In this document: positions 1-64,000 of the stretch, piece after piece
How positions within the stretch are numbered: position 1 is the first letter of the stretch
Layout of the letters: the number at the start of each line of letters is the position of its first letter
Sequence record: OQ411014.1
DNA length: 64,000 nt
Reading direction: 5' to 3' (one strand)
DNA from: Escherichia phage EJP2
The notes under the pieces: model-generated
The model's database searches: none
What the model was told of the DNA's origin: nothing
The model's input: only the letters and a program-made list of their open reading frames with translations
Translations under genes and position numbers: made by a program

Positions 1-1
1 C

Positions 2-538
2 TGCTTAGATGAGAATCAAACTCATCTTATTGAACTGGCAGAAGATGGTATCATTCTTGAAAAAGTACCTGATATTTTTTCTTATGATGAAGAGTACAGC
101 TTGAGTCTACTTGAAAAGATTCACCCTGATGCATCTAAAGAGTACGACCGCCGAGCGAAGATGGCACGTATCAACCATGAAGCAGACTCGGTTGTGTATA
201 CAACTCTAATGCAGATGCGGGAAGGGAGAGTTGAAGTTGCAGGTAAAGACAAGTACAATATGGTTTTCTCGAATGGATTATCAGTCTGGACTGAAAACCG
301 ATATTTTGCTTTCGGACACTTGACCAAGAACGACGACAATCCTCGGTTCAATACTGTTAGATTCAACTGGGAATATGAGCGTTACTCTAAATTCACATTC
401 ATGTGGCTGGTGGATGTTTATCTTGAACATTATGAGAATGAAGTATGGCGTGGTCGCCGTGCCATGTACTCACATGATGATATTCAAGATCAAGAACAAT
501 CTGAAAAACTAAGATTCAAGAATGCAATCACATGGTAA
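2..538 (+). CDS. hypothetical protein, 5' end probably outside window
   Basis: ORF-track start at 101 is a TTG; the frame stays open back to the window edge with no stop. No recognisable motifs. Confidence 0.45.
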   Translation, partial: CLDENQTHLIELAEDGIILEKVPDIFSYDEEYSLSLLEKIHPDASKEYDRRAKMARINHEADSVVYTTLMQMREGRVEVAGKDKYNMVFSNGLSVWTENRYFAFGHLTKNDDNPRFNTVRFNWEYERYSKFTFMWLVDVYLEHYENEVWRGRRAMYSHDDIQDQEQSEKLRFKNAITW

Positions 539-598
539 AAGAATATTATGATGCATGGATAACAGAGATTATGATATTCATGAATATTATAGACTCTG

Positions 599-784
599 GT
601 GTATTACAGTATGGTAATCCAAAAGCAACTCTTGAACTCTTACAGTACTGTCAAGAGGTTTGGTATCGCTGAGTTAGATGAAGAATATCATTACTTTCAA
701 GGTGAATTACTAAAATACTTCAATGATTACAATAACTCTAGGTACGTTCCTAGATTATTTTTCTTTCATTCTGAGGATATGTAA
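599..784 (+). CDS. hypothetical small protein
   Basis: 61-aa ORF with GTG start (alternative ATG at 611). Its stop overlaps the next start (TAATG). Confidence 0.3.
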   Translation: MYYSMVIQKQLLNSYSTVKRFGIAELDEEYHYFQGELLKYFNDYNNSRYVPRLFFFHSEDM

Positions 785-1233
785 TGACGTTAGAAGAATT
801 ACTAAGTACTCATAAGTACTACATTGATGATGATAATAAAAATATTTCGGCTATCATTTCTATGTTGAATACAAAGTACAACCTACATGGTAAGTCCCCT
901 AAAGCTGACGAAATTTTGGAATCACCGAAGAAATTTTTGATGTACAATCCAAAAACAAAGTGCATTCGACTTGTTGACAAAAGTTACTTAGCACCAGAAA
1001 CAACATTTACGGATATCGTCCGTGTGTACACTGGATTGCCATTCACTATCAATCATTTATTCGTTGAGGTGTACAGTACTGGAAGTCCTAATTACTGGAA
1101 TTATGCAGTACATAAAGGTGATGTAACACGTTACTTCAAACTGACCAAACTCAATGCTTGGCTTGAAGAAGAATACGTTGATACATCTGAAATGATCAAA
1201 ATTGAAGATTCGTACATACAAAATGTGAGATAA
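784..1233 (+). CDS. hypothetical protein
   Basis: 149-aa ORF, start overlaps upstream stop. No recognisable motifs. Confidence 0.55.
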   Translation: MTLEELLSTHKYYIDDDNKNISAIISMLNTKYNLHGKSPKADEILESPKKFLMYNPKTKCIRLVDKSYLAPETTFTDIVRVYTGLPFTINHLFVEVYSTGSPNYWNYAVHKGDVTRYFKLTKLNAWLEEEYVDTSEMIKIEDSYIQNVR

Positions 1234-1254
1234 CGTCACAAAATGTGATATAAT
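1225..1254 (+). promoter_or_regulatory. early sigma70-type promoter (GTGAGA -35, TGn extended -10 TATAAT)
   Basis: -35 1225-1230, TG 1246-1247, TATAAT 1249-1254. Member of the TTGAGA-N18-TATAAT family. Confidence 0.45.
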
Positions 1255-1282
1255 GGAATAACACACTAAAGAAGGAAACTAT

Positions 1283-1426
1283 ATGAAACTACTCCGTAAT
1301 AGCTTATTTGCGTTTTACATGGATTATCAAATCTCGCTAAAACTAAATCCAGTACTGACAGTACTAGGAACAGCCACTGTTGCAGCTTTCACTGCATGGT
1401 TAGTTACACTGTTTTGTGCTCTATAA
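1283..1426 (+). CDS. putative small membrane protein (47 aa)
   Basis: ATG at 1283 follows an AAGAAGGAAAC RBS and the early-promoter motif at 1225-1254. C-terminal hydrophobic stretch VLTVLGTATVAAFTAWLVTLFCAL. Absent from the ORF track because it is under 60 aa. Confidence 0.4.
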   Translation: MKLLRNSLFAFYMDYQISLKLNPVLTVLGTATVAAFTAWLVTLFCAL

Positions 1427-1441
1427 TCTTAGGATAACAAA

Positions 1442-2071
1442 ATGACAACTCACGTTAGGTATTATATTGCATATAATGGAAGACCAGTTCGTTCTATTGG
1501 ATTAGATCTTGAGCCAGTAATGTCTGTACAGACTAATCTATACTTCAGTACTGAAGAAGAAGCAGACTCTTTCATTATGACTAGGATTGCAACTGCGTCC
1601 ACTACACTTTATCATATTCATTTTGATTGTATTGATAAGTACTCAATCGTCAAAGAAATTGTTCAGTTGGAACCGTGCAGTACTAAAACTAATTATATGC
1701 GAAACTATACTCTAACTTGGTTGCGATTACTCGACCAGGATATCTGTACTGATTCTATGATTTCCACTACTATACGTGCGTTCGTCATGCGTGGGTTTAG
1801 TACATCAGGATTGGATTTAGAAGAAGTGAAAAACTTGATTTTGGGTAATCCAAAACTTCAAAAAACCATTGACAAACTTATTCCAAAGCATATAATCTCT
1901 AATATTGAAAATTACATGCAAGATGGTTTAGTCAATGCTCCGGTGGAAGAGCTTGAATTCTTGAATCTAACAATTTCAGATGAAATGAAATTTGATCTTG
2001 ACTTCGAAGAACTCTTCCCTTACAATAAGTTCAAACCAACAAAATGGGAAAATCATGGAACTAGTAACTGA
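1442..2071 (+). CDS. hypothetical protein
   Basis: 209-aa ORF. No recognisable motifs. Confidence 0.6.
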   Translation: MTTHVRYYIAYNGRPVRSIGLDLEPVMSVQTNLYFSTEEEADSFIMTRIATASTTLYHIHFDCIDKYSIVKEIVQLEPCSTKTNYMRNYTLTWLRLLDQDICTDSMISTTIRAFVMRGFSTSGLDLEEVKNLILGNPKLQKTIDKLIPKHIISNIENYMQDGLVNAPVEELEFLNLTISDEMKFDLDFEELFPYNKFKPTKWENHGTSN

Positions 2072-3308
2072 AGGTCGCAAACTCGTAACAATTCGTAAAA
2101 TCAATGCAATTGATGCAATTGAAGGTGCAGATCTGATTGTCAAAGCAACTGTTGACGGTTGGGATGTAGTTGTGAAGAAAGATGAATTCAACGTTGGGGA
2201 TTACTGTGTATTCTTCGAAATCGATTCATTCCTTCCAGTACAGACACCACAATTCGCATTCTTGGCGGGTTCAGGCTGTAAACTCGATGAACAGAATGTA
2301 GAACGTTTCCGTCTACGTACTCGTAAACTTCGCGGGGTAGTCTCTCAAGGCTTGGCTCTACCAGTATCTCTATTTGAGGCAGTACTGGAAGCTATTGACG
2401 AAGCTGGTGGTCATCACCCTGACTCGTACACTACAACGGCACGTGAAGAACTCCTAGTGAGTCTAGAGGCGAATCGTGAAGGCATTGAGCAATTCCTCAA
2501 TGTAACCAAATACGAGCGTCCTGATGAGCGTAATGGCGGTACTGGTGCATCTAAGTGCAAAGCTGCTGGTAACTTCCCTATCGTCATTCCTAAGACTGAT
2601 GAAGACCGTATTCAGAACGTAATGGGTAAGTACTCTCAGACTATGAAAGGTGTTGCATTCCGTAAATCACTGAAACTGGATGGTTCTAGCCAGACAATTG
2701 CATTCATTAGCAATCCTGATTTCTTTGTAGATAAAGTTGATGAAGAAGTCCGTGCATGGAATGAAGAGACTCAAGAACTTGAAGTTGTTGAAGTGAAGCC
2801 ATACCCGTTCCAATGGGAAGATGGTCAGGTAGCAGTATGTTCTCGCAATCTTGCGTTGAAATTTGATGCTGAATCTCACTTCTGGAAAGCAGCACTGAAA
2901 GATGATATTCCAGCACGTCTGAAAGAGTACTGTGTTCGTAATGACCGCCAACTAGCACTACAAGGCGAAGTAATGGGTCCTGGTATCCAAGGGAACCGTG
3001 AAGAACTGACCGAACATCAATTCTACGTATTCCGTATTTGGGATATTGATAATAAATGTTTCCTTGATGATGGTGATTTCTTGACACTATCTGCACTACT
3101 GGGATTGACTACAGTACCGCAAGGTGATATCGTGTACTTCTTCGATGAATACACTTCTATCAAAGAAGCATTGGCATCTGCTGACCACGCATCTATCAAG
3201 CATAAGATCGCGGAAGGCGATGTGTTCAAAAGTGTATCTAAAGTGAATGGTGTTACTGTACACTTCAAGGTAATCAACAACAAATTCTTGCTCAAATGTG
3301 AGGACTAA
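2055..3308 (+). CDS. putative ATP-dependent RNA ligase (N-terminal OB-like domain plus nucleotidyltransferase domain)
   Basis: Covalent nucleotidyltransferase motif I KxDG (SLKLDGSS) and a motif-IV-like QGEVMG. N-terminal GADLIVKATVDGWDVVV...VGDYCVFFEIDSFLP resembles a tRNA-binding OB fold. Start moved from 1992 to ATG 2055, which has an RBS. Confidence 0.5.
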   Translation: MELVTEGRKLVTIRKINAIDAIEGADLIVKATVDGWDVVVKKDEFNVGDYCVFFEIDSFLPVQTPQFAFLAGSGCKLDEQNVERFRLRTRKLRGVVSQGLALPVSLFEAVLEAIDEAGGHHPDSYTTTAREELLVSLEANREGIEQFLNVTKYERPDERNGGTGASKCKAAGNFPIVIPKTDEDRIQNVMGKYSQTMKGVAFRKSLKLDGSSQTIAFISNPDFFVDKVDEEVRAWNEETQELEVVEVKPYPFQWEDGQVAVCSRNLALKFDAESHFWKAALKDDIPARLKEYCVRNDRQLALQGEVMGPGIQGNREELTEHQFYVFRIWDIDNKCFLDDGDFLTLSALLGLTTVPQGDIVYFFDEYTSIKEALASADHASIKHKIAEGDVFKSVSKVNGVTVHFKVINNKFLLKCED

Positions 3309-3916
3309 TGAAGAAAAAATTCGGCGTGGCGATAAATGACGCCGACTATGCTGTAACATCATATGACGATGCTGGTAAACGCCAGCATTGTCCCTTTTAT
3401 CGAAGATGGGCGAGTATGATAAATCGATGTTATGGTGATGTTGGTGCAACATACACTGAATCCTATGTATGTGATGAATGGTTAACCTTCTCTAACTTTA
3501 AGAGATGGATGGAAACACAAAAATGGGAAGGTATGGAGTTGGACAAAGATTTACTTTATATCAACAATAAGGAATATGGCCCAAATACATGTTTATTTTT
3601 ACCAAAGGTTATTAATTCACTATTCGTTGATAGTAAATCGAGCCGTGGTACTAATCCGATTGGTGTATCTTTTGAAAAACGTCGATTGAAATATGAAGCA
3701 TATATATCAATTGATAATAAGAAAAAACATCTTGGATATTTTGATAACCCAATTGATGCACATGTAAAATGGCAACATGCAAAATTGAAAGTATTGGAAG
3801 ATTTCATGAAAACGTTATCTGACCCTATACATATACAAATTGTAGATTTGCGAATCAACAAGCTAAAGAATGATATACAATCAAATATCATAACCGAATC
3901 TTTACATCATTTCTAA
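3308..3916 (+). CDS. AP2-domain protein, homing-endonuclease-like
   Basis: N-terminal YRRWASMINRCY...YVCDEWLTFSNFKRWM motif typical of phage free-standing endonuclease-like genes. C-terminal GVSFEKRRLKYEAYISIDNKKKHLGYFDNPIDAHVKW fits an AP2 DNA-binding domain. TAATG overlap with the upstream gene. Confidence 0.45.
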   Translation: MKKKFGVAINDADYAVTSYDDAGKRQHCPFYRRWASMINRCYGDVGATYTESYVCDEWLTFSNFKRWMETQKWEGMELDKDLLYINNKEYGPNTCLFLPKVINSLFVDSKSSRGTNPIGVSFEKRRLKYEAYISIDNKKKHLGYFDNPIDAHVKWQHAKLKVLEDFMKTLSDPIHIQIVDLRINKLKNDIQSNIITESLHHF

Positions 3917-3928
3917 AAAGGAAATAAT

Positions 3929-4123
3929 ATGATCAAAAAACGTCTAACTGTATATTGCAGTGGTGCACCTAATTTCTTTATCTATGGTGTAACAAAAGAT
4001 AATGAAACGTACAGCCTTATTGATAACCAGTACTGGATTCGTGCATCAAATGATTTGACACCTGCTGAAATTTCAGTAATGACTGTAGTTGAATCTGACT
4101 GTATGTATAACGTTCAAGAGTAA
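3929..4123 (+). CDS. hypothetical protein
   Basis: 64-aa ORF with AGGAAATAA-type RBS. Confidence 0.4.
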   Translation: MIKKRLTVYCSGAPNFFIYGVTKDNETYSLIDNQYWIRASNDLTPAEISVMTVVESDCMYNVQE

Positions 4124-4143
4124 ATAAAGTTGTATTGTTAGTA

Positions 4144-4172
4144 TTGACAATCAAACAGTTTCGAGATAGACT
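4144..4172 (+). promoter_or_regulatory. sigma70-type promoter
   Basis: TTGACA 4144-4149, 17-bp spacer, TAGACT 4167-4172. Upstream of the LysM-lysozyme gene. Confidence 0.4.
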
Positions 4173-4279
4173 AGTGTTTCACTAGAGCTATGTAGAAAGT
4201 CCAAAAGAGGCTTTGTGCAAACGGAGCCTAATAACTCCTGTTGCTGAAGCTACACAATAATTAGCAAATAGGAGGAATT

Positions 4280-5200
4280 GTGCATAAAGCGATACAAGAA
4301 CTCAAAACTCGTACTAAGGTTGTTCTATTAGTAAGTTTTCTGTTGCTTGCCGCTGCTATTGGATTATATGGTTTATATCAAAATGATCGTACTACATCAT
4401 CGGGTTCAGAAGAATCAGTAGTACAAAATCAAATTCAAAAGCAACCAGTTACAACGTTACCAATGCAAAAGGCAACAGTACTGGAAAGCAGGAAGCAATA
4501 CGTAGTGCAAGCAGGTGATAGTTATTGGATCATCACTAATAAGATGAAACCTAATAACGTTGAACCACTTGAGTATATGGCAGTACTGAAGAAAGTGAAT
4601 AACAATGTTCAGTTACACACTGCTGTACCAATCTACGTGCCGAATGACAATGATTTGATGCATGTTACATTACCAGATGTGGTTGTCAAATTTGACGTAT
4701 ACGACGATATTGTCGTAAACCACATCAAGGAAGCAGAAGGTTCGAAGGAAGCACAGTCTAATAACAAGAGACGTCTTCTGGGTGGTAAAGTAGGTCCGTC
4801 ATTTAGTAAAAATCGTTTCTATCCTTACAAGGACACGAAAGGAAATTATACTATTGGGTACGGTCATTATATTGGTCCCAAAGAGTCCGAAGCGAGAAAG
4901 TATCGTTTTGGGTTGACCGAACGTGAAGCACACAAACTGTTGATTCAGGATATGAAAAAGACTCGTGAAGATTTCATATTGTTGCTGAAGCGTAAAAATG
5001 CAGTGAATCTAAGTGTTGAACAGCAACGTGTTTTATACGAAATGGCATTCAACATGGGCGTTGACAAACTGAGTACATTTGGTAAACTATGGAAAAGTGT
5101 AGAACGTCAAAATGAAAAGAAGTTCAAAAAAGAAATTGAGAACTCATTGTGGTACAGACAAGTAGGCAACCGTGCTGAAATGTTACTGAGTTCTCTATAA
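4280..5200 (+). CDS. membrane-anchored LysM plus T4-lysozyme-like (GH24) muramidase
   Basis: GTG start with AGGAGG RBS. N-terminal TM helix VVLLVSFLLLAAAIGLYGLY, LysM-like YVVQAGDSYWII, and C-terminal YKDTKGNYTIGYGH...SLWYRQVGNRAEML matching the T4 lysozyme core. Confidence 0.7.
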   Translation: MHKAIQELKTRTKVVLLVSFLLLAAAIGLYGLYQNDRTTSSGSEESVVQNQIQKQPVTTLPMQKATVLESRKQYVVQAGDSYWIITNKMKPNNVEPLEYMAVLKKVNNNVQLHTAVPIYVPNDNDLMHVTLPDVVVKFDVYDDIVVNHIKEAEGSKEAQSNNKRRLLGGKVGPSFSKNRFYPYKDTKGNYTIGYGHYIGPKESEARKYRFGLTEREAHKLLIQDMKKTREDFILLLKRKNAVNLSVEQQRVLYEMAFNMGVDKLSTFGKLWKSVERQNEKKFKKEIENSLWYRQVGNRAEMLLSSL

Positions 5201-5216
5201 CAGAGAGGTGTTATAT

Positions 5217-5549
5217 ATGCTAAATGTAAACGTTCAAGGTAATGTAGAAATCACTGACGCAATTCATGAACATATTCTGGCTGAAGCGGATCATCTAGAA
5301 AAGTACAGTACTGATAAAGTACTGGAACTTGATGTTCACGTGAAAAAAGAACACAAAACTCAATACACTGTAACAATCGTTGGTAACGGCAAATCCAGTA
5401 CTGCCAACGCTGCTGATTTATACAAAGCAATCACTGACTCCTTTGGTAAAATGGATAAAGTGCTTGGTAAAGATAAGAGTGTAAAAATCAGTCGCCGTAA
5501 CAATCCTGTTCATCCTGTTGAAATTGACTTGACAGAAGACGAAGAGTAA
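5217..5549 (+). CDS. hpf: ribosome hibernation promoting factor / RaiA (YfiA) homolog
   Basis: NVEITDAIHEHILAEADHLEKY...DLYKAITDSFGKMDKVLGKDK aligns along its length with the bacterial HPF/YfiA family. ATG at 5217 with AGAGAGGTG RBS. Confidence 0.75.
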   Translation: MLNVNVQGNVEITDAIHEHILAEADHLEKYSTDKVLELDVHVKKEHKTQYTVTIVGNGKSSTANAADLYKAITDSFGKMDKVLGKDKSVKISRRNNPVHPVEIDLTEDEE

Positions 5550-5561
5550 TACATAATACAA

Positions 5562-5586
5562 GGAAGCCATATGGCTTCCTTTTTTA
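5562..5586 (+). terminator. rho-independent terminator
   Basis: Hairpin GGAAGCCATATGGCTTCC followed by a T-run. Confidence 0.6.
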
Positions 5587-5590
5587 ATAT

Positions 5591-6139
5591 ATGGAGAACA
5601 CAATGAGTGAATTTACAAAGGTAATCAATAAGGTTCGTAGTTTCACTGCTGAAGATTGGCACAGAACCAAACATGGCTCGTGGGAATCTTTTGACAAATA
5701 TAGTTTTCGTTCAGCAGATTATGAAATTATGTCCGAAGATATGGAAGATTTTGTTCTAGGTGATAGTACTCCATATCGTGAAGTACTCCCACTAATCGGT
5801 CATGTTGTTTGGCACGCTGAAGAGATGTCATATAGTAAAGATCTGCACTCAATTCAAATTATTGTTGGGTCTTCTAAAAGGAAAGGTGATATCACACTAT
5901 ATGTGCGTAAAGATTTGGTGTATCTGGTAAATGACACATTACGATACACGGAAAATCCCGAAGACTGCCCTACAGAATCGCAGTACTTCCAAATCTTACT
6001 TGAACAACCTGAATTTCCTGACATGTCCTACGATGAGTTCAAATCTTTGTTCACACTGTATGATCATTTGAACGAGGTAATCACAAAAGGTAAAACAATG
6101 ACATTTGCTGGGAGTAGATATCATGATTACAATGCTTGA
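5591..6139 (+). CDS. hypothetical protein
   Basis: 182-aa ORF (alternative start at 5603). Follows the terminator at 5562-5586. Confidence 0.55.
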   Translation: MENTMSEFTKVINKVRSFTAEDWHRTKHGSWESFDKYSFRSADYEIMSEDMEDFVLGDSTPYREVLPLIGHVVWHAEEMSYSKDLHSIQIIVGSSKRKGDITLYVRKDLVYLVNDTLRYTENPEDCPTESQYFQILLEQPEFPDMSYDEFKSLFTLYDHLNEVITKGKTMTFAGSRYHDYNA

Positions 6140-6242
6140 AGAAGACTGGGGCGTAGGTGGGGATTACAATCCATTTGAACCTGAAGAAAAAGAAGAGTCC
6201 CCATCGTGGTGGGATTGGGTTCGTGGATTATTCGGGCGATAA

Positions 6243-6657
6243 TATGAAAATAGAACCTGAACGCATTGCTAAACTAAAACAACTCATGGAACATACGTTA
6301 GAACTTCCACGAGAAAATCTAACATCATTCACAACCAAACCTTGGTGTACAGGTTGGTGGGTTAGTGATTATGTTTATGCTGATTATGACCACAACGAGC
6401 TAATGATTTGTGTACTGAAAAGTGACGTGGTGTGGGGACAGACTGGTAAGTTATACATAAGTTCAAATCACGTTCAATTGATAAAAACTGCACCACCGTT
6501 TACACTTAGCGTTCCGAGAATCAGTACTGAAGAAGAGTATTTTCAACAGTCAACACTTCATGATTTGACAAATTTGGACTTGGATTTCTTTTTGACTTGT
6601 AATAAACTCTATTCACTATGTTGCAGTTTACACACGATTGGGGATACAGATGTATAG
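6243..6657 (+). CDS. paralog-family protein 1 (conserved STEEE-YFQ-LHDL-LDLDFF C-terminus)
   Basis: First of four tandem paralogs. C-terminal ISTEEEYFQQSTLHDLTNLDLDFFL. Start set at ATG 6243 by alignment with paralog N-termini. Confidence 0.55.
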
Positions 6658-7042
6658 TCGTATGCTAAAAGAACTGAATGAACTTCTGGTGAATGTATTG
6701 GGATGGCCTGCTGATAATTACAGATACATCAGAGAACGTGATTTAGGAACCATCAGAGATTGCTGGGTGAATAAATTCACATTCGCAGAAGATAATTGTG
6801 GTGATGTTTCGGTATCTTTGTCTAAATGTTCGGATATTGATTTTTGTTACATCAAGATATTGGAAGATGCAGTGGAGTTCCGAAAAGGATTGTCTACGAT
6901 TTGGAGTTACCCACGATTGAGTACTGAAGAAGAGTTTTTTCAATTATCAGTACTGCATGATACATCTGGCTTGGATTTGGACTTCTTTTTGAATTGCACT
7001 AAACTATACAACCTGGGCAAAATTGCACTAATAGAGGGATAA
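6650..7042 (+). CDS. paralog-family protein 2
   Basis: C-terminal LSTEEEFFQLSVLHDTSGLDLDFFL. ATG at 6650 with GGGGA RBS. Overlaps the upstream stop. Confidence 0.55.
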   Translation: MYSRMLKELNELLVNVLGWPADNYRYIRERDLGTIRDCWVNKFTFAEDNCGDVSVSLSKCSDIDFCYIKILEDAVEFRKGLSTIWSYPRLSTEEEFFQLSVLHDTSGLDLDFFLNCTKLYNLGKIALIEG

Positions 7043-7043
7043 C

Positions 7044-7454
7044 ATGGCTATGAATCCAAATAAAGTAGTACAGCTAAGAGATTTACTACCGTACATTTTA
7101 GAACTTCCTGAGAAAGCACATAAACGATTGTCCTTCCGATATGAAGTTGGTGGTGGGTGGATCAATGACTTTGTGAATGTATTTTTCATCAATGACAAGC
7201 TCACAGTTTCCGTGACTGCTGATGTGGAGTTTAAAACTGGTTACTTCACTATAAGCGAAAATACAGTTGAATATTACACTTCCAATAAAGGTGGTGCGAA
7301 ACCGGAAATAACGTACAAACTTGTCAGTACTGAAGAAGAGCATTTCCAGGAGTCACTAATTCATGATTTAACACTTTTAGATCTGGACTTCTTCCTGAAC
7401 TGTGCTAAAATATACGCACTATGTGATGATTTGATCACGATTGATTATTATTGA
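7044..7454 (+). CDS. paralog-family protein 3
   Basis: C-terminal VSTEEEHFQESLIHDLTLLDLDFFL. GAGGGA RBS. Confidence 0.6.
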   Translation: MAMNPNKVVQLRDLLPYILELPEKAHKRLSFRYEVGGGWINDFVNVFFINDKLTVSVTADVEFKTGYFTISENTVEYYTSNKGGAKPEITYKLVSTEEEHFQESLIHDLTLLDLDFFLNCAKIYALCDDLITIDYY

Positions 7455-7462
7455 GGATTATA

Positions 7463-7864
7463 ATGTACAATAGTGTAATGATGCAGCATTTCACTACAAT
7501 GATTGGTGCTGCCATGAATAGTCCTAAACTGAAAACGTTACGCATCATTGATGGTGCGTGCTGGATTACAGAAAATGCTTTTATCTGGATGCATGAGAGT
7601 CGTGATAAATTAACTATCACAATAAAGCCATCATTTAGTTTAGAAGAGATACTACAACATAGTAGTATTGATATCAAACATGATAGTATAGATATTCGTA
7701 ACTCCCATAACCCAAAAGGTATTAATATCCCACGTATTAGTACTGAAGAAGAGTACTTTCAACAAAGTACTATTCATGATTTATCAAATTTCAACCTTGA
7801 TTTTTTCAAACAATGTGCAGTACTGTTCGATAAAACATGGGATCAACTTACATGGTGTAAGTAG
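7463..7864 (+). CDS. paralog-family protein 4
   Basis: C-terminal ISTEEEYFQQSTIHDLSNFNLDFF. ATG at 7463 with GAGGA RBS. Confidence 0.55.
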   Translation: MYNSVMMQHFTTMIGAAMNSPKLKTLRIIDGACWITENAFIWMHESRDKLTITIKPSFSLEEILQHSSIDIKHDSIDIRNSHNPKGINIPRISTEEEYFQQSTIHDLSNFNLDFFKQCAVLFDKTWDQLTWCK

Positions 7865-7891
7865 TATTTTACATTATTATGAGGAACTAAA

Positions 7892-9001
7892 ATGAAAAAG
7901 TATTTGGTTGGTGGTTTTGTACGCGATAAGCTACTTGGCTTACGTCCTAAAGACAAAGATTATGTCTTGGTAGGAGCGACCCCGCGTGATATTCAGTACT
8001 TAAAAAGTATTGGATATGAGCAGGTTGGTGCAGACTTCCCTGTGTTCTTGGATAAGGACGGCAATGAGCACGCACTTGCCCGTACTGAACGCAAGGTGTC
8101 TGATGGCTATAATGGCTTTGAAGTGAATACACAAGGTGTAACGCTTCAGGAAGACTTGTATCGTCGTGATTTGACCATCAATGCGATTGCCTTTGACCCA
8201 CAGTTAAAGGTACACGTAGACCCATATGGTGGCAAAGAAGACCTAAAGAACAAAGTACTGCGACATGTATCTGAACATTTTGAAGAAGATCCAGTACGTA
8301 TTCTGCGTATCGCTCGTTTCAGTGCACGTTATTCGGACTTTACAGTACATGAAAGTACTGAATCGTTGATTCGCCGTATGATCAATCGTGGCGATATTTC
8401 TGAATTGACTAAAGAGCGAGTGTACGTAGAATTCGAGAAAGCATTCTCCGAAGAAGAGCCAGTTATCTTCCTGGAGAAGCTATCCAAATGGGGAGCCATG
8501 AGTAAGTTGATTCCTGGTAATCCTGAAAGTACTTACAAGACTATTGAATACATTAGTTCCAATTGTACTTTAGCGTATAAGGATTTTTACTTGTGGGCTG
8601 AACTAATTGGTTCTAATGAAGTACAAAAAGATGGAGTCTTTGGTCAGGTCAAGCTACCATCGCGTTACTCTAAGTTCAGTGCGTATGTATGCAAGCACGC
8701 GGATAGTATCAAGAATTTCCGTAAGAGCACCCCAGAAGAAATGGTAAATATTCTTACTGAGATGAGCGTAAAGAACAACGGTGGTGAAGAGTACTTGTAC
8801 AAAGTACTGGAATACTTTATCCTACGTAAAGAGATTGATTTGGACTTAGAAGATTTGATTATTCGAGTTTATGATCGCTTTGAGAATACGGTCATTGGTA
8901 ATATTGATCAGATGCTTAAAGATGGAACTATCACTTCACGTGAAATTCCTTCTTTTGTGAAAGAGAAGCGAATCGCTGAGGTGGAAAAAATCTTCAAATA
9001 A
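7892..9001 (+). CDS. cca: CCA-adding tRNA nucleotidyltransferase (class II head domain, no HD domain)
   Basis: N-terminal LVGGFVRDKLLG...DKDYVLVGATP...GADFPVFL...ALARTERK...RRDLTINAIA closely matches bacterial CCA-adding enzymes. At 369 aa it lacks the C-terminal HD domain. Confidence 0.9.
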   Translation: MKKYLVGGFVRDKLLGLRPKDKDYVLVGATPRDIQYLKSIGYEQVGADFPVFLDKDGNEHALARTERKVSDGYNGFEVNTQGVTLQEDLYRRDLTINAIAFDPQLKVHVDPYGGKEDLKNKVLRHVSEHFEEDPVRILRIARFSARYSDFTVHESTESLIRRMINRGDISELTKERVYVEFEKAFSEEEPVIFLEKLSKWGAMSKLIPGNPESTYKTIEYISSNCTLAYKDFYLWAELIGSNEVQKDGVFGQVKLPSRYSKFSAYVCKHADSIKNFRKSTPEEMVNILTEMSVKNNGGEEYLYKVLEYFILRKEIDLDLEDLIIRVYDRFENTVIGNIDQMLKDGTITSREIPSFVKEKRIAEVEKIFK

Positions 9002-9002
9002 A

Positions 9003-9032
9003 TTGAGATATTTTCGAAAAAAGTGATATATT
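9003..9032 (+). promoter_or_regulatory. early promoter (TTGAGA -35, TGn TATATT)
   Basis: TTGAGA 9003-9008, TG 9024-9025, TATATT 9027-9032. Confidence 0.45.
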
Positions 9033-9064
9033 ATAAGTATCTGAGATATGTAAGAGATAAAAAT

Positions 9065-9742
9065 ATGCGATATACATGCGGGATAATATTTTATCGAAAC
9101 GGTCAGATACTTGTAGGTCACACGACTGGTCAGAGTCATTGGGATTTACCGAAAGGTAAGACTGAAGGTTCTGAGACATTCAAGGAAGCGGCAGTTCGTG
9201 AATGCTATGAAGAAACTGGATACAGTATTGATGAACGAGATTTACTGTACTTAGGTGATGTATCATACAGAAAGGGAAAGCGTTTAGTACTGTTCTTTTA
9301 CACAGCCAAGACGAAACCAATTGCTGAAGAGTTGCAATGTATCAGTACTTACACGAATAAGTACGGTATTGTACGTCCAGAGTTGGACAAATTCAAGTAC
9401 ATAGACATTGAGGACTGTGAACTCTACTTGACTGAACGGATGTGTGATAGTATAATCAAAGCTATTACACAATTTGATAAAAAGACAAATAAAAAGGAAG
9501 ATAATATGAAAGTTGTAATTTATGGTCGTAAAGCTGGTTGTAAGTGGTGTACTACTGCTAAAGAAGTTTGTGAAACTAACTCAATTGATTTTGATTTCAT
9601 TGATTTAGATGAAGCTGGTATTGATGGTGCTAAACTCGCTGAAATTTGTGGCACTCCAGTACGTACTGTTCCACAAATTTTCGTTGACGATCAACACATT
9701 GGTGGTTGTACTGAGTTTATTTCGCACCTATCCAAAATGTAA
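9065..9742 (+). CDS. Nudix hydrolase joined in-frame to a glutaredoxin-like domain
   Basis: Complete Nudix box GKTEGSETFKEAAVRECYEETGY. C-terminal 78 aa is glutaredoxin/NrdH-like (CKWC, TVPQIFVDDQHIGG) and has its own internal ATG at 9506 with an AAGGAAG RBS, but no stop separates the two domains. Confidence 0.7.
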   Translation: MRYTCGIIFYRNGQILVGHTTGQSHWDLPKGKTEGSETFKEAAVRECYEETGYSIDERDLLYLGDVSYRKGKRLVLFFYTAKTKPIAEELQCISTYTNKYGIVRPELDKFKYIDIEDCELYLTERMCDSIIKAITQFDKKTNKKEDNMKVVIYGRKAGCKWCTTAKEVCETNSIDFDFIDLDEAGIDGAKLAEICGTPVRTVPQIFVDDQHIGGCTEFISHLSKM

Positions 9743-9750
9743 GGTTTCAA

Positions 9751-10002
9751 ATGTCAAGTCTTCAAGAATTCCATAACAAAAGTTCTGCACAAGCCCAGCG
9801 ACTTGCTAAACATTTTGGTGTAGAACTCAAGATGCCGGATTTAGCAGAAATAGAAGCGAAAGCAAAGCATCGCATCATGTTGATGGAGAAGTATCATGAG
9901 CAGAAAGATATGTACGATGCAGCGATTCATAAACTGCTTGACATTGTACCTGCTGATGTATTACAATCTATCATATCGAAACTGCTAAATTCTTCGAAAT
10001 AA
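9751..10002 (+). CDS. hypothetical protein
   Basis: 83-aa ORF. No recognisable motifs. Confidence 0.5.
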   Translation: MSSLQEFHNKSSAQAQRLAKHFGVELKMPDLAEIEAKAKHRIMLMEKYHEQKDMYDAAIHKLLDIVPADVLQSIISKLLNSSK

Positions 10003-10053
10003 ATAACAATGAAGGGTAACAAATCCTTCGTTATGAAATTTGGGAGAAATACT

Positions 10054-10299
10054 ATGACTAGTTTCCGTGAACAATTGGCTCAAGGTAAATTCGAGAGCAA
10101 AACATCCAGTACTAACATTCCTAAGAAAAGTGCTTTTCTGGGAACAATTACTGAAGATGGTTATTGTGATTACAACGTGCCAGAAGACTCTTGGTATGTT
10201 AGTAAGGACATGAAACGCAGTATTCGCTTACACCAAAGTACGGTTGCGAGAAAACAACGTAAGGAACTTCGTCGTTTATTGACGGGTTCTGAAGACTAA
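10054..10299 (+). CDS. hypothetical protein
   Basis: ATG at 10054 with GGGAGA RBS; the ORF track starts earlier at 10009. Followed by the terminator at 10307-10336. Confidence 0.45.
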   Translation: MTSFREQLAQGKFESKTSSTNIPKKSAFLGTITEDGYCDYNVPEDSWYVSKDMKRSIRLHQSTVARKQRKELRRLLTGSED

Positions 10300-10306
10300 T
10301 AATTTA

Positions 10307-10336
10307 AAAGGACTCCTAAATCAAGAGTCCTTTTTT
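10307..10336 (+). terminator. rho-independent terminator
   Basis: GGACTC ... GAGTCC stem followed by TTTTTT. Confidence 0.55.
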
Positions 10337-10350
10337 CATCGAGATAAAAT

Positions 10351-10851
10351 ATGAATAACATCACACATCACGTAGGAAATCTTTTCAACTTATATAAAGA
10401 AGTAGGTGAAGAGAATAACAGTACTGATAGTGAAGTAATGAACGTTATTATTCATGGTTGTAACGCACAAGGTCGTATGGGTTCTGGTTTTGCTAAAGAA
10501 TTACGTGCACGTTTTCCTGGTGCTTATAACGAATATAAAAAACAGTACGAAAGTACTGGACTTCAGTTAGGAAAGAACGTATACTACTTACCACATGATG
10601 AAAACACCCTTATCGTAAATGCTATCACTCAAGAGTATTACGGATATGATGGTAAGAAGTACGTTAGTTATGACGCAATTGATGATTGTATGATTGAACT
10701 AAATACTCTACTTTCTGGAATGGATGGAAATATCCAAATTCACTTCCCAAAAATCGGAGCCGATTTAGGTGGTGGTAATTGGGAAGTAATCAAAAGTATC
10801 ATTGAAACACGGGTAATCTTTGGTACTAAGCATCTATATACCCTAGTATAA
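10351..10851 (+). CDS. macro domain protein, TARG1/OARD1-like ADP-ribosyl hydrolase
   Basis: HGCNAQGRMGSGFAKELRARFPG and PKIGADLGGGNWEVIKSIIE match the RMGAGIA and RIGCGLDRLQWENV segments of TARG1-type macro domains. Confidence 0.7.
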   Translation: MNNITHHVGNLFNLYKEVGEENNSTDSEVMNVIIHGCNAQGRMGSGFAKELRARFPGAYNEYKKQYESTGLQLGKNVYYLPHDENTLIVNAITQEYYGYDGKKYVSYDAIDDCMIELNTLLSGMDGNIQIHFPKIGADLGGGNWEVIKSIIETRVIFGTKHLYTLV

Positions 10852-10882
10852 TTTTATCAATAACTTCAAAGGAATGAACAAC

Positions 10883-11215
10883 ATGGCTACTGAAAAAGCA
10901 CAAATCGTCGTAAAACTACTACACATTGCAGGTCAAGGTCCAGTACTAGCAGTACTACAAGGTGAAACCAACGATTCCCTAATCACCATGCATCCAGCAC
11001 AACTTGGTCAAGATGAGAATGGCGATATTCAAATCCTATCCTATCTTGGTGGTCTAGTTGCTGAAGATGCACCAGTAGTATTCATGAAGTCTAACATTGT
11101 TGCGGTATGTGAAGTTGAACCGACTCTAGGTAAAGAATACGTTTCTGCTGTAGAAGCATTGACAAAATCCTCTGTTGGTGTTATTATGCCTCCAGAAAAG
11201 AAAATCATTCTATAA
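10883..11215 (+). CDS. hypothetical protein
   Basis: ATG at 10883 with AAGGA RBS. No recognisable motifs. Confidence 0.5.
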   Translation: MATEKAQIVVKLLHIAGQGPVLAVLQGETNDSLITMHPAQLGQDENGDIQILSYLGGLVAEDAPVVFMKSNIVAVCEVEPTLGKEYVSAVEALTKSSVGVIMPPEKKIIL

Positions 11216-11234
11216 GACAAAATAAGGTACTAAT

Positions 11235-11621
11235 ATGATCCGTAAAGAAGACACCAAACCAGTTGTAACTTTCCAAGCAATCGTAGTACTGAAAGGTACT
11301 GCACCAGAAGTCATTGCAGCAGAGTTAGTAATGGCAGGGATGACTACTCTACATCAGTACAATCCAAAGTCCAATTCATTTGTAGGTAATTATGAAGCGG
11401 GTGAATTCACTAAACATTGGGATTCATGGGTAAAAGACAATGACTTGCGTCAAGCTGTGTACTTTGCGGATAATATTGACCAGCTAAACGAAGTATCGTA
11501 TTTGGCAGAACTAGAAAGCGTTCCAATGAACGCATTCGATGAAGATAGTAGTGTTCTAGTACTGGGACCGTTCAGTGGAGAACGTATTGACTATCTGACC
11601 ACGAACTTCACTAAAGCATAA
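11235..11621 (+). CDS. hypothetical protein
   Basis: 128-aa ORF. No recognisable motifs. Confidence 0.55.
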   Translation: MIRKEDTKPVVTFQAIVVLKGTAPEVIAAELVMAGMTTLHQYNPKSNSFVGNYEAGEFTKHWDSWVKDNDLRQAVYFADNIDQLNEVSYLAELESVPMNAFDEDSSVLVLGPFSGERIDYLTTNFTKA

Positions 11622-11682
11622 TAAAATAAAAAAGCATCTCTAAATACAGTAACAGTAAACGTTACTTATGAAGAGGTGCTTT

Positions 11683-12468
11683 ATGGCATATGATTATCAG
11701 GGCAACCCAGAAGCCCCAAATTACGACCACAGAGAAAAATTAAAAGATGTAATTACTACACGTCTAGGAGCTGGGGCAGTAGAAGTAGAAATTACTGATG
11801 ACCAGTTAGAGTTAGCTATTGACATGGCAGTAGAGAACTACAGAGCGTGGTCAGGCAATTCCAAAGAAGAATCATTCTTGCATATGAAACTATTCCCATC
11901 TGAATCAGTCTATGTGTTACCAACAGAAGTTGAAATCGTTCGCAGAATTTACCGCAGGGGTAATGGTGTAGTATCAGGAAACAGTAGTACTGTTGACCCA
12001 TTTAGTCTTGCTTATAGCAATACTTATCTATTATCGGCAGTTCGTGGTAGTACTGGTGGTGGTCTATTAACTTATGACTTGTATCACCAATTTGATGAAA
12101 CTGTAGCACGTCTATTCGGTCGTGAGATTATATTCCAATGGAACCCAGTTAACAAAAAACTAATTATTGATCGTGACATTCGTGGTGAAGAAGATGTACT
12201 ATTACATGTGTACCAAAACGTACCAGAGCCAATGCTATTCAAACAGCAAATGACTTATCCTTGGTTGCGTGATTGGGCTATGTCTGAAGCGATGCTAATG
12301 TTAGGTCGTAACCGTTCTAAATTTGCTACCCTTCCAGGGCCACAAGGTACATTCAGTATGGATGGTAATGAACTTCGCCAGGAAGCAATGGCAATGCAAG
12401 AGAAATTAGAGCAACAAATCCGTAATTACAGAGATGGTTCAATGCCATTATCTTTCATTATTGGATAA
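11683..12468 (+). CDS. hypothetical protein, possibly virion (neck/tail) associated
   Basis: ATG at 11683 with GAGGTG RBS. Sits just upstream of the dNMP kinase and tail sheath genes. Function not recognised. Confidence 0.5.
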   Translation: MAYDYQGNPEAPNYDHREKLKDVITTRLGAGAVEVEITDDQLELAIDMAVENYRAWSGNSKEESFLHMKLFPSESVYVLPTEVEIVRRIYRRGNGVVSGNSSTVDPFSLAYSNTYLLSAVRGSTGGGLLTYDLYHQFDETVARLFGREIIFQWNPVNKKLIIDRDIRGEEDVLLHVYQNVPEPMLFKQQMTYPWLRDWAMSEAMLMLGRNRSKFATLPGPQGTFSMDGNELRQEAMAMQEKLEQQIRNYRDGSMPLSFIIG

Positions 12469-12504
12469 AGTACTTTTACAGTACTGAAGTTTCAATACAA
12501 TACT

Positions 12505-12540
12505 AGAGATGCACTATAATGGTGTCATCTCTTTTCTTTT
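12505..12540 (+). terminator. rho-independent terminator
   Basis: AGAGATG ... CATCTCT stem followed by a T-rich run. Confidence 0.45.
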
Positions 12541-12557
12541 ATATAAAGGAGTTATAT

Positions 12558-13202
12558 ATGGCACGGAAGATTGTAGCTATCAATGGGACAATTGGTTCAG
12601 GTAAGGACACATTTAGTGAAGAGTTTATTCAAGCTGGGTGGCATCGAATGTCATTTGCTTCTACACTAAAGGATGCTGTAGCAGTTATCTTTGGTTGGGA
12701 TCGTGAAATGTTAGAAGGTAATACTAAGGAAGCCCGTGTAATTCGTGAAACACGCGATGAGTACTGGAGTGTAAAACTCGGTCGTGAAGTTACTCCACGC
12801 TGGGTACTTCAAAACTTCGGTACTGATGTTGTTCGTACTCATTTTCATGATAATACGTGGGTATTTTCATTAGAAAACCAGATGCGTAAAATTGAAGGTA
12901 ATATTATTATTACTGACTGTCGTTTCCCGAATGAAATTCAGATGCTTCAAGAGAACGATGCAGTACTAATTGAAGTTCAACGTAACACTCCAGAATGGTA
13001 TGGTAAAGCATATGCATACAATTCAATTATAGATTCTGGTGCTTCTGCTGAAATACCTTCAGTACTGCAAGATATTCATCGTTCTGAATGGGCGTGGATT
13101 GGTCGTAATAAGAACAGAATTTTAGTAGAGAATAGTGGTACAATTGAAGAGCTACATAAGCAAGCTAGTTGGATTCGTCACGGTATAGAGGACTCTAAGT
13201 AG
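12558..13202 (+). CDS. deoxynucleoside monophosphate kinase (T4 gp1-like)
   Basis: Walker A GTIGSGKDT and FGTDVVRTHFHDNTWV, IITDCRFPNE blocks colinear with T4 Dnmk. ATG at 12558 with AAGGAG RBS. Confidence 0.8.
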   Translation: MARKIVAINGTIGSGKDTFSEEFIQAGWHRMSFASTLKDAVAVIFGWDREMLEGNTKEARVIRETRDEYWSVKLGREVTPRWVLQNFGTDVVRTHFHDNTWVFSLENQMRKIEGNIIITDCRFPNEIQMLQENDAVLIEVQRNTPEWYGKAYAYNSIIDSGASAEIPSVLQDIHRSEWAWIGRNKNRILVENSGTIEELHKQASWIRHGIEDSK

Positions 13203-13285
13203 TCCCTTTCAGTACATTAGATTTAATCCTCCAATAAATAACATTATACGAATATTCTATAATACCAATTTTTTGGAGGATTAAA

Positions 13286-15931
13286 ATGGCTGATCTATTA
13301 TCACCAGGTGTAAGTGTAACAGTCACTGATGAGTCAATGAGCGGTGCTTCTGCTCCAGGGACTGTCCCACTTATCATCATTGCAACTGCACAAGACAAAT
13401 TGGTTCCAGGCAGCACATCTGTTGCACCAGGGACTCTCAAAGCGAACGCTGGTAAACTACAGCTACTAACTTCACAAAAAAATGCCCTTGACGTATTCGG
13501 GACACCTATTTTTCAGAAACATTTAGGTTCAGTAGTTCAAGGCGACGAATTAAACGAATACGGCTTACATGCTGCTTATTCATATTTGGGAATTGCAAAC
13601 CGTGCTTATGTAGTACGTGCTGACATCGACCTAGCACAGCTAGCACCAACTGGTACTGCACCAACTGGCCCTGTTACCAACGGTAAACTATGGTTAGATA
13701 CTACTGCAAGTCAAGTTGAAGCATATGTTGCTAAGAAAGATGACCCACAATCATTCTACGACTGGCAACTAAAACCAGTACGCATCGTTAGTGCGGCTGA
13801 TATTGCTGATGTTGATACTATTGGTCTAAACGTTGATGACCTAGTACTACGTTACAACCCAGCGAATGGTCAACTACTAATGTACAAATTTTCTGCTGCT
13901 GGTCTAGTTCAAGTTGAAACTTACCTATCACCAATCAACAAAGTACCATCAGGTATTGAATACAATGAAGGTGATATTTGGATTCGTGATGGTTTCACTA
14001 AATCTGGTTCTAACTACTTCGGTACTCGTTTTGTTATTAAACGTTATGCTTCTCTAACTCGCGTATGGCAGAATGTTGATACCTTTACTGGTACAAGTTT
14101 CTATGAAATTGAATCTAAAACTGGTGTAATGTCGTCTTCTTACATCACTGCACTATTCGATTATGATAGTAATAGTTTCTCCTTCTATATGCAACGTGCT
14201 TCATTACCTACCGTTACCGCTGGTGCAGTTCCAGTTGGTCAATCTTCGGTAAACACTGCTGCTGTTGATGGTTTCTTAACTGTTAATTATCTAAATAAAT
14301 CCGTTAAAGTACTAGCAGTACTACAAGGTCAACTAATTAATGCTGCTGTTATCATTGAAAATTTGAATAAGAGTTCAGTACTAATTAACGCAGGTTTCAC
14401 ATTCACTGGAACACAAGATGTTGTCATTACTAACCGTAATGGATATAGTTTTAAAGTGAGTCAATCAGACGAAGTGATTTTTAGCCAACAAGAACTCAAG
14501 AAACTAACTCAAGATAGCAGTAACTATGCACTAGTTAACGTTAACAACCTAGTAACTTCAGCAACCGAACCACGTGCTGTTGCACCAGAAGGTACTTACT
14601 GGTATGACTTTAGTAACTCTGACAATCTTGAAGTAACTCTTTATACTGCTAATACCAGTACTGAAGATTGGGATCTAGTAATTGCTAGTGACAAGTACAT
14701 CCAAGTTGATGAACCTGCTGCTGACCGTTCTTTCTGGGTTCTACCACTATCTCAAGGTATTGATGGTTATGAGTTCTATCGTAACGTAAATGGTGAGTGG
14801 ATTAAACTAGATCCAGCAGACCAAAGTACTCTAAACGGTATGATTTACGAAGACTTCAATGACGAAGTACCAAGTGCTAACCTATACCAAAACGGTATGC
14901 TTGCAATTGACCTAGGCAATACTGAAGGTGTTGTTAAACAAATGGTTAATGGTAAGTGGGTAGTAGTAAGTGGTGTTGCTATTGATGGTTCTGGTCTATT
15001 TGGTCGTCATGCACAACGTCAAATGATTGTTGAAGCTATGGCATCTGTTATCGTTAGCAACGAAGCGATTCGTTCTGAGACTGTCGATTTCAACCTAGCG
15101 GTTGCTCCTGGTTATGTTGAACTACTAGATGAACTAGTAACTCTAAACACTGACCGTAAAGAAACATCTTTCTTGATTACTGATGTTCCAGCACGTTTGA
15201 AACCTTCCAGTACTGACGTACAAGAATGGGCTACTAACGCTAACAACGCTCCAAGTAACGGTGATATCGGTCGTGTAACTGCATACGATTACGCTGCACA
15301 ATACATGGGTTGGTGCTTAGGTACTAACGTTGATGGTGAAGAAGTTGCTATTCCTGGTTCTTCTGTTGCACTACGTACCTATGCGTACAGTGACAGTGTT
15401 TCTTATGTATGGTATCCACCAGCAGGTACTGCACGTGGTGTTGTTTCCAACGCTGCTTCAGTAGGCTTCATCAATGATGAAGGCGAATATGAGCCAGTAG
15501 TTTACAACCAAGGCCAACGTGATATCATGTATATCAACAAGATTAACCCGATTGCAATGCGTCCAAACCGTGGTCTACTAGTTTATGGTGATAAGACACT
15601 AACTGCGAACGAAACTTCAGCACTAGCGAACGTAAACGTAGCACGTCTAATCGTATACATTCGTCGTCAACTAGACATTCTTGCTGAACCATTCCTATTC
15701 CGTCTAAACACCCCAAGTACTCGTCAGGAGTTCGCTGGTGTAGTGAACAGCTTCCTAGCAGAAATCGTTCAACTAAATGGCCTATACGACTTTACTGTTG
15801 TGTGTGATGAATCAAACAACACCCCAACTCGTATTGACCGTACTGAACTATGGATGGATATTGCGATTCAACCAACTCGTACAATTAACTACATTTATGT
15901 ACCAATTCGTATCGAGAAAACTCAAGCATAA
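13286..15931 (+). CDS. tail sheath protein (T4 gp18-like, 881 aa)
   Basis: N-terminus MADLLSPGVSV and C-terminus VVCDESNNTPTRIDRTELWMDIAIQPTRTINYIYVPI match contractile sheath termini. GGAGG RBS and downstream terminator. Confidence 0.92.
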   Translation: MADLLSPGVSVTVTDESMSGASAPGTVPLIIIATAQDKLVPGSTSVAPGTLKANAGKLQLLTSQKNALDVFGTPIFQKHLGSVVQGDELNEYGLHAAYSYLGIANRAYVVRADIDLAQLAPTGTAPTGPVTNGKLWLDTTASQVEAYVAKKDDPQSFYDWQLKPVRIVSAADIADVDTIGLNVDDLVLRYNPANGQLLMYKFSAAGLVQVETYLSPINKVPSGIEYNEGDIWIRDGFTKSGSNYFGTRFVIKRYASLTRVWQNVDTFTGTSFYEIESKTGVMSSSYITALFDYDSNSFSFYMQRASLPTVTAGAVPVGQSSVNTAAVDGFLTVNYLNKSVKVLAVLQGQLINAAVIIENLNKSSVLINAGFTFTGTQDVVITNRNGYSFKVSQSDEVIFSQQELKKLTQDSSNYALVNVNNLVTSATEPRAVAPEGTYWYDFSNSDNLEVTLYTANTSTEDWDLVIASDKYIQVDEPAADRSFWVLPLSQGIDGYEFYRNVNGEWIKLDPADQSTLNGMIYEDFNDEVPSANLYQNGMLAIDLGNTEGVVKQMVNGKWVVVSGVAIDGSGLFGRHAQRQMIVEAMASVIVSNEAIRSETVDFNLAVAPGYVELLDELVTLNTDRKETSFLITDVPARLKPSSTDVQEWATNANNAPSNGDIGRVTAYDYAAQYMGWCLGTNVDGEEVAIPGSSVALRTYAYSDSVSYVWYPPAGTARGVVSNAASVGFINDEGEYEPVVYNQGQRDIMYINKINPIAMRPNRGLLVYGDKTLTANETSALANVNVARLIVYIRRQLDILAEPFLFRLNTPSTRQEFAGVVNSFLAEIVQLNGLYDFTVVCDESNNTPTRIDRTELWMDIAIQPTRTINYIYVPIRIEKTQA

Positions 15932-15945
15932 TTTGTGAAATAATA

Positions 15946-15975
15946 AAGGGAACCTTATGGTTCCCTTTTTCTTTT
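15946..15975 (+). terminator. rho-independent terminator after tail sheath gene
   Basis: GGGAACC-TTAT-GGTTCCC followed by TTTTTCTTTT. Confidence 0.6.
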
Positions 15976-16051
15976 CTAGTAACTACATTATGTGATAATT
16001 TTCTGATAAATATATTAAAGATAATTTTCCTTGTGAATTGGAGATCAATAC

Positions 16052-16741
16052 ATGGCAAATATGATAGATAAATATGGAGTCCCACTTCCTGGTGGTGGTC
16101 GCATTTCCATGAAGCAACCTAAAGCGAAATATAAGTTTCGTGTTATCTTCTTTGGCTTTGGTGTCGGGGATGATGGCAACTACATTACTGTAGATACAAA
16201 TACTGTTGGTGCAGTTCATGTGGAACACGAAGATGTAACCGTACATAGCTATAACAGTTCTGCACACTATAAAGGTAAGTACACTTGGAGTCCAATCGAA
16301 GTTGCTTTTCGTGATAGCGTTGGTAACATGAGTGCGAAAGCAGTTTACAACCAAATGCGTAAAGAATTTAACTACTACACCCAAGAATCCCGTATGACTG
16401 ACTCACAGTTCAAGTTCGAAATGTGGATTCAAGAGCTAGACGGTTCTAACAGTGAATCCACTACCAACCTATTCGAAGGTACTCTAAGTACTTGGGTATG
16501 TCAGGGTTGCTTTATTTCTGACTCTAACTTCGGTGAATGGGATTACTCCAGCAGTGATGCACAAGTAATCACCATGACTGTACGACCAGATGGTTGTGCA
16601 AAACTAGGTCCAGAAGGTCAACCATTCGGTGATGAAGTTTCCGGTAACGGTACTCCAGAAAACGCTACTAGTATTAGTGGTGCACAAACTGCAATTTCAA
16701 GTACTTCTATTACTGATAGTAACTTCTACAACGAACAATAA
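16052..16741 (+). CDS. tail tube protein
   Basis: Immediately downstream of the sheath gene. Paralogous to the next gene (MANMIDKYGVPLP...KAKYKFRV). Confidence 0.65.
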   Translation: MANMIDKYGVPLPGGGRISMKQPKAKYKFRVIFFGFGVGDDGNYITVDTNTVGAVHVEHEDVTVHSYNSSAHYKGKYTWSPIEVAFRDSVGNMSAKAVYNQMRKEFNYYTQESRMTDSQFKFEMWIQELDGSNSESTTNLFEGTLSTWVCQGCFISDSNFGEWDYSSSDAQVITMTVRPDGCAKLGPEGQPFGDEVSGNGTPENATSISGAQTAISSTSITDSNFYNEQ

Positions 16742-16767
16742 TAATAAAAGTACTTTTCAGTACTACA

Positions 16768-16801
16768 AAAGCCTTGGAAAAACATTCCGAGGCTTTTTTT
16801 A
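16768..16801 (+). terminator. rho-independent terminator after tail tube gene
   Basis: GCCTTGG ... CCGAGGC stem followed by TTTTTTT. Confidence 0.55.
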
Positions 16802-16846
16802 TGCTAAATAAATGATAATATGTTTTTTACAGATAGAGGTTACTTT

Positions 16847-17620
16847 ATGGCAAATATGTTAGACAAATACGGTGTACCGCTACCTAGTGGAGCTAACCGT
16901 ACAATGCTCCAGCCAAAAGCAAAGTATAAATTCAGAGTAATTGTATACAATTTCGGTACTGAGATTGATGAACGTGATCACATCGCACTGGACGTTGATG
17001 CAGTAGATAGACCAAGCATTACATTCAAAACACATAAGGTGTTTCAGTTCACCACGAACTCATCCTATGTTGGTAGCCACGACTGGAACCCAATTAAATT
17101 AACAATTCGTGATTCTATTGGTAACAAAAGTACTAAAGCGATTTCACGTCAATTACAAAAACAACTTGACTTTCAACGTAGGATTACGGCAAAATCAGAA
17201 CAGGATTATTCAGGCTATAAGTTCGGCATGATTATCCAAATGCTAAATGGTAGAAATAGTGATGATTCTCTTGACAATCTAGGAAGAGACACTATAATTG
17301 ATGCTGCAACTGCTGCAACCAATAATGGTGGTTTAGTTAACGCTGTGGATCAATTCCTAGGTGGAAGCAACTACAACAGTGCTGGAGTTATGGAGTACTT
17401 TGTATGTACTGGTTGTATCATAACTGATACCGACTATGATTCACTGGACTACTCTTCAAGTGCACCATTGAAAATATCCCTTACTATTAAGCCGGATACT
17501 GTACATCAATTTGATTCAATTGAGGAAATGTATAAAACCCGCATATCTTCTTTACTACCAGATGGTGTGAATCAGGGTCTTGATATACTTGATCGCATAA
17601 TCGGTTCAGTAGGTTTATAA
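16847..17620 (+). CDS. tail tube protein paralog
   Basis: N-terminus MANMLDKYGVPLPSG...KAKYKFRV nearly identical to the upstream gene. ATG at 16847 with GAGG RBS. Confidence 0.65.
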   Translation: MANMLDKYGVPLPSGANRTMLQPKAKYKFRVIVYNFGTEIDERDHIALDVDAVDRPSITFKTHKVFQFTTNSSYVGSHDWNPIKLTIRDSIGNKSTKAISRQLQKQLDFQRRITAKSEQDYSGYKFGMIIQMLNGRNSDDSLDNLGRDTIIDAATAATNNGGLVNAVDQFLGGSNYNSAGVMEYFVCTGCIITDTDYDSLDYSSSAPLKISLTIKPDTVHQFDSIEEMYKTRISSLLPDGVNQGLDILDRIIGSVGL

Positions 17621-17630
17621 GGAGAATAAT

Positions 17631-19739
<2,109 letters not shown>

Positions 19740-19764
19740 ATGAAACTACTGTTATGGAGTTATT

Positions 19765-20304
19765 ATGAATAATCTACAGAAAATTTTAACAGACAGCTTA
19801 CCAGTACTGGAATACCGCATTAAATTTGCGGTAGAGCCGTCTAAAGAGGATTTGAGTAAAATCCACAATCGCTTGAACGACCGATATGATGCAATTGAGA
19901 TTTCCCCTCTAATGAAATCAATCTTCCAAACACGCCCACTTGAGTTTTATGAACTCGATTGTGGTGAAATTTGGTGGTTAGATTTCAAATGTAATCGTGG
20001 TGTTCAACCTGAAGTACTACTATATGAAATCGGCAATATGCTCAAATGGTCTGAAGCACTATTACGTGTTCGTGGTAAATATGAGCCTATTGAAATCGAA
20101 GATGTACTGGACGATTCTGAAGAATTGGATTTTGATGAAATCGAACCAGTGATTGGTCAGCCATTTGGTGAACCCTTTGAGCCTGAAGCACAGGACATTG
20201 CGGGTCAACAACGTGCTGATGACGCAGTAAAAAATGCAAAAGAACGTTTAGGTAGATCACAGTACAGTAATTATATGTCTGCTGGTTATGGGAAAAAAGG
20301 ATAA
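19765..20304 (+). CDS. hypothetical protein
   Basis: 179-aa ORF with acidic C-terminal half. Confidence 0.55.
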   Translation: MNNLQKILTDSLPVLEYRIKFAVEPSKEDLSKIHNRLNDRYDAIEISPLMKSIFQTRPLEFYELDCGEIWWLDFKCNRGVQPEVLLYEIGNMLKWSEALLRVRGKYEPIEIEDVLDDSEELDFDEIEPVIGQPFGEPFEPEAQDIAGQQRADDAVKNAKERLGRSQYSNYMSAGYGKKG

Positions 20305-20307
20305 TAT

Positions 20308-20865
20308 ATGAGTATGTTACACGAACTATTTGAAGATGCCGAACCACTGAATGAGCGTCCTTATTCACGCACTCAATCAGCAATTGACTCCGCTAAGGGT
20401 GGAGTCAAGGGTATGTTCGGCTCCGGTCAAGTTGAGCAAGGAGCACGTGAAGCTGGTGATGTTGCTAACCGTCTATGGGTTGATTTCAAACGTATGATTG
20501 GTCGCAAATACGGAAAAGCTCAATCATCAGTACCTTTTGCTGATGTAGAAGCATTTTTCAAAACTAACCAACTAGATACCAAAGGTCTAGGTTCTAATGC
20601 TAATCGTACATTCACCCCTAAAGATGTAGGTAATGCACTATTAGCAGCAGCACGTGAGCAAGTCACTGCTGAGTATCGTCAATCACCTCCAGAACAAGCC
20701 CCTAACGCACCACAGGCGGCTCCTGCACAGGCACAAAGCGATTCTGAATCAGCACCAGTACCACCACAATCTAACCCCGCAGGACAAGCTGTAGACGGCT
20801 TAGAAGCTAAGATTGCATCACTTTCTAAAGCAGAACGTGACCAATTACTAGCAATGCTAGGGTAA
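20308..20865 (+). CDS. hypothetical protein
   Basis: 185-aa ORF with Pro/Ala/Gln-rich C-terminal region. Confidence 0.55.
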   Translation: MSMLHELFEDAEPLNERPYSRTQSAIDSAKGGVKGMFGSGQVEQGAREAGDVANRLWVDFKRMIGRKYGKAQSSVPFADVEAFFKTNQLDTKGLGSNANRTFTPKDVGNALLAAAREQVTAEYRQSPPEQAPNAPQAAPAQAQSDSESAPVPPQSNPAGQAVDGLEAKIASLSKAERDQLLAMLG

Positions 20866-20879
20866 TAGGAGAATAAACC

Positions 20880-22358
20880 ATGATCAATATTTTCGGTACT
20901 AATAATGTAGTACCTAACGGCTACATTTATAAGACACACAAAGGTTCCGAATACATTTTTCTAGAAGGATTCTGGTTCAACCATTCTAATCTAAAGATGG
21001 TTGACCCAGCCAAAACTACTAAAATGAATGAGGCAGCATCCGCACAAATCTTGAAACATAATAGTACTGGGAAGCAAATGATTGGTGAATCTTTTTCCTT
21101 TACTGGTAATGATTATGTATACTTAGGTGAAGGTCGATTCACTGAAAACGGCGTTATAGTCGAATCTTCAGTACTGACTGAACTTATGGCAGATGATGAT
21201 CGCGTATATAAGGTATCCCGTGAAACCCTAAACAAAGAATGGGCTACATTGAACTTCTATATCCTTCCACCACACGCAGAAGATGTTTCTATCCCTGCTG
21301 GTCTTGAAGTTGAAGGGTTCAAATTCGTTCCTAAAGGACAACGTTTCATTGATATGCAAACTGGTCGGCCTGCATCCCCTGAAATGACCCGTAAATTACA
21401 TGCTGCTGGTATGCGTTTAGCGAGACAACAAGCAACATCCAACCAACTAGTTCCAATCAACTCAACTCTAAAGATGGGTAATGCTGTTGCTACTTGGAAT
21501 GGTAAAGATTTTTGTGATAATGATGGCAACGTTGTAGTACCAGCAGCACAAGCATCTAATATTTTCTCCAAATATAAGCAATTTGTACACGCAAACCCTA
21601 ATGATTTCCAGAGTTTAGTACAAGACACTAGCAAAGAACAACGTTTTGGTGTTGGTGAAAAGCCTGTTCAGAAACAACCTGTTACTGAAGCTGATGAAGA
21701 AGGTAAAGGTTTAGTTGTTCCTGACGGATATACTATTGTTTCTAAGTCACAAATCCCGTATTATAAAAAGAATGGTGAGTGGATTTCTACTAAAACTAAG
21801 AAACCAATCAACTCATCTGCTGCTAAGAGTGTTGAACGTGCTGCACAAGTCCGTATTGCTGAATACAACAAGTCCGCACCAGTGAAAATTGGTGAAGAAT
21901 GGACTTCAAGTAAAGGTAAAACTTATACTTATGTAGGTGATGACCGATTTATCAGTACTGATGGAAAGCTAATCCCTAAAGATTCTGCTAAAAAGATTCT
22001 TGCAAAACTCGAAGGTGAGCGTAAAGTAGATACTGATAGTCCTTTGGATACAAAAGACAAAGAGCCTAAAGTTCAAGATGCACCAAAACAAGATGCACCG
22101 AAGAGTGAACCAGAAGTTCAGAGTCAAGAAGAACCAAAACAAGATGCACCGAAGAGTGAACCAACACCTTCCAGTACTGAAAACAGTGAACTGTCATCTT
22201 TAGCTGATGCTATCAAACAACATCCTAAAGCGAGAAAGATCACAGTACTGATGACTCGCGGTGACAAGGTATCATTACTAGCAGCGGATTTGATTCTAGC
22301 TGGTAAGGAACAAGATGCTATCAAGATTTTGAAAGCATTAAATAGTAATGATGAATAA
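20880..22358 (+). CDS. hypothetical protein with repeated motifs
   Basis: Recurring Y-x-Y-x-G-(D/E)-x-(F/W) modules and a duplicated KQDAPKSEP segment encoded by a 28-bp exact direct repeat. Confidence 0.6.
   Translation: MINIFGTNNVVPNGYIYKTHKGSEYIFLEGFWFNHSNLKMVDPAKTTKMNEAASAQILKHNSTGKQMIGESFSFTGNDYVYLGEGRFTENGVIVESSVLTELMADDDRVYKVSRETLNKEWATLNFYILPPHAEDVSIPAGLEVEGFKFVPKGQRFIDMQTGRPASPEMTRKLHAAGMRLARQQATSNQLVPINSTLKMGNAVATWNGKDFCDNDGNVVVPAAQASNIFSKYKQFVHANPNDFQSLVQDTSKEQRFGVGEKPVQKQPVTEADEEGKGLVVPDGYTIVSKSQIPYYKKNGEWISTKTKKPINSSAAKSVERAAQVRIAEYNKSAPVKIGEEWTSSKGKTYTYVGDDRFISTDGKLIPKDSAKKILAKLEGERKVDTDSPLDTKDKEPKVQDAPKQDAPKSEPEVQSQEEPKQDAPKSEPTPSSTENSELSSLADAIKQHPKARKITVLMTRGDKVSLLAADLILAGKEQDAIKILKALNSNDE
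22085..22164 (+). repeat. 28-bp exact direct repeat pair within a CDS
   Basis: AAAACAAGATGCACCGAAGAGTGAACCA at 22085-22112 and 22137-22164. Confidence 0.6.
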
Positions 22359-22376
22359 TTTATAAGGATTTATGAA

Positions 22377-23351
22377 ATGAAAAACAAAATCAATGAAGCA
22401 TCTATCAAACTTGATGTGAACGGTCTTGAGTCATCTGACTTCGATACCTTATCCCGTATGCTTGCTCTAGCTGGTCAAGCTGAAACACAGGGTGGTAATA
22501 ACCCTGGTATGTCCGAACTACCAAAAATGAAAGCATTCGACTTTGATGCATTTGGTGGTGACGAAGCTGAAGTTGAACCAATTCCTTCTGCTGATCCATT
22601 TGGAGAGCCGGAGGCTGAACTTTCCGTCGAACCAATGGCAGAACCTGAAGTTGGTTCTGAAGAAGAACTTTCTCTTGACTTAGATGGTTCACCGTCACTA
22701 GAATCTGGTGATGAGTTCGAAGAAGATGATTTCGATTTCGGACGTATGTCTGAACTAGCTGGTCTAGGTGAAAGTGTTTCTCTAGCAACTTCAGAAGACG
22801 AAGCTGGTGAAGGTGAAGTAGAAGATGCTGATGAACTTGCCAAAGATGAAGAAGATGCAGCAGCAGAAGAACTTTCTGAAAAACTACTCCCTGACCTATC
22901 TCTAGATGAAGATGCTGAAGCACGATCTGACGATGGTGATCGTCACCACGTTGTGGATTCAAAAGAACATGGTCCATTCAGTACTGAACGTGAAGCTGTT
23001 CATGATGCAATGCGTGTAACCAATGGTACTGAATTCGAACATTTTGCTATCATCCCAGGAAAAGACGGTTATTACTGGAGACGTAACCTACAAGAAGGTT
23101 TCGATAACGAACCAGAACCAGAAGTTGTTGATATGGATGGTATTGAAAATAGTCGTCATGAATTCAAACGTGTTCCAGGAACTGCACTTGGTGATAACCC
23201 ACTAAAAGAATCTGAAGATGAAGACTCAGATAAGTGTGACAAATGCCACGAAGATCCATGTGAGTGTTCGGACGAGAAACTAGATGAAGATGTATCTGAC
23301 ATTCTAGAGAGCATCAATGCTCGCTACAATGAATACATCAAAGGTCTATAA
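22377..23351 (+). CDS. highly acidic protein with C-terminal Cys cluster
   Basis: Long Asp/Glu-rich low-complexity region. C-terminal DKCDKCHEDPCECSDEK. Confidence 0.6.
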   Translation: MKNKINEASIKLDVNGLESSDFDTLSRMLALAGQAETQGGNNPGMSELPKMKAFDFDAFGGDEAEVEPIPSADPFGEPEAELSVEPMAEPEVGSEEELSLDLDGSPSLESGDEFEEDDFDFGRMSELAGLGESVSLATSEDEAGEGEVEDADELAKDEEDAAAEELSEKLLPDLSLDEDAEARSDDGDRHHVVDSKEHGPFSTEREAVHDAMRVTNGTEFEHFAIIPGKDGYYWRRNLQEGFDNEPEPEVVDMDGIENSRHEFKRVPGTALGDNPLKESEDEDSDKCDKCHEDPCECSDEKLDEDVSDILESINARYNEYIKGL

Positions 23352-23352
23352 T

Positions 23353-23748
23353 ATGGATTATCGGTCATTAGTAGAATCTCTTGACAATATAATGCATGGT
23401 GAAGAGGGTTCGGATGAACTCTCTCCACAAGAATTACTAAAAGGGATTGTTCAATCACTACAGGGAATCACAAACTGTATCAGTGCTGAAGAAATCCAAG
23501 ATTATGATGCATTGATAGAAGTTTTGAAAGATGTGAAAAATATGCTTGACGAAGTTCAAGATACCCAATATAATGAACCCCATCAAGACGAGACAGTTGA
23601 AGAAGACCTTCTACCTCTTGATAGTATTGAAGGTAACGAGTTAGGTACTAAAGGTATGGGGCCAACAATCGACAGTGCTGGTAAACAGAACTACGCGAAG
23701 AAAGACGGCAAATCATACGCAGAGCGGAAAGGCTTCGTAGGTCCATAA
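23353..23748 (+). CDS. hypothetical protein
   Basis: ATG at 23353 directly after the upstream stop; the ORF track starts at 23317. Confidence 0.5.
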   Translation: MDYRSLVESLDNIMHGEEGSDELSPQELLKGIVQSLQGITNCISAEEIQDYDALIEVLKDVKNMLDEVQDTQYNEPHQDETVEEDLLPLDSIEGNELGTKGMGPTIDSAGKQNYAKKDGKSYAERKGFVGP

Positions 23749-23749
23749 T

Positions 23750-24130
23750 ATGATGATGATACCGCCAACTGATCGTACTGACTCCCAGATGGAAGTACTT
23801 TCTAAAATACGGTCAGTACAAGTGGAAAAATCTGACTTAACCGACCGTTTAGTACTGAAGTCTATCTTTGAAAATTACAGATCCGGTTCGGGTATGAGAT
23901 TGAGTAAATTTGGTAAAGAGATGTGCATTGAGCATGAACTCTATGAGTTTGCTAAGTTTAATATCCCTAAAGGAACTAAGAAATCAGTACTGTTTATAAC
24001 GCTTGACAGATTATGCAAAGAGCCGTATTATGTAGAAGGTTTCGATGTGTTTCTGTCGGATGCACAAGTAATAACAGAACTGACATTTTGTTGTGATGAT
24101 TTTGAAAAATTGATTAAACTTTATTTGTGA
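23750..24130 (+). CDS. hypothetical protein
   Basis: 126-aa ORF. No recognisable motifs. Confidence 0.5.
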   Translation: MMMIPPTDRTDSQMEVLSKIRSVQVEKSDLTDRLVLKSIFENYRSGSGMRLSKFGKEMCIEHELYEFAKFNIPKGTKKSVLFITLDRLCKEPYYVEGFDVFLSDAQVITELTFCCDDFEKLIKLYL

Positions 24131-24154
24131 CAAACCAATAAAGTGTGATATAAT
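24125..24154 (+). promoter_or_regulatory. early promoter (TTGTGA -35, TGn TATAAT)
   Basis: TTGTGA 24125-24130, TG 24146-24147, TATAAT 24149-24154. Confidence 0.45.
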
Positions 24155-24301
24155 AGTTTTACAGTTTACAAGGCACTCTGATTTAAAATAAAATAAAATC
24201 AAAAGTGCCTTCTCTTTTGCCAAAATTTATGATACACTATAAATTCTGACAAAAGCATCTCACTAAAACGAGATGAGTTAAAAAAAGATTTAAAAAAGTG
24301 G

Positions 24302-24330
24302 TTGACAAGGCATTAAGAAGTACGTATAAT
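24302..24330 (+). promoter_or_regulatory. perfect-consensus sigma70 promoter
   Basis: TTGACA 24302-24307, exactly 17 bp, TATAAT 24325-24330. Upstream of the MoxR/VWA operon. Confidence 0.6.
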
Positions 24331-24448
24331 TAATCACATCAAGACGAGAACGTGATTGAACAAATGAGAAAAAGGACTTGACTCTACCAACGGATTTTGG
24401 TAAACTAAACAAACTTTACTTATCATCAATAAATGAGGAATCAATACT

Positions 24449-25780
24449 ATGTCTACTAACAACGACCTGCTGAACATCAAACTGTCCCCAAAACAAGCTA
24501 AAGCTGCTATGGAAGCTGCTGACCTGTGCCGCGATAGTCTGATGATTTGGGGTGCACCTGGTATCGGTAAATCCGCAATTGCACGTCAATACGCTGATGA
24601 GAAATATCCACTGCGTAAAGACAACGTTGGTCGTATCGCATCTCTGAACAATCGTATTGCTCAAGAAACTGATGCTGATGAGAAGAAAGCACTAGAACGT
24701 GAACTGGCTTCACTAGAATCCAAACTGATTGATCAAGATACCAACTTCATTGACTTCCGTCTGTCTCAGATTGAACCAACTGACTTACGTGGTATCCCAG
24801 TTCCAGAAAAACTGTTCCGTTCTACTAACGGTAACCTGTTGAAAGAATCTGAACTGGCTGAAGCGAAAGAGTACGTAGCTGAAACCGCAGTAACTTGGGC
24901 TGCTCCTAAAGTACTGAAACTGGCTGACGATTGGAAAGGTGTGATTCTGTTTGATGAAATCAACTCCGCAATGCCGATTGTACAAGCAGCGTCCTACCAG
25001 CTAATTCTGGACCGTTGTGTTGGTGAAATGAAACTACCATCTACTGCACTGATTCTTGCAGCAGGTAACCGTGACGGTGACGGCGGTGTAACTTTCACCC
25101 TAGCTACTCCACTGCGTGACCGTATGACTCACATTGAAGTCACTCCGAATCACACTGACTGGATTGATGACTATGCAATCAACAAGCGTCTGAACGCAGC
25201 GACTGTAGCATTCATCAACAACACTGGTAGCAAGTACTTCAACACGCTAGACCCGAACAACCCAAGCCATGCTGGTGGTACTTCTCCACGCTCTTGGGAA
25301 AAAGTAGCCGAGTACGAAGATCTGAATCAAAAAGGTCTGTTGACTAAAGAAATCTACCGTGCTATGATTGCTGGACGTGTTACCGATGGTATCGCAGTTG
25401 AGTACATCGAGTTTGTTGAGAACGTTGCATCTCTACCAGATACCATGAAGATTCTGACTGGTGAGATCAAAGAGATTGATAAAGACTTGGATATTTCTTC
25501 CAACTACTTCATCACTCTGAACCTAGTGTACAAGATTATCGCACTCTTCGAAGAGAAGAATGAGAAACGTCTAAGTGCAGAAGAGTGGAACCAAATGGCG
25601 AATAACTTCGTAGTGTTCCTAGACCACAACTTCTCTGCAACACAAGGTGAGTTGGCAGTACTAGCAATTCGTAACATTACTATCGCAGGTGTTACTATGT
25701 CTTACAACGATGTTCCAGCGTTCCAGCCGTTCGTAAAACGCTACATGGGTCTAGTTCGTAAAGCACGTGCACTGAAGTAA
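24449..25780 (+). CDS. MoxR/CbbQ-like AAA+ ATPase (AAA_5 type)
   Basis: Walker A IWGAPGIGKS and Walker B ILFDEINSAMP. GAGGAA RBS. Preceded by a perfect-consensus promoter. Confidence 0.8.
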   Translation: MSTNNDLLNIKLSPKQAKAAMEAADLCRDSLMIWGAPGIGKSAIARQYADEKYPLRKDNVGRIASLNNRIAQETDADEKKALERELASLESKLIDQDTNFIDFRLSQIEPTDLRGIPVPEKLFRSTNGNLLKESELAEAKEYVAETAVTWAAPKVLKLADDWKGVILFDEINSAMPIVQAASYQLILDRCVGEMKLPSTALILAAGNRDGDGGVTFTLATPLRDRMTHIEVTPNHTDWIDDYAINKRLNAATVAFINNTGSKYFNTLDPNNPSHAGGTSPRSWEKVAEYEDLNQKGLLTKEIYRAMIAGRVTDGIAVEYIEFVENVASLPDTMKILTGEIKEIDKDLDISSNYFITLNLVYKIIALFEEKNEKRLSAEEWNQMANNFVVFLDHNFSATQGELAVLAIRNITIAGVTMSYNDVPAFQPFVKRYMGLVRKARALK

Positions 25781-25790
25781 TAACTCAAAA

Positions 25791-25817
25791 GGAGGCTGAA
25801 TAATCAGTCTCCTTTTT
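25791..25817 (+). terminator. rho-independent terminator
   Basis: GGAGGCTGA-ATAA-TCAGTCTCC followed by TTTTT. Confidence 0.55.
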
Positions 25818-25840
25818 AAACAAACCGAGGAAATCATATA

Positions 25841-27253
25841 ATGAGTAAATTCAATAATTTGTCTACTAAACTTCCCGATTCAGTTTTGCAAGAATGTAAT
25901 GAACGTATGGTACTAGCTCGTACTTCACTGATGCTCTCTAAACCATTCTTTGGTGTTTTGGCATCTCGTCTTCGCCCAGTACCGAATGATACTTGGTGTC
26001 GTACGATGGCAGTAGATGGCAAACACTTGTACTATAACGTAGAATTCGTTATGGGTTTACAAGACCAAACTAAACGTGCACAATACGAAGAAGCACTAAA
26101 AGAATCAATCGACGATATCAGTACTGAACAAATCAATGACGTACTGAACGGTCTATCTGACCAGAACCTGATTGCTGTACTGTGTCATGAAATTCTTCAC
26201 TGTGCTTATGACCACTTCTTGCGTCGTGGTATGCGTGACCCACAACTGTTCAACAAAGCTGCTGACTATGCAATCAACCAGATTCTAGTTCGTGAAAACA
26301 TTGGTAAGATTCAGTCTTCTTGGTTGTACGACAAGAAATATGACGGAATGACCGCTGAAGAAATCTATGTTCTTCTTGAAGAAGAGAAGAAGAAAGAAGA
26401 GCAAGAAAACGGTGGTGGTGATGGCGACGGTGATGGTTCCGATGACCAAGATGGCGATGGTGACGGAAACAGCAACGGTGGTGGTAAGAAGAAAGGTAAG
26501 AAAGGTAAAGGCGGCACAATTGACCAGCATGACGTACCACAAGAAGGTGATGGTGAAGTAAGTGATGCCAAGCGTCGTGAATATATGGAAGATTTCAAAA
26601 CTGCAATGATGAACGCAGCACGTGCTGGTGGTACTCCAGCAGAAATCGAACGTATGATTGACTCCTTCACTAAACCAAAAATCGACTGGCGTTCTAAACT
26701 ACAACGTACTATGCGTTCTTGCATGAAGTCCGATGTAATTTTCTCTAACCCAAGTCGTCGTTCTTGGAGTACGGGCTTCGGTCACAGTGGTTCTTTCTTT
26801 GGTTCTCCTATCTTCCCAGGACTGAAACCAGATGAAGATATTGATATTGCAATTGCACTTGATGCGTCAGGTTCTATCAGTAATGATATGTTGCGTGACT
26901 TCATCAGTGAAGTGATGGGAATCACCAAACAGTTCAAACAGTTCAAGATTCGTATTATGACTTTTGATACTAAGGTTTATACTGTTCGTGATTATAAAAC
27001 TGGTGAAGAGAAGAAGATTCTAGAATATCCAGTTCATGGAGGTGGTGGTACTGATTTCCAAGCAGTTTGGGATCATATGCGTGATGACAACTACCGTCCA
27101 AAACAACTCGTAATGTTCACTGATGGTGAGCCGTGGGATTCCTGGGGTGACGAAAACTATTGTAAGACTCTTTTCGTAATCCACTCCAACCCTGAAAAGA
27201 TTGCACCATTCGGTGAAACCGTACACTACGAGTACGAAGCGAAGCAACACTAA
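25841..27253 (+). CDS. VWA-domain protein with N-terminal HExxH metallopeptidase-like motif
   Basis: HEILHCAYDH motif; MIDAS LDASGSIS and MFTDGEP in the C-terminal VWA domain; Gly/Asp low-complexity linker. Partner of the upstream ATPase. Confidence 0.75.
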   Translation: MSKFNNLSTKLPDSVLQECNERMVLARTSLMLSKPFFGVLASRLRPVPNDTWCRTMAVDGKHLYYNVEFVMGLQDQTKRAQYEEALKESIDDISTEQINDVLNGLSDQNLIAVLCHEILHCAYDHFLRRGMRDPQLFNKAADYAINQILVRENIGKIQSSWLYDKKYDGMTAEEIYVLLEEEKKKEEQENGGGDGDGDGSDDQDGDGDGNSNGGGKKKGKKGKGGTIDQHDVPQEGDGEVSDAKRREYMEDFKTAMMNAARAGGTPAEIERMIDSFTKPKIDWRSKLQRTMRSCMKSDVIFSNPSRRSWSTGFGHSGSFFGSPIFPGLKPDEDIDIAIALDASGSISNDMLRDFISEVMGITKQFKQFKIRIMTFDTKVYTVRDYKTGEEKKILEYPVHGGGGTDFQAVWDHMRDDNYRPKQLVMFTDGEPWDSWGDENYCKTLFVIHSNPEKIAPFGETVHYEYEAKQH

Positions 27254-27261
27254 TATAAATA

Positions 27262-27298
27262 ATGCGTAAGTTCAGGATGTTCTTACGCATTTTATTTT
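27262..27298 (+). terminator. rho-independent terminator
   Basis: ATGCGTAAG ... CTTACGCAT stem followed by TTTTATTTT. Confidence 0.55.
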
Positions 27299-27326
27299 GA
27301 GATATCATAAGAAATTGTGATATAAT
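27297..27326 (+). promoter_or_regulatory. early promoter (TTGAGA -35, TGn TATAAT)
   Basis: TTGAGA 27297-27302, TG 27318-27319, TATAAT 27321-27326. Confidence 0.5.
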
Positions 27327-27358
27327 ATGAGTACAATAAACAATACATGGAGTGTATT

Positions 27359-27589
27359 ATGAGTGAACAAAACCAAGAACAACTAAGCATTGAAATTGAA
27401 GATATCATCAATGCAACCAAAATCATGGAAGCAGCAATCAAAGCGGGTGCTTTCGGTGTTGAAGACTTAGTAAAAGTTGCACCAATTGTTGACCGTTTCA
27501 TCAAGTTCAGTAATGCAATTATTGAACAACACAACAAAAATGTTGAAGCTCAAGAAGCGGCACAAAATGGAGGTACTGACCATGAGTAA
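27359..27589 (+). CDS. hypothetical protein
   Basis: ATG at 27359 with GGAG RBS, downstream of the early promoter at 27297-27326. Confidence 0.45.
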   Translation: MSEQNQEQLSIEIEDIINATKIMEAAIKAGAFGVEDLVKVAPIVDRFIKFSNAIIEQHNKNVEAQEAAQNGGTDHE

Positions 27590-28232
27590 GATTATCCGTC
27601 ACCAAGGTGTAGTTCGTAGTACTGGTTCCCGTGTGTTCGTTCTATGGCGACACATTCCTGATGATATCAACCACTGCCTAGTCATTTATCGTGACTCTAT
27701 TCCTGAAGTTTATATGCATACAGTGAATGAACTTGTAATGAATCAAGGTCAGAAAAGCGTTGAACTATGGGAAGTGATGGATAAAGTTGGTTATCTTGAT
27801 AATCGTAAAATGCTTGATGTTCTACACAATCTAGGTTATATTCGTAAGCAACGTACATGTGACATTGACATGCACGTGGGTGGTGGTGCGAAAGTTGCAC
27901 TCGACGAACTAAATGCTAGTATTCTTGAAGAGCGTATCCATCAAGATGGTAAAGTCAAAGACTTCAACCCATTTGATGCAAATGCACAAGACAGTACTGC
28001 TGAACGTGGTACAATCGTTGATAAACTAATTGCAGATGCAGAACAGTATCTACGTCTTCATGAAGAAAATCTTGAACGTGCTTATAACATCGACCCATCT
28101 CGTCGTCCAGTAGTTGAAGCGGCTGGTGAAGAAGATGATACCACATTCTCTATCGTTCTTGAGAAAGGCGTTTCCCAAGCGAAAGCAATTGAAATCGTCA
28201 AAAAAGCACTAGCAGCACAAAAGGCAAAATAA
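27582..28232 (+). CDS. hypothetical protein
   Basis: ATG at 27582 with GGAGG RBS. Overlaps the upstream stop. Confidence 0.5.
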   Translation: MSKIIRHQGVVRSTGSRVFVLWRHIPDDINHCLVIYRDSIPEVYMHTVNELVMNQGQKSVELWEVMDKVGYLDNRKMLDVLHNLGYIRKQRTCDIDMHVGGGAKVALDELNASILEERIHQDGKVKDFNPFDANAQDSTAERGTIVDKLIADAEQYLRLHEENLERAYNIDPSRRPVVEAAGEEDDTTFSIVLEKGVSQAKAIEIVKKALAAQKAK

Positions 28233-28233
28233 T

Positions 28234-28530
28234 ATGACTCGTGATGAAATCATTCAAATGATTCTCACTGAGCGTAATCGTCAAACAGAGAATCCAAACA
28301 CTGTTTCTGACTTACACAAAACCAAAAATGATTGGGCTGCTTTGGCAGCCTATTATTTGTTTGAAGGTGCAAGTCGTTCCGATAAACATGTATCTTTCGA
28401 AGAGTTTCGTAGTTCTCTAGTTCAAACTGCTGCCGTCATTATTGCAGCACTAGAAACCAGCTATGCTCATGAGAATGAAACGGTTCGAGATTTACTATCT
28501 CAACTGGAAAATAAAGATGACAAGCAATGA
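28234..28530 (+). CDS. hypothetical protein
   Basis: 98-aa ORF. No recognisable motifs. Confidence 0.45.
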   Translation: MTRDEIIQMILTERNRQTENPNTVSDLHKTKNDWAALAAYYLFEGASRSDKHVSFEEFRSSLVQTAAVIIAALETSYAHENETVRDLLSQLENKDDKQ

Positions 28531-29107
28531 GTTACAACTTGCTCTTAGTGATCTAGATAATGTATGTTATAGTGGCGGTGCTAAAGGGGCAGACCGCCTC
28601 TTTGGTATCTGGGCTACTGAAAATGGTTTTCAAGAAGTACATTTCTCTTTCAAGAAACATAATTATGTTGTAGATGAAAGTACTATCATTGAAATTCCAG
28701 ATTCGATTCTACAGGATAGTACTGTAATCGATAAACTCAAGAAAGCGAACTACTCTTTAGGAAGAAGTATTCCAAAGAAAGGTTCTTATGTTTATAATCT
28801 ACTTGCACGTAATACGTTTCAAGTTCTTCTTACTGAACGTGTGTATTGCATCAGTCCTTTAGCATCACCAACAACCGTTTCAGGTGGTACAGCATGGGCT
28901 GTTCAAATGTACATTGACCAGTACGAGAATCCTGTAATTTACGGTTATGACCCACTTCGGAAAGAAGCATATCAGTACTGTAATACTAAGAAAGAATTCA
29001 TTACAGTTGATTCTGTTCCAGCACCTACTGGTAAATGGACAGGTATTGGTTCACGTGAAACTACAGAGAATCACATGCAAGCATTCGTTAGTTACTTCAG
29101 GAGTTGA
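28517..29107 (+). CDS. hypothetical protein with SLOG/DprA-like Rossmann motif
   Basis: YSGGAKGADRLFG resembles the GxARGID-type signature of Smf/DprA-LOG superfamily enzymes. Weak assignment. Confidence 0.4.
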   Translation: MTSNELQLALSDLDNVCYSGGAKGADRLFGIWATENGFQEVHFSFKKHNYVVDESTIIEIPDSILQDSTVIDKLKKANYSLGRSIPKKGSYVYNLLARNTFQVLLTERVYCISPLASPTTVSGGTAWAVQMYIDQYENPVIYGYDPLRKEAYQYCNTKKEFITVDSVPAPTGKWTGIGSRETTENHMQAFVSYFRS

Positions 29108-29373
29108 TGATGAGTGATGAGTGTGATAATTGCGATTACCGTTATGAATCAGGCCACAGAGACGGATATGAGCAAGGTTGTAAAGACTCCAGTTCGGAAA
29201 ATTACGAACAAGGTTATAAAGATGCAAAAGACGAAGGTGCTAGAGAATTAGATGATCAATTAGCGAACATGAGTTCGAACTTCTCTAGTGTAATACGAGA
29301 TTTAGTTGCAAGGAATAAGCAACTACAGCAAGAAATTTATGAGATAAGGAAATCCAATGCAACAGCTTCATGA
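29104..29373 (+). CDS. hypothetical protein
   Basis: ATGA overlap with the upstream gene. Internal YEQGxKD repeats. Confidence 0.45.
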   Translation: MMMSDECDNCDYRYESGHRDGYEQGCKDSSSENYEQGYKDAKDEGARELDDQLANMSSNFSSVIRDLVARNKQLQQEIYEIRKSNATAS

Positions 29374-30289
29374 TTTATATTCAAAAGTACTAAACGAAGG
29401 TGTCACATCAGAAGACCGTACTGGTACTGGTACTATCAAACTGATTGGTCAACAAATGCGTTTCGATTTGAAAGAAGGCTTCCCAGCGACAACAACGAAA
29501 CGTCTAGCATGGAAAGCAATGACTTCTGAACTGTTGTGGTTCCTCGAAGGTTCACAAAACGAACGTCGTTTATGTGAAATTCTACATGGTACTACTGACC
29601 CAGAGAAACGTACAATCTGGACTGGTAACTATGAGAATCAAGGACAGAAACTTGGATACGTCAATGGCAATCTCGGCCCTGTTTATGGTAAACAATGGCG
29701 TGAGTGGGAAGATGTAGTTATCCTTCCTGGTGTGTACACTGAAGTAGTAAAACATACTGAAATGGGTTACAATCTAGTTGAACGTACTACTAGTGGTATG
29801 TATGTAATGCAACGTACTATTGACCAGATTGCAGTACTGGTTGATGGTTTGAAGAATGATCCAAACGGTCGCCGCCACATCCTATCTGCATGGAACGTTG
29901 GTGATTTAGATAAGATGGCACTACCACCTTGTCATAGTTTTGTTCAGTTCTTTGTGGTTGATGGTAAGCTAAGTTGCTCACTATATCAACGCAGTGCAGA
30001 TCTCTTTTTAGGTGTACCATTCAATATTTCAAGTTATTCTCTACTAACTCATATGCTTGCACAAGTGTGTGGTTTGGATGTTGGTGAGTTCATTTGGAAT
30101 GGTGGTGACTGTCACATTTATCTAAACCACATCGACCAAGTTCGTGAACAATTGTCACGTGAACCAAAAGAATTACCACAATTGTGGTTGGATGAAAATA
30201 TTACTGATATTGATACATTTACAATGGATTCGTTCAAACTTCTGAACTACAATCCTGATTCAGTAATCAAAGCACCAATGGCAGTTTAA
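29357..30289 (+). CDS. thyA: thymidylate synthase
   Basis: RTGTGT...QMRFDL, ELLWFL and active-site PPCHSF ... LGVPFNISSYSLLTHM motifs. Confidence 0.9.
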   Translation: MQQLHDLYSKVLNEGVTSEDRTGTGTIKLIGQQMRFDLKEGFPATTTKRLAWKAMTSELLWFLEGSQNERRLCEILHGTTDPEKRTIWTGNYENQGQKLGYVNGNLGPVYGKQWREWEDVVILPGVYTEVVKHTEMGYNLVERTTSGMYVMQRTIDQIAVLVDGLKNDPNGRRHILSAWNVGDLDKMALPPCHSFVQFFVVDGKLSCSLYQRSADLFLGVPFNISSYSLLTHMLAQVCGLDVGEFIWNGGDCHIYLNHIDQVREQLSREPKELPQLWLDENITDIDTFTMDSFKLLNYNPDSVIKAPMAV

Positions 30290-30294
30290 TGCCA

Positions 30295-30326
30295 AAATAA
30301 AAGGAGCCTAATGGCTCCTTTTTTAT
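30295..30326. terminator. bidirectional terminator between convergent thyA and fiber operon
   Basis: A-run, GGAGCC-TAAT-GGCTCC, T-run. Confidence 0.6.
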
Positions 30327-32245
30327 TATCTGTATGTTATGATGACACGACCATTAAAGCGAACATCTGGTGTTGCCGGAATGGACAGTACTGCATTAGT
30401 AGGGGAGATAGATACACTATCAACTTCTACTAGGTTGTAATTAGAACCAACTAGTTCTTGAACTACGATTGACTGAATGTTAGTACCTGTGATAGTATAA
30501 GTGTAATATGAACCACTTAATACCCAAGAACTTGTAGTAAATGATTGTTCAACACCACCACCACTTACAGTAGTCCATTGACCATTTGACTTCTGCATTA
30601 CAGTGTTACGTTGAGTACTGTAAGCAATCATACCATCTTCACCCACAGCGTTGTCTATTGGATTAAGTTTAGGAAGACCAATACCATAACGGTTGAACTT
30701 AGTTCTTACTGCTGCTCCATCATTAATTGTCATATCACCAAAAGCTGTCATGTCTAATTTTAGATTACCAGTAATTTGTGATATTGCTGTTGCAGTTGTT
30801 GCATGTTCAAATGTCAAAATTCCTGCTGGCATCATGTTAAGATTTTTGAATCTATTACTTGAACCATTGAAAGTTGTAGTTGTTTGAAAAGCACTATTCG
30901 CATTAACAACGAGAGTATCAGTATTTGTGTCACCGAGAATTGTATTCCCCTTAACTGTCATATTAGCATCAGTAATAACTGCTCCGTGGAATTCAGTACT
31001 GGCATCTTTGAACTCAACTTGGTTCTTATTTGCAATACTAACGGTCATGATATTATTGATTGCACTTAGACCAACGTTCGCTGTATTACCAGTACCTTGG
31101 AATTGTAATGCAGGAGCAGTTGTTGGGTTAACGTTAGCTGCTTGAATTACAATAATACCAGTTGGGTTGATTCTAAATTTCTCAACTCCTGAAGTACTGA
31201 AACCCATTGTTCCGGTTGCTTGGTGGAATATACCAGTTTTAGTATCAGTCCATTGTGTTGGGTCAATACCAGTATTAGTTACTGGGTCATATAATGCATC
31301 GTTAAATGCAATTGCTGGTTCAGTAGCAGAGCCATATACAACACCTAAACGTCCTTTACCTGCACCACCCTTGTTCATAGAGTCACCTGTGCGACGTAGA
31401 GCACCTAGAGCGGACGCATCGATAATAGACTGTACGGTACTATCATCACCTTCAAAACCGCGTCCTGAGCTATCTAGGAGCGTACTATCATACATTACAG
31501 TACTTGCAAGAATACTTACACGGCTGTTACGTAGGCGTTGTGCACGAGTACCGTTAAGGATTACCCAGTCACCATCGGTTAATGCTCTTTCTGTTGCTGG
31601 AGTTGCAGTGCTGACAAATGCATCAGTTAATTCGGTATCTTCAGCAAGGGAAGTTAAACCACCATGACCTGCTGGAACTGGAGTGATAATACGTCCGAAT
31701 GCGGATGTTACTTGACGAGAACCAGGAACGGTTGGGTTCGAATCTAGGTAGTACTTTATTTGTAACCAGTTACCTTGTCCACTAGGGTTTGTTGGTGTGA
31801 AAATAACCGAAGCTGCTGCTGTTGGGTTTGCATTGAAGTGAGTTTGTGCAGCATTCATAATACCACGAACGATATAGTACTCACCTGAGTTTGCCGTTGT
31901 TGGTGTGGGGAGTGGGGTATACACACCTGGGGTTAATGGTGGATCAATATCATCAGATAATGGGGAATATGTACCCACATAATGTAGCCCTGCTAATATC
32001 GAGTCCGGTAGTTGTGAAGTAAGTAAACGTCCATTATCGTCGAGCATTGCAAAACGGCGATACGCTACAGAACCGTCATCAAAAGTAATTGCCCCTTCAA
32101 ATGCTTCCCATCCTTTGTTATATCTAAACATACCAGCACGTTGAGTGTCATTAGTAGCTTTGCTTGGTGCTTTAGGCACTTCAAGGAATGTAGCACTATC
32201 AATGACTACACCACCTTCACCTTTAATTCTATATACACTAGCCAT
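30326..32245 (-). CDS. tail fiber / receptor-binding-like structural protein
   Basis: 639 aa, Thr/Ser/Gly/Asn-rich beta-type sequence. AAGGA RBS. Sits in the fiber module. Confidence 0.55.
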   Translation of the reverse strand: MASVYRIKGEGGVVIDSATFLEVPKAPSKATNDTQRAGMFRYNKGWEAFEGAITFDDGSVAYRRFAMLDDNGRLLTSQLPDSILAGLHYVGTYSPLSDDIDPPLTPGVYTPLPTPTTANSGEYYIVRGIMNAAQTHFNANPTAAASVIFTPTNPSGQGNWLQIKYYLDSNPTVPGSRQVTSAFGRIITPVPAGHGGLTSLAEDTELTDAFVSTATPATERALTDGDWVILNGTRAQRLRNSRVSILASTVMYDSTLLDSSGRGFEGDDSTVQSIIDASALGALRRTGDSMNKGGAGKGRLGVVYGSATEPAIAFNDALYDPVTNTGIDPTQWTDTKTGIFHQATGTMGFSTSGVEKFRINPTGIIVIQAANVNPTTAPALQFQGTGNTANVGLSAINNIMTVSIANKNQVEFKDASTEFHGAVITDANMTVKGNTILGDTNTDTLVVNANSAFQTTTTFNGSSNRFKNLNMMPAGILTFEHATTATAISQITGNLKLDMTAFGDMTINDGAAVRTKFNRYGIGLPKLNPIDNAVGEDGMIAYSTQRNTVMQKSNGQWTTVSGGGVEQSFTTSSWVLSGSYYTYTITGTNIQSIVVQELVGSNYNLVEVDSVSISPTNAVLSIPATPDVRFNGRVIITYR

Positions 32246-32295
32246 TTAATTGTCCTTAGAATAGATTTATATTAAGTATTTATTTGATGACCCCA

Positions 32296-32327
32296 AAAGA
32301 AAAGGCCAACCGAAGTTGACCTTTTTT
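32296..32327 (-). terminator. terminator hairpin with UUCG loop
   Basis: Minus-strand reading GGTCAAC-TTCG-GTTGGCC followed by a T-rich run. Confidence 0.45.
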
Positions 32328-32338
32328 CTAATTTCAAA

Positions 32339-32971
32339 TTATAGGATTACATCTCCCCATTTAGCTGCTAGACGAACTGCTTCATAATCTTGTGCTGCAT
32401 CAATTGCAGAACAGATTTCTTGTTCAGTGTCAAACAAGCCGTCACGATACAAGGAAATTTCCAAGTATAGTGCTTTGATTTCAGCAGCAGACATTACTAC
32501 ATCATTTCCTGATTTATCACGAATAGAAAGACTTTCAATGCTTGGGTCTACTAGTAATTCAATTAGCAAACCTTGAAGTTCAAGTCTACCTTCACTAGAT
32601 AGGTCAAATACATTCAAATCTTTTTCGTATTCAGATGTTGCGAGATAAGAACGATGTGCTTCAACACGTTGTTTCATCTCTGCACGAACGATTGCCAAAT
32701 CCATTGGCTTGTAGGTATAGGTATTAATGATTTTACCTTCTACATCATCCATCACAACTTCTTTTTTCTCAAATTCGCAGAACTCACCAGTACCGACATA
32801 ATTATCTTCTTGAATCCAAAAACCGTGAGTTAGACGCCCTTCGGCGTCTAACTTGGTAATGTCTCCAATAGTATAACCAGATACTAATGAACGTTGTCCT
32901 ACGGTGGAACTTGTATATTTCACGAATTCCCATTGGTCGAGTTCGTTCTTGTTAACTACTACATAAACCAT
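32339..32971 (-). CDS. hypothetical protein (possible fiber assembly factor)
   Basis: AAAGGAGA RBS. Immediately downstream of the giant fiber gene. Function inferred from position only. Confidence 0.5.
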   Translation of the reverse strand: MVYVVVNKNELDQWEFVKYTSSTVGQRSLVSGYTIGDITKLDAEGRLTHGFWIQEDNYVGTGEFCEFEKKEVVMDDVEGKIINTYTYKPMDLAIVRAEMKQRVEAHRSYLATSEYEKDLNVFDLSSEGRLELQGLLIELLVDPSIESLSIRDKSGNDVVMSAAEIKALYLEISLYRDGLFDTEQEICSAIDAAQDYEAVRLAAKWGDVIL

Positions 32972-32995
32972 TTGATTTATCTCCTTTAATTGATA

Positions 32996-35900
32996 TTATA
33001 CGTTACGTTGTGCAATAAACACGTCAATGGTAGAACCTACACCGCTGTATACTAACTGACAGATAGATACAGAGTTTGGAGTGGTGTTAATCGCAGTATC
33101 AGCACCAATCACACTATATGGAGGTGGTAGAGTTAGCGAGTGGTTACCAGTTGCGTCTTGTGTTACATATACGAACCAAGAACCTGCATATCCTGGGGTG
33201 ATTGGTAGGTTACCAACGGTAGTATCACCTGTTAGGGTAATGTTATACACGTTAGAAGTACCATCAGGAGTCCAAGTACCAGTTGCAGAAGCAGCCGGAG
33301 CAGCTTTAACTAGGTATTTGCTAGTACTTACCGATTCAGTTACTAGGTCGCCGATATCAGCAGTTAGTGTACCAGTTACTGTTAGGTTGTTAGCATTAAT
33401 TGTACCAGTACTATCAATATCAACAGCAGTTACTTTACCAGTGAAATCGGAGGTTCCAGATACAGTAAGGCTTGTAGCAGTGATTGCACCTGTGGTTACA
33501 GCAGCTAAGGTAGAAGTACCAGTTACTGTTAGAGTATCAGTTTCTAGACCGCCAGTAATTGCAGCACCATCAGCACTAACAGTTAGTTTACCACCAGTAG
33601 TTAGTGTAGTACCTACGCTCGCCGCAGCAGAGAAAGTAGCAGTACCAGTGCTGGATAGAGTACCAGTTACTGTGGTTGCACCAGTAATTGCAGCACCATC
33701 AGCACTAACAGTTAGTTTACCACCAGTAGTTAGTGTAGTACCAACTGTTGCAGCACCAGTAACTTCAAGAGTTACACCTTTCAAGAAGGAAGTGGAAGTA
33801 ACAGATTGTGCAACTAGATCAGAAGTACTTTGGTCTAGTGTACCAATGATACGACCATTAACAGTAAAGTCACCAGTACAAACTGCGTTACCGTTAAGCT
33901 GTAGGTTGTTGTTTACAGAACCACTTGCACCGATAACAGCAGAGTCAATTGTTGCTTGACCTTTAACTTCGAGTGTAGTACCAACAGATACCGCTTGGGA
34001 AGTTGTTACAGACCGTGGAGAAATATCACGACCAGTTAAGTCGATTTGAGCAGTGATAGTACCATCAACATCCAAGTTACCTGTGATGTGGGTGTTACCA
34101 GAAATCTCAGCAATATATTCTTCTTCGTCCCATACTAGAGTACCTACGTGTAGGTTTGTGGTAGAGGTCTTCTTGAAAGAAGCGGTTGCAGTTGCAGCAC
34201 CGTTCTGTGCGATATTACCAGCAGTTACTGTTAGGTCACCAGTAGTAATTGTTGCACCGTTATCAGAAGTTACAGAACCAAATTTACCTGCACCTGAAGC
34301 AGTGATTGCACCACCTAGGGTTGTTGCACCAGTAGTTACGGTTAGACCGTTATCAGAGGTTACAGAACCAAATTTACCTGCACCAGTACTGGTTAGAGTA
34401 CCACCAACAGTTGTGTTGCCAGTTACACCTAGTGTAGTACCAACAGTTGCACCAGCAGCAGTAGAAACACTATTAACAGATAGGTCAGCACCCGCGAGGT
34501 TTAGACCACCAGCAGGAGTGAATGTACCATTAACGGTCATGTCACCAGTTGCTACCGTGTTACCTGTGATATCTAGTGATGCTAGAGTTGCTTTACCTGA
34601 AGTACTTAGAGTACTAACAGATGTTGCATCAGCAGTTACATCAGCTAGGGTAGATGCACCAGTTACATTTAGTGTAGTACCGATATTTGCACTGTTTAGA
34701 GTTGCTAGACCAGAAGTACTTACAGTACTTAGGGAAGTATTACCAGATACACCTAGGGTTGTAGTAACGCTTGCAGCGTTCGCATTGACAGTTCCTAGAG
34801 TAGATACGCCAGTTACTTCTAGAGTAGTGTTAACTTTAGCACCGTTTAGTGTTGCCAAACCAGTAGTCGTTAGTGCATCAGTAGTTACATCAGCTAGGGT
34901 AGATGCACCAGTTACATTTAGAGAACCACCAACAGTTGTGTCGTTAGTACTGGATAGTGTTAGTGCACTTAGGTTAGTTGCACTTAGGTCGAATTGACCA
35001 TCAACAGTCAAATCACCAGTTACATGAGCGTTACCGAGAGAGTTAAGAGACTTAACAGTTACATCAGTTGTGCTTAGGTCGATTGCTCCAGCAGTTAGTG
35101 TACCAGTTGCATGGAAATCACCAGTTACGTTGGTAGATTTAGCAAGTTGTACAGTAGTTCCAGCAGTTGTAAAGGAAGCAGCAGATACAGCACCAGTTGC
35201 GGATACAGATGAAGCACCAATTGCACCAGCAGTTACACCAGCAAGAGTAGTTTCACCAGTTACTGCTAGAGTACCAGAAGCAGTTACATCAGCCAGGGTT
35301 GAAGCGGCAGATACAGTTACAGCACCTAGAGTTGCTTCGTCGCTTGCTAATTTAGGGAATGTATTTGTTTTAGCAGCATCAGTAGATACAAAACTTAAAG
35401 CAGTTACATCAGCACCAGATAAGTCAACAGTACCAGATACAGCTAGGTTGCCACCGATTGTTGCACCTTCAGTAGTCGTAATAGACTTGGAAGCAATATC
35501 AACAGAAGATAGGTCAAAACCACCAACTGGGGTAAATGTCCCATTAACTGTTAGGTTTTTATCAGCAACAACATCACTTGCTAGAGTTACTGTGCCAGCA
35601 CCAAGTGGAGCAGCTTGAACAGTTGCGGATTCTACCGAAGCACCTTTAACAATACCAGTTGCAGTAATGTTTGTTGCAGAGATATCACCAATGGATTCAA
35701 TACCGCCATTAGGCTTGAAAGAACCAGTTACAGTTAAGTCTTTTGCAGCGACTGCATTACTTGCCAATGTTACTGTACCAGCACCAGCAGCAGCACCTTG
35801 AATAGATGGAACAGTTGCAGTTGCAGCACTTACATCACCAGTTGCAGCGAAAGATACAGCACTGATATCACCAGTTGCATCAATATCACCAGCATTTACA

Positions 35901-38605
35901 GTACCAGCAGTGATGGTAGTACTAGATAGAGTTGGGATGGTGCTTTGTGCAACAGTTGCAGTAATAGATTTAACATTAATATCCGCAGCACTTAGGTCGA
36001 ATGTACCGTCAACAACAAGGTTTCCACCAACGTTTACGTTACCTGTAGTGGTTACAGATGCAGCATCAACAGCAGTAGTACTTAGGTCAATTGAAGCTGG
36101 GGTTAGAACACCAGAAATAGTTACGTCATTTGCAAAAGTGGTATTACCAGTAATGCTTGGAACAACTAATGAATCAGCAGTTACTGAAGCTAATGTTGAA
36201 GCACCAGTTACGCTTAGAGATGCAGCAGATGCAGCACCGATTGCAGAAGCACCAGTTACATTTAGAGAACCACCATTAACTTCACCAGTTGCAGTGACAG
36301 AAGCAGCAGTTACAGCACCAGTTGCCGCGACAGATTCAGCAGAAACGCCAGCAGTTGCTACAACAGAGTTCGGTGCGATATCAAGACCGTCAACGTTTGC
36401 AGCAGCAGTTACACCAGTAGTAGTACCAGTTACAACTAGGTCTTTAACAGTTACAGTTTGACCATTAACAGTTACGTTACCACCAATTGTTGCACCAGCA
36501 GTTGCAGTGATTTCACCTGTTACGCCTAGAGTACCACCAACAGTTGCGTTGCCAGTTACAGCAGCGTTACCACCTACAGATAGATCAGTACCAACAGTAG
36601 TGGTGGTTACAGATTCTAGAGTATTACCATTAAGGGCAGCAGTTGCTACAACAGAGTTAGGTGTTAGGTCTTGACCACTAACATCAACAGTTAGACCAGT
36701 TACAACACCAGTAAATTCAACATCAGCAAGAATTGATTTACCATCAACTTTTAGTTGTGGTTGTGCAGTACCGATAGTACTGTTACCTTGGATGTGAACA
36801 TAATCCATAGTGGATTTGCCTAGTGCAGTTAGACCAGCAGTACCACCAACGTTACCAACAGATGCGTTCTGTAGTAGTGCTTTATCAGCTACAAGGTCAG
36901 AAGTTGCGATTTTGTATGGTTCGATGCTGGATTTGGTGTCGCTTGGGCGAGCCGGATCGTTATATGCAAATTGTAAAATACCGTGGTTACCAGATTCGCC
37001 ATCAATAACGTTTAGAGTACTAAAGTTAGCGATTGAAGTTCTTGCACCAGTTAAGTTACCAGATAGAGTTAGGTTTTGTAGAGTACTTGGACCAGAAACA
37101 TTTAGAGATGTTGCATTAATATCAGTAAATGAAAGACCAGATACTGCACCAGTAATAATCAAATCACCAACTGTGGTTTTTTGTAGTACTGTATCACCAG
37201 TTACTTCTAGTTTTGGTGTTGCTTCACCAATAGTACTGTTACCAGTAATGCTTAGGTAATCAATAGTTGCTTTACCTAGTGCTTTTAGACCAGCAGTACC
37301 TGCTACATCACCAACTTCAGCAGCTTTAAGAACAGCTTTGTCAGCTACTAGATCAGAAGTTGCCATTTTGTATGGTTCGATACTTGATTTTGTGTCATTT
37401 GGACGAAGTGTGTCATTATAAGCGAATTGTACAATGCCGTGGTTTCCAGCAGTACCGTCATCAACAGTAAAAGTACTGAAGCGTGCTACTGAAGAGTTAC
37501 CACCAGTTAGGTTGCCACTCATGTTAACGCCAGCTAGAGTTGATGCACCAGATACGTTTAGAGTTGCTACGTTTAGGTCAGTGAATGAAAGACCAGATAC
37601 TGCACCAGTAATTGTTAGGTTACGAACTGTAGTATCTTGTAGTACTGATTTACCAGTTACTTCTAGGAAGTTATCAGCAGTACCAATAGTACTGTTACCA
37701 GCAATTTTTAGGTAATCGATTTTTGCATTACCGAGAGCGTGTAGACCGTGGTCATCGCCACCACCAACAACACCAACGGTTGCTACGTCAGTTTGGATAT
37801 CGTTGGTATCAATTTCTTGAGTACTAACTTTGTACGGCTCAAGGCTAGTTTTGATATCAGAAGGACGTAGTGGGTCGTTATATGTGAACTGAACACTACC
37901 AGTTTGACCGGAAACACGATATTGGTTTACGGATACAGTACTGTTTGCACCAGTTACGTTACCTTGGATAGTAGTTGCACCTTTAATGTTTACGTTGTTA
38001 AGATCACTTAGTGTTTTAACTTCGATGTTATTGAAAGTACCAGCATCCATAGTGTAAGTGCCACTTAGAGTACCATTGATTTCCACATCACCTAGTGTTG
38101 TTTTGCCAGTTACGTCTAGAGTACTGTCAAGTACTGCTGCACCTTTAGCATGTAGGGCTTCAGTAGTTGTACTACCTAGAGCTACAGTACTAGTTGGTTC
38201 AGTAGAAAGATTGCCATTAACTTTTGCATTACCAGATACGGTTAGGCTATCAGCAGAAGTTTCTTTAAATGAAGCACTACCAGTAGTTTGAGTAATATTT
38301 GAATTAAAAGTTGCTTCGGCATCAACAGCCAAAGTACCTTTAACACTTACTGTATCAGTTAGAGCGTCACCAAGAACGGTATTACCAGATACGTTAAGAT
38401 TTCCGAGATTAGAAGTACCAGTACTTGTAATGTCAGCGAATTGAGCAGAACCCGTCACTGTGATAGCAGTGAATGTGGCATCTGCGAAAGAAACAGTGCC
38501 TTCTACAGAAAGATTTTGCTTGAATACAGCATTACCCTTCAATAGTAGGTCTTTGTCAATCGTTGCTCCACCGAGAACGCCTAGATCAGTTTTAATTGAA
38601 TACAT
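32996..38605 (-). CDS. giant repetitive tail fiber protein (1869 aa)
   Basis: GGAGGG RBS. Long runs of VTG/SGN/ATG beta-helix-like repeats and three ~150-aa tandem repeat units. Confidence 0.7.
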   Translation of the reverse strand: MYSIKTDLGVLGGATIDKDLLLKGNAVFKQNLSVEGTVSFADATFTAITVTGSAQFADITSTGTSNLGNLNVSGNTVLGDALTDTVSVKGTLAVDAEATFNSNITQTTGSASFKETSADSLTVSGNAKVNGNLSTEPTSTVALGSTTTEALHAKGAAVLDSTLDVTGKTTLGDVEINGTLSGTYTMDAGTFNNIEVKTLSDLNNVNIKGATTIQGNVTGANSTVSVNQYRVSGQTGSVQFTYNDPLRPSDIKTSLEPYKVSTQEIDTNDIQTDVATVGVVGGGDDHGLHALGNAKIDYLKIAGNSTIGTADNFLEVTGKSVLQDTTVRNLTITGAVSGLSFTDLNVATLNVSGASTLAGVNMSGNLTGGNSSVARFSTFTVDDGTAGNHGIVQFAYNDTLRPNDTKSSIEPYKMATSDLVADKAVLKAAEVGDVAGTAGLKALGKATIDYLSITGNSTIGEATPKLEVTGDTVLQKTTVGDLIITGAVSGLSFTDINATSLNVSGPSTLQNLTLSGNLTGARTSIANFSTLNVIDGESGNHGILQFAYNDPARPSDTKSSIEPYKIATSDLVADKALLQNASVGNVGGTAGLTALGKSTMDYVHIQGNSTIGTAQPQLKVDGKSILADVEFTGVVTGLTVDVSGQDLTPNSVVATAALNGNTLESVTTTTVGTDLSVGGNAAVTGNATVGGTLGVTGEITATAGATIGGNVTVNGQTVTVKDLVVTGTTTGVTAAANVDGLDIAPNSVVATAGVSAESVAATGAVTAASVTATGEVNGGSLNVTGASAIGAASAASLSVTGASTLASVTADSLVVPSITGNTTFANDVTISGVLTPASIDLSTTAVDAASVTTTGNVNVGGNLVVDGTFDLSAADINVKSITATVAQSTIPTLSSTTITAGTVNAGDIDATGDISAVSFAATGDVSAATATVPSIQGAAAGAGTVTLASNAVAAKDLTVTGSFKPNGGIESIGDISATNITATGIVKGASVESATVQAAPLGAGTVTLASDVVADKNLTVNGTFTPVGGFDLSSVDIASKSITTTEGATIGGNLAVSGTVDLSGADVTALSFVSTDAAKTNTFPKLASDEATLGAVTVSAASTLADVTASGTLAVTGETTLAGVTAGAIGASSVSATGAVSAASFTTAGTTVQLAKSTNVTGDFHATGTLTAGAIDLSTTDVTVKSLNSLGNAHVTGDLTVDGQFDLSATNLSALTLSSTNDTTVGGSLNVTGASTLADVTTDALTTTGLATLNGAKVNTTLEVTGVSTLGTVNANAASVTTTLGVSGNTSLSTVSTSGLATLNSANIGTTLNVTGASTLADVTADATSVSTLSTSGKATLASLDITGNTVATGDMTVNGTFTPAGGLNLAGADLSVNSVSTAAGATVGTTLGVTGNTTVGGTLTSTGAGKFGSVTSDNGLTVTTGATTLGGAITASGAGKFGSVTSDNGATITTGDLTVTAGNIAQNGAATATASFKKTSTTNLHVGTLVWDEEEYIAEISGNTHITGNLDVDGTITAQIDLTGRDISPRSVTTSQAVSVGTTLEVKGQATIDSAVIGASGSVNNNLQLNGNAVCTGDFTVNGRIIGTLDQSTSDLVAQSVTSTSFLKGVTLEVTGAATVGTTLTTGGKLTVSADGAAITGATTVTGTLSSTGTATFSAAASVGTTLTTGGKLTVSADGAAITGGLETDTLTVTGTSTLAAVTTGAITATSLTVSGTSDFTGKVTAVDIDSTGTINANNLTVTGTLTADIGDLVTESVSTSKYLVKAAPAASATGTWTPDGTSNVYNITLTGDTTVGNLPITPGYAGSWFVYVTQDATGNHSLTLPPPYSVIGADTAINTTPNSVSICQLVYSGVGSTIDVFIAQRNV
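33552..33742. repeat. 62-bp exact direct repeat pair within the fiber gene
   Basis: Identical 62-mers at 33552-33613 and 33681-33742, encoding duplicated SVGTTLTTGGKLTVSADGAAITG. Confidence 0.65.
34257..34383. repeat. near-exact direct repeat of about 37 bp within the fiber gene
   Basis: CGTTATCAGARGTTACAGAACCAAATTTACCTGCACC occurs at about 34257 and 34347, encoding GAGKFGSVTSDNG twice. Confidence 0.55.
36560..37950. repeat. three tandem ~450-bp repeat units inside the giant fiber gene
   Basis: Encoded segments (I/S)VQF(T/A)YND..RP(S/N)D.K(T/S)S(L/I)EPYK ... IDYL.I.GNSTIG recur three times. The nucleotide similarity is visible but diverged. Confidence 0.6.
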
Positions 38606-38664
38606 GTAATCCCTCCATTGGATTGTTAATAAGGAACACTTTTCCTGAGCTATGTTATTTCTTA

Positions 38665-38672
38665 TATTTATA
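38665..38672 (-). promoter_or_regulatory. T4-type late promoter box TATAAATA
   Basis: Exact TATAAATA on the minus strand upstream of the giant fiber gene start (38605). Confidence 0.4.
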
Positions 38673-38688
38673 CATCTTCATAATAATA

Positions 38689-38733
38689 AAACCGGATTAG
38701 GTCGATCCTTTCCGGTTTTATTTTTTATTTTTT
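38689..38733. terminator. terminator hairpin flanked by A-run and T-runs
   Basis: AACCGGA ... TCCGGTT followed by TTTTATTTTTTATTTTT. Confidence 0.45.
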
Positions 38734-39614
38734 TATTTCCCACTAATTACAACTTTCCCACTAAATGGTAGATAAGATGAGAACGTTACATTACCAGCTA
38801 CGTCGATAGTACTGTCAACAGTTACAACGTTATATGGGGAACTTGATGTTGCAGAATCAACCTCATTTTCCATAATAGCCAAATACAACGGACCAATTTC
38901 TTGACCATGTGTTGATTGCGGAATTGTTAGTGAATATTTCCCAGCAGAAGAACTCCATTGAGCCTTATTGACTGGTGAACTATATGGTGCTGTCATAGTT
39001 GTTGCTCCTATAAGTTTTACTATTACATATTCTGTCGGTACTGCGTCTGTACTGATTGTCACATTACCTACTGCATCAAGTGTTACGTTCATACCAATTG
39101 TATTCCCGCCTGGATCTTGCACTTGTACAAGCAGATCTGAACCGCGTTTGTGTACGGATTCAGGTAGACTAAACACATATTGTGAACCTTGCAAAACGAA
39201 ATCACCAGGCATCGAGGTGTGTGCAGTAACATAGTCGGAATCTGTTGTTGGGGCGGGTTTCTTAAAAGGTTTCCAGATGTCCTGGTCTTTAAAGAATATT
39301 TGTACAATACTAGTACCGTCAACTTGGAAATAAGTATCTCCATTAATCCCTAATGAAACGTCAGGCTCATCAGTTCCTGATAAAGCACCACCGGAACCGC
39401 CAGCGTTGTGCTCATTAAAGTAATTCAATGTTACTAAGTGTGATGGATTTATCGGTGCACCTGCACTGACGGGAACAAGTTCAGTTCCTTGATAGTTTTG
39501 GACTTGCATTTCTGTTTTGCCAGGAGCATAATCTACTGAACTAAAACGAACTCCACCCTTACCAAGAAAGAACGTCTTCTTCATGGTTCCTTCTAAGTTA
39601 GAAAAAACTGCCAT
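38733..39614 (-). CDS. tail fiber-associated protein
   Basis: AAGGAGAA RBS. 293 aa. Position in the fiber module. Confidence 0.5.
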   Translation of the reverse strand: MAVFSNLEGTMKKTFFLGKGGVRFSSVDYAPGKTEMQVQNYQGTELVPVSAGAPINPSHLVTLNYFNEHNAGGSGGALSGTDEPDVSLGINGDTYFQVDGTSIVQIFFKDQDIWKPFKKPAPTTDSDYVTAHTSMPGDFVLQGSQYVFSLPESVHKRGSDLLVQVQDPGGNTIGMNVTLDAVGNVTISTDAVPTEYVIVKLIGATTMTAPYSSPVNKAQWSSSAGKYSLTIPQSTHGQEIGPLYLAIMENEVDSATSSSPYNVVTVDSTIDVAGNVTFSSYLPFSGKVVISGK

Positions 39615-39629
39615 TGTGAGTTCTCCTTA

Positions 39630-40748
39630 TTATATGTTATTTGAAATTGGCACATCTGGTAGTTGATATGCCATTTGGATAGTGACATTCATTTTACCAG
39701 TTGGACTGTTGTTAACTGATGAATCAAAAACACAAGAAAGAATTTCATCTTTATCACTTGGTTCGTGATTAACTTCGTTTACTATGTATTTACGTGCTTC
39801 TGCAATATCAAAATAATCTTTAGGTGCAATTACAGTACCGTCAATTTTTGATTGTGCTGTACCACCAAAACGAACGAACATACCATCTTCAATCATTGAG
39901 TAACCTTGAGTAACATCAATTTGAATATCAGTTACTACATAACCTTTAGGACATGTTCCAACCACTAGTACTGCGTTAGTGAATGAGTTATCAATTACGT
40001 TATGAACGATGTAAACACTATCACCATTTTTACCTGGGTCGCCTTGAATACCTTTATCACCCTGAATACCCTGCTTACCACGGAAAGGAATTGGATTACT
40101 CCATTCTTTTTGACCCGGAACACTAGCACTTTCTTTTACATAGTATAACATACCATCATCAGTGTCATATACAGTGTAATTGTATGGAAGGTTAGTAATA
40201 TCTGGAAGTTCAGTTGCTTCTAAATCGATTTTAAAAACACCCTGTTCACCTTTAGGGCCAGTCCACTGATAAGGACCACGCCAATCAGTTGTAGGTTCAT
40301 CATACATCCAAATAGAGCCAGTACTGGTATCGAAGAAAGTATACTCATCGAATAAGTTAGTTGTAGGCTTTGTAGTACCACTGGAATCAATTGTGAATGG
40401 GCGGCCTGGGTCACCTTTTTCACCTTTACCGATTTCAGTACTGTTCCATGTTACTGGTGTTACATCTACATCAGAGGTTTTAAAATAGAGGATACTCTTA
40501 TTGTTTGCTAGACTTAGATATGACCAACCCAATGGTTTTTCGGGTCTAAAAGTCATGTCTGGAATTTCAAATCCAACTTCATCTGGGTAGAAGTCTGTAC
40601 CGTTCTTACCATTCATACCAACAACGTGGCCTAAGTTTTCGATGGTGTTATCGGGGTAGGTACAAATCAAATCACCAGAGGCGTTTATCTTGAATTTTAG
40701 TCCAGCGTTATTACAGGAAGATGAAGATCCATTAAATGAAATTGTCAT
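39630..40748 (-). CDS. tail fiber protein with short collagen-like Gly-x-x repeats
   Basis: GKQGIQGDKGIQGDPGKNGD and GEKGDPG segments. AAGGAAA RBS. Confidence 0.55.
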   Translation of the reverse strand: MTISFNGSSSSCNNAGLKFKINASGDLICTYPDNTIENLGHVVGMNGKNGTDFYPDEVGFEIPDMTFRPEKPLGWSYLSLANNKSILYFKTSDVDVTPVTWNSTEIGKGEKGDPGRPFTIDSSGTTKPTTNLFDEYTFFDTSTGSIWMYDEPTTDWRGPYQWTGPKGEQGVFKIDLEATELPDITNLPYNYTVYDTDDGMLYYVKESASVPGQKEWSNPIPFRGKQGIQGDKGIQGDPGKNGDSVYIVHNVIDNSFTNAVLVVGTCPKGYVVTDIQIDVTQGYSMIEDGMFVRFGGTAQSKIDGTVIAPKDYFDIAEARKYIVNEVNHEPSDKDEILSCVFDSSVNNSPTGKMNVTIQMAYQLPDVPISNNI

Positions 40749-40814
40749 ATTTATTTCCTTTTTTAAATTGCTTTATTATGAATATTTATCACTCTCTGAT
40801 TACATTCGCTGCCG

Positions 40815-40822
40815 TATAAATA
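40815..40822 (+). promoter_or_regulatory. T4-type late promoter box TATAAATA
   Basis: Exact TATAAATA 33 nt upstream of the ATG at 40855. Confidence 0.45.
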
Positions 40823-40854
40823 AGTAAAAGTTCATAAAAGAGGGGCTTATTAAA

Positions 40855-41352
40855 ATGGCTTTAAGATCAAAGAATTTTCTATTCAAAAGAAAGGGTAAAG
40901 ATGGCGAGTGGTATGATTTCCAAGATTCAGACTCGTGGTACGATACCAATAACGATTATCATTGGAATGAAGTTTCGTTACCACTGGCTGCTGGGGGATA
41001 CTATGGCAGTACTACAGGATTACATACAATTGCATTCACACTACGTCAATTCGTTGGTCGTATATATGTTGAAGCAACTCTGTCAAGCAACCCTGAAGAA
41101 GCGGATTGGTTCCCAATTAAGTTTACTGAATCTTGTCGGTACTATATGGAATTCACGGATACCAGAATTTACGATGAAAATCGTGACAATTTTATTGAAG
41201 AATCAGGGGCAACCGGAACATTTGCCGAAACTCTAGTTGGTAACTTCACATACCTTAGAGTCGGTATTGAACGTAATTACATTAGTATTGACCCAACCGA
41301 GTATCAGAAACGCAAAGGTGGGAAATTAGAAGAAGTTCAAATTAATTTCTAA
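40855..41352 (+). CDS. hypothetical virion protein
   Basis: GAGGGG RBS. Preceded by TATAAATA at 40815-40822. Confidence 0.5.
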   Translation: MALRSKNFLFKRKGKDGEWYDFQDSDSWYDTNNDYHWNEVSLPLAAGGYYGSTTGLHTIAFTLRQFVGRIYVEATLSSNPEEADWFPIKFTESCRYYMEFTDTRIYDENRDNFIEESGATGTFAETLVGNFTYLRVGIERNYISIDPTEYQKRKGGKLEEVQINF

Positions 41353-41363
41353 GGAAAAATAAA

Positions 41364-41972
41364 ATGGAAAACAAAATCGAACAACCAAGATTGTTTGTTA
41401 AAGGTCATGTGCTGATTACTGATGTTACTGACCCAGAAAACACAAAAGTAGTTTTGGATAAATCAAACGCAATCCATCCAGAAAACATGAGTCGTGCTAT
41501 TGCAAACGCTCTGGCAGCAAACGTAGATAGTGCTGGAGTAAGTTTAGGGGCTGTTTCTGAAATGCGTTTTGGTAATGGTGGTACTGTAGTGTTGAGTACT
41601 GGGCGTGTTACCTATAAATCCCCACGCGTCACTTCGTATGGTGGTTTGTATTCTGAAACTTATTCTAAAAAGATTAACCCACGTATTAATACTGGTGTTG
41701 ATGAACAATATAATAACATCACGACCGTTCACATTCCCGGACAGGCATATACTGACTTGGTATGCTTATGTACATTAGGTTTAAGTGAGCCGTCAGACCA
41801 AGCTGTTAGTTCCAGTACTTCAATGGATGGAACTTATGTATTTGATGAACTCGGTCTATATACTGACGGTACTAGTGGTTTACCACTATCACATATTATT
41901 TTCCATCCAGTTGAGAAAAGTGCAAACCGTATTCTACAAGTAAAATATACTGTGCGTGTTCAACTTCAATAA
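41364..41972 (+). CDS. hypothetical virion protein
   Basis: AAGGAAAAA RBS. 202 aa. Confidence 0.5.
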   Translation: MENKIEQPRLFVKGHVLITDVTDPENTKVVLDKSNAIHPENMSRAIANALAANVDSAGVSLGAVSEMRFGNGGTVVLSTGRVTYKSPRVTSYGGLYSETYSKKINPRINTGVDEQYNNITTVHIPGQAYTDLVCLCTLGLSEPSDQAVSSSTSMDGTYVFDELGLYTDGTSGLPLSHIIFHPVEKSANRILQVKYTVRVQLQ

Positions 41973-41981
41973 GGATAAGAT

Positions 41982-43079
41982 ATGATTAACTATGAAATTA
42001 AACGTGCCAATGGTAAAATATATGCATCAATCCCCAATAACGCAATATTGGGTCCGAACTCACCAAACCAAAACCCAGTACCGATCAACTTGGTCGGTCG
42101 TAATAAGGTAGGTTATGGTCAAGCATACAATGAAAACGCATTGTGGTTAGCAGAAAACTTTGCTGGTCAATATGCACCAAAGGGTAACGTAACAGGCCAA
42201 CTATGGTATAAGTATACATCTGGTACAGGGGAATTACTAGTAGCTCTTAAAGATGATGCTGCTCAACCAGTAGATTCACAAACCGAATTAGAATGGGGTG
42301 CTATCCCTGCTATTACAGTGTTTAATACTGTCCCTGATGGTACTAACTCAATTATGGGGCGTATGGTACTAACAAATAATGGCGACCGTCTGATGGTTCT
42401 CATGAAGGATAAAGAGTGGCGTGAAATTCAAACTACTCGTCCTTCTAACAAACAGTATGAACGTCTACTAGATATTAACTATGACACAGGTGAGAAATTC
42501 ATTTCTTATACACAAACTAACAGTACTAAACCAGTTGCATACTTTAACGTTGGTGGTGCTCCTATTGTTGATTCGAACGGTTATACTACCTTCCAAGATG
42601 GCGATGGTGTATTCAACTTCGGTGCGAACTATTTCTTTGAAATGAATATTATCGCCCGTCAAGTCACTAATACTGGCACTACTGTAGTTCCCCAACCTGC
42701 AAACTATAAGACTTGGCAGATTAAAGGTCAGTTTTATGTTGATAACGCTGGTAATTTCACACCTGGCGTTACTGTGGCTTCGGCTCTACCAGATCCACGT
42801 AAGGTTGCTAACCTAACACAGATTAAAGATGAAATCACTAGTACTCAAGGTACATGGGATGTTAACGTAGTAATCAACGGGGTTGATACATCAGTCCCTG
42901 GTGCAAACGGAAATACTGGGGCTGATTATGAAAACTACGTCCTAGGTTCACTAAACTCTACAAAACACTTAGGTATTCGTATTGACGGTACTGTTTCTGG
43001 TCTTGGTGCTGGTCAATCTACTCTAACACAGTGGAGTGTACTACTAAAAATCACGGGTGTTCCTCCGGTTGGTGTTTAA
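41982..43079 (+). CDS. putative tail fiber / baseplate protein
   Basis: 365 aa, Gly/Asn/Thr-rich. Followed by terminator hairpins. Confidence 0.5.
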   Translation: MINYEIKRANGKIYASIPNNAILGPNSPNQNPVPINLVGRNKVGYGQAYNENALWLAENFAGQYAPKGNVTGQLWYKYTSGTGELLVALKDDAAQPVDSQTELEWGAIPAITVFNTVPDGTNSIMGRMVLTNNGDRLMVLMKDKEWREIQTTRPSNKQYERLLDINYDTGEKFISYTQTNSTKPVAYFNVGGAPIVDSNGYTTFQDGDGVFNFGANYFFEMNIIARQVTNTGTTVVPQPANYKTWQIKGQFYVDNAGNFTPGVTVASALPDPRKVANLTQIKDEITSTQGTWDVNVVINGVDTSVPGANGNTGADYENYVLGSLNSTKHLGIRIDGTVSGLGAGQSTLTQWSVLLKITGVPPVGV

Positions 43080-43083
43080 TACA

Positions 43084-43111
43084 AATGAAAAAAGGAACCC
43101 GAAGGTTCCTT
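43084..43111 (-). terminator. terminator with UUCG tetraloop
   Basis: Minus-strand reading AAGGAACC-TTCG-GGTTCCTT followed by TTTTCATTT. Confidence 0.5.
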
Positions 43112-43587
43112 TAGAATATATATGGCAAGCTGTTGAAAAATGGCTTGCCATTTTTTATTGATTGCCATAGTGAGTTAAAGTCTGTTATAATATTGGTATT
43201 ATACAAAGTGCTTTTAGCTCCAGGGTGTAGTGGTTTAGGCCAGTTTCCTATCTTGACCCACGAATATCCTGCACTTTCATGGTTAAGTTCTGGTATAAAT
43301 TCACCCTGTACCACAACTATAAATGAATAATATTTAAACTTTCCATTTTTAGTACAGAATACATCGAAAGGGATTATATCTTCAATGTCCGGTACTGAAT
43401 CACCCAACTCTTCTGAGATTTCTCTATGAAGTGCTTGAATAGGAGTTTCAGTACTTTCAATCTTCCCACCAACGAAACCCCAGTTGTTTGCATATGTAGA
43501 AGTGTCTGAACGCAAGTTCAGCATCATCCTTCCAGTATTCTTCGATAAAAATATTGCTCCTACTGCTTCGTTAGTCATCTTTGTCAT
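43111..43587 (-). CDS. Nudix hydrolase
   Basis: Nudix box GKIESTETPIQALHREISEELG (G-x5-E-x7-R-E-U-x-E-E-x-G). Confidence 0.7.
   Translation of the reverse strand: MTKMTNEAVGAIFLSKNTGRMMLNLRSDTSTYANNWGFVGGKIESTETPIQALHREISEELGDSVPDIEDIIPFDVFCTKNGKFKYYSFIVVVQGEFIPELNHESAGYSWVKIGNWPKPLHPGAKSTLYNTNIITDFNSLWQSIKNGKPFFNSLPYIF
43123..43156 (+). terminator. rho-independent terminator
   Basis: TGGCAAGC ... GCTTGCCA stem followed by TTTTTT. Confidence 0.5.
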
Positions 43588-43589
43588 CC

Positions 43590-44930
43590 TTATGTGTTTC
43601 TAAAGCCAATCCTCCAATACCCTTGTCTATATTTGTTCATAATGGCCTTGTGCCAGCCAAACTTTGTGGTATACTTATACATTCCACTATCACTTGAGTT
43701 ATAAACATAATCAGTAATACTTGCTGGAGGGATAAGTTCAATACCTTGAGAAGTTATTCGAACAATATATTCAGGTGGGATACGATTATCCTTGTAGAAA
43801 ATATCACGTTCTGATATATTTACATAATATTGCTCCGGTATAGCTCCATTTAACTCTTGACTTTCAGTGACGAAAGCAACAATTGCCAATTGACGCTTCA
43901 TTAGTGAGTTATCAACTTCAACAATAATCTTATTCGCGGTATCATCAGAACCAATACTCAGTACTGTACCTTTGATTGCGGATGTGTCTTCAATTCCTCG
44001 TTGGAATTTGATGAACATTTCCTTCTTATCGAAGCTCGGTTCCAAATATTTGAGGTATATAGGCCATGAGAAGATTTTGTTATTGGCACTCAGCTTGTTA
44101 AGAGATGAATTCACAAGTGTTAGCTCATATTTTGACGTGGATGCACCTGGCTGTGTGATTTCATCCACCAATATACACATGTTTTTCGGTGTGAAGACAT
44201 CAACAATCGGTTCAGACCAGTTAGTTAGTTCAATATCGAGTTCGTCTTTCGCGTTATGCACGTTAGTAACGATTTGACTAATGAGTTTTGGTTTTTCAAC
44301 TGTTCCTGGAAGAGAAAACCACACAGTACTTTTGAATGATAAGGTCATTATGTCCATATCAGTGTCTGTGCCTTGTGGCATAGCACGAGAACTGAACTGA
44401 CAATCAATCAATTCAACATCAGTTGCTGAAGTCCAGTCTAATGGGTTCTCCGAAAGCTGTAAAGTTATCGATGGACTGAATAAAGTTGTGATTTGTTCGA
44501 ACAATTCCATTTTATTAGTTAATGTAGTTGTCCAAATGTTCAAATCAAACACAAATGTCCACGGAACAGGGTTGTATCTGGTAATCAAGTACTGTTCATC
44601 CAGTTCTTTTGTGTACTCGTTCTGTGCAGGGGACTTATTAGTCCCCATAATCACCTGTTCAGCCACTGGTGAGCGAATAGAATTGCGTTCCATCTTCAAT
44701 GACTGTACACTTATAGTCATCATTGGAGCAGTTGGTACTGTGTTTTCTGAACCTCCACTGATAATATACGCAGCTAAACGTGAAATATCAGCGTATCTGC
44801 AAGGTACACCACGATAAACTGGTAGACCTGCATCGTCAATTGAGTGTAGTACTTTGAAATCACCAAAAACTCTTATTAAGTGTTTCAGTACTCGTCTGAA
44901 TTGACCGTCATAATAATATTCTACTTTCAT
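43590..44930 (-). CDS. virion structural protein (baseplate or tail associated)
   Basis: 446-aa ORF with AAGGAA RBS in the structural operon. Function not recognised. Confidence 0.5.
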   Translation of the reverse strand: MKVEYYYDGQFRRVLKHLIRVFGDFKVLHSIDDAGLPVYRGVPCRYADISRLAAYIISGGSENTVPTAPMMTISVQSLKMERNSIRSPVAEQVIMGTNKSPAQNEYTKELDEQYLITRYNPVPWTFVFDLNIWTTTLTNKMELFEQITTLFSPSITLQLSENPLDWTSATDVELIDCQFSSRAMPQGTDTDMDIMTLSFKSTVWFSLPGTVEKPKLISQIVTNVHNAKDELDIELTNWSEPIVDVFTPKNMCILVDEITQPGASTSKYELTLVNSSLNKLSANNKIFSWPIYLKYLEPSFDKKEMFIKFQRGIEDTSAIKGTVLSIGSDDTANKIIVEVDNSLMKRQLAIVAFVTESQELNGAIPEQYYVNISERDIFYKDNRIPPEYIVRITSQGIELIPPASITDYVYNSSDSGMYKYTTKFGWHKAIMNKYRQGYWRIGFRNT

Positions 44931-44938
44931 GTTGTTCC

Positions 44939-46435
44939 TTATTTCTTATGAACACGGTAAACAATGTTCGGTTTAACTGCATCTTCCAACGGTACTCTGT
45001 TTGGACTATTAACAAAATCAGTTTTAGCTTTATCTGCACCAACCCACGGCTGACGACCGCCATAATCAAATATAGCCCATGATTTCTTATCGTCTGAGTA
45101 CTCCCAAAGCGTAACTGGGGTGTAATCAGTACGGTAAAAGTACTCACCATCAACTGGATTGCTTGGGAATTCAGTACCTTCACCTACAGTTCCTCTAGCT
45201 GGTGGAATCTTAGGTCTAGAGTCCGCAGAAAGAGTGATGTCGGCAGCAATACTACCTGAAGTGAATGGTACGTTGCTATGTTCATCAGGTGGAATCACCC
45301 ATGTAACACCATCATCCAGTACTTGATATAATTGTGGTTCAGCGTATAATACATAGAAGTCACCAGCGTCATTAGGTACACTTTCACCGGACTTAACGTA
45401 CGGTAAATCACAGTTCAACCATTTCTTGACATCTTTATCGTACTGATATAAAGTATATCCACTGACATCTGCTTCTTGCTCTTTAAAAAAGAAATCTCCG
45501 TCACTCGGTCTGCGAGGGAATGTGGTTCCGTACTTAACTTGGACTTCATCCCAGCTAGAATTCTCGAACTCCATCAGTACTGGATATGTTTTCTTAATGT
45601 AGAACATATTTGCTGAAGGTTTTTCAGGGAAATCATATCCACTTAAGATAACTCTTGACAGTTCCCATATATCTGATCTATCATTATATATGTGCTCATT
45701 AGTCCAGTGCATGTATGGCACTTCATCATCGGCTTGGATAATGATTTTGTTCATAATATCCATTTCGTTGTTGTAGTTACTGTTTTCACTACCACCATTA
45801 TTACCACTTGAGTTACCATTTCCGTTATTCGGATCATCTGGGTCATCTGGGAAGTTGTTATTGTCTAGGATTCCAGAATATTCAGGACTATCGGTTAGTG
45901 GTTTAACACGAAGTTTGAAAATATGGTGTTGCCATGTGACGGAGTAACCTTCGGATGTTCTAAACGCATCTTGAACGACATAGAAACGGTTCAAACCTGA
46001 ATCTTTTCCTATAACGTCAAAATCGCGTAAGTTAGGAAGTTCGATGACATCGCCTGGAATAATTTTTCTTCCCACGCGTTGCATCATTGTGTTATAATGG
46101 ATTGTAATGTCCATAGTGTTAAAGTTGAAGAAAATCCCTGGCATTTTTAAGTCAGGAGTTGCTTCTTGAATTTGGTACACTGCACTAAGTGTTATAGCTT
46201 CTAAGTTATATTCACGTTGTGCTGATTCACCGAAGATAATGTCACCGATACTAGAAATATCTAGTTGACCATCTCCGGTTTGTAGTGTACCATCATCATT
46301 AGTTGCTAATTGTTTTGGACCAACATAAGCGTACAGCCACATATCAACACCACCGATATTGTACTGTTCGGCAATGTTGCGGTCGATGAAACTATAATCA
46401 TTAGTTCGACCTTTTTTCCACATTTTGTATGCCAT
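44939..46435 (-). CDS. virion structural protein
   Basis: ATG at 46435 with TGGAGA RBS; the ORF track starts at 46492. First gene of the leftward operon. Confidence 0.5.
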   Translation of the reverse strand: MAYKMWKKGRTNDYSFIDRNIAEQYNIGGVDMWLYAYVGPKQLATNDDGTLQTGDGQLDISSIGDIIFGESAQREYNLEAITLSAVYQIQEATPDLKMPGIFFNFNTMDITIHYNTMMQRVGRKIIPGDVIELPNLRDFDVIGKDSGLNRFYVVQDAFRTSEGYSVTWQHHIFKLRVKPLTDSPEYSGILDNNNFPDDPDDPNNGNGNSSGNNGGSENSNYNNEMDIMNKIIIQADDEVPYMHWTNEHIYNDRSDIWELSRVILSGYDFPEKPSANMFYIKKTYPVLMEFENSSWDEVQVKYGTTFPRRPSDGDFFFKEQEADVSGYTLYQYDKDVKKWLNCDLPYVKSGESVPNDAGDFYVLYAEPQLYQVLDDGVTWVIPPDEHSNVPFTSGSIAADITLSADSRPKIPPARGTVGEGTEFPSNPVDGEYFYRTDYTPVTLWEYSDDKKSWAIFDYGGRQPWVGADKAKTDFVNSPNRVPLEDAVKPNIVYRVHKK

Positions 46436-46477
46436 TTTGAATCTCCAAAAAGAAATCGTATAAATGTATTTATTTTT

Positions 46478-46507
46478 TTGAGACAAATGCAAAAGATGTG
46501 ATATAAT
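46478..46507 (+). promoter_or_regulatory. early promoter (TTGAGA -35, TGn TATAAT)
   Basis: TTGAGA 46478-46483, TG 46499-46500, TATAAT 46502-46507. Upstream of the ClpA-like gene. Confidence 0.5.
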
Positions 46508-46554
46508 AGATTATGAAGCACATAAAACTACTTTTTTTTTAGGAGAGAATTATA

Positions 46555-48840
46555 ATGAGTCAAACTTTCATTCAAATCTTCACCGATACTGAAAACTTTG
46601 CACAGAGTCTTGGTCATCGTTATATGTCTATCGACCATCTTTCAGTAACCGTGCTACAAATTCCTAGCATCATTGAAGCGTTGAATGCAATGTCTCTCGA
46701 TGCGGAACAAATCCAAGAACGTGTTCACCAGTACTTGAAAAGTGCTAACATTCCAGAGATTCCACAGAGTACGATGGAAGCTATTGGTGAAGATCGTGCG
46801 GCTATGAGCATTCAAATGTCTCGTATCATGGCTGAACTAAGCAAGAAAGCTGTACTGGAACAATTGAAGACTGATGATTATACTATTGCTCCGTACTTTG
46901 TACTTTTTGAATGTTTGTCCTTCCCTAATACTGCAATTGAAGCAGTACTGGAAGAATTAGGAACAACTCGTACTGAAGTGGCTCGTTCTCTTCAGAAACA
47001 TGTTGAACAAGTTGAACCATCAGTAGAACTAACTAAAACTTTCCAAGAACCGACTAAAGAGGGTAAACGAGTGGCACAACAACCACAGTCCAAGTCTAAG
47101 GGTATTGAAGATTACACCACTAACCTGACAGAAAAAGCTCGTAATGGCAATCTTGACCCGATGATTGGTCGTACCAAGGAACTCCAGAACCTAATCGAGA
47201 TTGTTTCTCGTAAGAATAAAAAGAATGCGTGTCTGACTGGTGAACCTGGTGTTGGTAAAACTCAAATCATTGATGGTTTGGCTCAAGCAATCGCTGATGG
47301 GAATGTTCCAGAGCATTTACAAGGTATTGAGATTCTTTCTCTGAACATGGGTGCGTTTACTGCGGGTACTAAGTATCGTGGTGAGTTCGAAGAACGTGTT
47401 GATGATTTCTTGAAAGAATTGAAAACTCGTGATAACGTAATCGTATTCATTGACGAACTACATACTATCATGGGTGCAGGTTCCAACAGTTCTGGTTCTA
47501 TGGATATGAGTAATCTTATCAAACCAGCACTATCAAGTGGTGAAATCCGTGTTATCGGTGCAACTACTTACGAAGAATATCGTAAACACATTGAGAAAGA
47601 TGGTGCACTAGCACGTCGCTTCATGAAAGTTGATATTGTTGAACCTTCTTTCAGTGAAACTCGTGAAATTGTACTCGGCGTTACCAGTACTTATGAGAAG
47701 TTCCATGAAGTTTCTTTCAGTGAAGCAGCAATTGAAGCAGTACTGAACCTGTCTAACAAGTTCATGAAAAACAAGCGTTTCCCTGACAAAGCACTAGATC
47801 TTCTTGATGCAGCAGCGGCAATGAAACGTACTCGTGGTGAAGACGATAATATCGTTCAAGAATCACACATCCAAGAAGTTGTGGCACGCATTGCTAACCT
47901 GGATATTTCTGTGGTAGCATGTAACGAAAGCGAACGCATGTCTAACCTACCAAATGCACTACGTTCTCGTGTATTCGGTCAAGATGATGCAGTTGAAAAA
48001 CTGGTTGATAACGTAATGGTTGCTCGTGCAGGTCTACGTGATAGTGCGTCAGTACAGGGTGCGTTCATTTTCCAAGGGCCGTCCGGTACTGGTAAAACTG
48101 AAATCGCTAAAGCACTTGCTGATGCAATGGGTTCTGAACTAATTCGTTTCGATATGTCAGAGTTTGCTCAAGAGCATACTGTATCCAAACTAATCGGTTC
48201 CCCTCCAGGTTATGTTGGTCACGAATCCGGCAACGGTCTACTGTTAGACAAAGTAGAACAATTCCCGAACTGTGTCCTGCTTCTGGATGAAATTGAAAAG
48301 GCTCACCCTAACATTCTACTAACCTTTCTACAGGTTCTAGATGAAGGTCGTCTAACTGGCTCTCAAGGTAAAACAGTATTCTTCAATAACGTAACTGTTA
48401 TCATGACTACTAACCTAGGTGCTAAACAAGCAGAAGTTCGTGCAATCGGTGGTTCCGGTGGCGACGATGGTATGGACAAAGCACTAAAAGCGTTCCTCCG
48501 TCCAGAGTTTCTAAACCGTATCGACAGTGTTGTGAAATTCAAAGAACTATCTGCTGAGGCAATTGATTCTGTAATCACCAAGTTCATGGCTTCTCTGGAA
48601 GAAACCGTTGCACCTAAAGGTGTTACCGTGAAACTAACTACCGAAGCACGTGCATGGTTGGCTAAGAATGGTGTTCAGGTTGGTATGGGTGCACGTCCAA
48701 TGAAACGTACCATCGAAAAACACATTCGTGTCCCACTAGCTAAAGAAATGCTTTGTGGTTCTCTACAAAATGGTGGTTCAATTACGTTTGACGTGATTGA
48801 TGGAACTCTAGGTGTAAAATCCAAACGTTCTAAAAAATAA
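46555..48840 (+). CDS. clpA: ClpA-like two-ring AAA+ unfoldase
   Basis: Duplicated Clp N-domain. D1 GEPGVGKT ... FIDELHTIMGAG and D2 GPSGTGKTE ... LLLDEIEKAHP. No ClpB middle domain. Colinear with ClpA over about 760 aa. Confidence 0.85.
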   Translation: MSQTFIQIFTDTENFAQSLGHRYMSIDHLSVTVLQIPSIIEALNAMSLDAEQIQERVHQYLKSANIPEIPQSTMEAIGEDRAAMSIQMSRIMAELSKKAVLEQLKTDDYTIAPYFVLFECLSFPNTAIEAVLEELGTTRTEVARSLQKHVEQVEPSVELTKTFQEPTKEGKRVAQQPQSKSKGIEDYTTNLTEKARNGNLDPMIGRTKELQNLIEIVSRKNKKNACLTGEPGVGKTQIIDGLAQAIADGNVPEHLQGIEILSLNMGAFTAGTKYRGEFEERVDDFLKELKTRDNVIVFIDELHTIMGAGSNSSGSMDMSNLIKPALSSGEIRVIGATTYEEYRKHIEKDGALARRFMKVDIVEPSFSETREIVLGVTSTYEKFHEVSFSEAAIEAVLNLSNKFMKNKRFPDKALDLLDAAAAMKRTRGEDDNIVQESHIQEVVARIANLDISVVACNESERMSNLPNALRSRVFGQDDAVEKLVDNVMVARAGLRDSASVQGAFIFQGPSGTGKTEIAKALADAMGSELIRFDMSEFAQEHTVSKLIGSPPGYVGHESGNGLLLDKVEQFPNCVLLLDEIEKAHPNILLTFLQVLDEGRLTGSQGKTVFFNNVTVIMTTNLGAKQAEVRAIGGSGGDDGMDKALKAFLRPEFLNRIDSVVKFKELSAEAIDSVITKFMASLEETVAPKGVTVKLTTEARAWLAKNGVQVGMGARPMKRTIEKHIRVPLAKEMLCGSLQNGGSITFDVIDGTLGVKSKRSKK

Positions 48841-48844
48841 GAAA

Positions 48845-48878
48845 ATAAAAAGGAGCCTTTCGGCTCCTTTTTTTTATT
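48845..48878. terminator. bidirectional terminator between ClpA-like gene and giant gene
   Basis: A-run, GGAGCC-TTTC-GGCTCC, T8 run. Confidence 0.6.
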
Positions 48879-51800
48879 TGATTAATCCAATAAGAATTAC
48901 AGGTGCAATATCCAAACTATCAGAATAAGTACTCAATGGGATTGGTTCATAACCATCACCGTATACTGCAATTTCATTAGTGTTACCTAAATTCAATCCA
49001 GTACTGGTATACGTTACATCCTTTTCGTAATAATTCTGAACAGTACCGTTATAAGCTCGAACAACGAAGTTGTTTTTGCGAACAAGCATTTGTTCTGCAT
49101 TAGATAGGATAATATCGTCAGGTACAACACCAGGCATTGTAGCGATACCATTTTCATAGGTCATGGTGCTTGCCATCTTCGGCTGACTTACGTGAGTGAA
49201 GCTGTCAAACATTGACTTATAAACAACAGTAACAGTACTGTTAGTGTTAATATACACACCATCAACTAGTGGTTTACTATAGATCCAAGAACCATTGTTA
49301 GCAGTAGGGTTAATTTCAGCTACATCGTATTCAAATACTGAAATTTCCAACGCGTCGGTCATTTTAGTACGAACCAATTCACTTAGTACACCTTTACCGT
49401 ACACTGGTAGGTAATATCCATTATCAACCACAGTTCCATCTTCTAGTGTTTGTGTCTCATTAGTACTGTACCATACATCATAGTCATTGGTAGTTAGTTC
49501 TGGTTCATAATTACCACCAATTAAGGAAGTGTCATAGAACACATCATAATCTAGAGCATCGACTCTGTAAGAACGGTTATTAGTATAACGAGTAATTCCA
49601 CCAGCACTAAACTCTGGGTCATTGAAAGATGTAACTCTAACAATGTTGATACTAGTTGGTTTGTTCTGGTTGTAAAGTGATTCATCAGTACTGTTATAAG
49701 TACTAGTGAAAGTTAATCCACCAATAGTTACAGTATTACCAGATACCGAAGTTACTTTAAACAACTTAGGACGATTAGCATCTTTAATTGTTGCTACACT
49801 CAATACAGTTTTCCAAGAACCATCGTTAATAGCGACTGCGTAATCTGAATTGTCTGGGACAAATACAGCTACCGTTTCGCCAACAACGAAATCATTATCA
49901 CCGTCAAGTTCAACAACACCACTTACTGAAGTTACGTTCTTAATACGATATGAATATTGAATTTCATTCTTTTCCAAAATGCTTCTATTCATGTATTCAA
50001 GAGCAACATCATAACGTGGAATACTTACAAGGGCTTCTGAGCGATTATATGGGTTTTGTACGATATAACCTTCAATATTAAAGTTACCTTGATCACGTAA
50101 TTGTGTCTGTACTGAAGTATCAAATCCATATCCATCAACTGTGAATCTTAGCTGTGCCATATCACGTTTAGATGGGTTAAGTTCTGAAATGTCTACAAAT
50201 ACAGGATCGTTAGTACTGTTAGCGACACCAACAACGGAGTTAATAATAGTTTTAGTTTGTGATTCTAGAGCTAAGTTATCGAATGCGTTTTTATCATCAA
50301 AGAATACTTCTTTATTCAAGCCTGACATGATTTGTAAGAAATCACTATATAGTGGGTTCTTATCATCTTCTGGAACGTCATCAAGTGATGGTTGGCTTAG
50401 GCGAACCATATCCCCATCAGTGATATACACTTCTTCCATATATTCTTCTATGCCAACATTCGAAGGAATGCTATAATCTTTTCCTGGAGTAGTTTCACTC
50501 ATTAGGAAAACATATTTCCTAGGCATCAACACTACTGCATAAGCATCAACATCAAGATTCTCTAATACTTTCTCTGCTGCACTATACGGGTCAGTTTCAT
50601 CAGGATTATAAGTCCCTCTAAGTGCTGATAGAACGTGTACTGCATCAGTATAGAAACGATTAGATTCTGGATTATCATCAGTTTCAGGGATTACATATTT
50701 CCATGTATATAAACCGTATTCATATTCCATGTACTCTAGAATCTCAATGTGAGAGAATCCAGGGTTTGCTTCCTTAACTTGATCATAAATCAAATCATAC
50801 ATTGGTTTGCTGTAAGAGATATAACCATAGTTTTCACCATTGCTTGCACTAAATCCAAACGGCAACCTTGTGCTTGGGTTATCACTCAGTACTAGACCTT
50901 TAAATGGACAACCTACTTCAGAACCAATAGTTTCATCAGATTTGGAAGTTGTTAGCTTCAAACGGTTTGAAAGCGTGTTGTACTGAACATAGTTGCGTAC
51001 TTCACTAACCGATTCAGATTTCTCTTCTGCTTCTGCAATTACACGATTAAGTGTAGCTGTAAATTCATCAGATGCTTCAACATCATTAATTAGTGTTGCA
51101 TACATTTGGTCTAAACCATATTTCAAACCACTACTAATATTCATGTTCGGATAGTACTGCGTAATACCGTTCATGATTAATGTTTCCAACTCAGCATTAT
51201 TAATTTCAGGGAAAGTATATGCATAACGCTGGAGCATGTAGTGGGAGCCTTTTACAAGGAAGTCACCAGTATTAGATTGGTATTTCTTGTTCACGTTTTC
51301 TAGTGTTGTTATATCTGCCATATCGGAAGATGGTTTGCACTGGAAGTTGTCAAAGTCAAGAATAACATCAATCTCTTGGAAACGGCGGTTTGGTAGTACG
51401 AAGTTATTTGGTAGTGAGCCTACGATTTCCCACTTCTGACTTACATCGTTGAATTGAGCATATTCGTAATCCCAAATATCTTTTTGTGTTTTAACCCAAG
51501 CACCATCAACATAGATATAACCGTTAGGATCTAAATCGTTTAATAGACCGTTGATTTCATCTTCATCAGATGTCTTCTGCTCTATTTGTGAACGGATTTT
51601 AGTTCTGTATGGTTTCACTTCTTCAAAGTACTGTACGATTTCATTTATTAAATTACCATCAGTAGTTGATCTTTGTTGTAGTGATTGGTCTAGACCAATA
51701 ATATAAATGTAAGAGGTTTTGAATACCCAGTCCACGACTTTCTGCTCAGTGTGTACGTACTTAACCATGTCAAATACTACAGTACTTTGTACAGAGTTGA

Positions 51801-54800
51801 ATGAACCTTTGAGTAGTGCTAATGCTGCACGAACGTTTTTCTCATTATTCGTTAATGCACCATCGCTGTTGTATTGTGAGTAGTTGTTATAAAGAACATT
51901 GTTCAATTGTACAGTGCTCTTCTCACGACCAACTGCTACCCATTGAACTTGACCACGTGATTCAGTTTTTTCATATAATGTCCAGACACCATCGGCATCG
52001 GTAATACGAATCAAATCACCAATCTGGTAGTTTTTAGTGTTAGCAATTTGAATGCTTGTTTCTTCGGTATATTCTGATTCTTCATCAAAACCAACACTAT
52101 ACCAATCAGCATAATCCCAGTAGGTTGTCATATCTAATGAAGTACCAAGCTGATCAATATAGTCAGTTTGCTTAATCATAGTATGTTGACCTTCACCACG
52201 ACTCTCTAGAGTGATAGTTACCGCAGTACCAGAAGTACTTGGGCTATTCATCAAGTGAATGTAACCGTTGTCGTCGTAATGCACAAAGTACACACTAGTA
52301 CGGTTTAGTGGTGCTGGTAATGTACCATTAGTATTAACCAGTACTGCGTCATTCTCTACAAATTTGTTTTCATTTGTGGTGATAACCAATTCGTTGTTAT
52401 AAGTTAGTACTTTAAATCCAACTTCGTTCGGGTTCACAGCGTCAGTCTTCTTAAAGAAGATATCATCCATTACTACAGTGTCAGTTGTCATGTTAATATG
52501 CTTGTACACATTGTTTGCTGAATCAACAAACGTCCTACGAGCTTCTATAACGTCCATAAACCATGTTTTGTTTGCACCTAGACCCAAGTCAGTACTTGGA
52601 TAAGATAACTCAACCACGTTGCCGTTTAGGAGGGTTTCTTGAGACTCCAAAGAGTTCCATAGAGAATTCCAAATAGCTGGGTTGAAGTTGTATTCTTCAC
52701 CTTCTTTACAAAGTTGATACTGTTCATGTTTAATAACATCATCATTATTTTCTTTGTAAGAAACAGTCAATATACTCTTATCATCGTTAATGTCGTGCTG
52801 CATATTAGATAGAATAAAAGAATTCTCATCTACTGGGGAGAACCAAGGAACTCCGAGTACTGAAGGATCAGCAATAATGCGAGCAATCTCATTACAAGAT
52901 TTGGTACGATGCTTAACATGTGGAGTATAGATTGTATCTTTAACCCAGAAGTAATACATTGGCACATAAGTGTTAGTACTAGCATCATATTCAACAAAAT
53001 AAGAATAGTTTTCAGTAACTGCTGTACCGGATGGTAGGTAAGTGGTCTGGCCTTTATTTTGTTTTTGTTGTTCAGTGCAATACTGATCCCAGTTATATGG
53101 TTCTACTGGCGATTTAACCCATTCGTACACATCAATACTACCATGTGGAAGGATTTTACCCCAATTATAACGCTTATATTCTAGAGTCTTATTTACATCG
53201 ACGTTCCCATTAGCATCAAGGATTGGACGAGTATAATCCATGAAGAATGCAGAAGAAGTATCCCACCAAACTTCACCAACTTTATCAGAACCCCAAGCTA
53301 GTAATGTTTCACCATCACTATTGTAGGTTGCTGGGTCACGAGTAGAGGTATATGAAACGTTTGACATTGCCACACCAGGGATAATACCATTGATTGGGTC
53401 ATATGTGTTAATATACATCTCAACAACGTTAGTCATGGAGTTGTAGGTACTTGGGCGGTCGAACAACGAACTGTTAGGTGCTAAGTACTCATATTTTTTC
53501 TGAACGTATGCATCTTTCGCTGCTTTAGTACTGAAACGTGGAACGTATTTGTACATTACAGGTTCTGCACCACTGAAATCAAAATCTACAGTACTGTCGA
53601 ATGCAACAACTATAGTATTTGCAGTAACACCATAGAATTGTGTTTCTTCACGTAGGAAATCAGGCATATAACCGGACTCATCAACGAAGAAGTAAGTATC
53701 ACCATTACTTAGTGTAGATGAAGAACTTAATTCTAGTGTTACTTTCTGTGCTGCGTATTGGTCATCAGTAATAATTGGAGTAATTTTCTTCAAAGTGATA
53801 TTGGTTTTAACAATATCATAGATATTCCAGTTATCATTAGAATCCTGAAGAACCCATACAGACGATGGTAGTGTATTGTAATCGGAAGTATACTTAGAAC
53901 GGTCTTCATAAGCAGTTTGTAGGTCTAGAGTAGTGAATGACACTTCATCTAGAGTTACAGGGCCGATATTTGGCAACTGAATGTTGTCAGATGCACCTTT
54001 ACGCATTGGGAAAGAGAACAAACCATGTGGACGAGTAATCCAACGTGGGTCTACACCTGTTTTACCAAAATAAACGATGTTATTTGCAGTACTGTCCACA
54101 GTTGCATTCTGGTCGAATGTAACCAATTGTGGTTGTTGAGCAAATTCGTTGTTAATTAGTTGGAACTGTAGGTTCTTTTTGCCATATACGTTGCCATATT
54201 CACCGATTTTGAAAGCCCACTCTTGTAGTGCTTTGTAACCTTCGGTATTATAGGTTTTTGATACACGTAGAACACGTTCGAGTACTTGATTAGTACCTTT
54301 GTCACGGATGAAGCCTTTATAGAAATCAACGCGGGCTGGTTCTGATGTGATCATTTCGTTTAAGTAACTTCTGGACTGGTATCCAATTAAATGATTCGCT
54401 AGGGAACGCAATTGAACATCAGATACTGGATTTTCAGTGTCATAATAGTGTCTAAAGTCATCTACTAGTTTTTCAAAGTCAGGTAGTGTGCCAGTTTCGA
54501 GGATAATAAAGCCAGGTGCTTCCAAACGACCATTCCATGAGCCAGTTACATAACCGTACATACGAATCAATTCTTGAATTGAACCATAAGTTGGAATATA
54601 GATGTTATCACCAAAAATAGTTTTATCATCAAACACGATAGCATGTTCATAAGCGATTAAGCTCAAACGAATAAGAGCAATACGCTTGTTGTATTCTTCT
54701 AAACTACGAACAGTGATGATGTTACCGATACGTGCAGTTTCAATTTCATACGGACGAATACCTGTATTATTATCATCTAGTAGAGTCCATAGACCACCAC

Positions 54801-57800
54801 TATATTGTGCAACTGATTCAACAGAACCAAAAGACGCACCGAATTTAACACTTTTAGTACTTGGAGAACAAGAAATATATTCACCACGAGCTAGAGCAGT
54901 CTGACTCCAGTTCAAATAATCCTTCGCAATTTGATTCCAGTTTAGAGTGTTGCCGTTCTCGTCAGTTTCTTCGAAAATAAACCCAACACGTTCCAAATAT
55001 TCACCATAAGCACACAAGAAAGTGTAAACTTCTTGGAAAGAATTCAGTACTGTACCGTATTCAATACTTTGAACTTTATCAGTGTACTCATTGTAATGAA
55101 CTACTGTACGATTACCTTCACGAATAGTAACACGCTTACCATTACGGTTAGGAGTTAAGTATTTGAAGGATGCACCAACTAGATCATAACCAGTAATCTG
55201 ATATCCAGTGCCGTTCCATGTGATATCAACAGCACTCATTGATTCTTCACGGATGGAAGAGCTACGAACTAGACCGATATGTTGGTTTTCTTGAGAAATT
55301 AGACCGAATGTATCAGAATAAAAACTCAATTGGTCTTCTTTACTGAATCCACCAAGTTTATGACCCACATTAATATGTGAACTACGTAAAACGTCACCGT
55401 ACTTAGTAGTAATATCCATTTGTTTGTACTGTAGGTGATCAGTTATGAACATTTGGTATCCTAGGATACGGCTATTGTTCTCATTGTTCACTAGTGTAGT
55501 ACTGTTTAGGTTCAAACGTTGGTTGGTTTCACCAAATAGGAACTGTTCTTTACCACGATAAACTGTTTTAAGAGTACTACCACGAGTATCATAGAAATAG
55601 TTTGCAAACTGTGCTGGTTTAGCACGATATAGTAGTAGAGCTTCATCATATGGGAACATTGCAGTGTTGCGGTAAGTGAATTCAATATCACCCATGTCAC
55701 CATAAGACCACGGTTCTGCACGATGATCAAGGGAACCAGCCACTAAACCTAGAACTTCTGGAGCAATCAGTTCAAATGTGCGAATTTCTTCACCATCTGC
55801 TGTGAAATTACCAGTACCTTTAATAACGAATGGCTGTTTACCAAAACGTTTGTATTTTGCATAAGTTCCTTTGTTCTTACCATATAGAATTGTACCAGTA
55901 CTAGCGTCACCTTTAATACTACCAACATCCCATAGACCACTTGGTACTAATTGGTTGTTTTCATCAATAACTTCAGCTTCATACACGTATACAACTTCAG
56001 TTGGGTCTTCACCAATACGAATTTTGGTTGGTTCATATTCTTGGTTCCACCAAGATGGGCGTTGAGCAAAACCTAACATTTCCCACGGGTGGGTTGCTGG
56101 GCGATATGTACCGAACATGTCACTATAAATTGCTCTCCATGAGCCACGTGCTGGAATATCGGTAACAACGCCATCAACAACATAAGTTGTTCCTTTGTAG
56201 TTCCAAGTTAACCAGTTATTTGCATCATAATCATGTGTACTGTTATCAATACCGTTAGTTGCGATGAAGTTAGTGTAACCACGTAGTAGAAGTGTTTGCT
56301 TCTCGTCACGAGTATAGTCAGTTTCAGTAAAATAAGGAGTCGGGAATAGATCACTCTGAACAAGTTCAGGTACATAATCAATATCTTTGAAATCATTATC
56401 AATACTGTTGAAAATACGGTTTTCTAGTTCGTAAATCACATCATCCATACGACCTACACCATTCAGTACTTTATACGCCTTGGTAATTGTACCAGTATGG
56501 CTTACGTTATAACAACCTAGGTCACGACCAGCATACATATAAGTCGCTTTCTGTGGAGCGTACGCTTTTAGAATACCAATAAACTGTGGAGTCGGTGGAA
56601 TGAAGGCACGAATGTTAGAACTGGAACTACCCATCGCATCAATGAAGAATGGGAAAGTATTATTCTTACCAACGTTAATATTATTAAGAATTGCGTCAAC
56701 AATATTAGATGCACTGTTGGAAGTGAATGCAGATGGATCTTCATTGTACATATTAACCATTTGAGTATTGAATTTGTTCATGAAACGGAAGTATTCAGAT
56801 TGCATAAATTCAATTGCAGCAAATAGGTCAATATTTTCATTCGCTGTGTTAATCATTAGTGGAAGCATAGATGCTTCGTTCTGGATAATCTTAGTACCGA
56901 CAGAGTTATCAACTAGACCTTTAGCAAGACGTTCTTCGTAGTCGTTAAAATCATTTACTGTACCAGTAGTGATGTTACGTTGAATAATTTCTTGGAAATG
57001 TGGTGTATATAGACTTTGATCAATATAAGTGATAAAATCATTATACGGGTTGTTCTGTAGGTTGATTGGAATTTCATAAGAACCCAAGTTAGTATCTGGT
57101 GTTTGTACAGGACTGTAAGTTCTGATTTCAACAATGCTATCATCGGTTAGTTTGATAGAACTATCTAGAGTTATAGATTCAACAAGACCATTTTTATCCA
57201 ATTTAGTACTGAACTTTGTGGTTTCTTCTGTACCAACACGCACATAAAGTACATCTGTGCTTGATGATAGGTTGACACGTTGAGCTAGTTCAAATGTGTG
57301 GTTAAAAAGTTCAGATGGAACGTAGTCATTACCAGCTTCACGATGCCAGTCCATAAAAGTACTGTTATCTGCTTTGTAATATTTGAATGTTGCATCAATA
57401 TCCATTACATAAGCGTACATATTTTCAATTGGATTTTGGAAATTATTCATCTCTTGTACAGTACTGAATACATTGTACATAGAGGTTTTGGTCATAGCAG
57501 GAACTTGACGAACATACTGTTTGGTAAATTCATCGCTACGATCCCAGTCTGATTTTAGATTTACTGAACCGTCAGAACCAATTACGTTATAGTAATACAA
57601 ACCAGAAATTTCAGTAGTTGCTCCAACTTTATCATAATCATAACGAGTACTCTGAATGAAGTTCTCGAAAACATAATAGTTGTAAGAGTTCAATTCAACG
57701 TTAGTGTTATAGATTTTATTGTAGTTGTAGTCAAAGTTAACTTTAAGGCCAAATAGTGGGGAACCTTTAAAAGAACTACTTGGGTAAATTTGAGGATCGT

Positions 57801-58887
57801 TTAGTTTAGTCCCGTTGCGATCATACAATTGGAACAATGGGGTACTGTTAATACCTGATTTAACTTGTGTACGAATCCATGCTGAACCATTCCAGTACAT
57901 AGAAGTGTTTTCATAAACTTGACCAGATTTAATTAGAACAACGTCACCACGCAAAGGTTCACCCGTTGGGCGTAGCTCAGATTCTTCATCTTCATCAAGA
58001 GCAAGACCATATACACGAGTGCCAGCTTCGGTTTGTTTAATGTAAACTTTATAGATTCTGTTATTTTCACCGCTGTTACCGATACTAGTGAATAGAATAC
58101 GGTCACCAGCTTTAAGAATAAAACCATCAACACGAATTTCATCAGAAACTGATTTCTGTACAATATCTTCTGGTTTGATGGAGTCTGATAGGTACGTGAC
58201 TACACCACGGAAAGTAGTTCCGTAATTCATTAGTTCGATGTTTTTGTTATATTCAATGATTGGTGCTTGAGCATGAGTGAAGCGTTCATCTTGAGTCATG
58301 TCATCAGTTAGTACTGTGCCGTCTGGTAATTCTTGACCTACAGTAAACCAATAGTTTTGTAGTGACCATGTGTTACCGTTATCAGCACCACGTTCCATAA
58401 CGATATAATCCGGTGCAATACCAAATTCGTTATTATTGTCCCAAACATAAGAACTGTAGTTCATCATTTTATTTGGGTTGATTGGTGGAGTCCATGAATA
58501 AAACTTACCATCAAATAGGCGTGACTGGTTATCAGTTAAGGAACCATAATGGGACATATATCCTACTAGGTCTTCATAGAACTGCATAGAGCGAACGCTT
58601 GTGTCGGTATTACGAGACACATAAACTGGTGATAGTTGGTAGTCTTGGCGTTGTTGAGAACTTTCTTTGATGAAAATCTTTCCAGCCGCTGACGGAGTAC
58701 CACGGTCACCTATATACCCGTCAACAATTTCTTGTTCGGCAGGGTTGAACCATTGCTGGATTACATCATCACAAAAAGTTTGGATCTGTTCTAGACCTTG
58801 CATCCACTCAGGCAATCTTTTAATGAATAGCTTTTTTTGTACAGCATCTGCCGCTAGGGTTGGCTGGAACTTAAATTCATTCGACAT
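48874..58887 (-). CDS. giant virion protein (about 3337 aa), probable baseplate/fiber network component
   Basis: Single uninterrupted ORF. ATG at 58887 with GGAGAA RBS. TATAAATA late-type box upstream. Adjacent to baseplate genes. Confidence 0.65.
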   Translation of the reverse strand: MSNEFKFQPTLAADAVQKKLFIKRLPEWMQGLEQIQTFCDDVIQQWFNPAEQEIVDGYIGDRGTPSAAGKIFIKESSQQRQDYQLSPVYVSRNTDTSVRSMQFYEDLVGYMSHYGSLTDNQSRLFDGKFYSWTPPINPNKMMNYSSYVWDNNNEFGIAPDYIVMERGADNGNTWSLQNYWFTVGQELPDGTVLTDDMTQDERFTHAQAPIIEYNKNIELMNYGTTFRGVVTYLSDSIKPEDIVQKSVSDEIRVDGFILKAGDRILFTSIGNSGENNRIYKVYIKQTEAGTRVYGLALDEDEESELRPTGEPLRGDVVLIKSGQVYENTSMYWNGSAWIRTQVKSGINSTPLFQLYDRNGTKLNDPQIYPSSSFKGSPLFGLKVNFDYNYNKIYNTNVELNSYNYYVFENFIQSTRYDYDKVGATTEISGLYYYNVIGSDGSVNLKSDWDRSDEFTKQYVRQVPAMTKTSMYNVFSTVQEMNNFQNPIENMYAYVMDIDATFKYYKADNSTFMDWHREAGNDYVPSELFNHTFELAQRVNLSSSTDVLYVRVGTEETTKFSTKLDKNGLVESITLDSSIKLTDDSIVEIRTYSPVQTPDTNLGSYEIPINLQNNPYNDFITYIDQSLYTPHFQEIIQRNITTGTVNDFNDYEERLAKGLVDNSVGTKIIQNEASMLPLMINTANENIDLFAAIEFMQSEYFRFMNKFNTQMVNMYNEDPSAFTSNSASNIVDAILNNINVGKNNTFPFFIDAMGSSSSNIRAFIPPTPQFIGILKAYAPQKATYMYAGRDLGCYNVSHTGTITKAYKVLNGVGRMDDVIYELENRIFNSIDNDFKDIDYVPELVQSDLFPTPYFTETDYTRDEKQTLLLRGYTNFIATNGIDNSTHDYDANNWLTWNYKGTTYVVDGVVTDIPARGSWRAIYSDMFGTYRPATHPWEMLGFAQRPSWWNQEYEPTKIRIGEDPTEVVYVYEAEVIDENNQLVPSGLWDVGSIKGDASTGTILYGKNKGTYAKYKRFGKQPFVIKGTGNFTADGEEIRTFELIAPEVLGLVAGSLDHRAEPWSYGDMGDIEFTYRNTAMFPYDEALLLYRAKPAQFANYFYDTRGSTLKTVYRGKEQFLFGETNQRLNLNSTTLVNNENNSRILGYQMFITDHLQYKQMDITTKYGDVLRSSHINVGHKLGGFSKEDQLSFYSDTFGLISQENQHIGLVRSSSIREESMSAVDITWNGTGYQITGYDLVGASFKYLTPNRNGKRVTIREGNRTVVHYNEYTDKVQSIEYGTVLNSFQEVYTFLCAYGEYLERVGFIFEETDENGNTLNWNQIAKDYLNWSQTALARGEYISCSPSTKSVKFGASFGSVESVAQYSGGLWTLLDDNNTGIRPYEIETARIGNIITVRSLEEYNKRIALIRLSLIAYEHAIVFDDKTIFGDNIYIPTYGSIQELIRMYGYVTGSWNGRLEAPGFIILETGTLPDFEKLVDDFRHYYDTENPVSDVQLRSLANHLIGYQSRSYLNEMITSEPARVDFYKGFIRDKGTNQVLERVLRVSKTYNTEGYKALQEWAFKIGEYGNVYGKKNLQFQLINNEFAQQPQLVTFDQNATVDSTANNIVYFGKTGVDPRWITRPHGLFSFPMRKGASDNIQLPNIGPVTLDEVSFTTLDLQTAYEDRSKYTSDYNTLPSSVWVLQDSNDNWNIYDIVKTNITLKKITPIITDDQYAAQKVTLELSSSSTLSNGDTYFFVDESGYMPDFLREETQFYGVTANTIVVAFDSTVDFDFSGAEPVMYKYVPRFSTKAAKDAYVQKKYEYLAPNSSLFDRPSTYNSMTNVVEMYINTYDPINGIIPGVAMSNVSYTSTRDPATYNSDGETLLAWGSDKVGEVWWDTSSAFFMDYTRPILDANGNVDVNKTLEYKRYNWGKILPHGSIDVYEWVKSPVEPYNWDQYCTEQQKQNKGQTTYLPSGTAVTENYSYFVEYDASTNTYVPMYYFWVKDTIYTPHVKHRTKSCNEIARIIADPSVLGVPWFSPVDENSFILSNMQHDINDDKSILTVSYKENNDDVIKHEQYQLCKEGEEYNFNPAIWNSLWNSLESQETLLNGNVVELSYPSTDLGLGANKTWFMDVIEARRTFVDSANNVYKHINMTTDTVVMDDIFFKKTDAVNPNEVGFKVLTYNNELVITTNENKFVENDAVLVNTNGTLPAPLNRTSVYFVHYDDNGYIHLMNSPSTSGTAVTITLESRGEGQHTMIKQTDYIDQLGTSLDMTTYWDYADWYSVGFDEESEYTEETSIQIANTKNYQIGDLIRITDADGVWTLYEKTESRGQVQWVAVGREKSTVQLNNVLYNNYSQYNSDGALTNNEKNVRAALALLKGSFNSVQSTVVFDMVKYVHTEQKVVDWVFKTSYIYIIGLDQSLQQRSTTDGNLINEIVQYFEEVKPYRTKIRSQIEQKTSDEDEINGLLNDLDPNGYIYVDGAWVKTQKDIWDYEYAQFNDVSQKWEIVGSLPNNFVLPNRRFQEIDVILDFDNFQCKPSSDMADITTLENVNKKYQSNTGDFLVKGSHYMLQRYAYTFPEINNAELETLIMNGITQYYPNMNISSGLKYGLDQMYATLINDVEASDEFTATLNRVIAEAEEKSESVSEVRNYVQYNTLSNRLKLTTSKSDETIGSEVGCPFKGLVLSDNPSTRLPFGFSASNGENYGYISYSKPMYDLIYDQVKEANPGFSHIEILEYMEYEYGLYTWKYVIPETDDNPESNRFYTDAVHVLSALRGTYNPDETDPYSAAEKVLENLDVDAYAVVLMPRKYVFLMSETTPGKDYSIPSNVGIEEYMEEVYITDGDMVRLSQPSLDDVPEDDKNPLYSDFLQIMSGLNKEVFFDDKNAFDNLALESQTKTIINSVVGVANSTNDPVFVDISELNPSKRDMAQLRFTVDGYGFDTSVQTQLRDQGNFNIEGYIVQNPYNRSEALVSIPRYDVALEYMNRSILEKNEIQYSYRIKNVTSVSGVVELDGDNDFVVGETVAVFVPDNSDYAVAINDGSWKTVLSVATIKDANRPKLFKVTSVSGNTVTIGGLTFTSTYNSTDESLYNQNKPTSINIVRVTSFNDPEFSAGGITRYTNNRSYRVDALDYDVFYDTSLIGGNYEPELTTNDYDVWYSTNETQTLEDGTVVDNGYYLPVYGKGVLSELVRTKMTDALEISVFEYDVAEINPTANNGSWIYSKPLVDGVYINTNSTVTVVYKSMFDSFTHVSQPKMASTMTYENGIATMPGVVPDDIILSNAEQMLVRKNNFVVRAYNGTVQNYYEKDVTYTSTGLNLGNTNEIAVYGDGYEPIPLSTYSDSLDIAPVILIGLIK

Positions 58888-58922
58888 TTTATTCTCCATA
58901 AAATTCATTTCTTCATTTGTTT

Positions 58923-58930
58923 TATTTATA
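58923..58930 (-). promoter_or_regulatory. T4-type late promoter box TATAAATA
   Basis: Exact TATAAATA on the minus strand about 36 nt upstream of the giant gene ATG (58887). Confidence 0.4.
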
Positions 58931-58937
58931 AAAGAAA

Positions 58938-58961
58938 TAAAGGCGACCGAAGTCGCCTTTA
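58938..58961 (-). terminator. terminator hairpin with UUCG tetraloop
   Basis: Minus-strand reading AAGGCGAC-TTCG-GTCGCCTT followed by a T-rich run. Confidence 0.5.
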
Positions 58962-58964
58962 ATG

Positions 58965-61900
58965 TTAGTTACCAATATTAATGTTACTCTTAGCCAAAGA
59001 ACTGACTATCTGAACGTTATCTACCGTTGCAGTACTGATAAACAACTGGTCAGGTCTACAAGGTATTTCAAACAATTCACCGAACTTACTATTGGGGTCT
59101 TGTGGAACGATCACAACTGCTGCCACATCAGTAGCCATACTTACTTGAATGTAAGTACTCAATTCTGTGAAGTAGAATGTCTCACCAAAGTCCCAGTTCT
59201 GAACATCGAAGTAATTACGAGTCAACTCGACAACTTTCTGACGAATTTCATCATTACTCAATGTGGTAGTAGGTAGTTTAACGATTTTTAAATCTGCACG
59301 ATAATCTTCATCTGCACTTGCACCAAATAGTTTTAAGAACTCAGCACTATGCCAAATGGAACTATCACTAATTACCATTTTACCCTCAACTTCAGTAAAC
59401 ATGTCTTGTAATTCAACTGATGTTGGTGGTTTAGGGAATTCACCAACTGCACCATTCTTAATCCAGATATTAACTGAATCATAATAGTTAGTAGTTAGAA
59501 CATACATATCAATTAAGTTTGTACGGCTTGGGTCGATACGGTTATCATCTGGAGCATAATGTTTCCATTGGAAATTTATACCGGTACGTGCACCAGTCCT
59601 GACAGTGTATTCATTACTCACATCAACATAACCATAATAAGACAATTTTAGCTTCTCGTCTTTATCATCTTGACCTTCATTCTGTGTTGCACGATAGAAT
59701 GCGAGTTCAGGACTGATAGTACTAGTGTCAGTTGGTAGCATCAGGTTGGAAATGAAATTATCAAGACGTTCGTTGTTGTTACCAACTGTTTGTTGAATGA
59801 AATGATATTCACCATCGTACTGATATGCAATCAAATACCCTGAACCATGATTATACAAATCACTAAAAGAATTGCTTCTTATTTGAACATTTCGCAAGAA
59901 CTCTTTTCTACGATACGCATTCACTTCTGCGTTTGCTTGTGCAGTGGTGTAAGTCCATGATGTATCAAGAATAGTATATGAATCATCATCTTCCAACATA
60001 TCAATAGTAAAATCATCGTTCTCATGGAATATCAACACACCACCATATTTTTGAAGGTCAGTACCGGACAATGTTGGAACTAAGCTACTGTACAAATCTG
60101 GTTCAAGAGGAATACCGTTGCTATCAGTGTTTTTACTAGTTATGATAACACGAGAACCATCAAGATATCCATTCTCTTGTTGAATAGTATCGTAGATTTG
60201 GAAATCAATATTCTGACTGTAACCCAAGTTACTTGTGTAAGATGCGTTATTGTTTAGGATTGCAATCTTGTCAGACTGAACAGTACCAGTACTGATATCA
60301 CTAATCTTCTTGGATGAAACAAAGTAGAATTTAACTTTAGAACCACCAACAAAAATGTACTCAACACCATTACTAACAAATTCCCATGATTCCGCAGTGT
60401 ATTGAACGTTCACTAGAATTGGATATGTAATACCATTATATAGAATTGTTGAACCACTGTATGTTCCTTCAATTGGAATCCATGTATGGGATGATGTGTC
60501 ATAGATGATAACGAAATCAGTCTTCTTATCAATGGCTGCTGCAATTTGTTGAACTTCAGAAGTATTGAACTTAACACGATATGGTTCAATATAAGAATCA
60601 ATAGTCATTGCTGCATCTACTGGTGTAGACAATACATAATAACCATCATCCAGTACTGATACGATAGAAGTCCAAACGGAGTTACCAGTAGTACCTTCCA
60701 TCTTAATCAACGTACCAACTTCATAGGTTTCAATCGGTACACCACTCTGTAGGAATTGACCATAAGTATTGTTCGTATAAGATGAGTTGTGCTCTGGAGT
60801 CCATATTTGGTTAAACGTAACAACGATTGTGTTGCTGTCCCATTGTTGATAATATTGAATAACAGAGTTCTCCCCAAGCAATGGTTGAATATTATCTATC
60901 ACAATACTTTCATTGCTTTTTGGTGATGGTAGAAGAAGAGTGTTACTCTTATTCACGTTCTCTTTATACATTGCACCATCATCACTAAACACATCAGTGT
61001 TTTGATATTTCCCAGTAGGGTCATTGATATCAATGAATCTGGACATACCGCTATAGATACGGTTTAGTGCTTTTCCTTTAATTACTGCGTTACCTAGCAT
61101 TAGTGGTGCGATATTATAATCTTCACCAGTAACGAAACGGTCTTGGGTGTAATACATTTGTGGAGCACGGTCTTTAATCTGTTCGATGGTTTCAGCACTC
61201 TGTGCTAGTCTGGATTCACGTTGTAGTGTGAATTTGACATCCAATGAACTATTTTCATAATCAGTTTGTGACTTAGTACGGTAAACATACTTAACACTTT
61301 TATTCTGAATTGAACTGGTCTTGATAGTGTATGATTTACCATTACTAACACGATACCATACACGGTATGTACCACGAGGAACAGTACCTGAACGTGCATC
61401 TGGATACTTAATTGTGATTTGGTCACGGTCACGAGTAGTTACAGAATAAATTGTTTTCTTTTGACGATCAACTGAGTTATATGCAATACTTTCCATTGAT
61501 GGAACTTGTGTCCATTTGGTTCTTACTATACCATCTTCGTTGATTTCTTGAACCCATACATCAGTTTGGTTTATATTGTCAACGTTCACATCCTGTAAAC
61601 GGTTTTCAATTCGAGTATCATACTGATAATCACTATAAGACAATGAACCTTGTTTAAAGTAAACAAAGAAGCCTGTATCTGGTGAACTAAAACCATTACC
61701 ATCATTTGAATAGATAATGTACTTCTGGTCTTGTGGTTCTGGCATACGTTCAGAAACACCAACAGTACTGATATCTGGGTTAACAACTTCGAACGTTACT
61801 GTTTCGCCGTTGATGTTTGCACTAAATGGCATATTAGGAGCACTCATAGGTAGAGTGTTCATGCGATACAATTGAGTGTTAATACCATTAATCATAATCT

Positions 61901-62426
61901 TCTTAACTGGATTACCAAATTGGTTAGTACTGATGAATGAACTATTCATAACTAGAATAAAGTTCTCGTACCAGTTAGGATCTGCTGGGTCATTCCATTG
62001 AATCGTACGGCCTTTAAGAGATTGGTTGTAGCTGTTTAGTACGTCTTGGTTTGTTTTAATTTCAGTAATTTTGGCTACTGCACGACCTGGATAAGCACGC
62101 TTAGGTGAATACGAAATCATCTTAGCAAGTTTCAGTACTGAAGCTCTGCGTTCTGCGGTATCTAGGAAGTTTTCACGAGTGTTCATGTCCATACGGAATG
62201 CCAAGTTCTGCCCTAGCATACTAATGGTGTCGAGAATGAAGATGAATTCGTCGTTTTCAATCCAGTCGTTGAACTGATCTGGATAAGTGATTCGTAGATA
62301 CTCTACCATACTTTCACGAATCGTATCAAAGTCAAAAGCGGTAAGGTTGATCTTATAAAAACTCTCATACACCTGCTTCCAGTCCTCGGCAGTGTATAAG
62401 TTGGACTGTCTTTTTTGTTGTGCCAT
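58965..62426 (-). CDS. large baseplate wedge-like protein (about 1153 aa)
   Basis: ATG at 62426 with AAGGA RBS. Immediately downstream of the gp25-like gene, as gp6/J-type wedge genes are. Confidence 0.55.
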   Translation of the reverse strand: MAQQKRQSNLYTAEDWKQVYESFYKINLTAFDFDTIRESMVEYLRITYPDQFNDWIENDEFIFILDTISMLGQNLAFRMDMNTRENFLDTAERRASVLKLAKMISYSPKRAYPGRAVAKITEIKTNQDVLNSYNQSLKGRTIQWNDPADPNWYENFILVMNSSFISTNQFGNPVKKIMINGINTQLYRMNTLPMSAPNMPFSANINGETVTFEVVNPDISTVGVSERMPEPQDQKYIIYSNDGNGFSSPDTGFFVYFKQGSLSYSDYQYDTRIENRLQDVNVDNINQTDVWVQEINEDGIVRTKWTQVPSMESIAYNSVDRQKKTIYSVTTRDRDQITIKYPDARSGTVPRGTYRVWYRVSNGKSYTIKTSSIQNKSVKYVYRTKSQTDYENSSLDVKFTLQRESRLAQSAETIEQIKDRAPQMYYTQDRFVTGEDYNIAPLMLGNAVIKGKALNRIYSGMSRFIDINDPTGKYQNTDVFSDDGAMYKENVNKSNTLLLPSPKSNESIVIDNIQPLLGENSVIQYYQQWDSNTIVVTFNQIWTPEHNSSYTNNTYGQFLQSGVPIETYEVGTLIKMEGTTGNSVWTSIVSVLDDGYYVLSTPVDAAMTIDSYIEPYRVKFNTSEVQQIAAAIDKKTDFVIIYDTSSHTWIPIEGTYSGSTILYNGITYPILVNVQYTAESWEFVSNGVEYIFVGGSKVKFYFVSSKKISDISTGTVQSDKIAILNNNASYTSNLGYSQNIDFQIYDTIQQENGYLDGSRVIITSKNTDSNGIPLEPDLYSSLVPTLSGTDLQKYGGVLIFHENDDFTIDMLEDDDSYTILDTSWTYTTAQANAEVNAYRRKEFLRNVQIRSNSFSDLYNHGSGYLIAYQYDGEYHFIQQTVGNNNERLDNFISNLMLPTDTSTISPELAFYRATQNEGQDDKDEKLKLSYYGYVDVSNEYTVRTGARTGINFQWKHYAPDDNRIDPSRTNLIDMYVLTTNYYDSVNIWIKNGAVGEFPKPPTSVELQDMFTEVEGKMVISDSSIWHSAEFLKLFGASADEDYRADLKIVKLPTTTLSNDEIRQKVVELTRNYFDVQNWDFGETFYFTELSTYIQVSMATDVAAVVIVPQDPNSKFGELFEIPCRPDQLFISTATVDNVQIVSSLAKSNINIGN

Positions 62427-62496
62427 AATTAATCCTTGCGTTCTAATATGAGTTATATATCTTACGTTTTCTATGCACACGTATTATGAATTTATT

Positions 62497-62527
62497 TATC
62501 CAAAAAGAAAGACACCCGAAGGTGTCT
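62497..62527 (-). terminator. terminator hairpin with UUCG tetraloop
   Basis: Minus-strand reading AGACACC-TTCG-GGTGTCT followed by TTCTTTTT. Confidence 0.5.
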
Positions 62528-62533
62528 TAGAAA

Positions 62534-62926
62534 TTATGCGGCATTTGAAACAATTGCCATCTTTTCGTTCGCTTCTCTGTCGAACTGTATGAATAGAGTT
62601 TCTTCGGTGTCGAGTTCCACATAGTAAAGGAACAAGTTAACACGAAAACCTCTATCAGTACTTAGGACTTCAACATATTGGAGTGAAACTCTAGGGTCAC
62701 CAGCAACAATGCGACGAGCATCCGCTTCTAATAGATTTTTATTACTATAAATGTCCAATTCAAATAATAAATCCCACCCTACAAATCCATATTGTGCATC
62801 CATAGCACGTTCACCTTTTCTGGTGTTGAAGTGGTTTAATAGATCGCGTTTGACTAGCTCCACATCATAAAGAACTTCAGTTCTTCCCACCTGTGGGGAT
62901 GCAAACCCCTTGTATATCACTGCCAT
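62534..62926 (-). CDS. baseplate wedge protein, gp25/GpW-like
   Basis: NTRKGERAMDAQYGFVGWDLLFE ... RVSLQYVEV pattern as in T4 gp25-family proteins. Confidence 0.7.
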   Translation of the reverse strand: MAVIYKGFASPQVGRTEVLYDVELVKRDLLNHFNTRKGERAMDAQYGFVGWDLLFELDIYSNKNLLEADARRIVAGDPRVSLQYVEVLSTDRGFRVNLFLYYVELDTEETLFIQFDREANEKMAIVSNAA

Positions 62927-62941
62927 ATTATTTTATCCTTA

Positions 62942-63430
62942 TTATTGGGATTCTACAATACGAGCTAATTTCTCTGCACGTGAAGTAGTTTGCTTATACC
63001 AAGTACTATCACGCATTTGACGTCCAGCTTCTTTATAATCACCCGCACCCATAGCAGCTAATGCTTTTTTGAAACCTAGAACACGACGTTTACCCATTTG
63101 AAAACACATTTGCCACAATACACGCTGGAGATCAATACCACCTTTCATACCGAATTGCTCATAAATCTCTTTTGCGTCATTAAATGCAACAGTTGCGTCT
63201 TTAATTAGTAGTGCATCGCCTTCTGACTCAGTTAAACCATTAGGAAATGTTTCGCCATTTACTAGCAAGTGACCATAACCAATAGTTGGTAAACCTAGAC
63301 TGTCTTTATATACATGAAACCGCCCGTTTTTAAAATATCCCTTCTTAGTTTGATAAGCGATAGTACCTTCATGCTCACGTACTTCTTTGTGGAAGATACT
63401 ATCGTCATTTTTTAAAACCCAATTGCTCAT
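62942..63430 (-). CDS. T4-lysozyme-like muramidase (GH24)
   Basis: HEG ... YKDSLGLPTIGYGHLL (Glu, Asp and Thr equivalents present) and CFQMG ... DSTWYKQTTSRAEKL colinear with T4 lysozyme. Confidence 0.8.
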   Translation of the reverse strand: MSNWVLKNDDSIFHKEVREHEGTIAYQTKKGYFKNGRFHVYKDSLGLPTIGYGHLLVNGETFPNGLTESEGDALLIKDATVAFNDAKEIYEQFGMKGGIDLQRVLWQMCFQMGKRRVLGFKKALAAMGAGDYKEAGRQMRDSTWYKQTTSRAEKLARIVESQ

Positions 63431-63463
63431 AATTTACCCTCTGTTATGTTAGTGGTAAATTAT

Positions 63464-64000
63464 TTATGCACATGCCTCGATTCTGCGTGCTAATTCCTCA
63501 ACACGTCTACGAGTTTGTCTATACCAAGTACTGTCACGCATTTCATGGGCTGCTAATTTGTAATTGCCTGCTGCTAGTGCTTTTAAGAAATTGGTAAACC
63601 CACGAACGCCACCACCACGTGTTTTACTACCAGCACCAAGCTGGAATACCATCTCTGTCAGTACTATCTGTGCCATATAAGGTGTTTGCATCTTATATTC
63701 AGCATAAATTTGACATGCAGAGTTTACGGATGAAACCAAATCTTTTTTAAGAATAGTTTCAGCTTCAGCTTCTGTAATACCATTAGGGAAACCACCATCT
63801 GCTCTAGTTAGGAAGTGACCATAACCAATTGTCAGACCATGAGCATCAACATAAGGCCAGAATCTACCATTACGGAAGGTTCCAACTGATGTTTGGTATC
63901 CAATGTTACCTTCAAACTCTTTAATATCCGAAACAAGCTGGTTATCACTCGGTTGTACCTTCCAACCAATCTTGGATTTGTCAATAGAACTCAAATCAAC
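63464..64000 (-). CDS. T4-lysozyme-like muramidase paralog, start at or beyond window edge
   Basis: FEGNIGYQ ... HGLTIGYGHFL ... DSTWYRQTRRRVEEL. The only in-window start is a TTG at 63994 and the frame is open to nt 64000. Confidence 0.7.
   Translation of the reverse strand, partial: VDLSSIDKSKIGWKVQPSDNQLVSDIKEFEGNIGYQTSVGTFRNGRFWPYVDAHGLTIGYGHFLTRADGGFPNGITEAEAETILKKDLVSSVNSACQIYAEYKMQTPYMAQIVLTEMVFQLGAGSKTRGGGVRGFTNFLKALAAGNYKLAAHEMRDSTWYRQTRRRVEELARRIEACA

Follow-up and report, generated by a model that had tools for sequence, protein, structure and literature searches.

The genome of Escherichia phage EJP2 (OQ411014.1) has, in a variable slot between conserved genes for the ribosome hibernation factor HPF and a CCA-adding enzyme, a run of small genes, which raises the question of whether they form one family and what such a family could do for the phage. 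An earlier note, made from the sequence alone, had described a tandem array of four paralogues with conserved ends and diversified centres, which it considered typical of rapidly evolving host-interaction or anti-defence proteins. We analysed the surrounding 64,000 nucleotides (the window), which by their sequence belong to a RaK2/PBECO4-like jumbo phage. The CCA-adding enzyme shares 76% identity with its counterpart in Erwinia phage Hallingskeid and 62% with those of PBECO4-like phages, and the gene order lysozyme, HPF, array, CCA-adding enzyme, Nudix is common to the relatives. Open reading frames and starts read from the sequence confirmed the four tandem genes and their coordinates, except that w1 starts at 6244 and had been placed one base too early, at 6243:

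5603-6139, + strand: w0, 178 aa from the ATG at 5603, probable fifth and highly divergent member
6123-6242, + strand: 39-aa ORF between w0 and w1, acidic and Trp-rich (MITMLEEDWGV...WWDWVRGLFGR), not a family member
6244-6657, + strand: w1, 137 aa, family member
6650-7042, + strand: w2, 130 aa, family member
7044-7454, + strand: w3, 136 aa, family member
7463-7864, + strand: w4, 133 aa, family member

The array genes are tightly packed or overlapping, as expected of one operon: w1 begins one base past the stop codon of the small ORF before it and shares 8 nt with w2, and Shine-Dalgarno sequences (GGGGA, GAGGGA, or GAGGA) precede w2, w3, and w4.

The genes w1 to w4 are four intact paralogues. 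Even the most distant pair, w1 and w4, are similar far beyond chance (BLASTP E = 6e-18). Identity among the four is 53-69% across the 36 residues from STEEE and 19-32% ahead of this motif. All four proteins match the C-terminal STEEE...LDFF pattern that had been proposed, and the string reported at the STEEE codons, AGTACTGAAGAAG, is indeed present in exact form at 6523, 6920, 7326, and 7739 (0.12 matches expected in shuffles). Another exact copy of this string lies at 1547, inside an unrelated ORF. The supposedly shared N-terminal LELP, in contrast, did not hold up: it occurs only in w1 and w3, whereas w2 has LGWP and w4 has MNSP, with the proline alone in common. Only the C-terminal helix region therefore bears out the idea of conserved ends, and conservation is essentially C-terminal. 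The alternative that the copies are fragments of one disrupted gene, or a product of chance or assembly, is already refuted and has practically no chance of being right: each copy has its own start and stop, covers the whole predicted fold, and matches homologues (mostly 114-167 aa) over their full length; the same four genes are found intact in two near-identical relatives, which are independent assemblies.

The proteins are predicted to fold into soluble domains of about 135 aa that are mildly acidic (predicted pI 4.7-6.0), each with an N-terminal helix, followed by a 5-7-stranded antiparallel beta-meander and then a pair of C-terminal helices. The AlphaFold2 model of w1 has a pLDDT of 85.2 and a pTM of 0.81, and that of w4 (pLDDT 74.7) has the same topology. 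In these models, the signature [ST]-E-E-E-[YF]-F-Q-x-S-[LT]-[LI] is predicted to form the N-cap and body of helix B, and [DN]LDFF the start of helix C, with a hypervariable sheet and helix A. Helix B holds 3.2 bits of information per residue, compared with 0.5-1.0 in the sheet and helix A, and F-Q is fully conserved, with E and S nearly so, in a set of 74 sequences that share only 14-36% identity elsewhere. A fold search of the PDB returned no strong match. The closest folds are p32/gC1qBP/MAM33 (1p32, 1yqf, 3qv0, 3jv1), in which seven antiparallel strands stand between helix A and the helices B and C, and the Polo-box (beta6-alpha) domains of PLK1/2/4, Cdc5, and KKT3; the resemblance to p32/MAM33, like that to trypanosome mitoribosome assembly factors, is weak. 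MAM33/p32 proteins (PF02330) form a doughnut-shaped homotrimer with one strongly acidic face; the pI of the array proteins is only mildly acidic. Human p32 (checked against 1p32_A) aligned with the 74-sequence profile by hhalign at E = 0.4 over one column. Assignment to the Polo-box domain (PF00659), which would call for a profile match and for a beta6-alpha fold joined to a Polo-like kinase, was rejected.

The array proteins are members of a small superfamily that is confined to phages, and among these to RaK2/PBECO4-like jumbo phages. It forms 22 clusters when grouped at 90% identity and, among 1.84 billion representatives, 61 clusters at 50%, with members only in phage and metagenome sequences; a profile scan of bacterial and archaeal contigs from 185,579 species genomes found no prokaryotic relatives. 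Other jumbo-phage loci have 2-8 members per 12 kb, and Foldseek against BFVD retrieved only uncharacterised proteins of GAP32, RaK2, CBB, and pEa_SNUABM_47. The superfamily is spread over 18 PHROGs without function (phrog_21500, 24941, 17453, 12674, 24321, 13866, and 12 more). Phrog_21500 is matched by 13 of the 61 members (best E 1e-25), among the array proteins by w1, w3, and w4 (E = 2e-5 to 6e-7, the latter for w4) and by w2 only at E = 0.01, and these matches of the window proteins cover only their C-terminal 30-70 residues against a 149-position profile. Searches of Pfam, NCBIfam, PADLOC, and PDB sequences with single proteins and the profile gave no meaningful match: in Pfam, the w proteins had none at E <= 1 and the 61 members none to PF02330 at E <= 0.01, and the sole PADLOC-DB match was Cas13a (E = 0.02 for w2), which we took as chance. 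Every known member is annotated as a hypothetical protein. A literature search with the accessions of six homologues from related phages found no citing paper, and the passages of a comparative review of jumbo phages that a term search retrieved make no mention of the family. The superfamily, its signature helix, and its predicted fold are undescribed so far.

The number of family copies in the HPF-CCA slot differs among relatives: EJP2 has four plus one, Hallingskeid five, and PBECO4/phAPEC6 two. A search of EJP2 positions 5500-8000 at the nucleotide level against 50,697 phage records, EJP2 itself not among them, found no match. At the protein level, w4 is the orthologue of a Hallingskeid gene (L001, 3986-4387; tblastn 42% identity, E = 3e-15; neighbour-joining tree), and w3 clusters with w1 and w2 in a rough neighbour-joining tree, which suggests a lineage-specific triplication of w1 to w3. 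The array is a lineage-specific multigene family: its paralogues lie in tandem, vary in number within a syntenic slot, and are confined to one phage clade. It probably reaches upstream to the divergent w0, which is preceded by GGAG (a further in-frame ATG lies upstream at 5591). This protein scored E = 0.002 and 0.0066 with two family profiles in hmmsearch and was recruited into the family upon iteration with members from other phages, and its TESQYFQ...MSYDEF was aligned to the motif by hhalign, only at E = 0.029. In Hallingskeid and PBECO4, the motif is also found in the first gene after HPF. The membership of w0 is only probable because its sole homologue among 5.8 billion proteins is its own orthologue, with none beyond this from which to build a profile. 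An iterated profile found no further members elsewhere in the window. Homologues of the 39-aa ORF occupy the corresponding slot in Hallingskeid (L001, 3867-3986) and PBECO4 (L002, 4877-4999).

A repeat search identified a 71-nt block in each of the four genes; the copies are 73-79% identical and spaced by 397, 406, and 413 nt:

6520-6590, + strand: 71-nt block of w1
6917-6987, + strand: 71-nt block of w2
7323-7393, + strand: 71-nt block of w3
7736-7806, + strand: 71-nt block of w4

The w1 block encodes I-STEEEYFQQSTLHDLTNLDLDFF, which corresponds to the helix B cap, helix B, the loop, and the start of helix C. Within the block, the 15-mer AGTACTGAAGAAGAG is identical in w1 to w4, whereas most other codons for conserved residues vary synonymously; codons are invariant at 5/5 positions in the 15-mer compared with 2/11 elsewhere in the block (Fisher P = 0.005, post hoc). 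Synonymous sites between the paralogues are saturated because of their low identity outside the motif, and at saturation the identical 15-mer codons would arise by chance with a probability of about 9e-5. Moreover, comparison with a 98.8%-identical relative (L008) revealed a divergence island at 7410-7738 that takes up most of w4 and is flanked on both sides by near-identical sequence. Its left edge lies within or just past the w3 block, and its right end is one base ahead of AGTACTGAAGAAGAG in the w4 block. Most of w4 is a cassette exchanged between these genomes; the argument from its junctions concerns one event and is partly confounded because the conserved blocks differ little anyway. Together, the invariant 15-mer and the position of the island are what one would see if the block acted mainly at the DNA level, for instance as a recombination linker or a regulatory site, with protein conservation secondary. 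Yet Hallingskeid and PBECO4 encode the same residues by other codons (such as ACT GAA GAG GAA, ACG GAA GAA GAA, TCG GAA GAA GAA), and the amino-acid motif is kept in all 61 clusters. Since codons differ between phages while the motif is retained, the constraint is on the protein, and we consider a primarily DNA-level role highly improbable; shared ancestry or local gene conversion accounts better for the identity of the 15-mer within EJP2.

Comparison with L008 also showed that the array genes are under purifying selection that is looser than in their housekeeping neighbours. Against L008, pN/pS is 0.15 for w0 (pS 0.12) and 0.24 for w4 (pS 0.18), the range of 0.15-0.24 being quoted where pS is informative, compared with 0.02 for HPF and 0.04 for the RNA ligase; the 39-aa ORF has seven synonymous and no nonsynonymous differences. 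With pN/pS below 1, these values do not demonstrate diversifying selection. Seven of the 16 differences between EJP2 and a 99.8%-identical relative (L003) fall in w1 (C>T, T>A, G>T, G>T, T>C, C>T, T>G), six of the seven being nonsynonymous. The w1 changes derived in L003 are five nonsynonymous and no synonymous, some of which may be errors because the L003 contig has only about 4x coverage. These differences are not adenine-specific and are scattered across the whole gene, and on this mutation spectrum we rejected w1 as the target of a diversity-generating retroelement. Rapid evolution, as proposed in the earlier note, is thus seen as quick turnover of the locus (copy number, the swapped cassette, and the w1 changes) but not as measurable positive selection.

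Two candidate regulatory elements lie ahead of the array:

5529-5557, + strand: sigma-70-like promoter (TTGACA, 17 nt, CATAAT; 11/12 consensus matches)
5560-5581, + strand: GC-rich 9-bp hairpin followed by a U run, between HPF and the array

From the consensus match, we infer that 5529-5557 is a candidate promoter of the array operon, although promoter-like matches in the region are no commoner than in shuffles (24 found vs 21.8 expected). Its -35 hexamer sits in the last HPF codons, and the layout TTGACA-17-TAnnnT is present at the same place in Hallingskeid and PBECO4/phAPEC6, i.e., in three lineages. The hairpin resembles an intrinsic terminator that would act on upstream transcripts (RNA fold -14.4 kcal/mol, z = -4.3), and its position is taken in Hallingskeid (-19.4) and PBECO4 (-18.0) by hairpins of other sequence. 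A transcript starting about 7 nt past the -10 would lose part of the hairpin 5' arm (-5.8 kcal/mol, z = -0.8). No Rfam families or tRNAs were found in the window, and a literature search for Asteriusvirus transcriptomes yielded nothing relevant.

A host-interaction or anti-defence role of the array is plausible, and we tentatively favour a specific version of it that we rate at slightly less than an even chance. The proteins would be non-virion products transcribed early by host RNA polymerase from the 5529-5557 promoter and would bind other proteins as modules. A common contact, for self-association or for one shared partner, may be made by the invariant helix B region, and the variable sheet face may direct each paralogue to a different host or host-defence target. 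The array would diversify via duplication and divergence, and via cassette exchange with junctions at the conserved block. Neither PADLOC, Pfam, NCBIfam, nor PDB sequences contained similarity to known anti-defence or host-takeover proteins. For characterised inhibitors such as Ocr, Acr, Tad, and Gad, the PDB sequence and fold searches and the literature search gave, indirectly, no sign of a relation.

The genomic context could instead indicate accessory factors of translation or tRNA repair that would cooperate with the neighbouring gene products, for instance by binding to ribosomes, to tRNAs, or to host anticodon nucleases. In three phage lineages, HPF and the CCA-adding enzyme flank the array; an RNA ligase gene lies upstream and Nudix (Nudix-glutaredoxin) and macro-domain genes downstream, and the peptidyl-tRNA-hydrolase-like ORF188 of RaK2 lies within another member cluster. 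The proteins weakly resemble p32/MAM33 and the trypanosome mitoribosome assembly factors, which act in mitochondrial translation. However, this is guilt by association only, as members in RaK2 and in IMG/VR jumbo phages cluster at loci without HPF and CCA-adding enzyme, the proteins have no RNA-binding or nuclease motif and no Pfam match, and hhalign against human p32 came back empty; we regard a translational role as unlikely. It is also rather unlikely, though less so, that the genes are largely dispensable ORFan duplicates, kept by duplication and recombination without copy-specific targets. The freely varying copy number, the constraint looser than in neighbours, the L003 changes in w1, which fit decay of one copy, and the finding that about 10% of RaK2 proteins are paralogous to one another (PMC3622015) all agree with dispensability, but the pN/pS values at appreciable pS show maintenance of the coding sequence, no copy is disrupted in any of three genomes, and the near-invariance of the helix B residues persists across otherwise dissimilar sequences. 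Virion-associated or injected internal proteins are very unlikely, despite a tail-sheath and head-tail adaptor module about 4-5 kb downstream and the virion structural protein ORF182 near a family cluster in RaK2. The homologues in the phAPEC6 slot, gp289c-gp291c, are not among the 62 proteins identified by mass spectrometry in phAPEC6 virions (PMC7247149), the RaK2 members are plain hypothetical proteins while their neighbour ORF182 is flagged as virion structural, and the array proteins are small, soluble, and acidic, with N-termini that by eye lack any obvious signal peptide or membrane segment.

About 80% of the genes in jumbo phages of the RaK2/PBECO4 group are without known function, although new isolates are being sought for therapy against E. 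coli, Klebsiella, Salmonella, and Erwinia. Our analysis unites dozens of scattered hypothetical proteins and 18 PHROGs into one superfamily, which can now be recognised by its signature and has a confidently predicted fold and a defined variable locus, and it offers a small, concrete set of genes to test for effects on host range or defence evasion. If the conserved helix is a common docking element, the array would provide a compact model of phage binder diversification. It overturns nothing in current understanding.

The multigene families MGF110/360/505 of African swine fever virus (ASFV) and the Bcl-2-like and ankyrin families of poxviruses consist of tandem, diverged paralogues with a conserved core, variable surfaces, and strain-variable copy number, and have an established role in host range or immune evasion. 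By analogy, their tandem layout resembles that of the array, but they have no sequence or fold relation to the array proteins. Closer counterparts are the plastic ("hyperplastic") regions of T4-like and jumbo phages, in which clusters of small ORFans lie between core genes, and the gene content of RaK2 and CBB, reported to be rich in paralogues (PMC3622015; PMC5259590). The papers on RaK2 and CBB only count paralogues and do not describe the superfamily, its signature helix, or its fold. Like these regions, the array varies in content and copy number, runs in one direction, is tightly packed, and is restricted to a lineage, all of which is typical of an ordinary, fast-turnover accessory gene family.

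Between the genes for the ribosome hibernation factor (HPF) and the CCA-adding enzyme, the array w1-w4, with w0 as a probable fifth member, fills a plastic slot. It is a multigene family restricted to phages, its genes intact and under selection. The phage behind the window is a jumbo phage of the RaK2/PBECO4 (Asteriusvirus/Alcyoneusvirus-like) group. A nucleotide search of 50,697 phage records gave no match; the CCA enzyme beside the array shares 76% identity with its counterpart in Erwinia phage Hallingskeid (366 kb) and 62% with those of PBECO4-like coliphages. The order LysM-lysozyme, HPF, array, CCA enzyme, Nudix-glutaredoxin also occurs in Hallingskeid, PBECO4, and phAPEC6, with motif-bearing genes of ~120-140 aa between HPF and CCA; the family profile matches five genes in the Hallingskeid slot and two in that of PBECO4.

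Genes of the array and its surroundings (w1-w4 from the ORF listing and direct reading)
4280-5200, LysM-lysozyme, first in the conserved order
5208-5549, + strand, HPF/RaiA (Pfam E = 1.7e-12)
5603-6139, w0, probable fifth family member
6123-6242, + strand, 39-aa ORF
6244-6657, + strand, w1, 137 aa
6650-7042, + strand, w2, 130 aa
7044-7454, + strand, w3, 136 aa
7463-7864, + strand, w4, 133 aa
7892-9001, CCA enzyme, directly after the array
9023-9742, + strand, Nudix-glutaredoxin gene, after the CCA enzyme

The Nudix hydrolase and glutaredoxin are one fused ORF in the window, its two near-identical relatives, and Hallingskeid; PBECO4 and phAPEC6 encode them separately, in two genes. HPF has an RNA ligase, the CCA enzyme, Nudix-Grx, and a macro-domain gene as neighbours, and together these form an RNA-repair and translation-control module. 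The last Hallingskeid gene before CCA (L001 4755-5201, 148 aa) carries a degenerate motif, TNERDYHNYGELEHFIDYKLY, that the family profile missed, and is possibly a decayed member.

An earlier note had placed four paralogues at 6243-7864; the end is right, and the start is one base early, w1 opening at 6244, one base past the stop of the small upstream ORF. The last 8 nt of w1 are also the first of w2, and w2, w3, and w4 are preceded by GGGGA, GAGGGA, or GAGGA. Their paralogy was borne out (BLASTP E = 6e-18 for the most distant pair), as was the C-terminal motif, (I/L/V)STEEE(Y/F/H)FQxSxxHD...(D/N)LDFF, in all four. The supposedly shared LELP segment is common to w1 and w3 only, so conservation is C-terminal, not at both ends: starting at STEEE, 36 residues are 53-69% identical, against just 19-32% in the part before. 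Each copy does contain an exact AGTACTGAAGAAG (0.12 matches expected by chance), within a 71-nt block whose four copies are 73-79% identical and spaced by 397, 406, and 413 nt. A fifth exact AGTACTGAAGAAG, at 1547-1559 (+), lies in an unrelated ORF (1442-2071; ...LYFSTEEEADSF...), where it encodes STEEE without the remaining family motif; we take it as coincidence.

The gene w0 is a probable fifth member. It scores E = 0.002-0.007 against family profiles, joins the family in an iterated profile search, and occupies the slot position of motif-bearing genes in other phages; hhalign aligned its TESQYFQ...MSYDEF stretch onto the motif, though with no better than E = 0.029. The iterated profile found no further members elsewhere in the 64-kb window. 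All three lineages keep the acidic, Trp-rich 39-aa ORF (MITMLEEDWGV...WWDWVRGLFGR) between HPF and CCA, at varying places within the array. It differs from one near-identical relative (L008) by seven synonymous and no nonsynonymous changes, and may act as a partner for the family.

The family is small and phage-only. A word-indexed search of 5.8 billion proteins found 22 clusters, all unnamed metagenome proteins, and HMMER, run exhaustively against 1.84 billion representatives, found 61 at E <= 1e-3, mostly of 114-167 aa. Among these 61 members, a Pfam scan gave no family match and a PHROGs scan spread them over 18 different PHROGs, each of unknown function. Foldseek against viral models (BFVD) returned only uncharacterised GAP32, RaK2, CBB, and pEa_SNUABM_47 proteins, and no relative turned up when the genomes of 185,579 prokaryotic species were scanned with a pattern. 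Every family sequence has F-Q, and nearly every one has the first Glu and the Ser. RaK2 has seven members within the 16 kb examined. BLAST recognises individual members only inside one phage genus: the PBECO4 copy is present in 35 Escherichia and Salmonella phages and one RaK2 copy in nine Klebsiella phages. All annotated copies are named hypothetical protein, and a few records are unannotated there.

Each protein is predicted to be a soluble alpha/beta domain with helix B as its only strongly conserved element. The AlphaFold2 model of w1 (74 sequences; pLDDT 85.2, pTM 0.81) comprises:

Residues 5-20, helix A
Residues 44-49, 52-58, 68-72, 76-81, and 86-91, main strands of an antiparallel beta-meander
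Residues 96-105, helix B
Residues 113-135, helix C

The w4 model (pLDDT 74.7) has the same order with seven strands. On the w1 model, S-T would cap helix B at its N-terminus, EEE(Y/F)FQxS(T/L)(L/I) would form its body, and (D/N)LDFF would start helix C. Helix B carries 3.2 bits per residue, against 0.5-1.0 in the sheet and helix A, and is conserved on both faces, which suggests burial between the sheet and another surface. For p32, sequence tests were negative, and we take the fold matches as architectural resemblance, not membership; the remaining matches are generic beta-meanders.

We compared two near-identical relatives, L003 (ENA ERZ794978) and L008 (Logan SRR10386367). L003, a metagenome contig, is 99.8% identical across 9.5 kb, and 7 of its 16 differences fall in w1 (6264-6639; binomial P = 2e-6). 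Six of the seven are nonsynonymous, and five are derived on the L003 side once L008 is used to polarise them. Because coverage of the L003 contig is only ~4x, these changes need checking; they may be errors, or genuine changes through adaptation or decay. L008 is 98.8% identical and mosaic.

pS between L008 and the window
HPF, 0.19
w0, 0.12
39-aa ORF, 0.31
w1-w3, 0.01-0.02
w4, 0.18
CCA, 0.004
Genes from Nudix-Grx to tail sheath, below 0.05

The stretch from w1 to the tail sheath, roughly 10 kb, is ~99.5% identical apart from an island at 7410-7738 that holds 27 differences, with 12 amino-acid changes, and spans most of w4. The island opens just past the w3 conserved block and closes one base before the w4 copy of the shared 15-mer, the next difference coming only at 7900. 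It looks like a cassette exchange, bounded as crossover within conserved blocks would produce, although it is a single event and the blocks differ little anyway. In a rough NJ tree w1-w3 cluster, w4 pairs with a Hallingskeid gene (L001 3986-4387), and w0 falls loosely beside the first Hallingskeid gene, a birth-and-death pattern.

Upstream of w0 lie two putative control elements:

5529-5557, + strand, sigma-70-like promoter (TTGACA, 17 nt, CATAAT), overlapping the HPF end with its -35 in the last HPF codons
5560-5581, + strand, 9-bp GC hairpin with U run, directly after the promoter

GGAG and then the ATG at 5603 follow. This promoter, hairpin, and SD layout (5529-5605) recurs in Hallingskeid (L001 2578-2680), PBECO4 (L002 3365-3490), and phAPEC6, the hairpins differing in sequence by lineage with structure kept (-14 to -19 kcal/mol, z about -4). 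Because transcripts from the promoter would start inside the 5' arm, they would lack the full terminator hairpin, and the element may block upstream read-through yet pass transcripts of its own promoter. No promoter-like site of comparable strength was found within the array, whose genes abut or overlap. On the simplest reading, they would form a single operon that host polymerase transcribes, and hence an early one.

That the four genes are pieces of one disrupted gene is refuted. The reading as dispensable duplicates is weakened by an invariant motif and by purifying selection. Where pS against L008 can be used, w0 has a pN/pS of 0.15 and w4 one of 0.24, compared with 0.02 for HPF and 0.04 for RNA ligase, so the array genes are maintained, less tightly than their neighbours. 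A DNA-level element might explain the 15-mer identity in w1-w4 (chance ~9e-5 if synonymous sites are saturated); Hallingskeid and PBECO4 encode the same residues with other codons, so it is the protein that is constrained, and the identical nucleotides probably stem from ancestry or local gene conversion. A role as translation or tRNA-repair accessories, to which the gene neighbourhood points, is weakened by jumbo contigs in IMG/VR, where clusters of 2-8 members per 12 kb occur with neither HPF nor CCA at the locus. A virion role is likewise weakened: the phAPEC6 slot homologues gp289c-gp291c are missing from the 62-protein virion proteome (PMC7247149), and the RaK2 members carry no structural flag.

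The account we put forward, tentatively and just short of calling it probable, is that the array encodes modules that bind proteins, are made early, and are no part of the virion. Their conserved helix region would provide a common contact, by self-association or with a shared partner, the variable sheet would direct each copy to a distinct host or defence target, and duplication and cassette exchange would diversify them. The superfamily helps annotation and supplies candidates to screen for host-range or anti-defence effects. It is a multigene family of a familiar kind that will not surprise a specialist, and the paralogue-rich gene content of RaK2- and CBB-type phages is already known; the superfamily, its signature, and its fold were not previously described, every member being annotated as hypothetical.

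Follow-up and report, generated by a model that had tools for sequence, protein, structure and literature searches.

A Nudix hydrolase gene joined in frame to a glutaredoxin gene, with apparently retained internal start signals, in Escherichia phage EJP2

Related systems and domain layout

The closest described counterparts of the locus are translationally coupled gene pairs of the Rak2-like jumbo phages (GAP32_187/188, CBB gp193/194, 121Q 540/541 and RaK2 nudE/ORF033). In these pairs, as in the 64,000 nt of Escherichia phage EJP2 analysed here (sequence record OQ411014.1; hereafter the window), a Nudix hydrolase and a glutaredoxin (Grx) are encoded directly after the gene for the CCA-adding enzyme, and the 3′ end of the Nudix region carries the same Shine-Dalgarno (S-D) sequence, ATG and promoter-like element for Grx. 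The domains are orthologous, with 75% identity to GAP32 for the Nudix half and 53% for the Grx half. However, whereas the Nudix gene of the Rak2-like pairs has its own stop codon, the two frames are joined in the window and in a clade of phages resembling Erwinia phage Hallingskeid, so that ordinary translation would yield no free Nudix hydrolase.

In-frame nested genes are known from phage T7 (gene 4A/4B), lambda (C/Nu3), phiX174 (A/A*) and E. coli (infB, clpB and cheA). As in those systems, one frame in the window would encode both a long product and a shorter one from its C-terminal part, the latter having its own internal S-D sequence and start codon. Both products have been shown experimentally in the known systems, whereas here the short product is deduced from conservation; it would also differ in being a complete, formerly independent enzyme that was recently fused and that probably has an internal promoter. 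Covalent attachment of Grx to a partner enzyme likewise has precedents, in the Prx-Grx hybrid of H. influenzae (HI0572, 1NM3) and in thioredoxin-glutathione reductases, and 1NM3 and the reductases were among the sequence matches of the Grx half. In those hybrids, Grx gives electrons to its partner, whereas the Nudix hydrolase has no redox step and the linker in the fusion evolves freely. N-terminal Nudix domains of the same subfamily are found joined to a C-terminal enzyme in Nudix-Tpt1/KptA, Nudix-PTH2 and Nudix-IMPase proteins (P0103, P0165, P0196, P0069 and P0144), but the partner in the window is a glutaredoxin. An NMNAT-Nudix fusion serves phage NAD salvage. No other protein combining Nudix and Grx was present among the best 150 of 2671 representative matches (from 1.84 billion representatives), the long proteins in that set being Nudix-Tpt1, Nudix-PTH2, Nudix-IMPase or multi-Grx. 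Nor was the combination found among homologues of the Grx half, in the PDB or in full-text literature searches, and the paper on Hallingskeid does not mention the fused gene. Within the scope of these searches, beyond whose best 150 matches rare independent fusions may exist, the domain combination is new; the event itself is of a known kind, a tidy but fairly ordinary gene fusion.

The fused ORF occupies positions 9065–9742 of the plus strand and encodes 225 amino acids, with its ATG at 9065–9067 and its TAA at 9740–9742, as read directly from the sequence and the ORF list. The mechanical ORF call opens upstream, at GTG 9023; however, all homologues open with MRYTCGIIFY, which identifies 9065 as the true start. 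An internal ATG (9506–9508) lies 441 nt, or 147 codons, further on in the same frame. A preliminary description had reported Nudix and glutaredoxin domains in one frame, with the ribosome-binding sequence AAGGAAG and an ATG at 9506, and it proved exact to the base.

The Nudix domain (residues 1–144; 9065–9496) closes with a C-terminal helix (residues 124–144). Pfam NUDIX (PF00293) matched residues 6–84 (E 6.6e-13; 49.3 bits against a gathering cutoff of 21.1), and PHROG 1185, ‘nudix hydrolase’, matched with E 1.5e-47. The translation at 9155–9223 contains a Nudix box, G31-KTEGS-E37-TFKEAAV-R45-E46-C47-Y-E49-E50-T-G52-Y53, that fits GX5EX7REUXEEXGU; the catalytic Glu is present and the motif intact, with Cys47 rather than an aliphatic residue at a ‘U’ position. 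Residues of the box are at least 90% conserved (alignment A3), and the same alignment reveals an unusually Cys-rich enzyme with five conserved cysteines, of which Cys47 is within the catalytic box. In the AF2 model, residues 1–140 have pLDDT >90 and form the alpha/beta/alpha Nudix fold, for which Foldseek returned RppH, Dcp2, Ap4A hydrolase and YmfB as neighbours (probability 1.00, E down to 2.6e-9). Assignment to a specific Nudix subfamily (RppH, MutT, NudE or Ap4A hydrolase) failed because no NCBIfam equivalog reached its cutoff, the best scoring 33 bits against 154.

The nested Grx cistron (9506–9742) spans Met148 to Met225, 78 amino acids, and the TAA. Pfam Glutaredoxin matched residues 150–212 (E 1.6e-11; 47.7 bits against a cutoff of 22.9); the NCBIfam GrxA family NF008401 scored barely above its cutoff (85.1 against 84 bits), and TIGR02183 below (71.9 against 106.5 bits). 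An end-to-end alignment with E. coli glutaredoxin 1 (1EGO; E 3e-14) pairs Met148 with Met1, so that a complete glutaredoxin begins at the internal ATG. The redox-active CxxC, C159-K-W-C162 (9539–9550), aligns to CPYC of the E. coli protein, and the glutathione-binding T201-V-P and G213-G214 are present. The Grx half shares the CxxC, TVP and GG motifs of E. coli GrxA and of T4 NrdC-type reductants of ribonucleotide reductase, but differs from E. coli GrxA in having CKWC for CPYC, in being linked to a Nudix domain within the long product, and in that its activity is predicted. The CxxC also varies among relatives, being CPYC in lineage L012 and CKFC in L007 and GAP32. In related phages, Grx has been proposed to reduce the phage class Ia ribonucleotide reductase, and the CBB orthologue to support NrdAB, a class I RNR (PMC5259590).

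Between the domains lies a Lys-rich, fast-evolving linker, DKKTNKKEDN (residues 138–147; 9476–9505). The AF2 model of the whole fusion has a pLDDT of 91 and a pTM of 0.62; low confidence is confined to residues 141–150, which include part of the linker, and no interface between the domains is predicted. The long product most likely consists of two independently folded domains with intact catalytic motifs, connected by a short flexible tether.

Start signals and products of the joined frame

The same fusion is present in six further lineages, at 76–82% protein identity, one of them the cultured isolate Hallingskeid, which infects Erwinia aphidicola and whose fused gene is CDS0470 of PQ464590. 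Members of the Hallingskeid-like clade turned up in SRA runs that include SRR35387942, SRR31913103, ERR3179246 and DRR827121. In all of these the frame is uninterrupted, the linker has the same length and the Grx ATG is offset by 441 nt. The internal start in the window is preceded by AAGGAAG (9494–9500), 5 nt before the ATG, with an anti-S-D pairing energy of −5.6 kcal/mol; of the 179 other internal ATGs that are in frame within the window’s long ORFs, only 3 (1.7%) have pairing this strong. Both S-D and ATG are kept in all seven fused lineages, with pairing energies of −5.6 to −8.4 kcal/mol as compared with −5.3 to −5.7 kcal/mol for the Grx start in unfused relatives. The GG core of the S-D sequence is retained through alternating AAG-GAA (K-E) and AAA-GGA (K-G) codon pairs, which swap the amino acid (E/G/D) yet preserve GG, and the rare codons AGG, GGA and GGG help to keep the motif. 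ATG148 is invariant although the flanking codons are hypervariable, and silent sites in the linker are saturated. Under synonymous resampling, the S-D sequence survived in ~28% of the trials for each lineage (product across lineages 6e-5, which overstates the significance because the seven lineages are related), as did codon shuffling, and the Lys/Glu/Gly-rich composition of the linker favours purine runs. No RNA structure that would mask or regulate the internal start was found, predicted folds being weaker than those of shuffled controls (z +0.95). We conclude that the start signals appear to be conserved beyond coding constraint, with a significance that is approximate given the relatedness of the lineages.

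Two sigma-70-like motifs precede the two starts on the plus strand. One, TTGAGA-18-TATATT (9003–9032; TG-extended, 10/12), lies downstream of the CCA-enzyme gene, in the gap that precedes the Nudix ATG, and is a candidate promoter for the full-length mRNA. The other, TTGACT-17-TATAAT (9428–9456; 11/12), is near consensus and lies inside the Nudix coding region; its −10 element ends 50 nt ahead of the Grx ATG, which is the first ATG downstream, and it would probably serve as the promoter of a Grx-only transcript. Motifs of this class occur 16 times on the plus strand and never on the minus strand of this phage, against 1.2 expected, a 13-fold and strand-specific enrichment, and the other copies lie 21–48 nt upstream of gene starts, some within the preceding ORF. 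This also provides a strongly strand-biased set of sigma-70-type promoter motifs for a little-studied phage group. At the homologous position, a match of at least 10/12 is found in six of the seven fused lineages and in 11 of all 18 lineages, and −35 and −10 elements are annotated there in fHe-Yen9-03. The motif overlaps a conserved peptide, YLTERMCxSII, and synonymous resampling of that peptide alone gave at least 10/12 in ~20% of cases and at least 11/12 in ~4%. No intrinsic terminator was found between the Nudix and Grx domains.

Given that the old Grx signals (the motif at 9428–9456, the S-D sequence and ATG 9506) would have been retained, the locus most likely also yields a free 78-aa glutaredoxin of ~8.7 kDa, which would arise from a short internal transcript, from internal initiation on the long mRNA, or from both. 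We consider it probable, from comparison of these sequences, that this is a lineage-specific, selectively maintained fusion whose locus makes both Nudix-Grx and free Grx. The comparison shows the fusion, its single origin, purifying selection acting on the two domains, and the upkeep of open frame, S-D sequence and ATG; the two protein products, the activity of the promoter, the enzymatic roles and the reason why fusion was favoured are inferred. The suggestion in the preliminary description of a fusion with additional internal initiation thus stands for the fusion, while the internal start gains indirect support from S-D and ATG conservation in seven of seven lineages and from the promoter motif.

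It is also conceivable, though we think it unlikely, that the 225-aa protein is the sole product and that the internal S-D sequence, ATG and promoter-like motif are no longer functional, persisting as a by-product of the Lys, Glu and Gly residues of the linker and of the YLTERMCxSII peptide, or because too little time has elapsed. Composition alone does produce an S-D sequence of matching strength, and a promoter match of at least 10/12, at the resampling frequencies given above; the fused lineages are not independent; and the promoter motif is degraded both in L015 (CTGACA...TATGAA), the fused lineage that branches first, and in the unfused sister L019. However, disused signals would not be expected to match or exceed the strength of genuine Grx starts in every fused lineage despite saturated silent sites, to be held by rare codons and spared by amino acid changes, or to include an ATG that is invariant amid hypervariable neighbours, and the near-consensus promoter motifs are enriched on one strand only.

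In another reading, ribosomes change frame in the linker. A AAA AAG is the slippery heptamer of E. coli dnaX, and a similar −1 slip at AAA AAG (9479–9484 or 9491–9496) would lead to a TAA in the −1 frame (9490–9492 or 9502–9504), giving free Nudix, of ~17 kDa, alongside the fusion. We regard such recoding as very improbable. An AAA AAR pair is present at residues 138–141 in all seven fused lineages, and −1 frame stops lie ahead of the Grx ATG in five of them, only 1 nt ahead in the window and Hallingskeid. However, the full heptamer is found only in L014, the other lineages opening with T or G; no stable stem-loop follows, the downstream fold being weak (z +0.95); and the −1 frame of L009 and L014 extends 26–38 nt into Grx. 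Moreover, a Lys-rich tail would be expected to contain KK pairs, AAA accounts for 67% of Lys codons, and the −1 TAA is more simply explained as a relic of an old stop.

Origin and upkeep of the fusion

Two separate genes are present in GAP32, CBB, BF, pEa12, Kaldavass, 121Q, Munch, RaK2, L016, L018 and L019, with a junction that is a 21–30 nt spacer, a 1–2 nt gap or an ATGA overlap. In the nearest unfused relatives, the Nudix stop is 1–2 nt ahead of the Grx ATG or overlaps it as ATGA, and Grx is in frame +2. The fused loci are monophyletic in a tree of the CCA-adding enzyme, with 54.5% bootstrap support, or 95% with the unfused sister L019 included; they are also monophyletic in the Nudix tree, but with a bootstrap of 15%. 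No revertant was found within the fused clade among 40 Nudix homologues. By these trees, the fusion is derived and of single origin in the Hallingskeid-like clade, with modest bootstrap support.

The ancestor would have been a Rak2/GAP32-like jumbo myovirus whose GrxA-type glutaredoxin gene came directly after the Nudix hydrolase gene, with the stop of the latter 1–2 nt ahead of the Grx ATG or overlapping it. In such an arrangement, the Nudix coding sequence would already have contained, near its 3′ end, the S-D sequence of Grx and probably its promoter. In the ancestor of the Hallingskeid-like clade, an indel within the A-rich end of the Nudix gene (net +1 nt; ATG offset from 434–437 to 441) would then have brought the Grx ATG into the Nudix frame and displaced the former TAA from it. 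Consistent with this, a −1-frame TAA lying 1 nt ahead of the Grx ATG is kept in the window (9502–9504; compare aaggaaaTAAcATG in 121Q) and in Hallingskeid, which argues that the fusion arose by a frame-changing indel. With the stop out of frame, every ribosome starting at 9065 would make the 225-aa Nudix-Grx protein of ~26 kDa. The preliminary description had offered, as an alternative to a genuine fusion, two genes that lost their separating stop; as history this is borne out, since relatives carry two tightly coupled genes. It had also proposed that a stop between the domains in related genomes would speak against fusion: distant relatives do have one, whereas all members of the window’s clade are without it.

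Some other phages whose gene pair matched as a single tblastn piece are not additional fusions. The pEa_SNUABM phages and Kaldavass have an in-frame TAA or TAG and a 21–30 nt spacer. In Escherichia phage CMSTMSU, where the pair is also one CDS, what looked like another fusion of independent origin was rejected as indel noise because the record is UNVERIFIED and neighbouring genes are fragmented.

A sequencing or assembly error that removed the stop between two truly separate genes, for example a miscounted A-run at 9472–9496, can be dismissed, contrary to the earlier concern: the junction is A-rich with homopolymers, one more A at 9474–9478 would place the 9490 TAA in frame, and the error-ridden CMSTMSU record does have a spuriously continuous junction, but the identical 225-aa protein was found in seven contigs, of which the four listed come from four different runs, the six diverged lineages (one a cultured isolate) have linkers that differ in sequence yet are of equal length and all in frame, and the window’s neighbouring genes, unlike those of CMSTMSU, are intact.

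Estimates of dN/dS were 0.066 for the Nudix domain, 0.148 for Grx and ~0.54 for the linker, with dS ~1.3–1.5, indicating that both domains are under purifying selection. If the linker were evolving neutrally, 5–8 nonsense events would be expected over a synonymous tree length of 4.07, and none was seen (P 3.5e-4 to 6.5e-3, computed with equal substitution rates on a simple NJ tree). Selection therefore appears to keep the fused frame open, and the genuine fusion put forward in the preliminary description is upheld, as a frame that persists in one clade.

The locus is an unusually clean example of how abutting or overlapping coupled phage genes can become a fusion by a single frame change: the probable promoter, S-D sequence and start codon of the downstream gene survive in the new ORF, sister lineages show intermediates, and the former stop persists as a −1-frame relic. 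For annotation, ‘nudix hydrolase’ in this clade conceals a complete glutaredoxin, probably also expressed by itself, and gene callers can be expected to miss the nested gene. The overall value of the case is modest but useful.

A possible link between the two enzymes

That selection appears to hold the fused frame open points to a functional connection between Nudix and glutaredoxin in Rak2-like jumbo phages. The pattern is that of a ‘Rosetta stone’ fusion, with separate adjacent orthologues in relatives and a fused clade that is nested and, with modest support, monophyletic. A specific and unlikely version of this idea is that Grx keeps the Cys-rich Nudix enzyme, whose fold resembles that of RppH and Ap4A hydrolase and whose gene sits among RNA-end and ADP-ribose genes, reduced or deglutathionylated, and that the partnership exists in all Rak2-like phages. 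The tight coupling of the pair in every relative, the apparent selection on the frame and the conserved cysteines are compatible with such a role; an interface between the domains gave no positive sign, with a pTM of 0.62 and a freely evolving linker. If true, hydrolysis of RNA 5′ ends or dinucleoside polyphosphates would be linked to redox conditions in the infected cell, and having Grx on the same chain would make redox control of Nudix intramolecular.

A complete Nudix domain and a complete glutaredoxin in one frame

The fused ORF was read from the sequence as 225 aa on the + strand, from ATG 9065 to TAA 9740-9742. The mechanical ORF of the locus starts earlier, at GTG 9023; because MRYTCGIIFY opens every homologue, we take 9065 to be the true start. 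Pfam placed NUDIX at residues 6-84 (E 6.6e-13) and Glutaredoxin at residues 150-212 (E 1.6e-11), each with a score that clears the gathering cutoff, so that the complete Nudix domain and 78-aa glutaredoxin of the preliminary description do share one stop-free frame, with coordinates exact to the base. The Nudix box (G31x5E37x7R45E46C47xE49E50xG52Y53) and the glutaredoxin motifs (C159-K-W-C162, TVP and GG) are intact. Met1 of E. coli glutaredoxin 1 (1EGO) aligned with Met148 (E 3e-14), and the 78-aa part passed the NCBIfam GrxA equivalog (85.1 bits; cutoff 84), from which we infer that the downstream part is a complete glutaredoxin whose first residue lies precisely at the internal ATG. The Nudix half missed every NCBIfam equivalog cutoff.

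AlphaFold2, given a 39-sequence alignment, predicted the 225-aa protein with a mean pLDDT of 91 and a pTM of 0.62. In the model the Nudix fold closes with a helix (124-144), followed by coil (145-149) and glutaredoxin strand 1 (150-154), and residues 141-150 form the sole low-confidence block (mean 65). This layout is consistent with two globular domains that are independent of each other and linked by a short tether, without a fixed interface. For the Nudix part, Foldseek gave RppH, Dcp2, Ap4A hydrolases and YmfB as neighbours (16-23% identity), and it found no solved chain in which a Nudix domain is joined to a glutaredoxin.

A sequencing error, which the preliminary description had wished to exclude, or another artefact is ruled out. 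The identical protein occurs on seven contigs, including SRR35836908, DRR827121, SRR25245152 and ERZ794978, which come from different runs and show no differences in junction DNA, and the frame is unbroken in six further lineages (Erwinia phage Hallingskeid and the relatives L007/8, L009-11, L012/13, L014 and L015) with 76-82% protein identity to the window. In all fused lineages the glutaredoxin ATG lies at nucleotide offset 441, despite differing linker sequences.

Identity among the fused lineages is 44-68% at four-fold degenerate sites, and dS is ~1.3-1.5 (Nei-Gojobori). The same method put dN/dS at 0.066 in the Nudix part, at 0.148 in the glutaredoxin part and at ~0.54 in the linker of 10 codons, where silent sites are saturated. 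The low values in the two domains indicate that each is functional when fused. On average, the linker offers 5.9 one-nucleotide routes to a stop codon; if reversion to two genes were neutral, ~5-8 nonsense events would be expected over a synonymous tree length of 4.07, under a simple substitution model with limited sampling, and 0 were observed (P 3.5e-4 to 6.5e-3). This suggests that selection maintains the read-through itself.

Origin of the fusion

The preliminary description had also considered two genes that lost their separating stop, and as history this holds, since all relatives outside the fused clade have two genes. It had regarded a stop between the domains in related genomes as evidence against a fusion; that test proves too simple, with such a stop in all unfused relatives and in none of the seven fused lineages. 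In GAP32, CBB, BF, pEa_SNUABM_12 and Kaldavass the stop is followed by a spacer of 21-30 nt; in 121Q, Munch and the unfused relatives L016 and L019 the Nudix stop lies 1-2 nt ahead of the glutaredoxin ATG; and in RaK2 and the unfused L018 the genes overlap at ATGA. In the tightly coupled unfused relatives the glutaredoxin is in the +2 frame relative to the Nudix gene, and its Shine-Dalgarno (SD) sequence is already inside the Nudix coding sequence.

In a tree of the CCA-adding enzyme the fused loci formed one clade nested among unfused ones (bootstrap 54.5%, or 95% including the unfused sister L019); in the Nudix-domain tree they formed an exclusive clade, weakly supported (15%) and free of unfused members. 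A TAA persists 1 nt 5′ of the glutaredoxin ATG in the -1 frame (TAA T ATG in the window, TAA C ATG in Hallingskeid), and the 121Q junction, aaggaaaTAAcATG, is nearly identical to that of Hallingskeid. The simplest explanation is that one indel within the A-rich tail of the Nudix gene (net +1 nt, moving the ATG offset from 434-437 to 441) made the fusion; it would have put the old stop out of frame and brought the glutaredoxin ATG into frame. The only further record with a continuous junction, Escherichia phage CMSTMSU (MH494197.1), was rejected as another fusion: it is an UNVERIFIED assembly in which the CCA-enzyme and Nudix genes are split into several short CDSs, and its Nudix-glutaredoxin continuity is indel noise.

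Neither component is out of the ordinary, and many phages already have them annotated; the fused Hallingskeid CDS is in GenBank under the sole label 'nudix hydrolase'. Adjacent-gene fusion and in-frame nesting with an internal start are likewise known kinds of event, the latter exemplified by T7 4A/4B, lambda C/Nu3 and phiX174 A/A*, which the window locus resembles with its predicted short product. No Nudix-glutaredoxin combination turned up in the best 150 matches from 1.84 billion representatives, homologues of the glutaredoxin half, the PDB or the searched literature. What is new here is this combination together with its visible intermediates, which show a route to fusion with the downstream gene's expression signals retained.

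Probable expression signals of the glutaredoxin

As first described, AAGGAAG (9494-9500, + strand) precedes the in-frame ATG at 9506, which is codon 148. Among other in-frame internal ATGs of the window's long ORFs, only 3/179 (1.7%) have equally strong anti-SD pairing. All seven fused lineages have the SD, at positions -12 to -7 relative to the ATG and with a pairing energy of -5.6 to -8.4 kcal/mol, and that of unfused relatives is equal or weaker (-5.3 to -5.7 kcal/mol). The nucleotide motif stays constant while the encoded amino acid varies: the GG core is kept through AAG-GAA (K-E), AAA-GGA (K-G), AGG-GAG (R-E), AAG-GGG (K-G) and AAG-GAT (K-D). These codons are rare in this phage (AGG 6%, GGA 14%, GGG 6%, AAG 33%), and GGT, which is the common choice for Gly (70%), never occurs at the SD position in fused lineages. 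When each lineage's own peptide was resampled synonymously, the SD survived in a mean of 28% of trials per lineage; the product across lineages, 6e-5, overestimates significance because the lineages are related. ATG148 is invariant among fused lineages, residues 147 and 149 are highly variable, and around the start the RNA is unstructured, with an MFE of -9 kcal/mol per 100 nt (z +0.95).

The linker (9479-9504) also carries two AAA AAG pairs (9479-9484 and 9491-9496), each with a -1-frame TAA no more than 2-3 codons on (9490-9492 and 9502-9504), and a -1 slip there would release a free Nudix. An AAA AAR pair occurs in 7/7 fused lineages and a -1 stop ahead of the glutaredoxin ATG in only 5/7; no stimulatory RNA structure was seen.

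Inside the Nudix coding region lies a putative promoter, TTGACT-17-TATAAT (11/12; 9428-9456), whose -10 element ends 50 nt upstream of ATG 9506, the first ATG downstream. Sigma-70 motifs of at least 11/12 number 16 on the + strand of the whole window and 0 on the - strand, against 1.2 expected per strand (for example 1869-1896, 5529-5557, 9938-9967, 11159-11187, 24003-24330, 27297-27326 and 46478-46507). Several lie 21-48 nt upstream of gene starts, some within the 3′ end of the preceding ORF (9938, 11159); three cluster ahead of the gene at 24449, and three (43162, 45323, 45655) are antisense to - strand genes. At the position homologous to 9428-9456, a score of 10/12 or better that includes the key A2 and T6 is reached by 6/7 fused and 11/18 total lineages, and TTG (16% of Leu codons) is chosen in 10/11 close lineages. 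As a caveat, L015 and L019 carry a degraded motif, and synonymous resampling of the conserved peptide YLTERMCxSII by itself reached 10/12 or better in ~20% of trials and 11/12 or better in ~4%. In the fHe-Yen9-03 record, -35/-10 signals are annotated at the homologous position, and RpoD-like promoters were predicted in the related phage CBB (PMC5259590). We consider it probable that 9428-9456 is a working promoter.

Possible roles and genomic surroundings

Upstream transcripts, for example from a TG-extended 10/12 candidate promoter at 9003-9032, would be translated from 9065 into a bifunctional 225-aa Nudix-glutaredoxin. Free 78-aa glutaredoxin would come from the shorter internal-promoter transcript, from ribosomes that start within the long mRNA at the SD and ATG 9506, or from both. 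Glutaredoxin in related phages has been proposed to reduce the phage's own class Ia ribonucleotide reductase, NrdAB (PMC5259590). The Nudix part (9065-9475), which adjoins the glutaredoxin gene, has an unusually high number of Cys for a small hydrolase of the cytosol, with five conserved in this Nudix family of phages (C5, C47 in the Nudix box REC-YEE, C92, C118 and C127); that the tethered glutaredoxin redox-controls it seems unlikely. Distant homologues of the Nudix domain (P0103, P0165, P0196, P0069, P0144) are fused to Tpt1/KptA RNA 2′-phosphotransferase, peptidyl-tRNA hydrolase PTH2 or inositol monophosphatase domains. These partners and the flanking CCA-adding enzyme and macro-domain genes give a hint that it acts in RNA-end or ADP-ribose metabolism.

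The window comes from a Rak2/GAP32-like jumbo myovirus, and Hallingskeid is the closest GenBank record (77.5% nucleotide identity across 1.4 kb). The CCA-adding tRNA nucleotidyltransferase gene (7892-9001) flanks the locus on one side; on the other are genes for a macro-domain/phosphatase protein (10351-10851) and a gp13-like neck protein, along with small ORFs. A YqeY-like 'tRNA amidotransferase' gene follows the glutaredoxin in GAP32, CBB, BF, Kaldavass and pEa_SNUABM_12; it is absent from the window, all fused loci, L016, L018, L019, 121Q and Munch, and an ORF of ~83 aa then lies directly 3′ (9751-10002 in the window; compare L002 3743-4156 and L005 2187-2600). Just upstream of the CCA-enzyme gene, three tandem paralogous + strand genes (6638-7042, 134 aa; 7044-7454, 136 aa; 7451-7864, 137 aa) with the common C-terminal motif STEEE.F.Q....HD...LDLDFF..C look like a local gene-family expansion. 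Very large - strand ORFs at 32996-38605 (1869 aa) and 48874-58908 (3344 aa), and another ORF at 58965-62480 (1171 aa), probably encode giant proteins of the structural or tail-fibre type that Rak2-like phages are known to have.

Follow-up and report, generated by a model that had tools for sequence, protein, structure and literature searches.

SCO6735 of Streptomyces coelicolor, a macro-domain protein with a glutamine (Gln85) in its catalytic centre, outpaces DarG and TARG1 in stripping thymidine-linked ADP-ribose from DNA modified by DarT, and rescues both E. coli and Streptomyces from DarT toxicity (PMC9411070). Its Q85A/E substitutions lose all activity and N27S nearly all of it, and the proposed mechanism is water-mediated, with the Asn locking the Gln and thereby positioning the distal ribose (PMC9411070). 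Two further substitutions affect the enzyme: K34E nearly abolishes the DNA activity and G128E causes a substantial loss, while the catalytically dead Q85A form still inhibits DarT through interaction (PMC9411070). A longer 'mobile loop' has been described as the hallmark of the subclass formed by SCO6735 and Bt_1257 (PMC9411070). SCO6735 and TARG1 also hydrolyse Glu/Asp-ADPr on PARP1 E988Q (PMC9411070), and these two enzymes as well as DarG hydrolyse uracil-ADPr RNA (PMC13036486); SCO6735 is inactive on 2'-OH RNA ADP-ribosylation and on 5'-phosphate-linked ADPr (PMC11833690, results section).

Among phages, a transposon screen in T4 recovered tk.4 as the single gene needed on a DarTG2 host, and a clean tk.4 knockout was sensitised to DarTG2, whence the gene was named adfM (bioRxiv 10.1101/2025.11.20.689424), AdfM standing for anti-DarT factor macrodomain. 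PhiKZ gp104, which was independently given the name AdfM, clears an oligonucleotide in vitro of the ADP-ribose that DarT2 has added, and without it the titre on DarTG2 hosts drops by 3-6 logs (PMC13309987). The ICP1 protein AdfB neutralises DarT by binding. Iyer et al. have argued that small ADPr derivatives are what the majority of macro domains in phages act on, and SLOG domains have been tied to NAD/ADPr networks in phages. Here we analyse a stand-alone macro-domain gene in a stretch of 64,000 nucleotides from Escherichia phage EJP2 (OQ411014.1; henceforth the window), which covers 64 kb of a genome of about 350 kb.

The fold and class of the window protein

The ORF has exact bounds from ATG to stop, with a start codon that is also chosen by metagenome gene callers, and encodes a protein of 166 residues (Table 1). 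This protein matches the Pfam Macro profile (PF01661) across 115 of its 118 positions with an E-value of 4e-5; its score of 24 bits clears the cutoff of 22 by little, and a match to phrog_335 at E = 1.7e-43 reinforces the assignment. T4 Tk.4 (1.3e-65) and PhiKZ gp104 (8.2e-43) match the same family, so the window protein shares its phage family with both validated AdfMs. A search of the PDB with the single sequence recovered Bt_1257 (1e-11), Poa1p (8e-7), SCO6735 (2e-6) and the macro domain of Thermus DarG (1e-4), with TARG1 remaining insignificant at 0.6; a profile of 48 homologues strengthened these to 4e-24 for Bt_1257, 7e-18 for SCO6735, 7e-13 for Poa1p and 7.5e-13 for Taq DarG, and it is only with this profile that TARG1 is reached, at 7.5e-9.

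Structure prediction, which the sequence-only reading had proposed as a check, agrees with these searches: the AlphaFold2 model, built on the alignment of 48 homologues, has a mean pLDDT of 93.2 and a pTM of 0.89, and displays the three-layer alpha/beta/alpha macro fold with two glycine-rich ligand loops. The structures nearest to it are Bt_1257, Poa1p, DarG and TARG1. With its nearest neighbours in both sequence and structure being members of the ALC1-like (TARG1/DarG) class, apart from the MacroD, viral and PARG classes, the protein belongs to this class, and the matches are far above chance. The sequence-only reading had recognised a TARG1-class macro domain from two signature segments; both segments, loop 1 and loop 2, lie in a real ORF, and the class is upheld by the Pfam, PHROG, PDB-profile and AlphaFold2 evidence alike.

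Membership of the class is to be distinguished from identity with DarG, a candidate assignment that we rejected: the score is 38.8 bits against the 250-bit cutoff of the DarG model (NCBIfam NF048014/PADLOC DarG), and the match covers only positions 14-134 of the 338 in the profile. The DarG models thus recognise just the macro part of the window protein (PADLOC DarG, 1e-12; NCBIfam DarG, 6e-10). DarG carries at its C-terminus a domain that binds DarT and has darT as its neighbouring gene, whereas the window protein is without both.

Table 1. Positions in the window of the macro-domain gene, its active-site segments and the surrounding features
Feature	Position	Strand	Remarks
RNA ligase (PHA02142 OB-fold plus RNA_ligase)	1992-3308	+	
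Lysozyme-domain protein	4280-5200	+	
Hibernation-factor-like small ORF	5208-5549	+	Ribosomal_S30AE, 1.7e-12
CCA-adding tRNA nucleotidyltransferase	7892-9001	+	
Nudix-glutaredoxin fusion	9023-9742	+	
Two small ORFs	9751-10002, 10009-10299	+	The second is the 96-aa ORF upstream of the macro gene
Terminator-like hairpin, AAAAGGACTC-N9-GAGTCCTTTT then TT (T-run)	10306-10336	+	10 bp; between the 96-aa ORF and the macro start codon
Stand-alone macro-domain gene	10351-10851	+	
Loop 1 / substrate-binding segment, IIHGCNAQGRMGSGFA	10447-10494	+	Residues 33-48; His35, Asn38, Arg42, Ser45
Arg42	10474-10476		Loop 1
Thr93-Gln94	10627-10632	+	Gln94 at the catalytic Lys position of TARG1 K84 and DarG K80; equivalent to SCO6735 Gln85
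Long 'mobile loop', EYYGYDGKKYVS	10633-10668	+	Residues 95-106, with Lys102-Lys103; between Gln94 and the conserved Tyr107-Asp108
Loop 2 / phosphate-binding segment, PKIGADLGGGNW	10747-10782	+	Residues 133-144; Asp138, Gly140
Asp138	10762-10764		Loop 2
Two small ORFs	10874-11215, 11235-11621	+	
gp13-like neck protein	11668-12468	+	
dNMP kinase	12519-13202	+	
Tail sheath	13286-15931	+	

Active-site residues and their conservation

Residue states were read from a MAFFT reference alignment that combined T4 Tk.4 and PhiKZ gp104 from annotated records, PDB sequences from HMMER output, and a TARG1 sequence identical to PDB 2lgr. The numbering was cross-checked against the papers (DarG N22/K80; SCO6735 H24/V25/N27/K34), and the chain numbering of 5m31 confirms K80. 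In loop 1, the segment His35-Gly36-Cys37-Asn38 aligns to H24-V25-C26-N27 of SCO6735, with Asn38 also corresponding to N22 of DarG, and Ser45 occupies the position of SCO6735 K34, at which T4 Tk.4 too has a serine. In loop 2, PKIGADLGGGNW aligns to PRIGCGLDRLQW of TARG1 free of gaps, and the spacing from P to W is 11 residues in all the sequences aligned; here Asp138 stands at the position of SCO6735 G128 and TARG1 G123. Residues G36, N38 and G41 are invariant in the alignment of 48 sequences, and among 121 homologues His35, Asn38, Thr93 and Gln94 are kept strictly or almost strictly, the latter three being invariant in 121/121.

The Lys84/Asp125 dyad of TARG1 (PDB 4j5r, 2lgr) was not found on this alignment: Gln94 and Gly140 stand there instead, and TARG1 has a serine opposite Asn38. 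The equivalents of Thr93-Gln94 are T-K84 in TARG1, T-K80 in DarG, G-Q85 in SCO6735 and T-Q in T4 Tk.4, and a profile alignment to 5m31 likewise sets 'aitqe' opposite 'fptkk', that is, Gln94 against DarG K80. We accordingly rejected a TARG1 orthologue, as the features of the Lys-Asp dyad that define it fail. The sequence-only reading had named absence of the conserved catalytic lysine and aspartate as grounds for giving up its proposed activity, and taken literally both are replaced; however, a Gln is also what SCO6735 (Gln85) and T4 Tk.4 (Gln) have at the lysine position, and activity is therefore not refuted.

In the neighbour-joining tree, the window clade falls together with T4 Tk.4 and SCO6735/Bt_1257, all of the Gln-type, and the Lys-type PhiKZ gp104, DarG and TARG1 form a group of their own elsewhere. 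As judged from the alignment, the catalytic centre is of the Gln-type seen in SCO6735 and T4 Tk.4 and not a TARG1 Lys-Asp dyad. The Asn38-Gln94 pair is equivalent to N27/Q85 of SCO6735, and the window protein also has the extended mobile loop of the SCO6735/Bt_1257 subclass, carrying two lysines: the alignment gives it 12 residues after the Gln/Lys, as compared with 13-14 in SCO6735/Bt_1257 and 8 in T4 Tk.4 and TARG1. The Lys34 and Gly128 features of SCO6735 are absent, their places being taken by Ser45 and Asp138. SCO6735 (PDB 5e3b) and Bt_1257 (Bacteroides, PDB 2fg1/2afc) further differ in being cellular and basic, and are only 25-29% identical to the window protein. The latter is acidic, with a pI of 5.45, like T4 Tk.4 and PhiKZ gp104, while the pI of SCO6735/Bt_1257 is 8.7-10; the use of pI or net charge as a proxy for DNA binding was dropped, as both validated phage AdfMs are equally acidic.

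T4 Tk.4 is likewise a stand-alone phage macro domain (~155-166 aa) of phrog_335 with the HGCN motif, the Thr-Gln pair and the PxIGAxxGxGNW loop, and is 34% identical to the window protein (BLASTP E = 3e-16). It differs in the shorter loop after the Gln, in having a Gly opposite Asp138, in lacking the N-terminal insertion of the window protein (residues 12-30), and in its genome neighbourhood, which is the tk-vs region. The match to PhiKZ gp104 is only local (30%, BLASTP E = 9e-7); this protein and the DarG2 macro domain (PDB 5m31/5m3e/5m3i) are of the Lys-type (K78/K80), in contrast to the Gln-type window protein. PhiKZ gp104 also enters the phage nucleus by import, and nothing suggests the same for the window protein. 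Yeast Poa1p, an ADP-ribose-1''-phosphate phosphatase (PDB 6lfq-6lfu), has Thr-Ser rather than Thr-Gln and a large insertion ahead of loop 2; it acts in the Tpt1 tRNA-splicing pathway, for which a partner gene was not found among the window ORFs scanned.

Position 138 divides the 121 homologues, with D/E in 50 of them and G/A in 66; the acidic residue marks the closest relatives, which come from jumbo phages, while the characterised relatives have Gly or, in PhiKZ gp104, Ala. In 49 of the 50 acidic cases the residue at position 42 is Arg or Lys (Fisher 5e-11, a value that ignores phylogeny). As the acidic residue is almost always accompanied by a basic one, the pattern suggests a compensated, structured pair of loops rather than decay, and it is possible that Asp138 and Arg42 form a salt bridge that is specific to the clade and spans the ligand cleft.

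Distribution and genomic neighbourhood

The window phage is a jumbo myophage of the RaK2/GAP32/Serratia-BF group, and its nearest record is the Erwinia phage Hallingskeid (366 kb), to which half of a 4-kb probe aligns at about 76% nucleotide identity. The Hallingskeid homologue of the macro protein, annotated as a 'phosphatase', has 56% amino acid identity and is syntenic, the gene order there being CCA-adding enzyme, Nudix, two small ORFs, 'phosphatase', small ORFs, neck/adaptor, dNMP kinase and tail sheath. Identities of 51-57% are found in RaK2, K64-1, GAP32, CBB, Munch, 7t3, fHe-Yen9-04 and large E. coli jumbo phages. Relatives occur in 1,936 phage records, including T4-like phages with the gene tk.4, and when all 1.84 billion cluster representatives (50% identity clusters) were scanned, 7,018 relatives emerged at E <= 1e-3, the top 150 of these being, with few exceptions, stand-alone proteins of ~145-175 aa. 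Several sequencing runs together yielded at least 24 metagenomic contigs that encode the identical protein. This exact recurrence, along with the 51-57% conservation across RaK2-like phages of Enterobacteriaceae, indicates that the macro protein is under purifying selection.

Ten genome loci with cellular relatives (38-44% identity) were inspected; in all of them the gene is stand-alone and a link to darT was not found. The darT-free state of these relatives fits an 'orphan' status and says nothing on function. The relative in Asticcacaulis currens sits between infB and purU, while others in this cellular set lie on MAG contigs of phage-like character that also carry PhoH, a HAD RNA-repair domain and a PRPP-synthetase-like gene. 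On L004 (2939-7143; an Aureispira MAG contig) and L005 (1344-2135), relatives have in their vicinity PhoH, a gene resembling ribose-phosphate pyrophosphokinase, and a HAD domain of the 'Swiss Army Knife RNA repair' type; the contigs appear to derive from phages, with a context resembling NAD/ADPr salvage.

In the window itself there is no darT next to the macro gene, its neighbours being small ORFs, the Nudix-glutaredoxin fusion and the gp13-like neck protein. More generally, a search for the ART, DarT, NADAR, Tpt1/KptA and cyclic phosphodiesterase families recovered none among the ORFs scanned in these 64 kb; the lack of ART, DarT, NADAR or Tpt1 families among them points to an orphan rather than a DarG. 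The terminator-like hairpin ahead of the gene folds as RNA with -11.8 kcal/mol (z = -2.84), and was missed by a consensus terminator scanner because its loop of 9 exceeds the scanner limit of 8. A sigma-70 promoter scan of positions 7500-13500 returned 18 sites as against 19.6 expected, with none directly upstream of the macro gene, and the T4 late-promoter motif TATAAATA had 4 matches as against 5.9 expected, none of them near the gene. Looser ATAAATA-like strings lie ahead of several structural genes and were not counted as evidence.

Several other genes of the window merit comment. Upstream of the macro gene, the RNA ligase together with the CCA-adding enzyme gives the impression of a set for RNA/tRNA repair, and the hibernation-factor-like ORF is possibly a phage-encoded translation modulator. 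A second Nudix gene (43111-43587, - strand) adjoins a T4 gp15-like tail gene (43590-44930), with coordinates taken from the synteny with Hallingskeid, and it is conceivable that either Nudix could consume ADP-ribose freed by a macro hydrolase. A weak SLOG match (YAcAr, E = 1.4e-4) in the ORF set probably corresponds to ~28463-29107 (+ strand), 'DprA-like' by Hallingskeid synteny, and this candidate adjoins the thymidylate synthase gene (29357-30289). Between 6157 and 7864 (+ strand) there are tandem small paralogous ORFs of ~134-166 aa for which no Pfam match was found; the pair at 6638-7042 and 7044-7454 shows 33% identity (E = 7e-11) and has in common the C-terminal motif LDLDFFLNC. A 761-aa double AAA+ ATPase resembling ClpB/ClpA (46555-48840, + strand; AAA_2 1e-48, AAA 1e-30, ClpB_D2-small 6e-20) is encoded amid tail and baseplate genes, and the syntenic Hallingskeid gene is labelled 'ATP-dependent protease'. 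Three giant ORFs on the minus strand, of 3344 aa (48874-58908), 1869 aa (32996-38605) and 1171 aa (58965-62480), have no Pfam match at E <= 1e-3; the labels of their syntenic counterparts in Hallingskeid are, in order, 'virion structural protein', 'tail fiber protein' and 'baseplate wedge subunit'.

Candidate substrates and biological role

We estimate that there is about an even chance that the protein is a stand-alone and catalytically competent ADP-ribosyl glycohydrolase of the Gln-type SCO6735/Bt_1257/T4 Tk.4 branch, which would function as an AdfM-like orphan 'antitoxin' against DarTG2. On this proposal, a host DarT2-type toxin would attach ADP-ribose to thymidines of single-stranded phage DNA, and the macro protein would strip it off during infection with release of free ADP-ribose, so that replication, transcription and packaging of the phage could go on in DarTG2-carrying hosts. 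Catalysis would be of the SCO6735-type, with Asn38 locking Gln94, Gln94 positioning the distal ribose, and a backbone-held water making the attack. We take an anti-DarT role to be the best reading because T4 Tk.4 and PhiKZ gp104, which are in the same PHROG, have DarTG2 phenotypes. This role had also been put forward from the sequence-only reading, and that part gains a precedent in the two phrog_335 homologues, T4 Tk.4/AdfM and PhiKZ gp104/AdfM; the catalytic Lys/Asp of TARG1 that the reading had asked for are missing, and the protein is not a DarG. Counting against an AdfM-like role are Asp138, Ser45 and the low identity (34% or less) to the validated AdfMs.

DNA need not be the relevant substrate, given that protein Glu/Asp-ADPr and uracil-ADPr RNA are further targets of SCO6735 and TARG1. 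The window protein might be an active enzyme directed at another macromolecule, either base-linked (uracil or other) ADPr on RNA or protein Glu/Asp-ADPr, with the adducts produced by defence ARTs or host toxins distinct from DarT2. The hydrolysis of uracil-ADPr RNA by SCO6735, TARG1 and DarG (PMC13036486) and of the PARP1 E988Q adducts by SCO6735 and TARG1 are in line with such an activity, as are the RNA-related genes upstream (RNA ligase, hibernation factor and CCA-adding enzyme) and the clade-specific Asp138/Arg42 and Ser45, which are unlike the DNA-active enzymes. Nevertheless, we consider it unlikely, in that the in vivo phenotypes of phage family members are known only against DarTG2, SCO6735 is inactive on the 2'-OH RNA and 5'-phosphate linkages (PMC11833690), and an ART gene was not found among the window ORFs scanned.

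Decidedly unlikely, in our estimate, is a small-molecule substrate, such as ADP-ribose-1''-phosphate (as in the historical 'A1pp phosphatase' annotation, with Poa1p as the model), O-acetyl-ADP-ribose or an ADPr-derived immune signal. The 'phosphatase' label on T4 Tk.4, the Hallingskeid homologue and PHROG 335, which would speak for it, is an inherited annotation and not a test. The Nudix-glutaredoxin gene two genes upstream and the presence of the second Nudix and the SLOG/DprA-like gene in the window would suit it. Tpt1/KptA or a 2H phosphoesterase, the makers of Appr-1''-p, were not found among the window ORFs scanned. Moreover, the Asn-Gln pair and the mobile loop fit the glycohydrolase SCO6735 and not Poa1p, where a Ser stands in place of the Gln, and the T4 family member has a DarTG2 phenotype.

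The differences from the DNA-active enzymes, Asp138 and Ser45 among them, may reflect a shift in specificity within the clade. The RaK2-like jumbo-phage clade, in which the Gln-type centre is combined with the acidic Asp138 of loop 2, could have altered its substrate or mechanism, a reading that strikes us as quite improbable; the target might then be an ADP-ribose linkage other than that at thymidine-N3 of DNA, for instance in an adduct on an RNA base or in a signal derived from ADPr, or alternatively Asp138 might be a new catalytic base.

A binding-only or catalytically weakened domain, which would sequester ADPr or molecules modified with it, or inhibit DarT through direct interaction without hydrolysis, has little to commend it: Asp138 does lie at the Gly position where G-to-E cripples SCO6735, dead SCO6735 Q85A and ICP1 AdfB do act on DarT by interaction and binding, but His35, Asn38, Thr93 and Gln94 are (near-)strictly kept in 121 homologues, the pairing of acidic 138 with basic 42 (49/50) suggests compensation, and PhiKZ gp104 is active despite its non-Gly residue (Ala) at position 138, making such a domain very improbable.

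With regard to the AdfM-like role that we favour, two studies of 2025-2026 already tie phage members of phrog_335 to the countering of DarTG2. As the concept of an orphan phage macro-domain antitoxin has thus been published, the gene described here adds breadth and no new principle. If the protein is indeed AdfM-like, the Gln-type, SCO6735-like mechanism would reach into a large viral family, and the RaK2/GAP32-like jumbo phages would carry a conserved enzymatic counter-defence against DarTG2. Since these phages include therapy candidates against Klebsiella, E. coli, Cronobacter and Erwinia, this would in turn affect the prediction of their host range.

Follow-up and report, generated by a model that had tools for sequence, protein, structure and literature searches.

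Two intergenic spacers in a 64-kb stretch of DNA from Escherichia phage EJP2 (the window) each contain a pair of AGTACT hexamers. The question raised by these pairs is whether they constitute operators, as the original prediction proposed on the basis of two half-palindromes spaced for a dimeric regulator, or whether they reflect a property of the phage DNA at large. The window belongs to a RaK2/121Q-type jumbo myovirus and is occupied mainly by structural genes, its gene map comprising 58 genes that cover 96% of its length. Both paired strings, termed doublet 1 and doublet 2, are present exactly at the predicted positions (Table 1). Doublet 1 lies between the head–tail adaptor/neck gene and a gene for a dNMP kinase, and doublet 2 between the genes for tail-tube proteins 1 and 2, as assigned by similarity to annotated relatives. 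The proposed location directly behind stop codons applies literally to doublet 1, which abuts the TAA of the upstream gene, and loosely to doublet 2, which starts 7 nt past the corresponding TAA. Their location ahead of terminators and of the promoters of the next genes was borne out for both: a hairpin with a T-run lies at a distance of 20 nt from doublet 1 and 3 nt from doublet 2, and the promoter-like and Shine–Dalgarno region of the next gene follows past each terminator.

Table 1 Positions of the AGTACT doublets and associated features in the window
Feature	Position	Strand	Sequence or remark
Doublet 1	12469–12485		AGTACTTTTACAGTACT; AGTACT-TTTAC-AGTACT, start-to-start 11 bp
Doublet 2	16749–16764		AGTACTTTTCAGTACT; AGTACT-TTTC-AGTACT, start-to-start 10 bp
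TAA stop, head–tail adaptor/neck gene (ORF 11668–12468)	12466–12468	+	Assigned by synteny with annotated relatives
TAA stop, first tail-tube gene (ORF 16052–16741)	16739–16741	+	Assigned by similarity to annotated relatives
Intrinsic terminator 3′ of doublet 1	12505–12540	+	AGAGATGCACTATAATGGTGTCATCTCT then TTTCTTTT; hairpin 12505–12532 plus T-run
Intrinsic terminator 3′ of doublet 2	16767–16800	+	13-bp stem (hairpin 16767–16797) then T7
Late-promoter-like box	16803–16811	+	GCTAAATAA; unchanged across five phages; cf. T4 TATAAATA
Second tail-tube gene start	16848	+	ATG, downstream of the GCTAAATAA box
Doublet in unannotated 47-codon ORF 1283–1426	1351–1365	+	AGTACT-GAC-AGTACT, encodes PVLTVL
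22-mer with doublet	10942–10963	+	AGTACTAGCAGTACTACAAGGT; AGTACT-AGC-AGTACT; identical to 14308–14329; doublet missing from relatives
22-mer, second copy, tail-sheath gene	14308–14329	+	AGTACTAGCAGTACTACAAGGT; doublet missing from relatives
AGTACT set	1–64000		193 copies, one per 331 bp; 55 as CAGTACTG

Each doublet is an inverted repeat, AGTACT being self-complementary, and the description of the hexamer as a half-palindrome is incorrect, each copy being in itself a complete two-fold symmetric site. Beyond the hexamers and their position after a stop codon, the two doublets share ATAA-AGTACTTTT-(A)-CAGTACT, a common context that hints at a small specific element or at a copying event. As RNA, both are predicted to fold into 6-bp stems, with a 5-nt loop in doublet 1 and a 4-nt loop in doublet 2, each at −4.9 kcal/mol. 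Stems of this kind, with 2 G–C pairs and no T-run, do not make the doublets intrinsic terminators in their own right; assignment to a known RNA family was rejected as well, since with a threshold of E ≤ 1 no Rfam 15 covariance model matched the doublets or their vicinity. The doublets were also rejected as promoters on either strand: they fit no −10/−35 arrangement, their 10–11 bp spacing is followed by no −10 hexamer, and the dual-AGTACT sigma-70 promoter used by the clade (described below) is missing from both strands of the window.

True intergenic DNA amounts to ~2.0 kb of the window and holds four AGTACT copies (six expected from the overall density), all of which belong to the two doublets; the number of intergenic pairs expected at 9–11 bp was 0.054, giving P(≥2) = 0.0014. 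Across the whole window, 14 pairs occur at 9–14 bp against 3.5 expected (P = 2e-5, or about 0.003 with paralogous cases merged) and 2 at 15–29 bp against 8.3 expected. The commonest close-pair spacings are 9–11 bp, and most close pairs sit in coding sequence; the pair with starts at 1351 and 1360 looks intergenic but falls within a short ORF. Pairing beyond what the density of AGTACT would produce, on which the operator proposal depended, was thus found in the window but not in the relatives, about 240 kb of which contained no excess of pairs at 9–14 bp. Spacers are diverse, with no preference for TTTC/GAAA among close pairs in unbiased samples, and AGTACT sites showed no helical phasing beyond the peaks at 9–11 and 20–22 bp, the only other regularity being a codon-phase periodicity.

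Alignment of the tail-tube spacer from five phages showed that the terminator (kept in 5/5) and the GCTAAATAA box are invariant and that the stretch from stop codon to terminator is variable. Doublet 2 is present in the window only, and is lacking from Hallingskeid, JNE01, 121Q and RaK2; doublet 1 is not present in the orthologous spacer of Hallingskeid. Both intergenic doublets resemble insertions relative to the other phages, and 13 of the 14 close pairs of the window are not kept as pairs in relatives. Two genes unrelated to each other carry an identical doublet-bearing 22-mer (at 10942 and 14308), which, together with the common sequence of the intergenic doublets, points to the copying of short segments in this lineage. 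To judge from the aligned spacers, the two doublets are probably recent, lineage-specific extra copies placed in a variable stop-to-terminator stretch, and the pairing at 9–14 bp may have a local cause outside the explanation preferred below.

The hexamer itself is by no means confined to the doublets. AGTACT is the most frequent hexamer of the window (193 copies, whereas shuffling with dinucleotides preserved gives 25.0 ± 4.5), and its extended form, the 8-bp palindrome CAGTACTG, is about 70-fold enriched, with 55 copies against 0.8 expected. All but six copies (187/193, 97%) lie within genes, in all three reading frames: 107 as AGT-ACT (Ser-Thr), 54 as xxA-GTA-CTx and 26 as xAG-TAC-Txx. Their density is alike in plus- and minus-strand genes, at 2.9 and 3.2 per kb, respectively. 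Within-gene shuffling of synonymous codons, which keeps both proteins and codon usage, yielded 48 ± 6 copies (maximum 67) against the 187 observed, an excess of about 4-fold. Each frame was enriched 3.4–5.2-fold (107/26/54 observed against 31/6/10 shuffled), and CAGTACTG occurred 53 times in genes against 4.8 ± 2.2 in the shuffles. Codon usage and dipeptide bias were rejected as the cause on these grounds. Ser-Thr dipeptides are in themselves 1.4-fold over-represented, and 64% of them are encoded as AGT-ACT, where 18% would be expected. An excess that surpasses codon usage, extends to all frames and includes surplus Ser-Thr indicates a pressure that acts on the nucleotide sequence and is powerful enough to alter the composition of the proteins.

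The flanks of the hexamer are themselves symmetric, with C at position −1 in 91 and G at position +1 in 101 of the 193 copies, and this C/G symmetry persists in the mRNA-sense reading in frames 0 and 2. Symmetric flanks in the mRNA sense fit a two-fold symmetric reader of duplex DNA rather than an RNA signal. AGTACT is the sole strongly enriched palindromic hexamer of the window. GCGC does not occur (0 copies against 90 expected), and the palindromes GGTACC, CTGCAG, CTCGAG, CGATCG, CCATGG, CAGCTG, AGGCCT and AGCGCT are missing. Phage genomes are known for the purging of palindromes, which this one takes to an extreme, and one palindrome pushed upwards at a cost in codons and amino acids implies a strong selective agent. 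A drive by Vsr-type very-short-patch repair was rejected, since the one-mismatch neighbours of AGTACT are not depleted and AGTACC/GGTACT are 3–4-fold enriched. A relation to the LexA (SOS) box was rejected too, CTGT-N8-ACAG, the geometry required of the TACTG/CAGTA half-sites, giving 1 match against 1.5 expected and no AGTACT pairs occurring in the window at the required 18-bp spacing.

The excess is common to phages of Escherichia, Klebsiella, Serratia and Erwinia, that is, of four host genera. The closest relatives of the window, 74–79% identical to it at the DNA level, are Erwinia phage Hallingskeid and Escherichia phages JNE01, 121Q and PBECO4, with Serratia phage BF and Klebsiella phage RaK2 being more distant. 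AGTACT occurs 122 times in 45 kb of the Hallingskeid structural region and 275 and 194 times in two 50-kb stretches of its early region, one of which contains 65 copies of CAGTACTG. JNE01 has 113 copies in 47 kb and RaK2 has 105 in 43 kb and, in its early region, 72 in 11 kb; DNA sequence search alone supplied the counts for 121Q (91 in 45 kb) and for Serratia BF (117 in 46 kb, just 6 of them CAGTACTG). Relative to expectation, these values correspond to an excess of about 9-fold in the window, 8–17-fold in Hallingskeid, 7-fold in JNE01 and 7–19-fold in RaK2. The Xanthomonas relative XacN1 has no AGTACT in 50 kb against 12.6 expected and is also missing GATC; T4 shows no excess either (6 against 16.9 expected) and has a normal GCGC content. 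A 50-kb sample of E. coli K-12, likewise counted by sequence search only, contains 3 AGTACT (0.06 per kb) and 342 GCGC (6.8 per kb), so AGTACT is about 50–90 times denser in phage DNA (3–5 per kb) than in this sample.

Individual sites are also conserved beyond the background. In the alignment of the window with Hallingskeid, 43% of AGTACT sites are conserved against 23% for all hexamers, and in the alignment with JNE01, 41% against 17%. Conservation at roughly twice the background points to purifying selection on individual sites, although more than half of them turn over. The literature searched, which left most subscription journals outside its scope, contained no description of an CAGTACTG/AGTACT excess or of dual-AGTACT promoters, and the phenomenon appears to be unreported.

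A second setting of the hexamer emerged from the early regions of the relatives, in which sigma-70-type promoters carry two AGTACT copies 20–22 bp apart that abut the −35 and −10 (TATAAT/CATAAT) elements. In the RaK2 early region and in a 109-kb contig, the pairs are 20–21 bp apart and take the form aaaAGTAC-TTGACA-N9-cc-AGTACTG-TATAAT; the arrangement AGTAC-TTGACA...N...AGTACTG-TATAAT occurs 12 times in 11 kb of RaK2, and is also found in contig L018. The first 22 kb of Hallingskeid contain two classes of dual-AGTACT promoter, about 19 copies altogether, with spacings of 20 bp (AGTACTTGCAt-N9-cAGTACTGTATAAT) and 22 bp (AGTACTATTGACA-N9-AGTACTGGCATAAT), all in the correct orientation and 25–40 nt before a Shine–Dalgarno sequence and ATG. 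Both recognition elements of these early promoters thus incorporate AGTACT in more than one genus. The offset of AGTACT from the promoter hexamers varies by 1–3 bp between classes, from which we infer that AGTACT is read by a distinct factor and not by RNA polymerase. The promoters of the window are of other types, comprising four identical extended −10 boxes, TGTGATATAAT, and T4-like TATAAATA late boxes; its single early-type promoter (24302–24330) consists of TTGACA-N17-TATAAT preceded by AGTACG.

A scan of IMG/VR with the 16/17-mer of the doublets returned 72 loci, about 23 of them AGTACT-rich and two from RaK2. In RaK2 (L042) and in contigs L053 and L075, clear intrinsic terminators have this 16/17-mer at their apex. 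In other contigs the 16-mer also sits just upstream of the −35-associated AGTACT of a promoter.

The 16/17-mer scan, combined with a terminase-based search, also led to about 55 viral contigs of 26–35 kb with no relationship to the jumbo phages. Their genes encode small and large terminase subunits, a head–tail joining protein, a portal, a fused protease–capsid protein and a 1446-residue tail fibre that in patches resembles the fibres of enterobacterial phages; a further product is weakly primase-like. AGTACT is present in this family at 5–20 times expectation, with CAGTACTG as its commonest form, and nearly all members are without GCGC; distant terminase relatives of 65% GC show neither the excess nor the absence. 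One member, L095, was scanned and has no TTGACA-N-TATAAT promoter and no AGTACT pairing at 20–22 bp, which, given its hyper-abundance of AGTACT, argues that a promoter role is not the whole reason for the abundance. Ten L095 ORFs in about 10 kb gave no Pfam match, and hence no methyltransferase; among nine searched against PHROGs, two had matches, one weakly to primase/replication and one to the terminase small subunit. The only gene segment shared by the jumbo phages and the 26–35 kb family is a mobile HNH-endonuclease-like C-terminal domain (window 3308–3916), which was rejected as the reader of AGTACT because Hallingskeid does not have it.

The explanation that best accommodates these observations, and in which we place roughly even confidence, is that AGTACT is the full site of a putative two-fold symmetric DNA-binding protein and that the doublets are recent extra copies of it. 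Selection would keep (C)AGTACT(G) at high density in RaK2/121Q-type jumbo phages and their enterobacterial relatives, and the candidate reader might come from the host, from the virion or from among the early proteins of the phage. It would act at the early promoters, and the density of its sites (about 3–5 against 0.06 per kb) would mark phage DNA apart from that of the host. Each doublet would place a pair of neighbouring sites on one face of the helix, in the only DNA free of constraint; the weak hairpin of 6 bp that results in the 3′ untranslated RNA would be a by-product of the palindrome, and the doublets would not be gene-specific operators. Early promoters have to work before the synthesis of phage proteins begins, and the motif recurs in an unrelated viral family; both points favour a reader common to the host cells. 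Against a general host effect stand T4, which is without the motif, and the flank preferences, which differ by lineage (BF and RaK2). The evidence at hand may fit binding or covalent modification of AGTACT alike, and the target could in principle be RNA, since transcription of either strand puts the palindrome into the mRNA.

A reading of wider reach, which as a whole we consider rather unlikely, takes the combination of abundant AGTACT and absent GCGC as a barcode that tells phage from host DNA, the E. coli sample having the reverse composition. A dedicated AGTACT reader, perhaps assisted by a nuclease directed against GCGC, would then take the place of T4-style base modification, and the 26–35 kb family would have arrived at the barcode by convergence or would take advantage of it, for instance as satellites or habitual co-infecting partners of these jumbo phages.

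That AGTACT, or its GTAC core, is instead a substrate for a DNA methyltransferase of the phage, or for some other enzyme of modification, with the doublets as extra targets and the abundance serving the discrimination of parental from replicated DNA, the timing of promoters or packaging, is unlikely too. Phages of the clade do encode an N6-adenine and a C5-cytosine methyltransferase, sometimes with a third (PMC7247149, PMC11895373, PMC3622015), the nearest precedent for such a palindrome has a methylated core (PMC6604393), and AGTACT within the −35/−10 region could render promoters sensitive to methylation. The statements of the RaK2 authors, whose data are not shown, however, read as Dam-type and CpG methylation, neither of which fits AGTACT (PMC3622015), and the undepleted one-mismatch neighbours leave no Vsr-like repair signature. 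The L095 ORFs searched, without a methyltransferase among them, also argue against it.

Selection for the doublets as small 3′ untranslated stem-loops that would act as 3′-end protectors, processing sites or helpers of termination is an improbable reading. Both doublets fold (z about −2.4 to −3.2) immediately ahead of strong terminators, the 9–11 bp spacings amount to a stem plus a loop of 3–5 nt, and the identical 16/17-mer caps terminators elsewhere, as noted above. The stems are nevertheless weak, with neither flanking complementarity nor a U-tract of their own, and would be redundant with a full terminator within 20 nt. The orthologous spacers of relatives manage without doublets, the majority of close pairs sit in coding sequence, and Rfam offers no match.

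Very unlikely is an origin of the doublets as by-products, without local function, of a process that generates AGTACT (such as short-patch gene conversion or copying between sites), the doublets being tolerated because the spacer is unconstrained. The identical 22-mer in two unrelated genes, neither with the doublet in relatives, the insertion-like appearance of the intergenic doublets and the confinement of the pair excess to this lineage are what such a process would leave, but the copying of elements as short as 15–22 bp has no known mechanism, and the purifying selection seen at single sites indicates that their presence is not neutral.

The least probable reading is the one originally proposed, in which each doublet is an operator at which a dimeric regulator, bound to two half-sites one helical turn apart, controls the adjacent genes: the gathering of all four truly intergenic copies into two doublets alike in spacer and context, and the use of AGTACT in the promoters of relatives, are outweighed by the placement of the doublets upstream of terminators and clear of the downstream late-promoter-like elements, by the 20–22 bp rather than 10–11 bp spacing in those promoters, and by about 190 other copies that would titrate any low-copy regulator. 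What stands of that proposal is the element-like character of AGTACT, with its symmetric flanks, DNA-level selection and promoter association in relatives; a dedicated operator for the flanking genes is unlikely, because the hexamer is already a full palindrome, nearly all copies are in genes, the doublets precede terminators, and the orthologous spacers lack them.

Taken together, the doublets are a small and probably recent local manifestation of a hyper-abundant, selected palindrome linked to promoters. Whatever agent selects for it has been at work in 350-kb phages of at least four genera and in one phage family unrelated to them, and the presence of AGTACT on both elements of early promoters offers a direct experimental handle on it. 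These jumbo phages are reported to lack the hydroxymethylcytosine/glucosyl DNA modification of T4 (PMC3622015) and a phage nucleus (PMC11895373), and the identity of the reader could reveal how such phages organize, time or protect their DNA. AGTACT density together with GCGC absence also provides a simple signature for recognizing these phages, and possible satellites, in metagenomes.

Several known systems resemble parts of this pattern. The early promoters of T-even-type phages are sigma-70 promoters with extra conserved positions, and those of the present relatives likewise place AGTACT in strong −35/−10 promoters with A/T-rich upstream DNA, ahead of many small early genes; here, however, the additional elements consist of one palindrome in duplicate, and that palindrome occurs in great excess within coding DNA too. 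Chi is an asymmetric, strand-skewed octamer that serves as a mark of 'self' and is read by RecBCD. The likeness lies in a short motif whose density sets a genome apart and which is read by a DNA-processing machine, and the difference in the palindromic nature of AGTACT, which gives it no orientation. The stoperators of cluster A mycobacteriophages and the inverted repeats of phiC31 are motifs of one regulator present in many copies, often by stop codons or in intergenic DNA. They number in the tens, are 13–17 bp long and essentially intergenic, belong to temperate phages and have a known repressor, with stoperators also depending on orientation. AGTACT shares with them the many copies over a phage genome, often next to stops or intergenic, but occurs at about 3 per kb, is 97% intragenic and is a palindrome of 6–8 bp, and the phage that carries it is probably virulent.

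The SlmA-binding site of E. coli nucleoid occlusion, GTGAGTACTCAC, requires G1, T2 and a purine at position 3 (PMC3020112). Its central six bases are AGTACT, and it is likewise a palindrome with many sites in the same host group, read by a dimeric helix–turn–helix protein (PMC3020112). The phage motif differs in preferring C at position 3 (G is rarest, 18/193) and in having no GT/AC outer flanks. An identity of the AGTACT copies with SlmA sites was rejected, the window containing 0 matches to GTRAGTACTYAC and 8 half matches among 386 half-sites.

The closest parallel is HIP1 of cyanobacteria, GCGATCGC, an octameric palindrome found once per 1131 bp and methylated in its core (PMC6604393). Like HIP1, CAGTACTG is a perfect octamer palindrome that recurs roughly every 1.1 kb (once in 1164 bp), located within and between genes and maintained by selection as a lineage trait with turnover of sites (PMC6604393). 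AGTACT thus displays the attributes by which HIP1-type motifs are defined, namely a density over expectation, an excess in coding sequence and a lineage-wide distribution with selection on sites. It differs from HIP1 in being viral and not shared by the host sample (0.06 per kb in E. coli), in having no demonstrated link to a methyltransferase, and in a hexamer core far commoner than the octamer. A further difference is that AGTACT is wired into promoters in genomes that avoid other palindromes, and its reader would provide the first tractable model for iterated palindromes of the HIP type.

The sigma-70-type promoters of the early region in RaK2 (L011), the contig L018, locus L014 and phage Hallingskeid (L079, 5–20 kb) carry two copies of the palindrome AGTACT, 20–22 bp apart, one adjoining the -35 element and the other adjoining the -10 element. 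These dual-AGTACT promoters fall into two sequence classes and are present in dozens of copies per genome. The sole early-type promoter of the window lies in a 318-bp intergenic region, together with one TGTGATATAAT box, and has AGTACG, a single mismatch from AGTACT, next to its -10 element.

Across the window, AGTACT copies are spaced slightly more evenly than random (CV 0.88). Copies 9–14 bp apart are too many, and copies 15–29 bp apart are too few (2 versus 8.3 expected). Several of the close pairs are due to four tandem paralogous genes that have the stretch AGTACTGAAGAAGAGT in common, and a further pair (1351/1360) lies inside a short unannotated ORF that has both a TGTGATATAAT box and a Shine–Dalgarno sequence ahead of it. 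An identical 22-mer occurs in two unrelated genes, a 113-amino-acid ORF and the tail sheath gene; relatives differ in sequence at both positions, which points to the copying or conversion of a short stretch.

Coordinates and descriptions of features in the window
Feature	Position	Strand	Description
Unannotated ORF	1283-1426		47 codons; hydrophobic peptide MKLLRNSLFAFYMDYQISLKLNPVLTVLGTATVAAFTAWLVTLFCAL
Tandem paralogous genes	6157-7864		four genes, ~135-165 codons each
Identical 22-mer	10942-10963 and 14308-14329		AGTACTAGCAGTACTACAAGGT
Extended -10 boxes	1244-1254, 24144-24154, 27316-27326, 46497-46507		four identical TGTGATATAAT (TRTGnTATAAT type)
T4-type late promoter boxes	16803-16811, 27254, 40815 (+); 38672, 58930 (-)	+ and -	TATAAATA and GCTAAATAA
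Early-type promoter	24302-24330		TTGACA-N17-TATAAT
Very large ORF	48874-58908	-	3344 aa
Very large ORF	32996-38605	-	1869 aa
Very large ORF	58965-62480	-	1171 aa

Two other types of promoter box were found in the window. None of the four extended -10 boxes contains AGTACT or has a recognizable -35 element, and they may represent a middle-class promoter. The T4-type late boxes stand 5′ of structural genes, with GCTAAATAA unchanged across five phages, and are consistent with the annotation, in relatives, of a late sigma factor resembling gp55.

By synteny with relatives, the very large ORFs are tail-fibre or structural proteins; the synteny is shown for the 1869-residue ORF by its alignment with the tail fibre annotated in Hallingskeid and 121Q, and is assumed for the 3344- and 1171-residue ORFs. 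All three contain many Thr-Gly-Ala-type repeats, which account for secondary k-mer excesses such as that of GCACCAGT. The ORF at 3308–3916, whose similarity to PHROG 953 (‘HNH endonuclease’) is limited to the C-terminal half of that PHROG, contains no AGTACT and has no counterpart in Hallingskeid. Its homologues, at 37% identity, are in JNE01 and one contig of a 26–35 kb family, and it probably represents a mobile gene, whole or partial, that was acquired recently.

Members of this family (L071, L082–L134; for example, IMGVR_UViG_3300011942_000006 in IMG/VR) are small phage-like contigs unrelated to the jumbo phages, in which AGTACT/CAGTACTG is 5–20-fold over-abundant, as in the jumbo phages. 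They encode a terminase, a portal, a fused protease–capsid protein and a 1446-residue tail fibre, and most of their remaining ORFs match nothing in Pfam or PHROG. Isolate-genome assemblies are the source of some members.

The tetramer GCGC is absent from the window (90 expected), RaK2 (31 expected), Hallingskeid (80 expected) and nearly every contig of the 26–35 kb family, the loci recorded for this absence being positions 1–64000 of the window, L005, L080 and L082–L134. GGTACC, CTGCAG, CTCGAG, CGATCG, CCATGG, CAGCTG, AGGCCT and AGCGCT are likewise missing from the entire 64-kb window. GCGC has a density of 6.8 per kb in E. coli (50-kb K-12 sample) and a normal count in T4. The examined region of Xanthomonas phage XacN1 (L006, 150–200 kb) contains neither AGTACT nor GATC, the latter with 194 copies expected, and the palindromes forbidden in this phage are a different set from those of its enterobacterial relatives.
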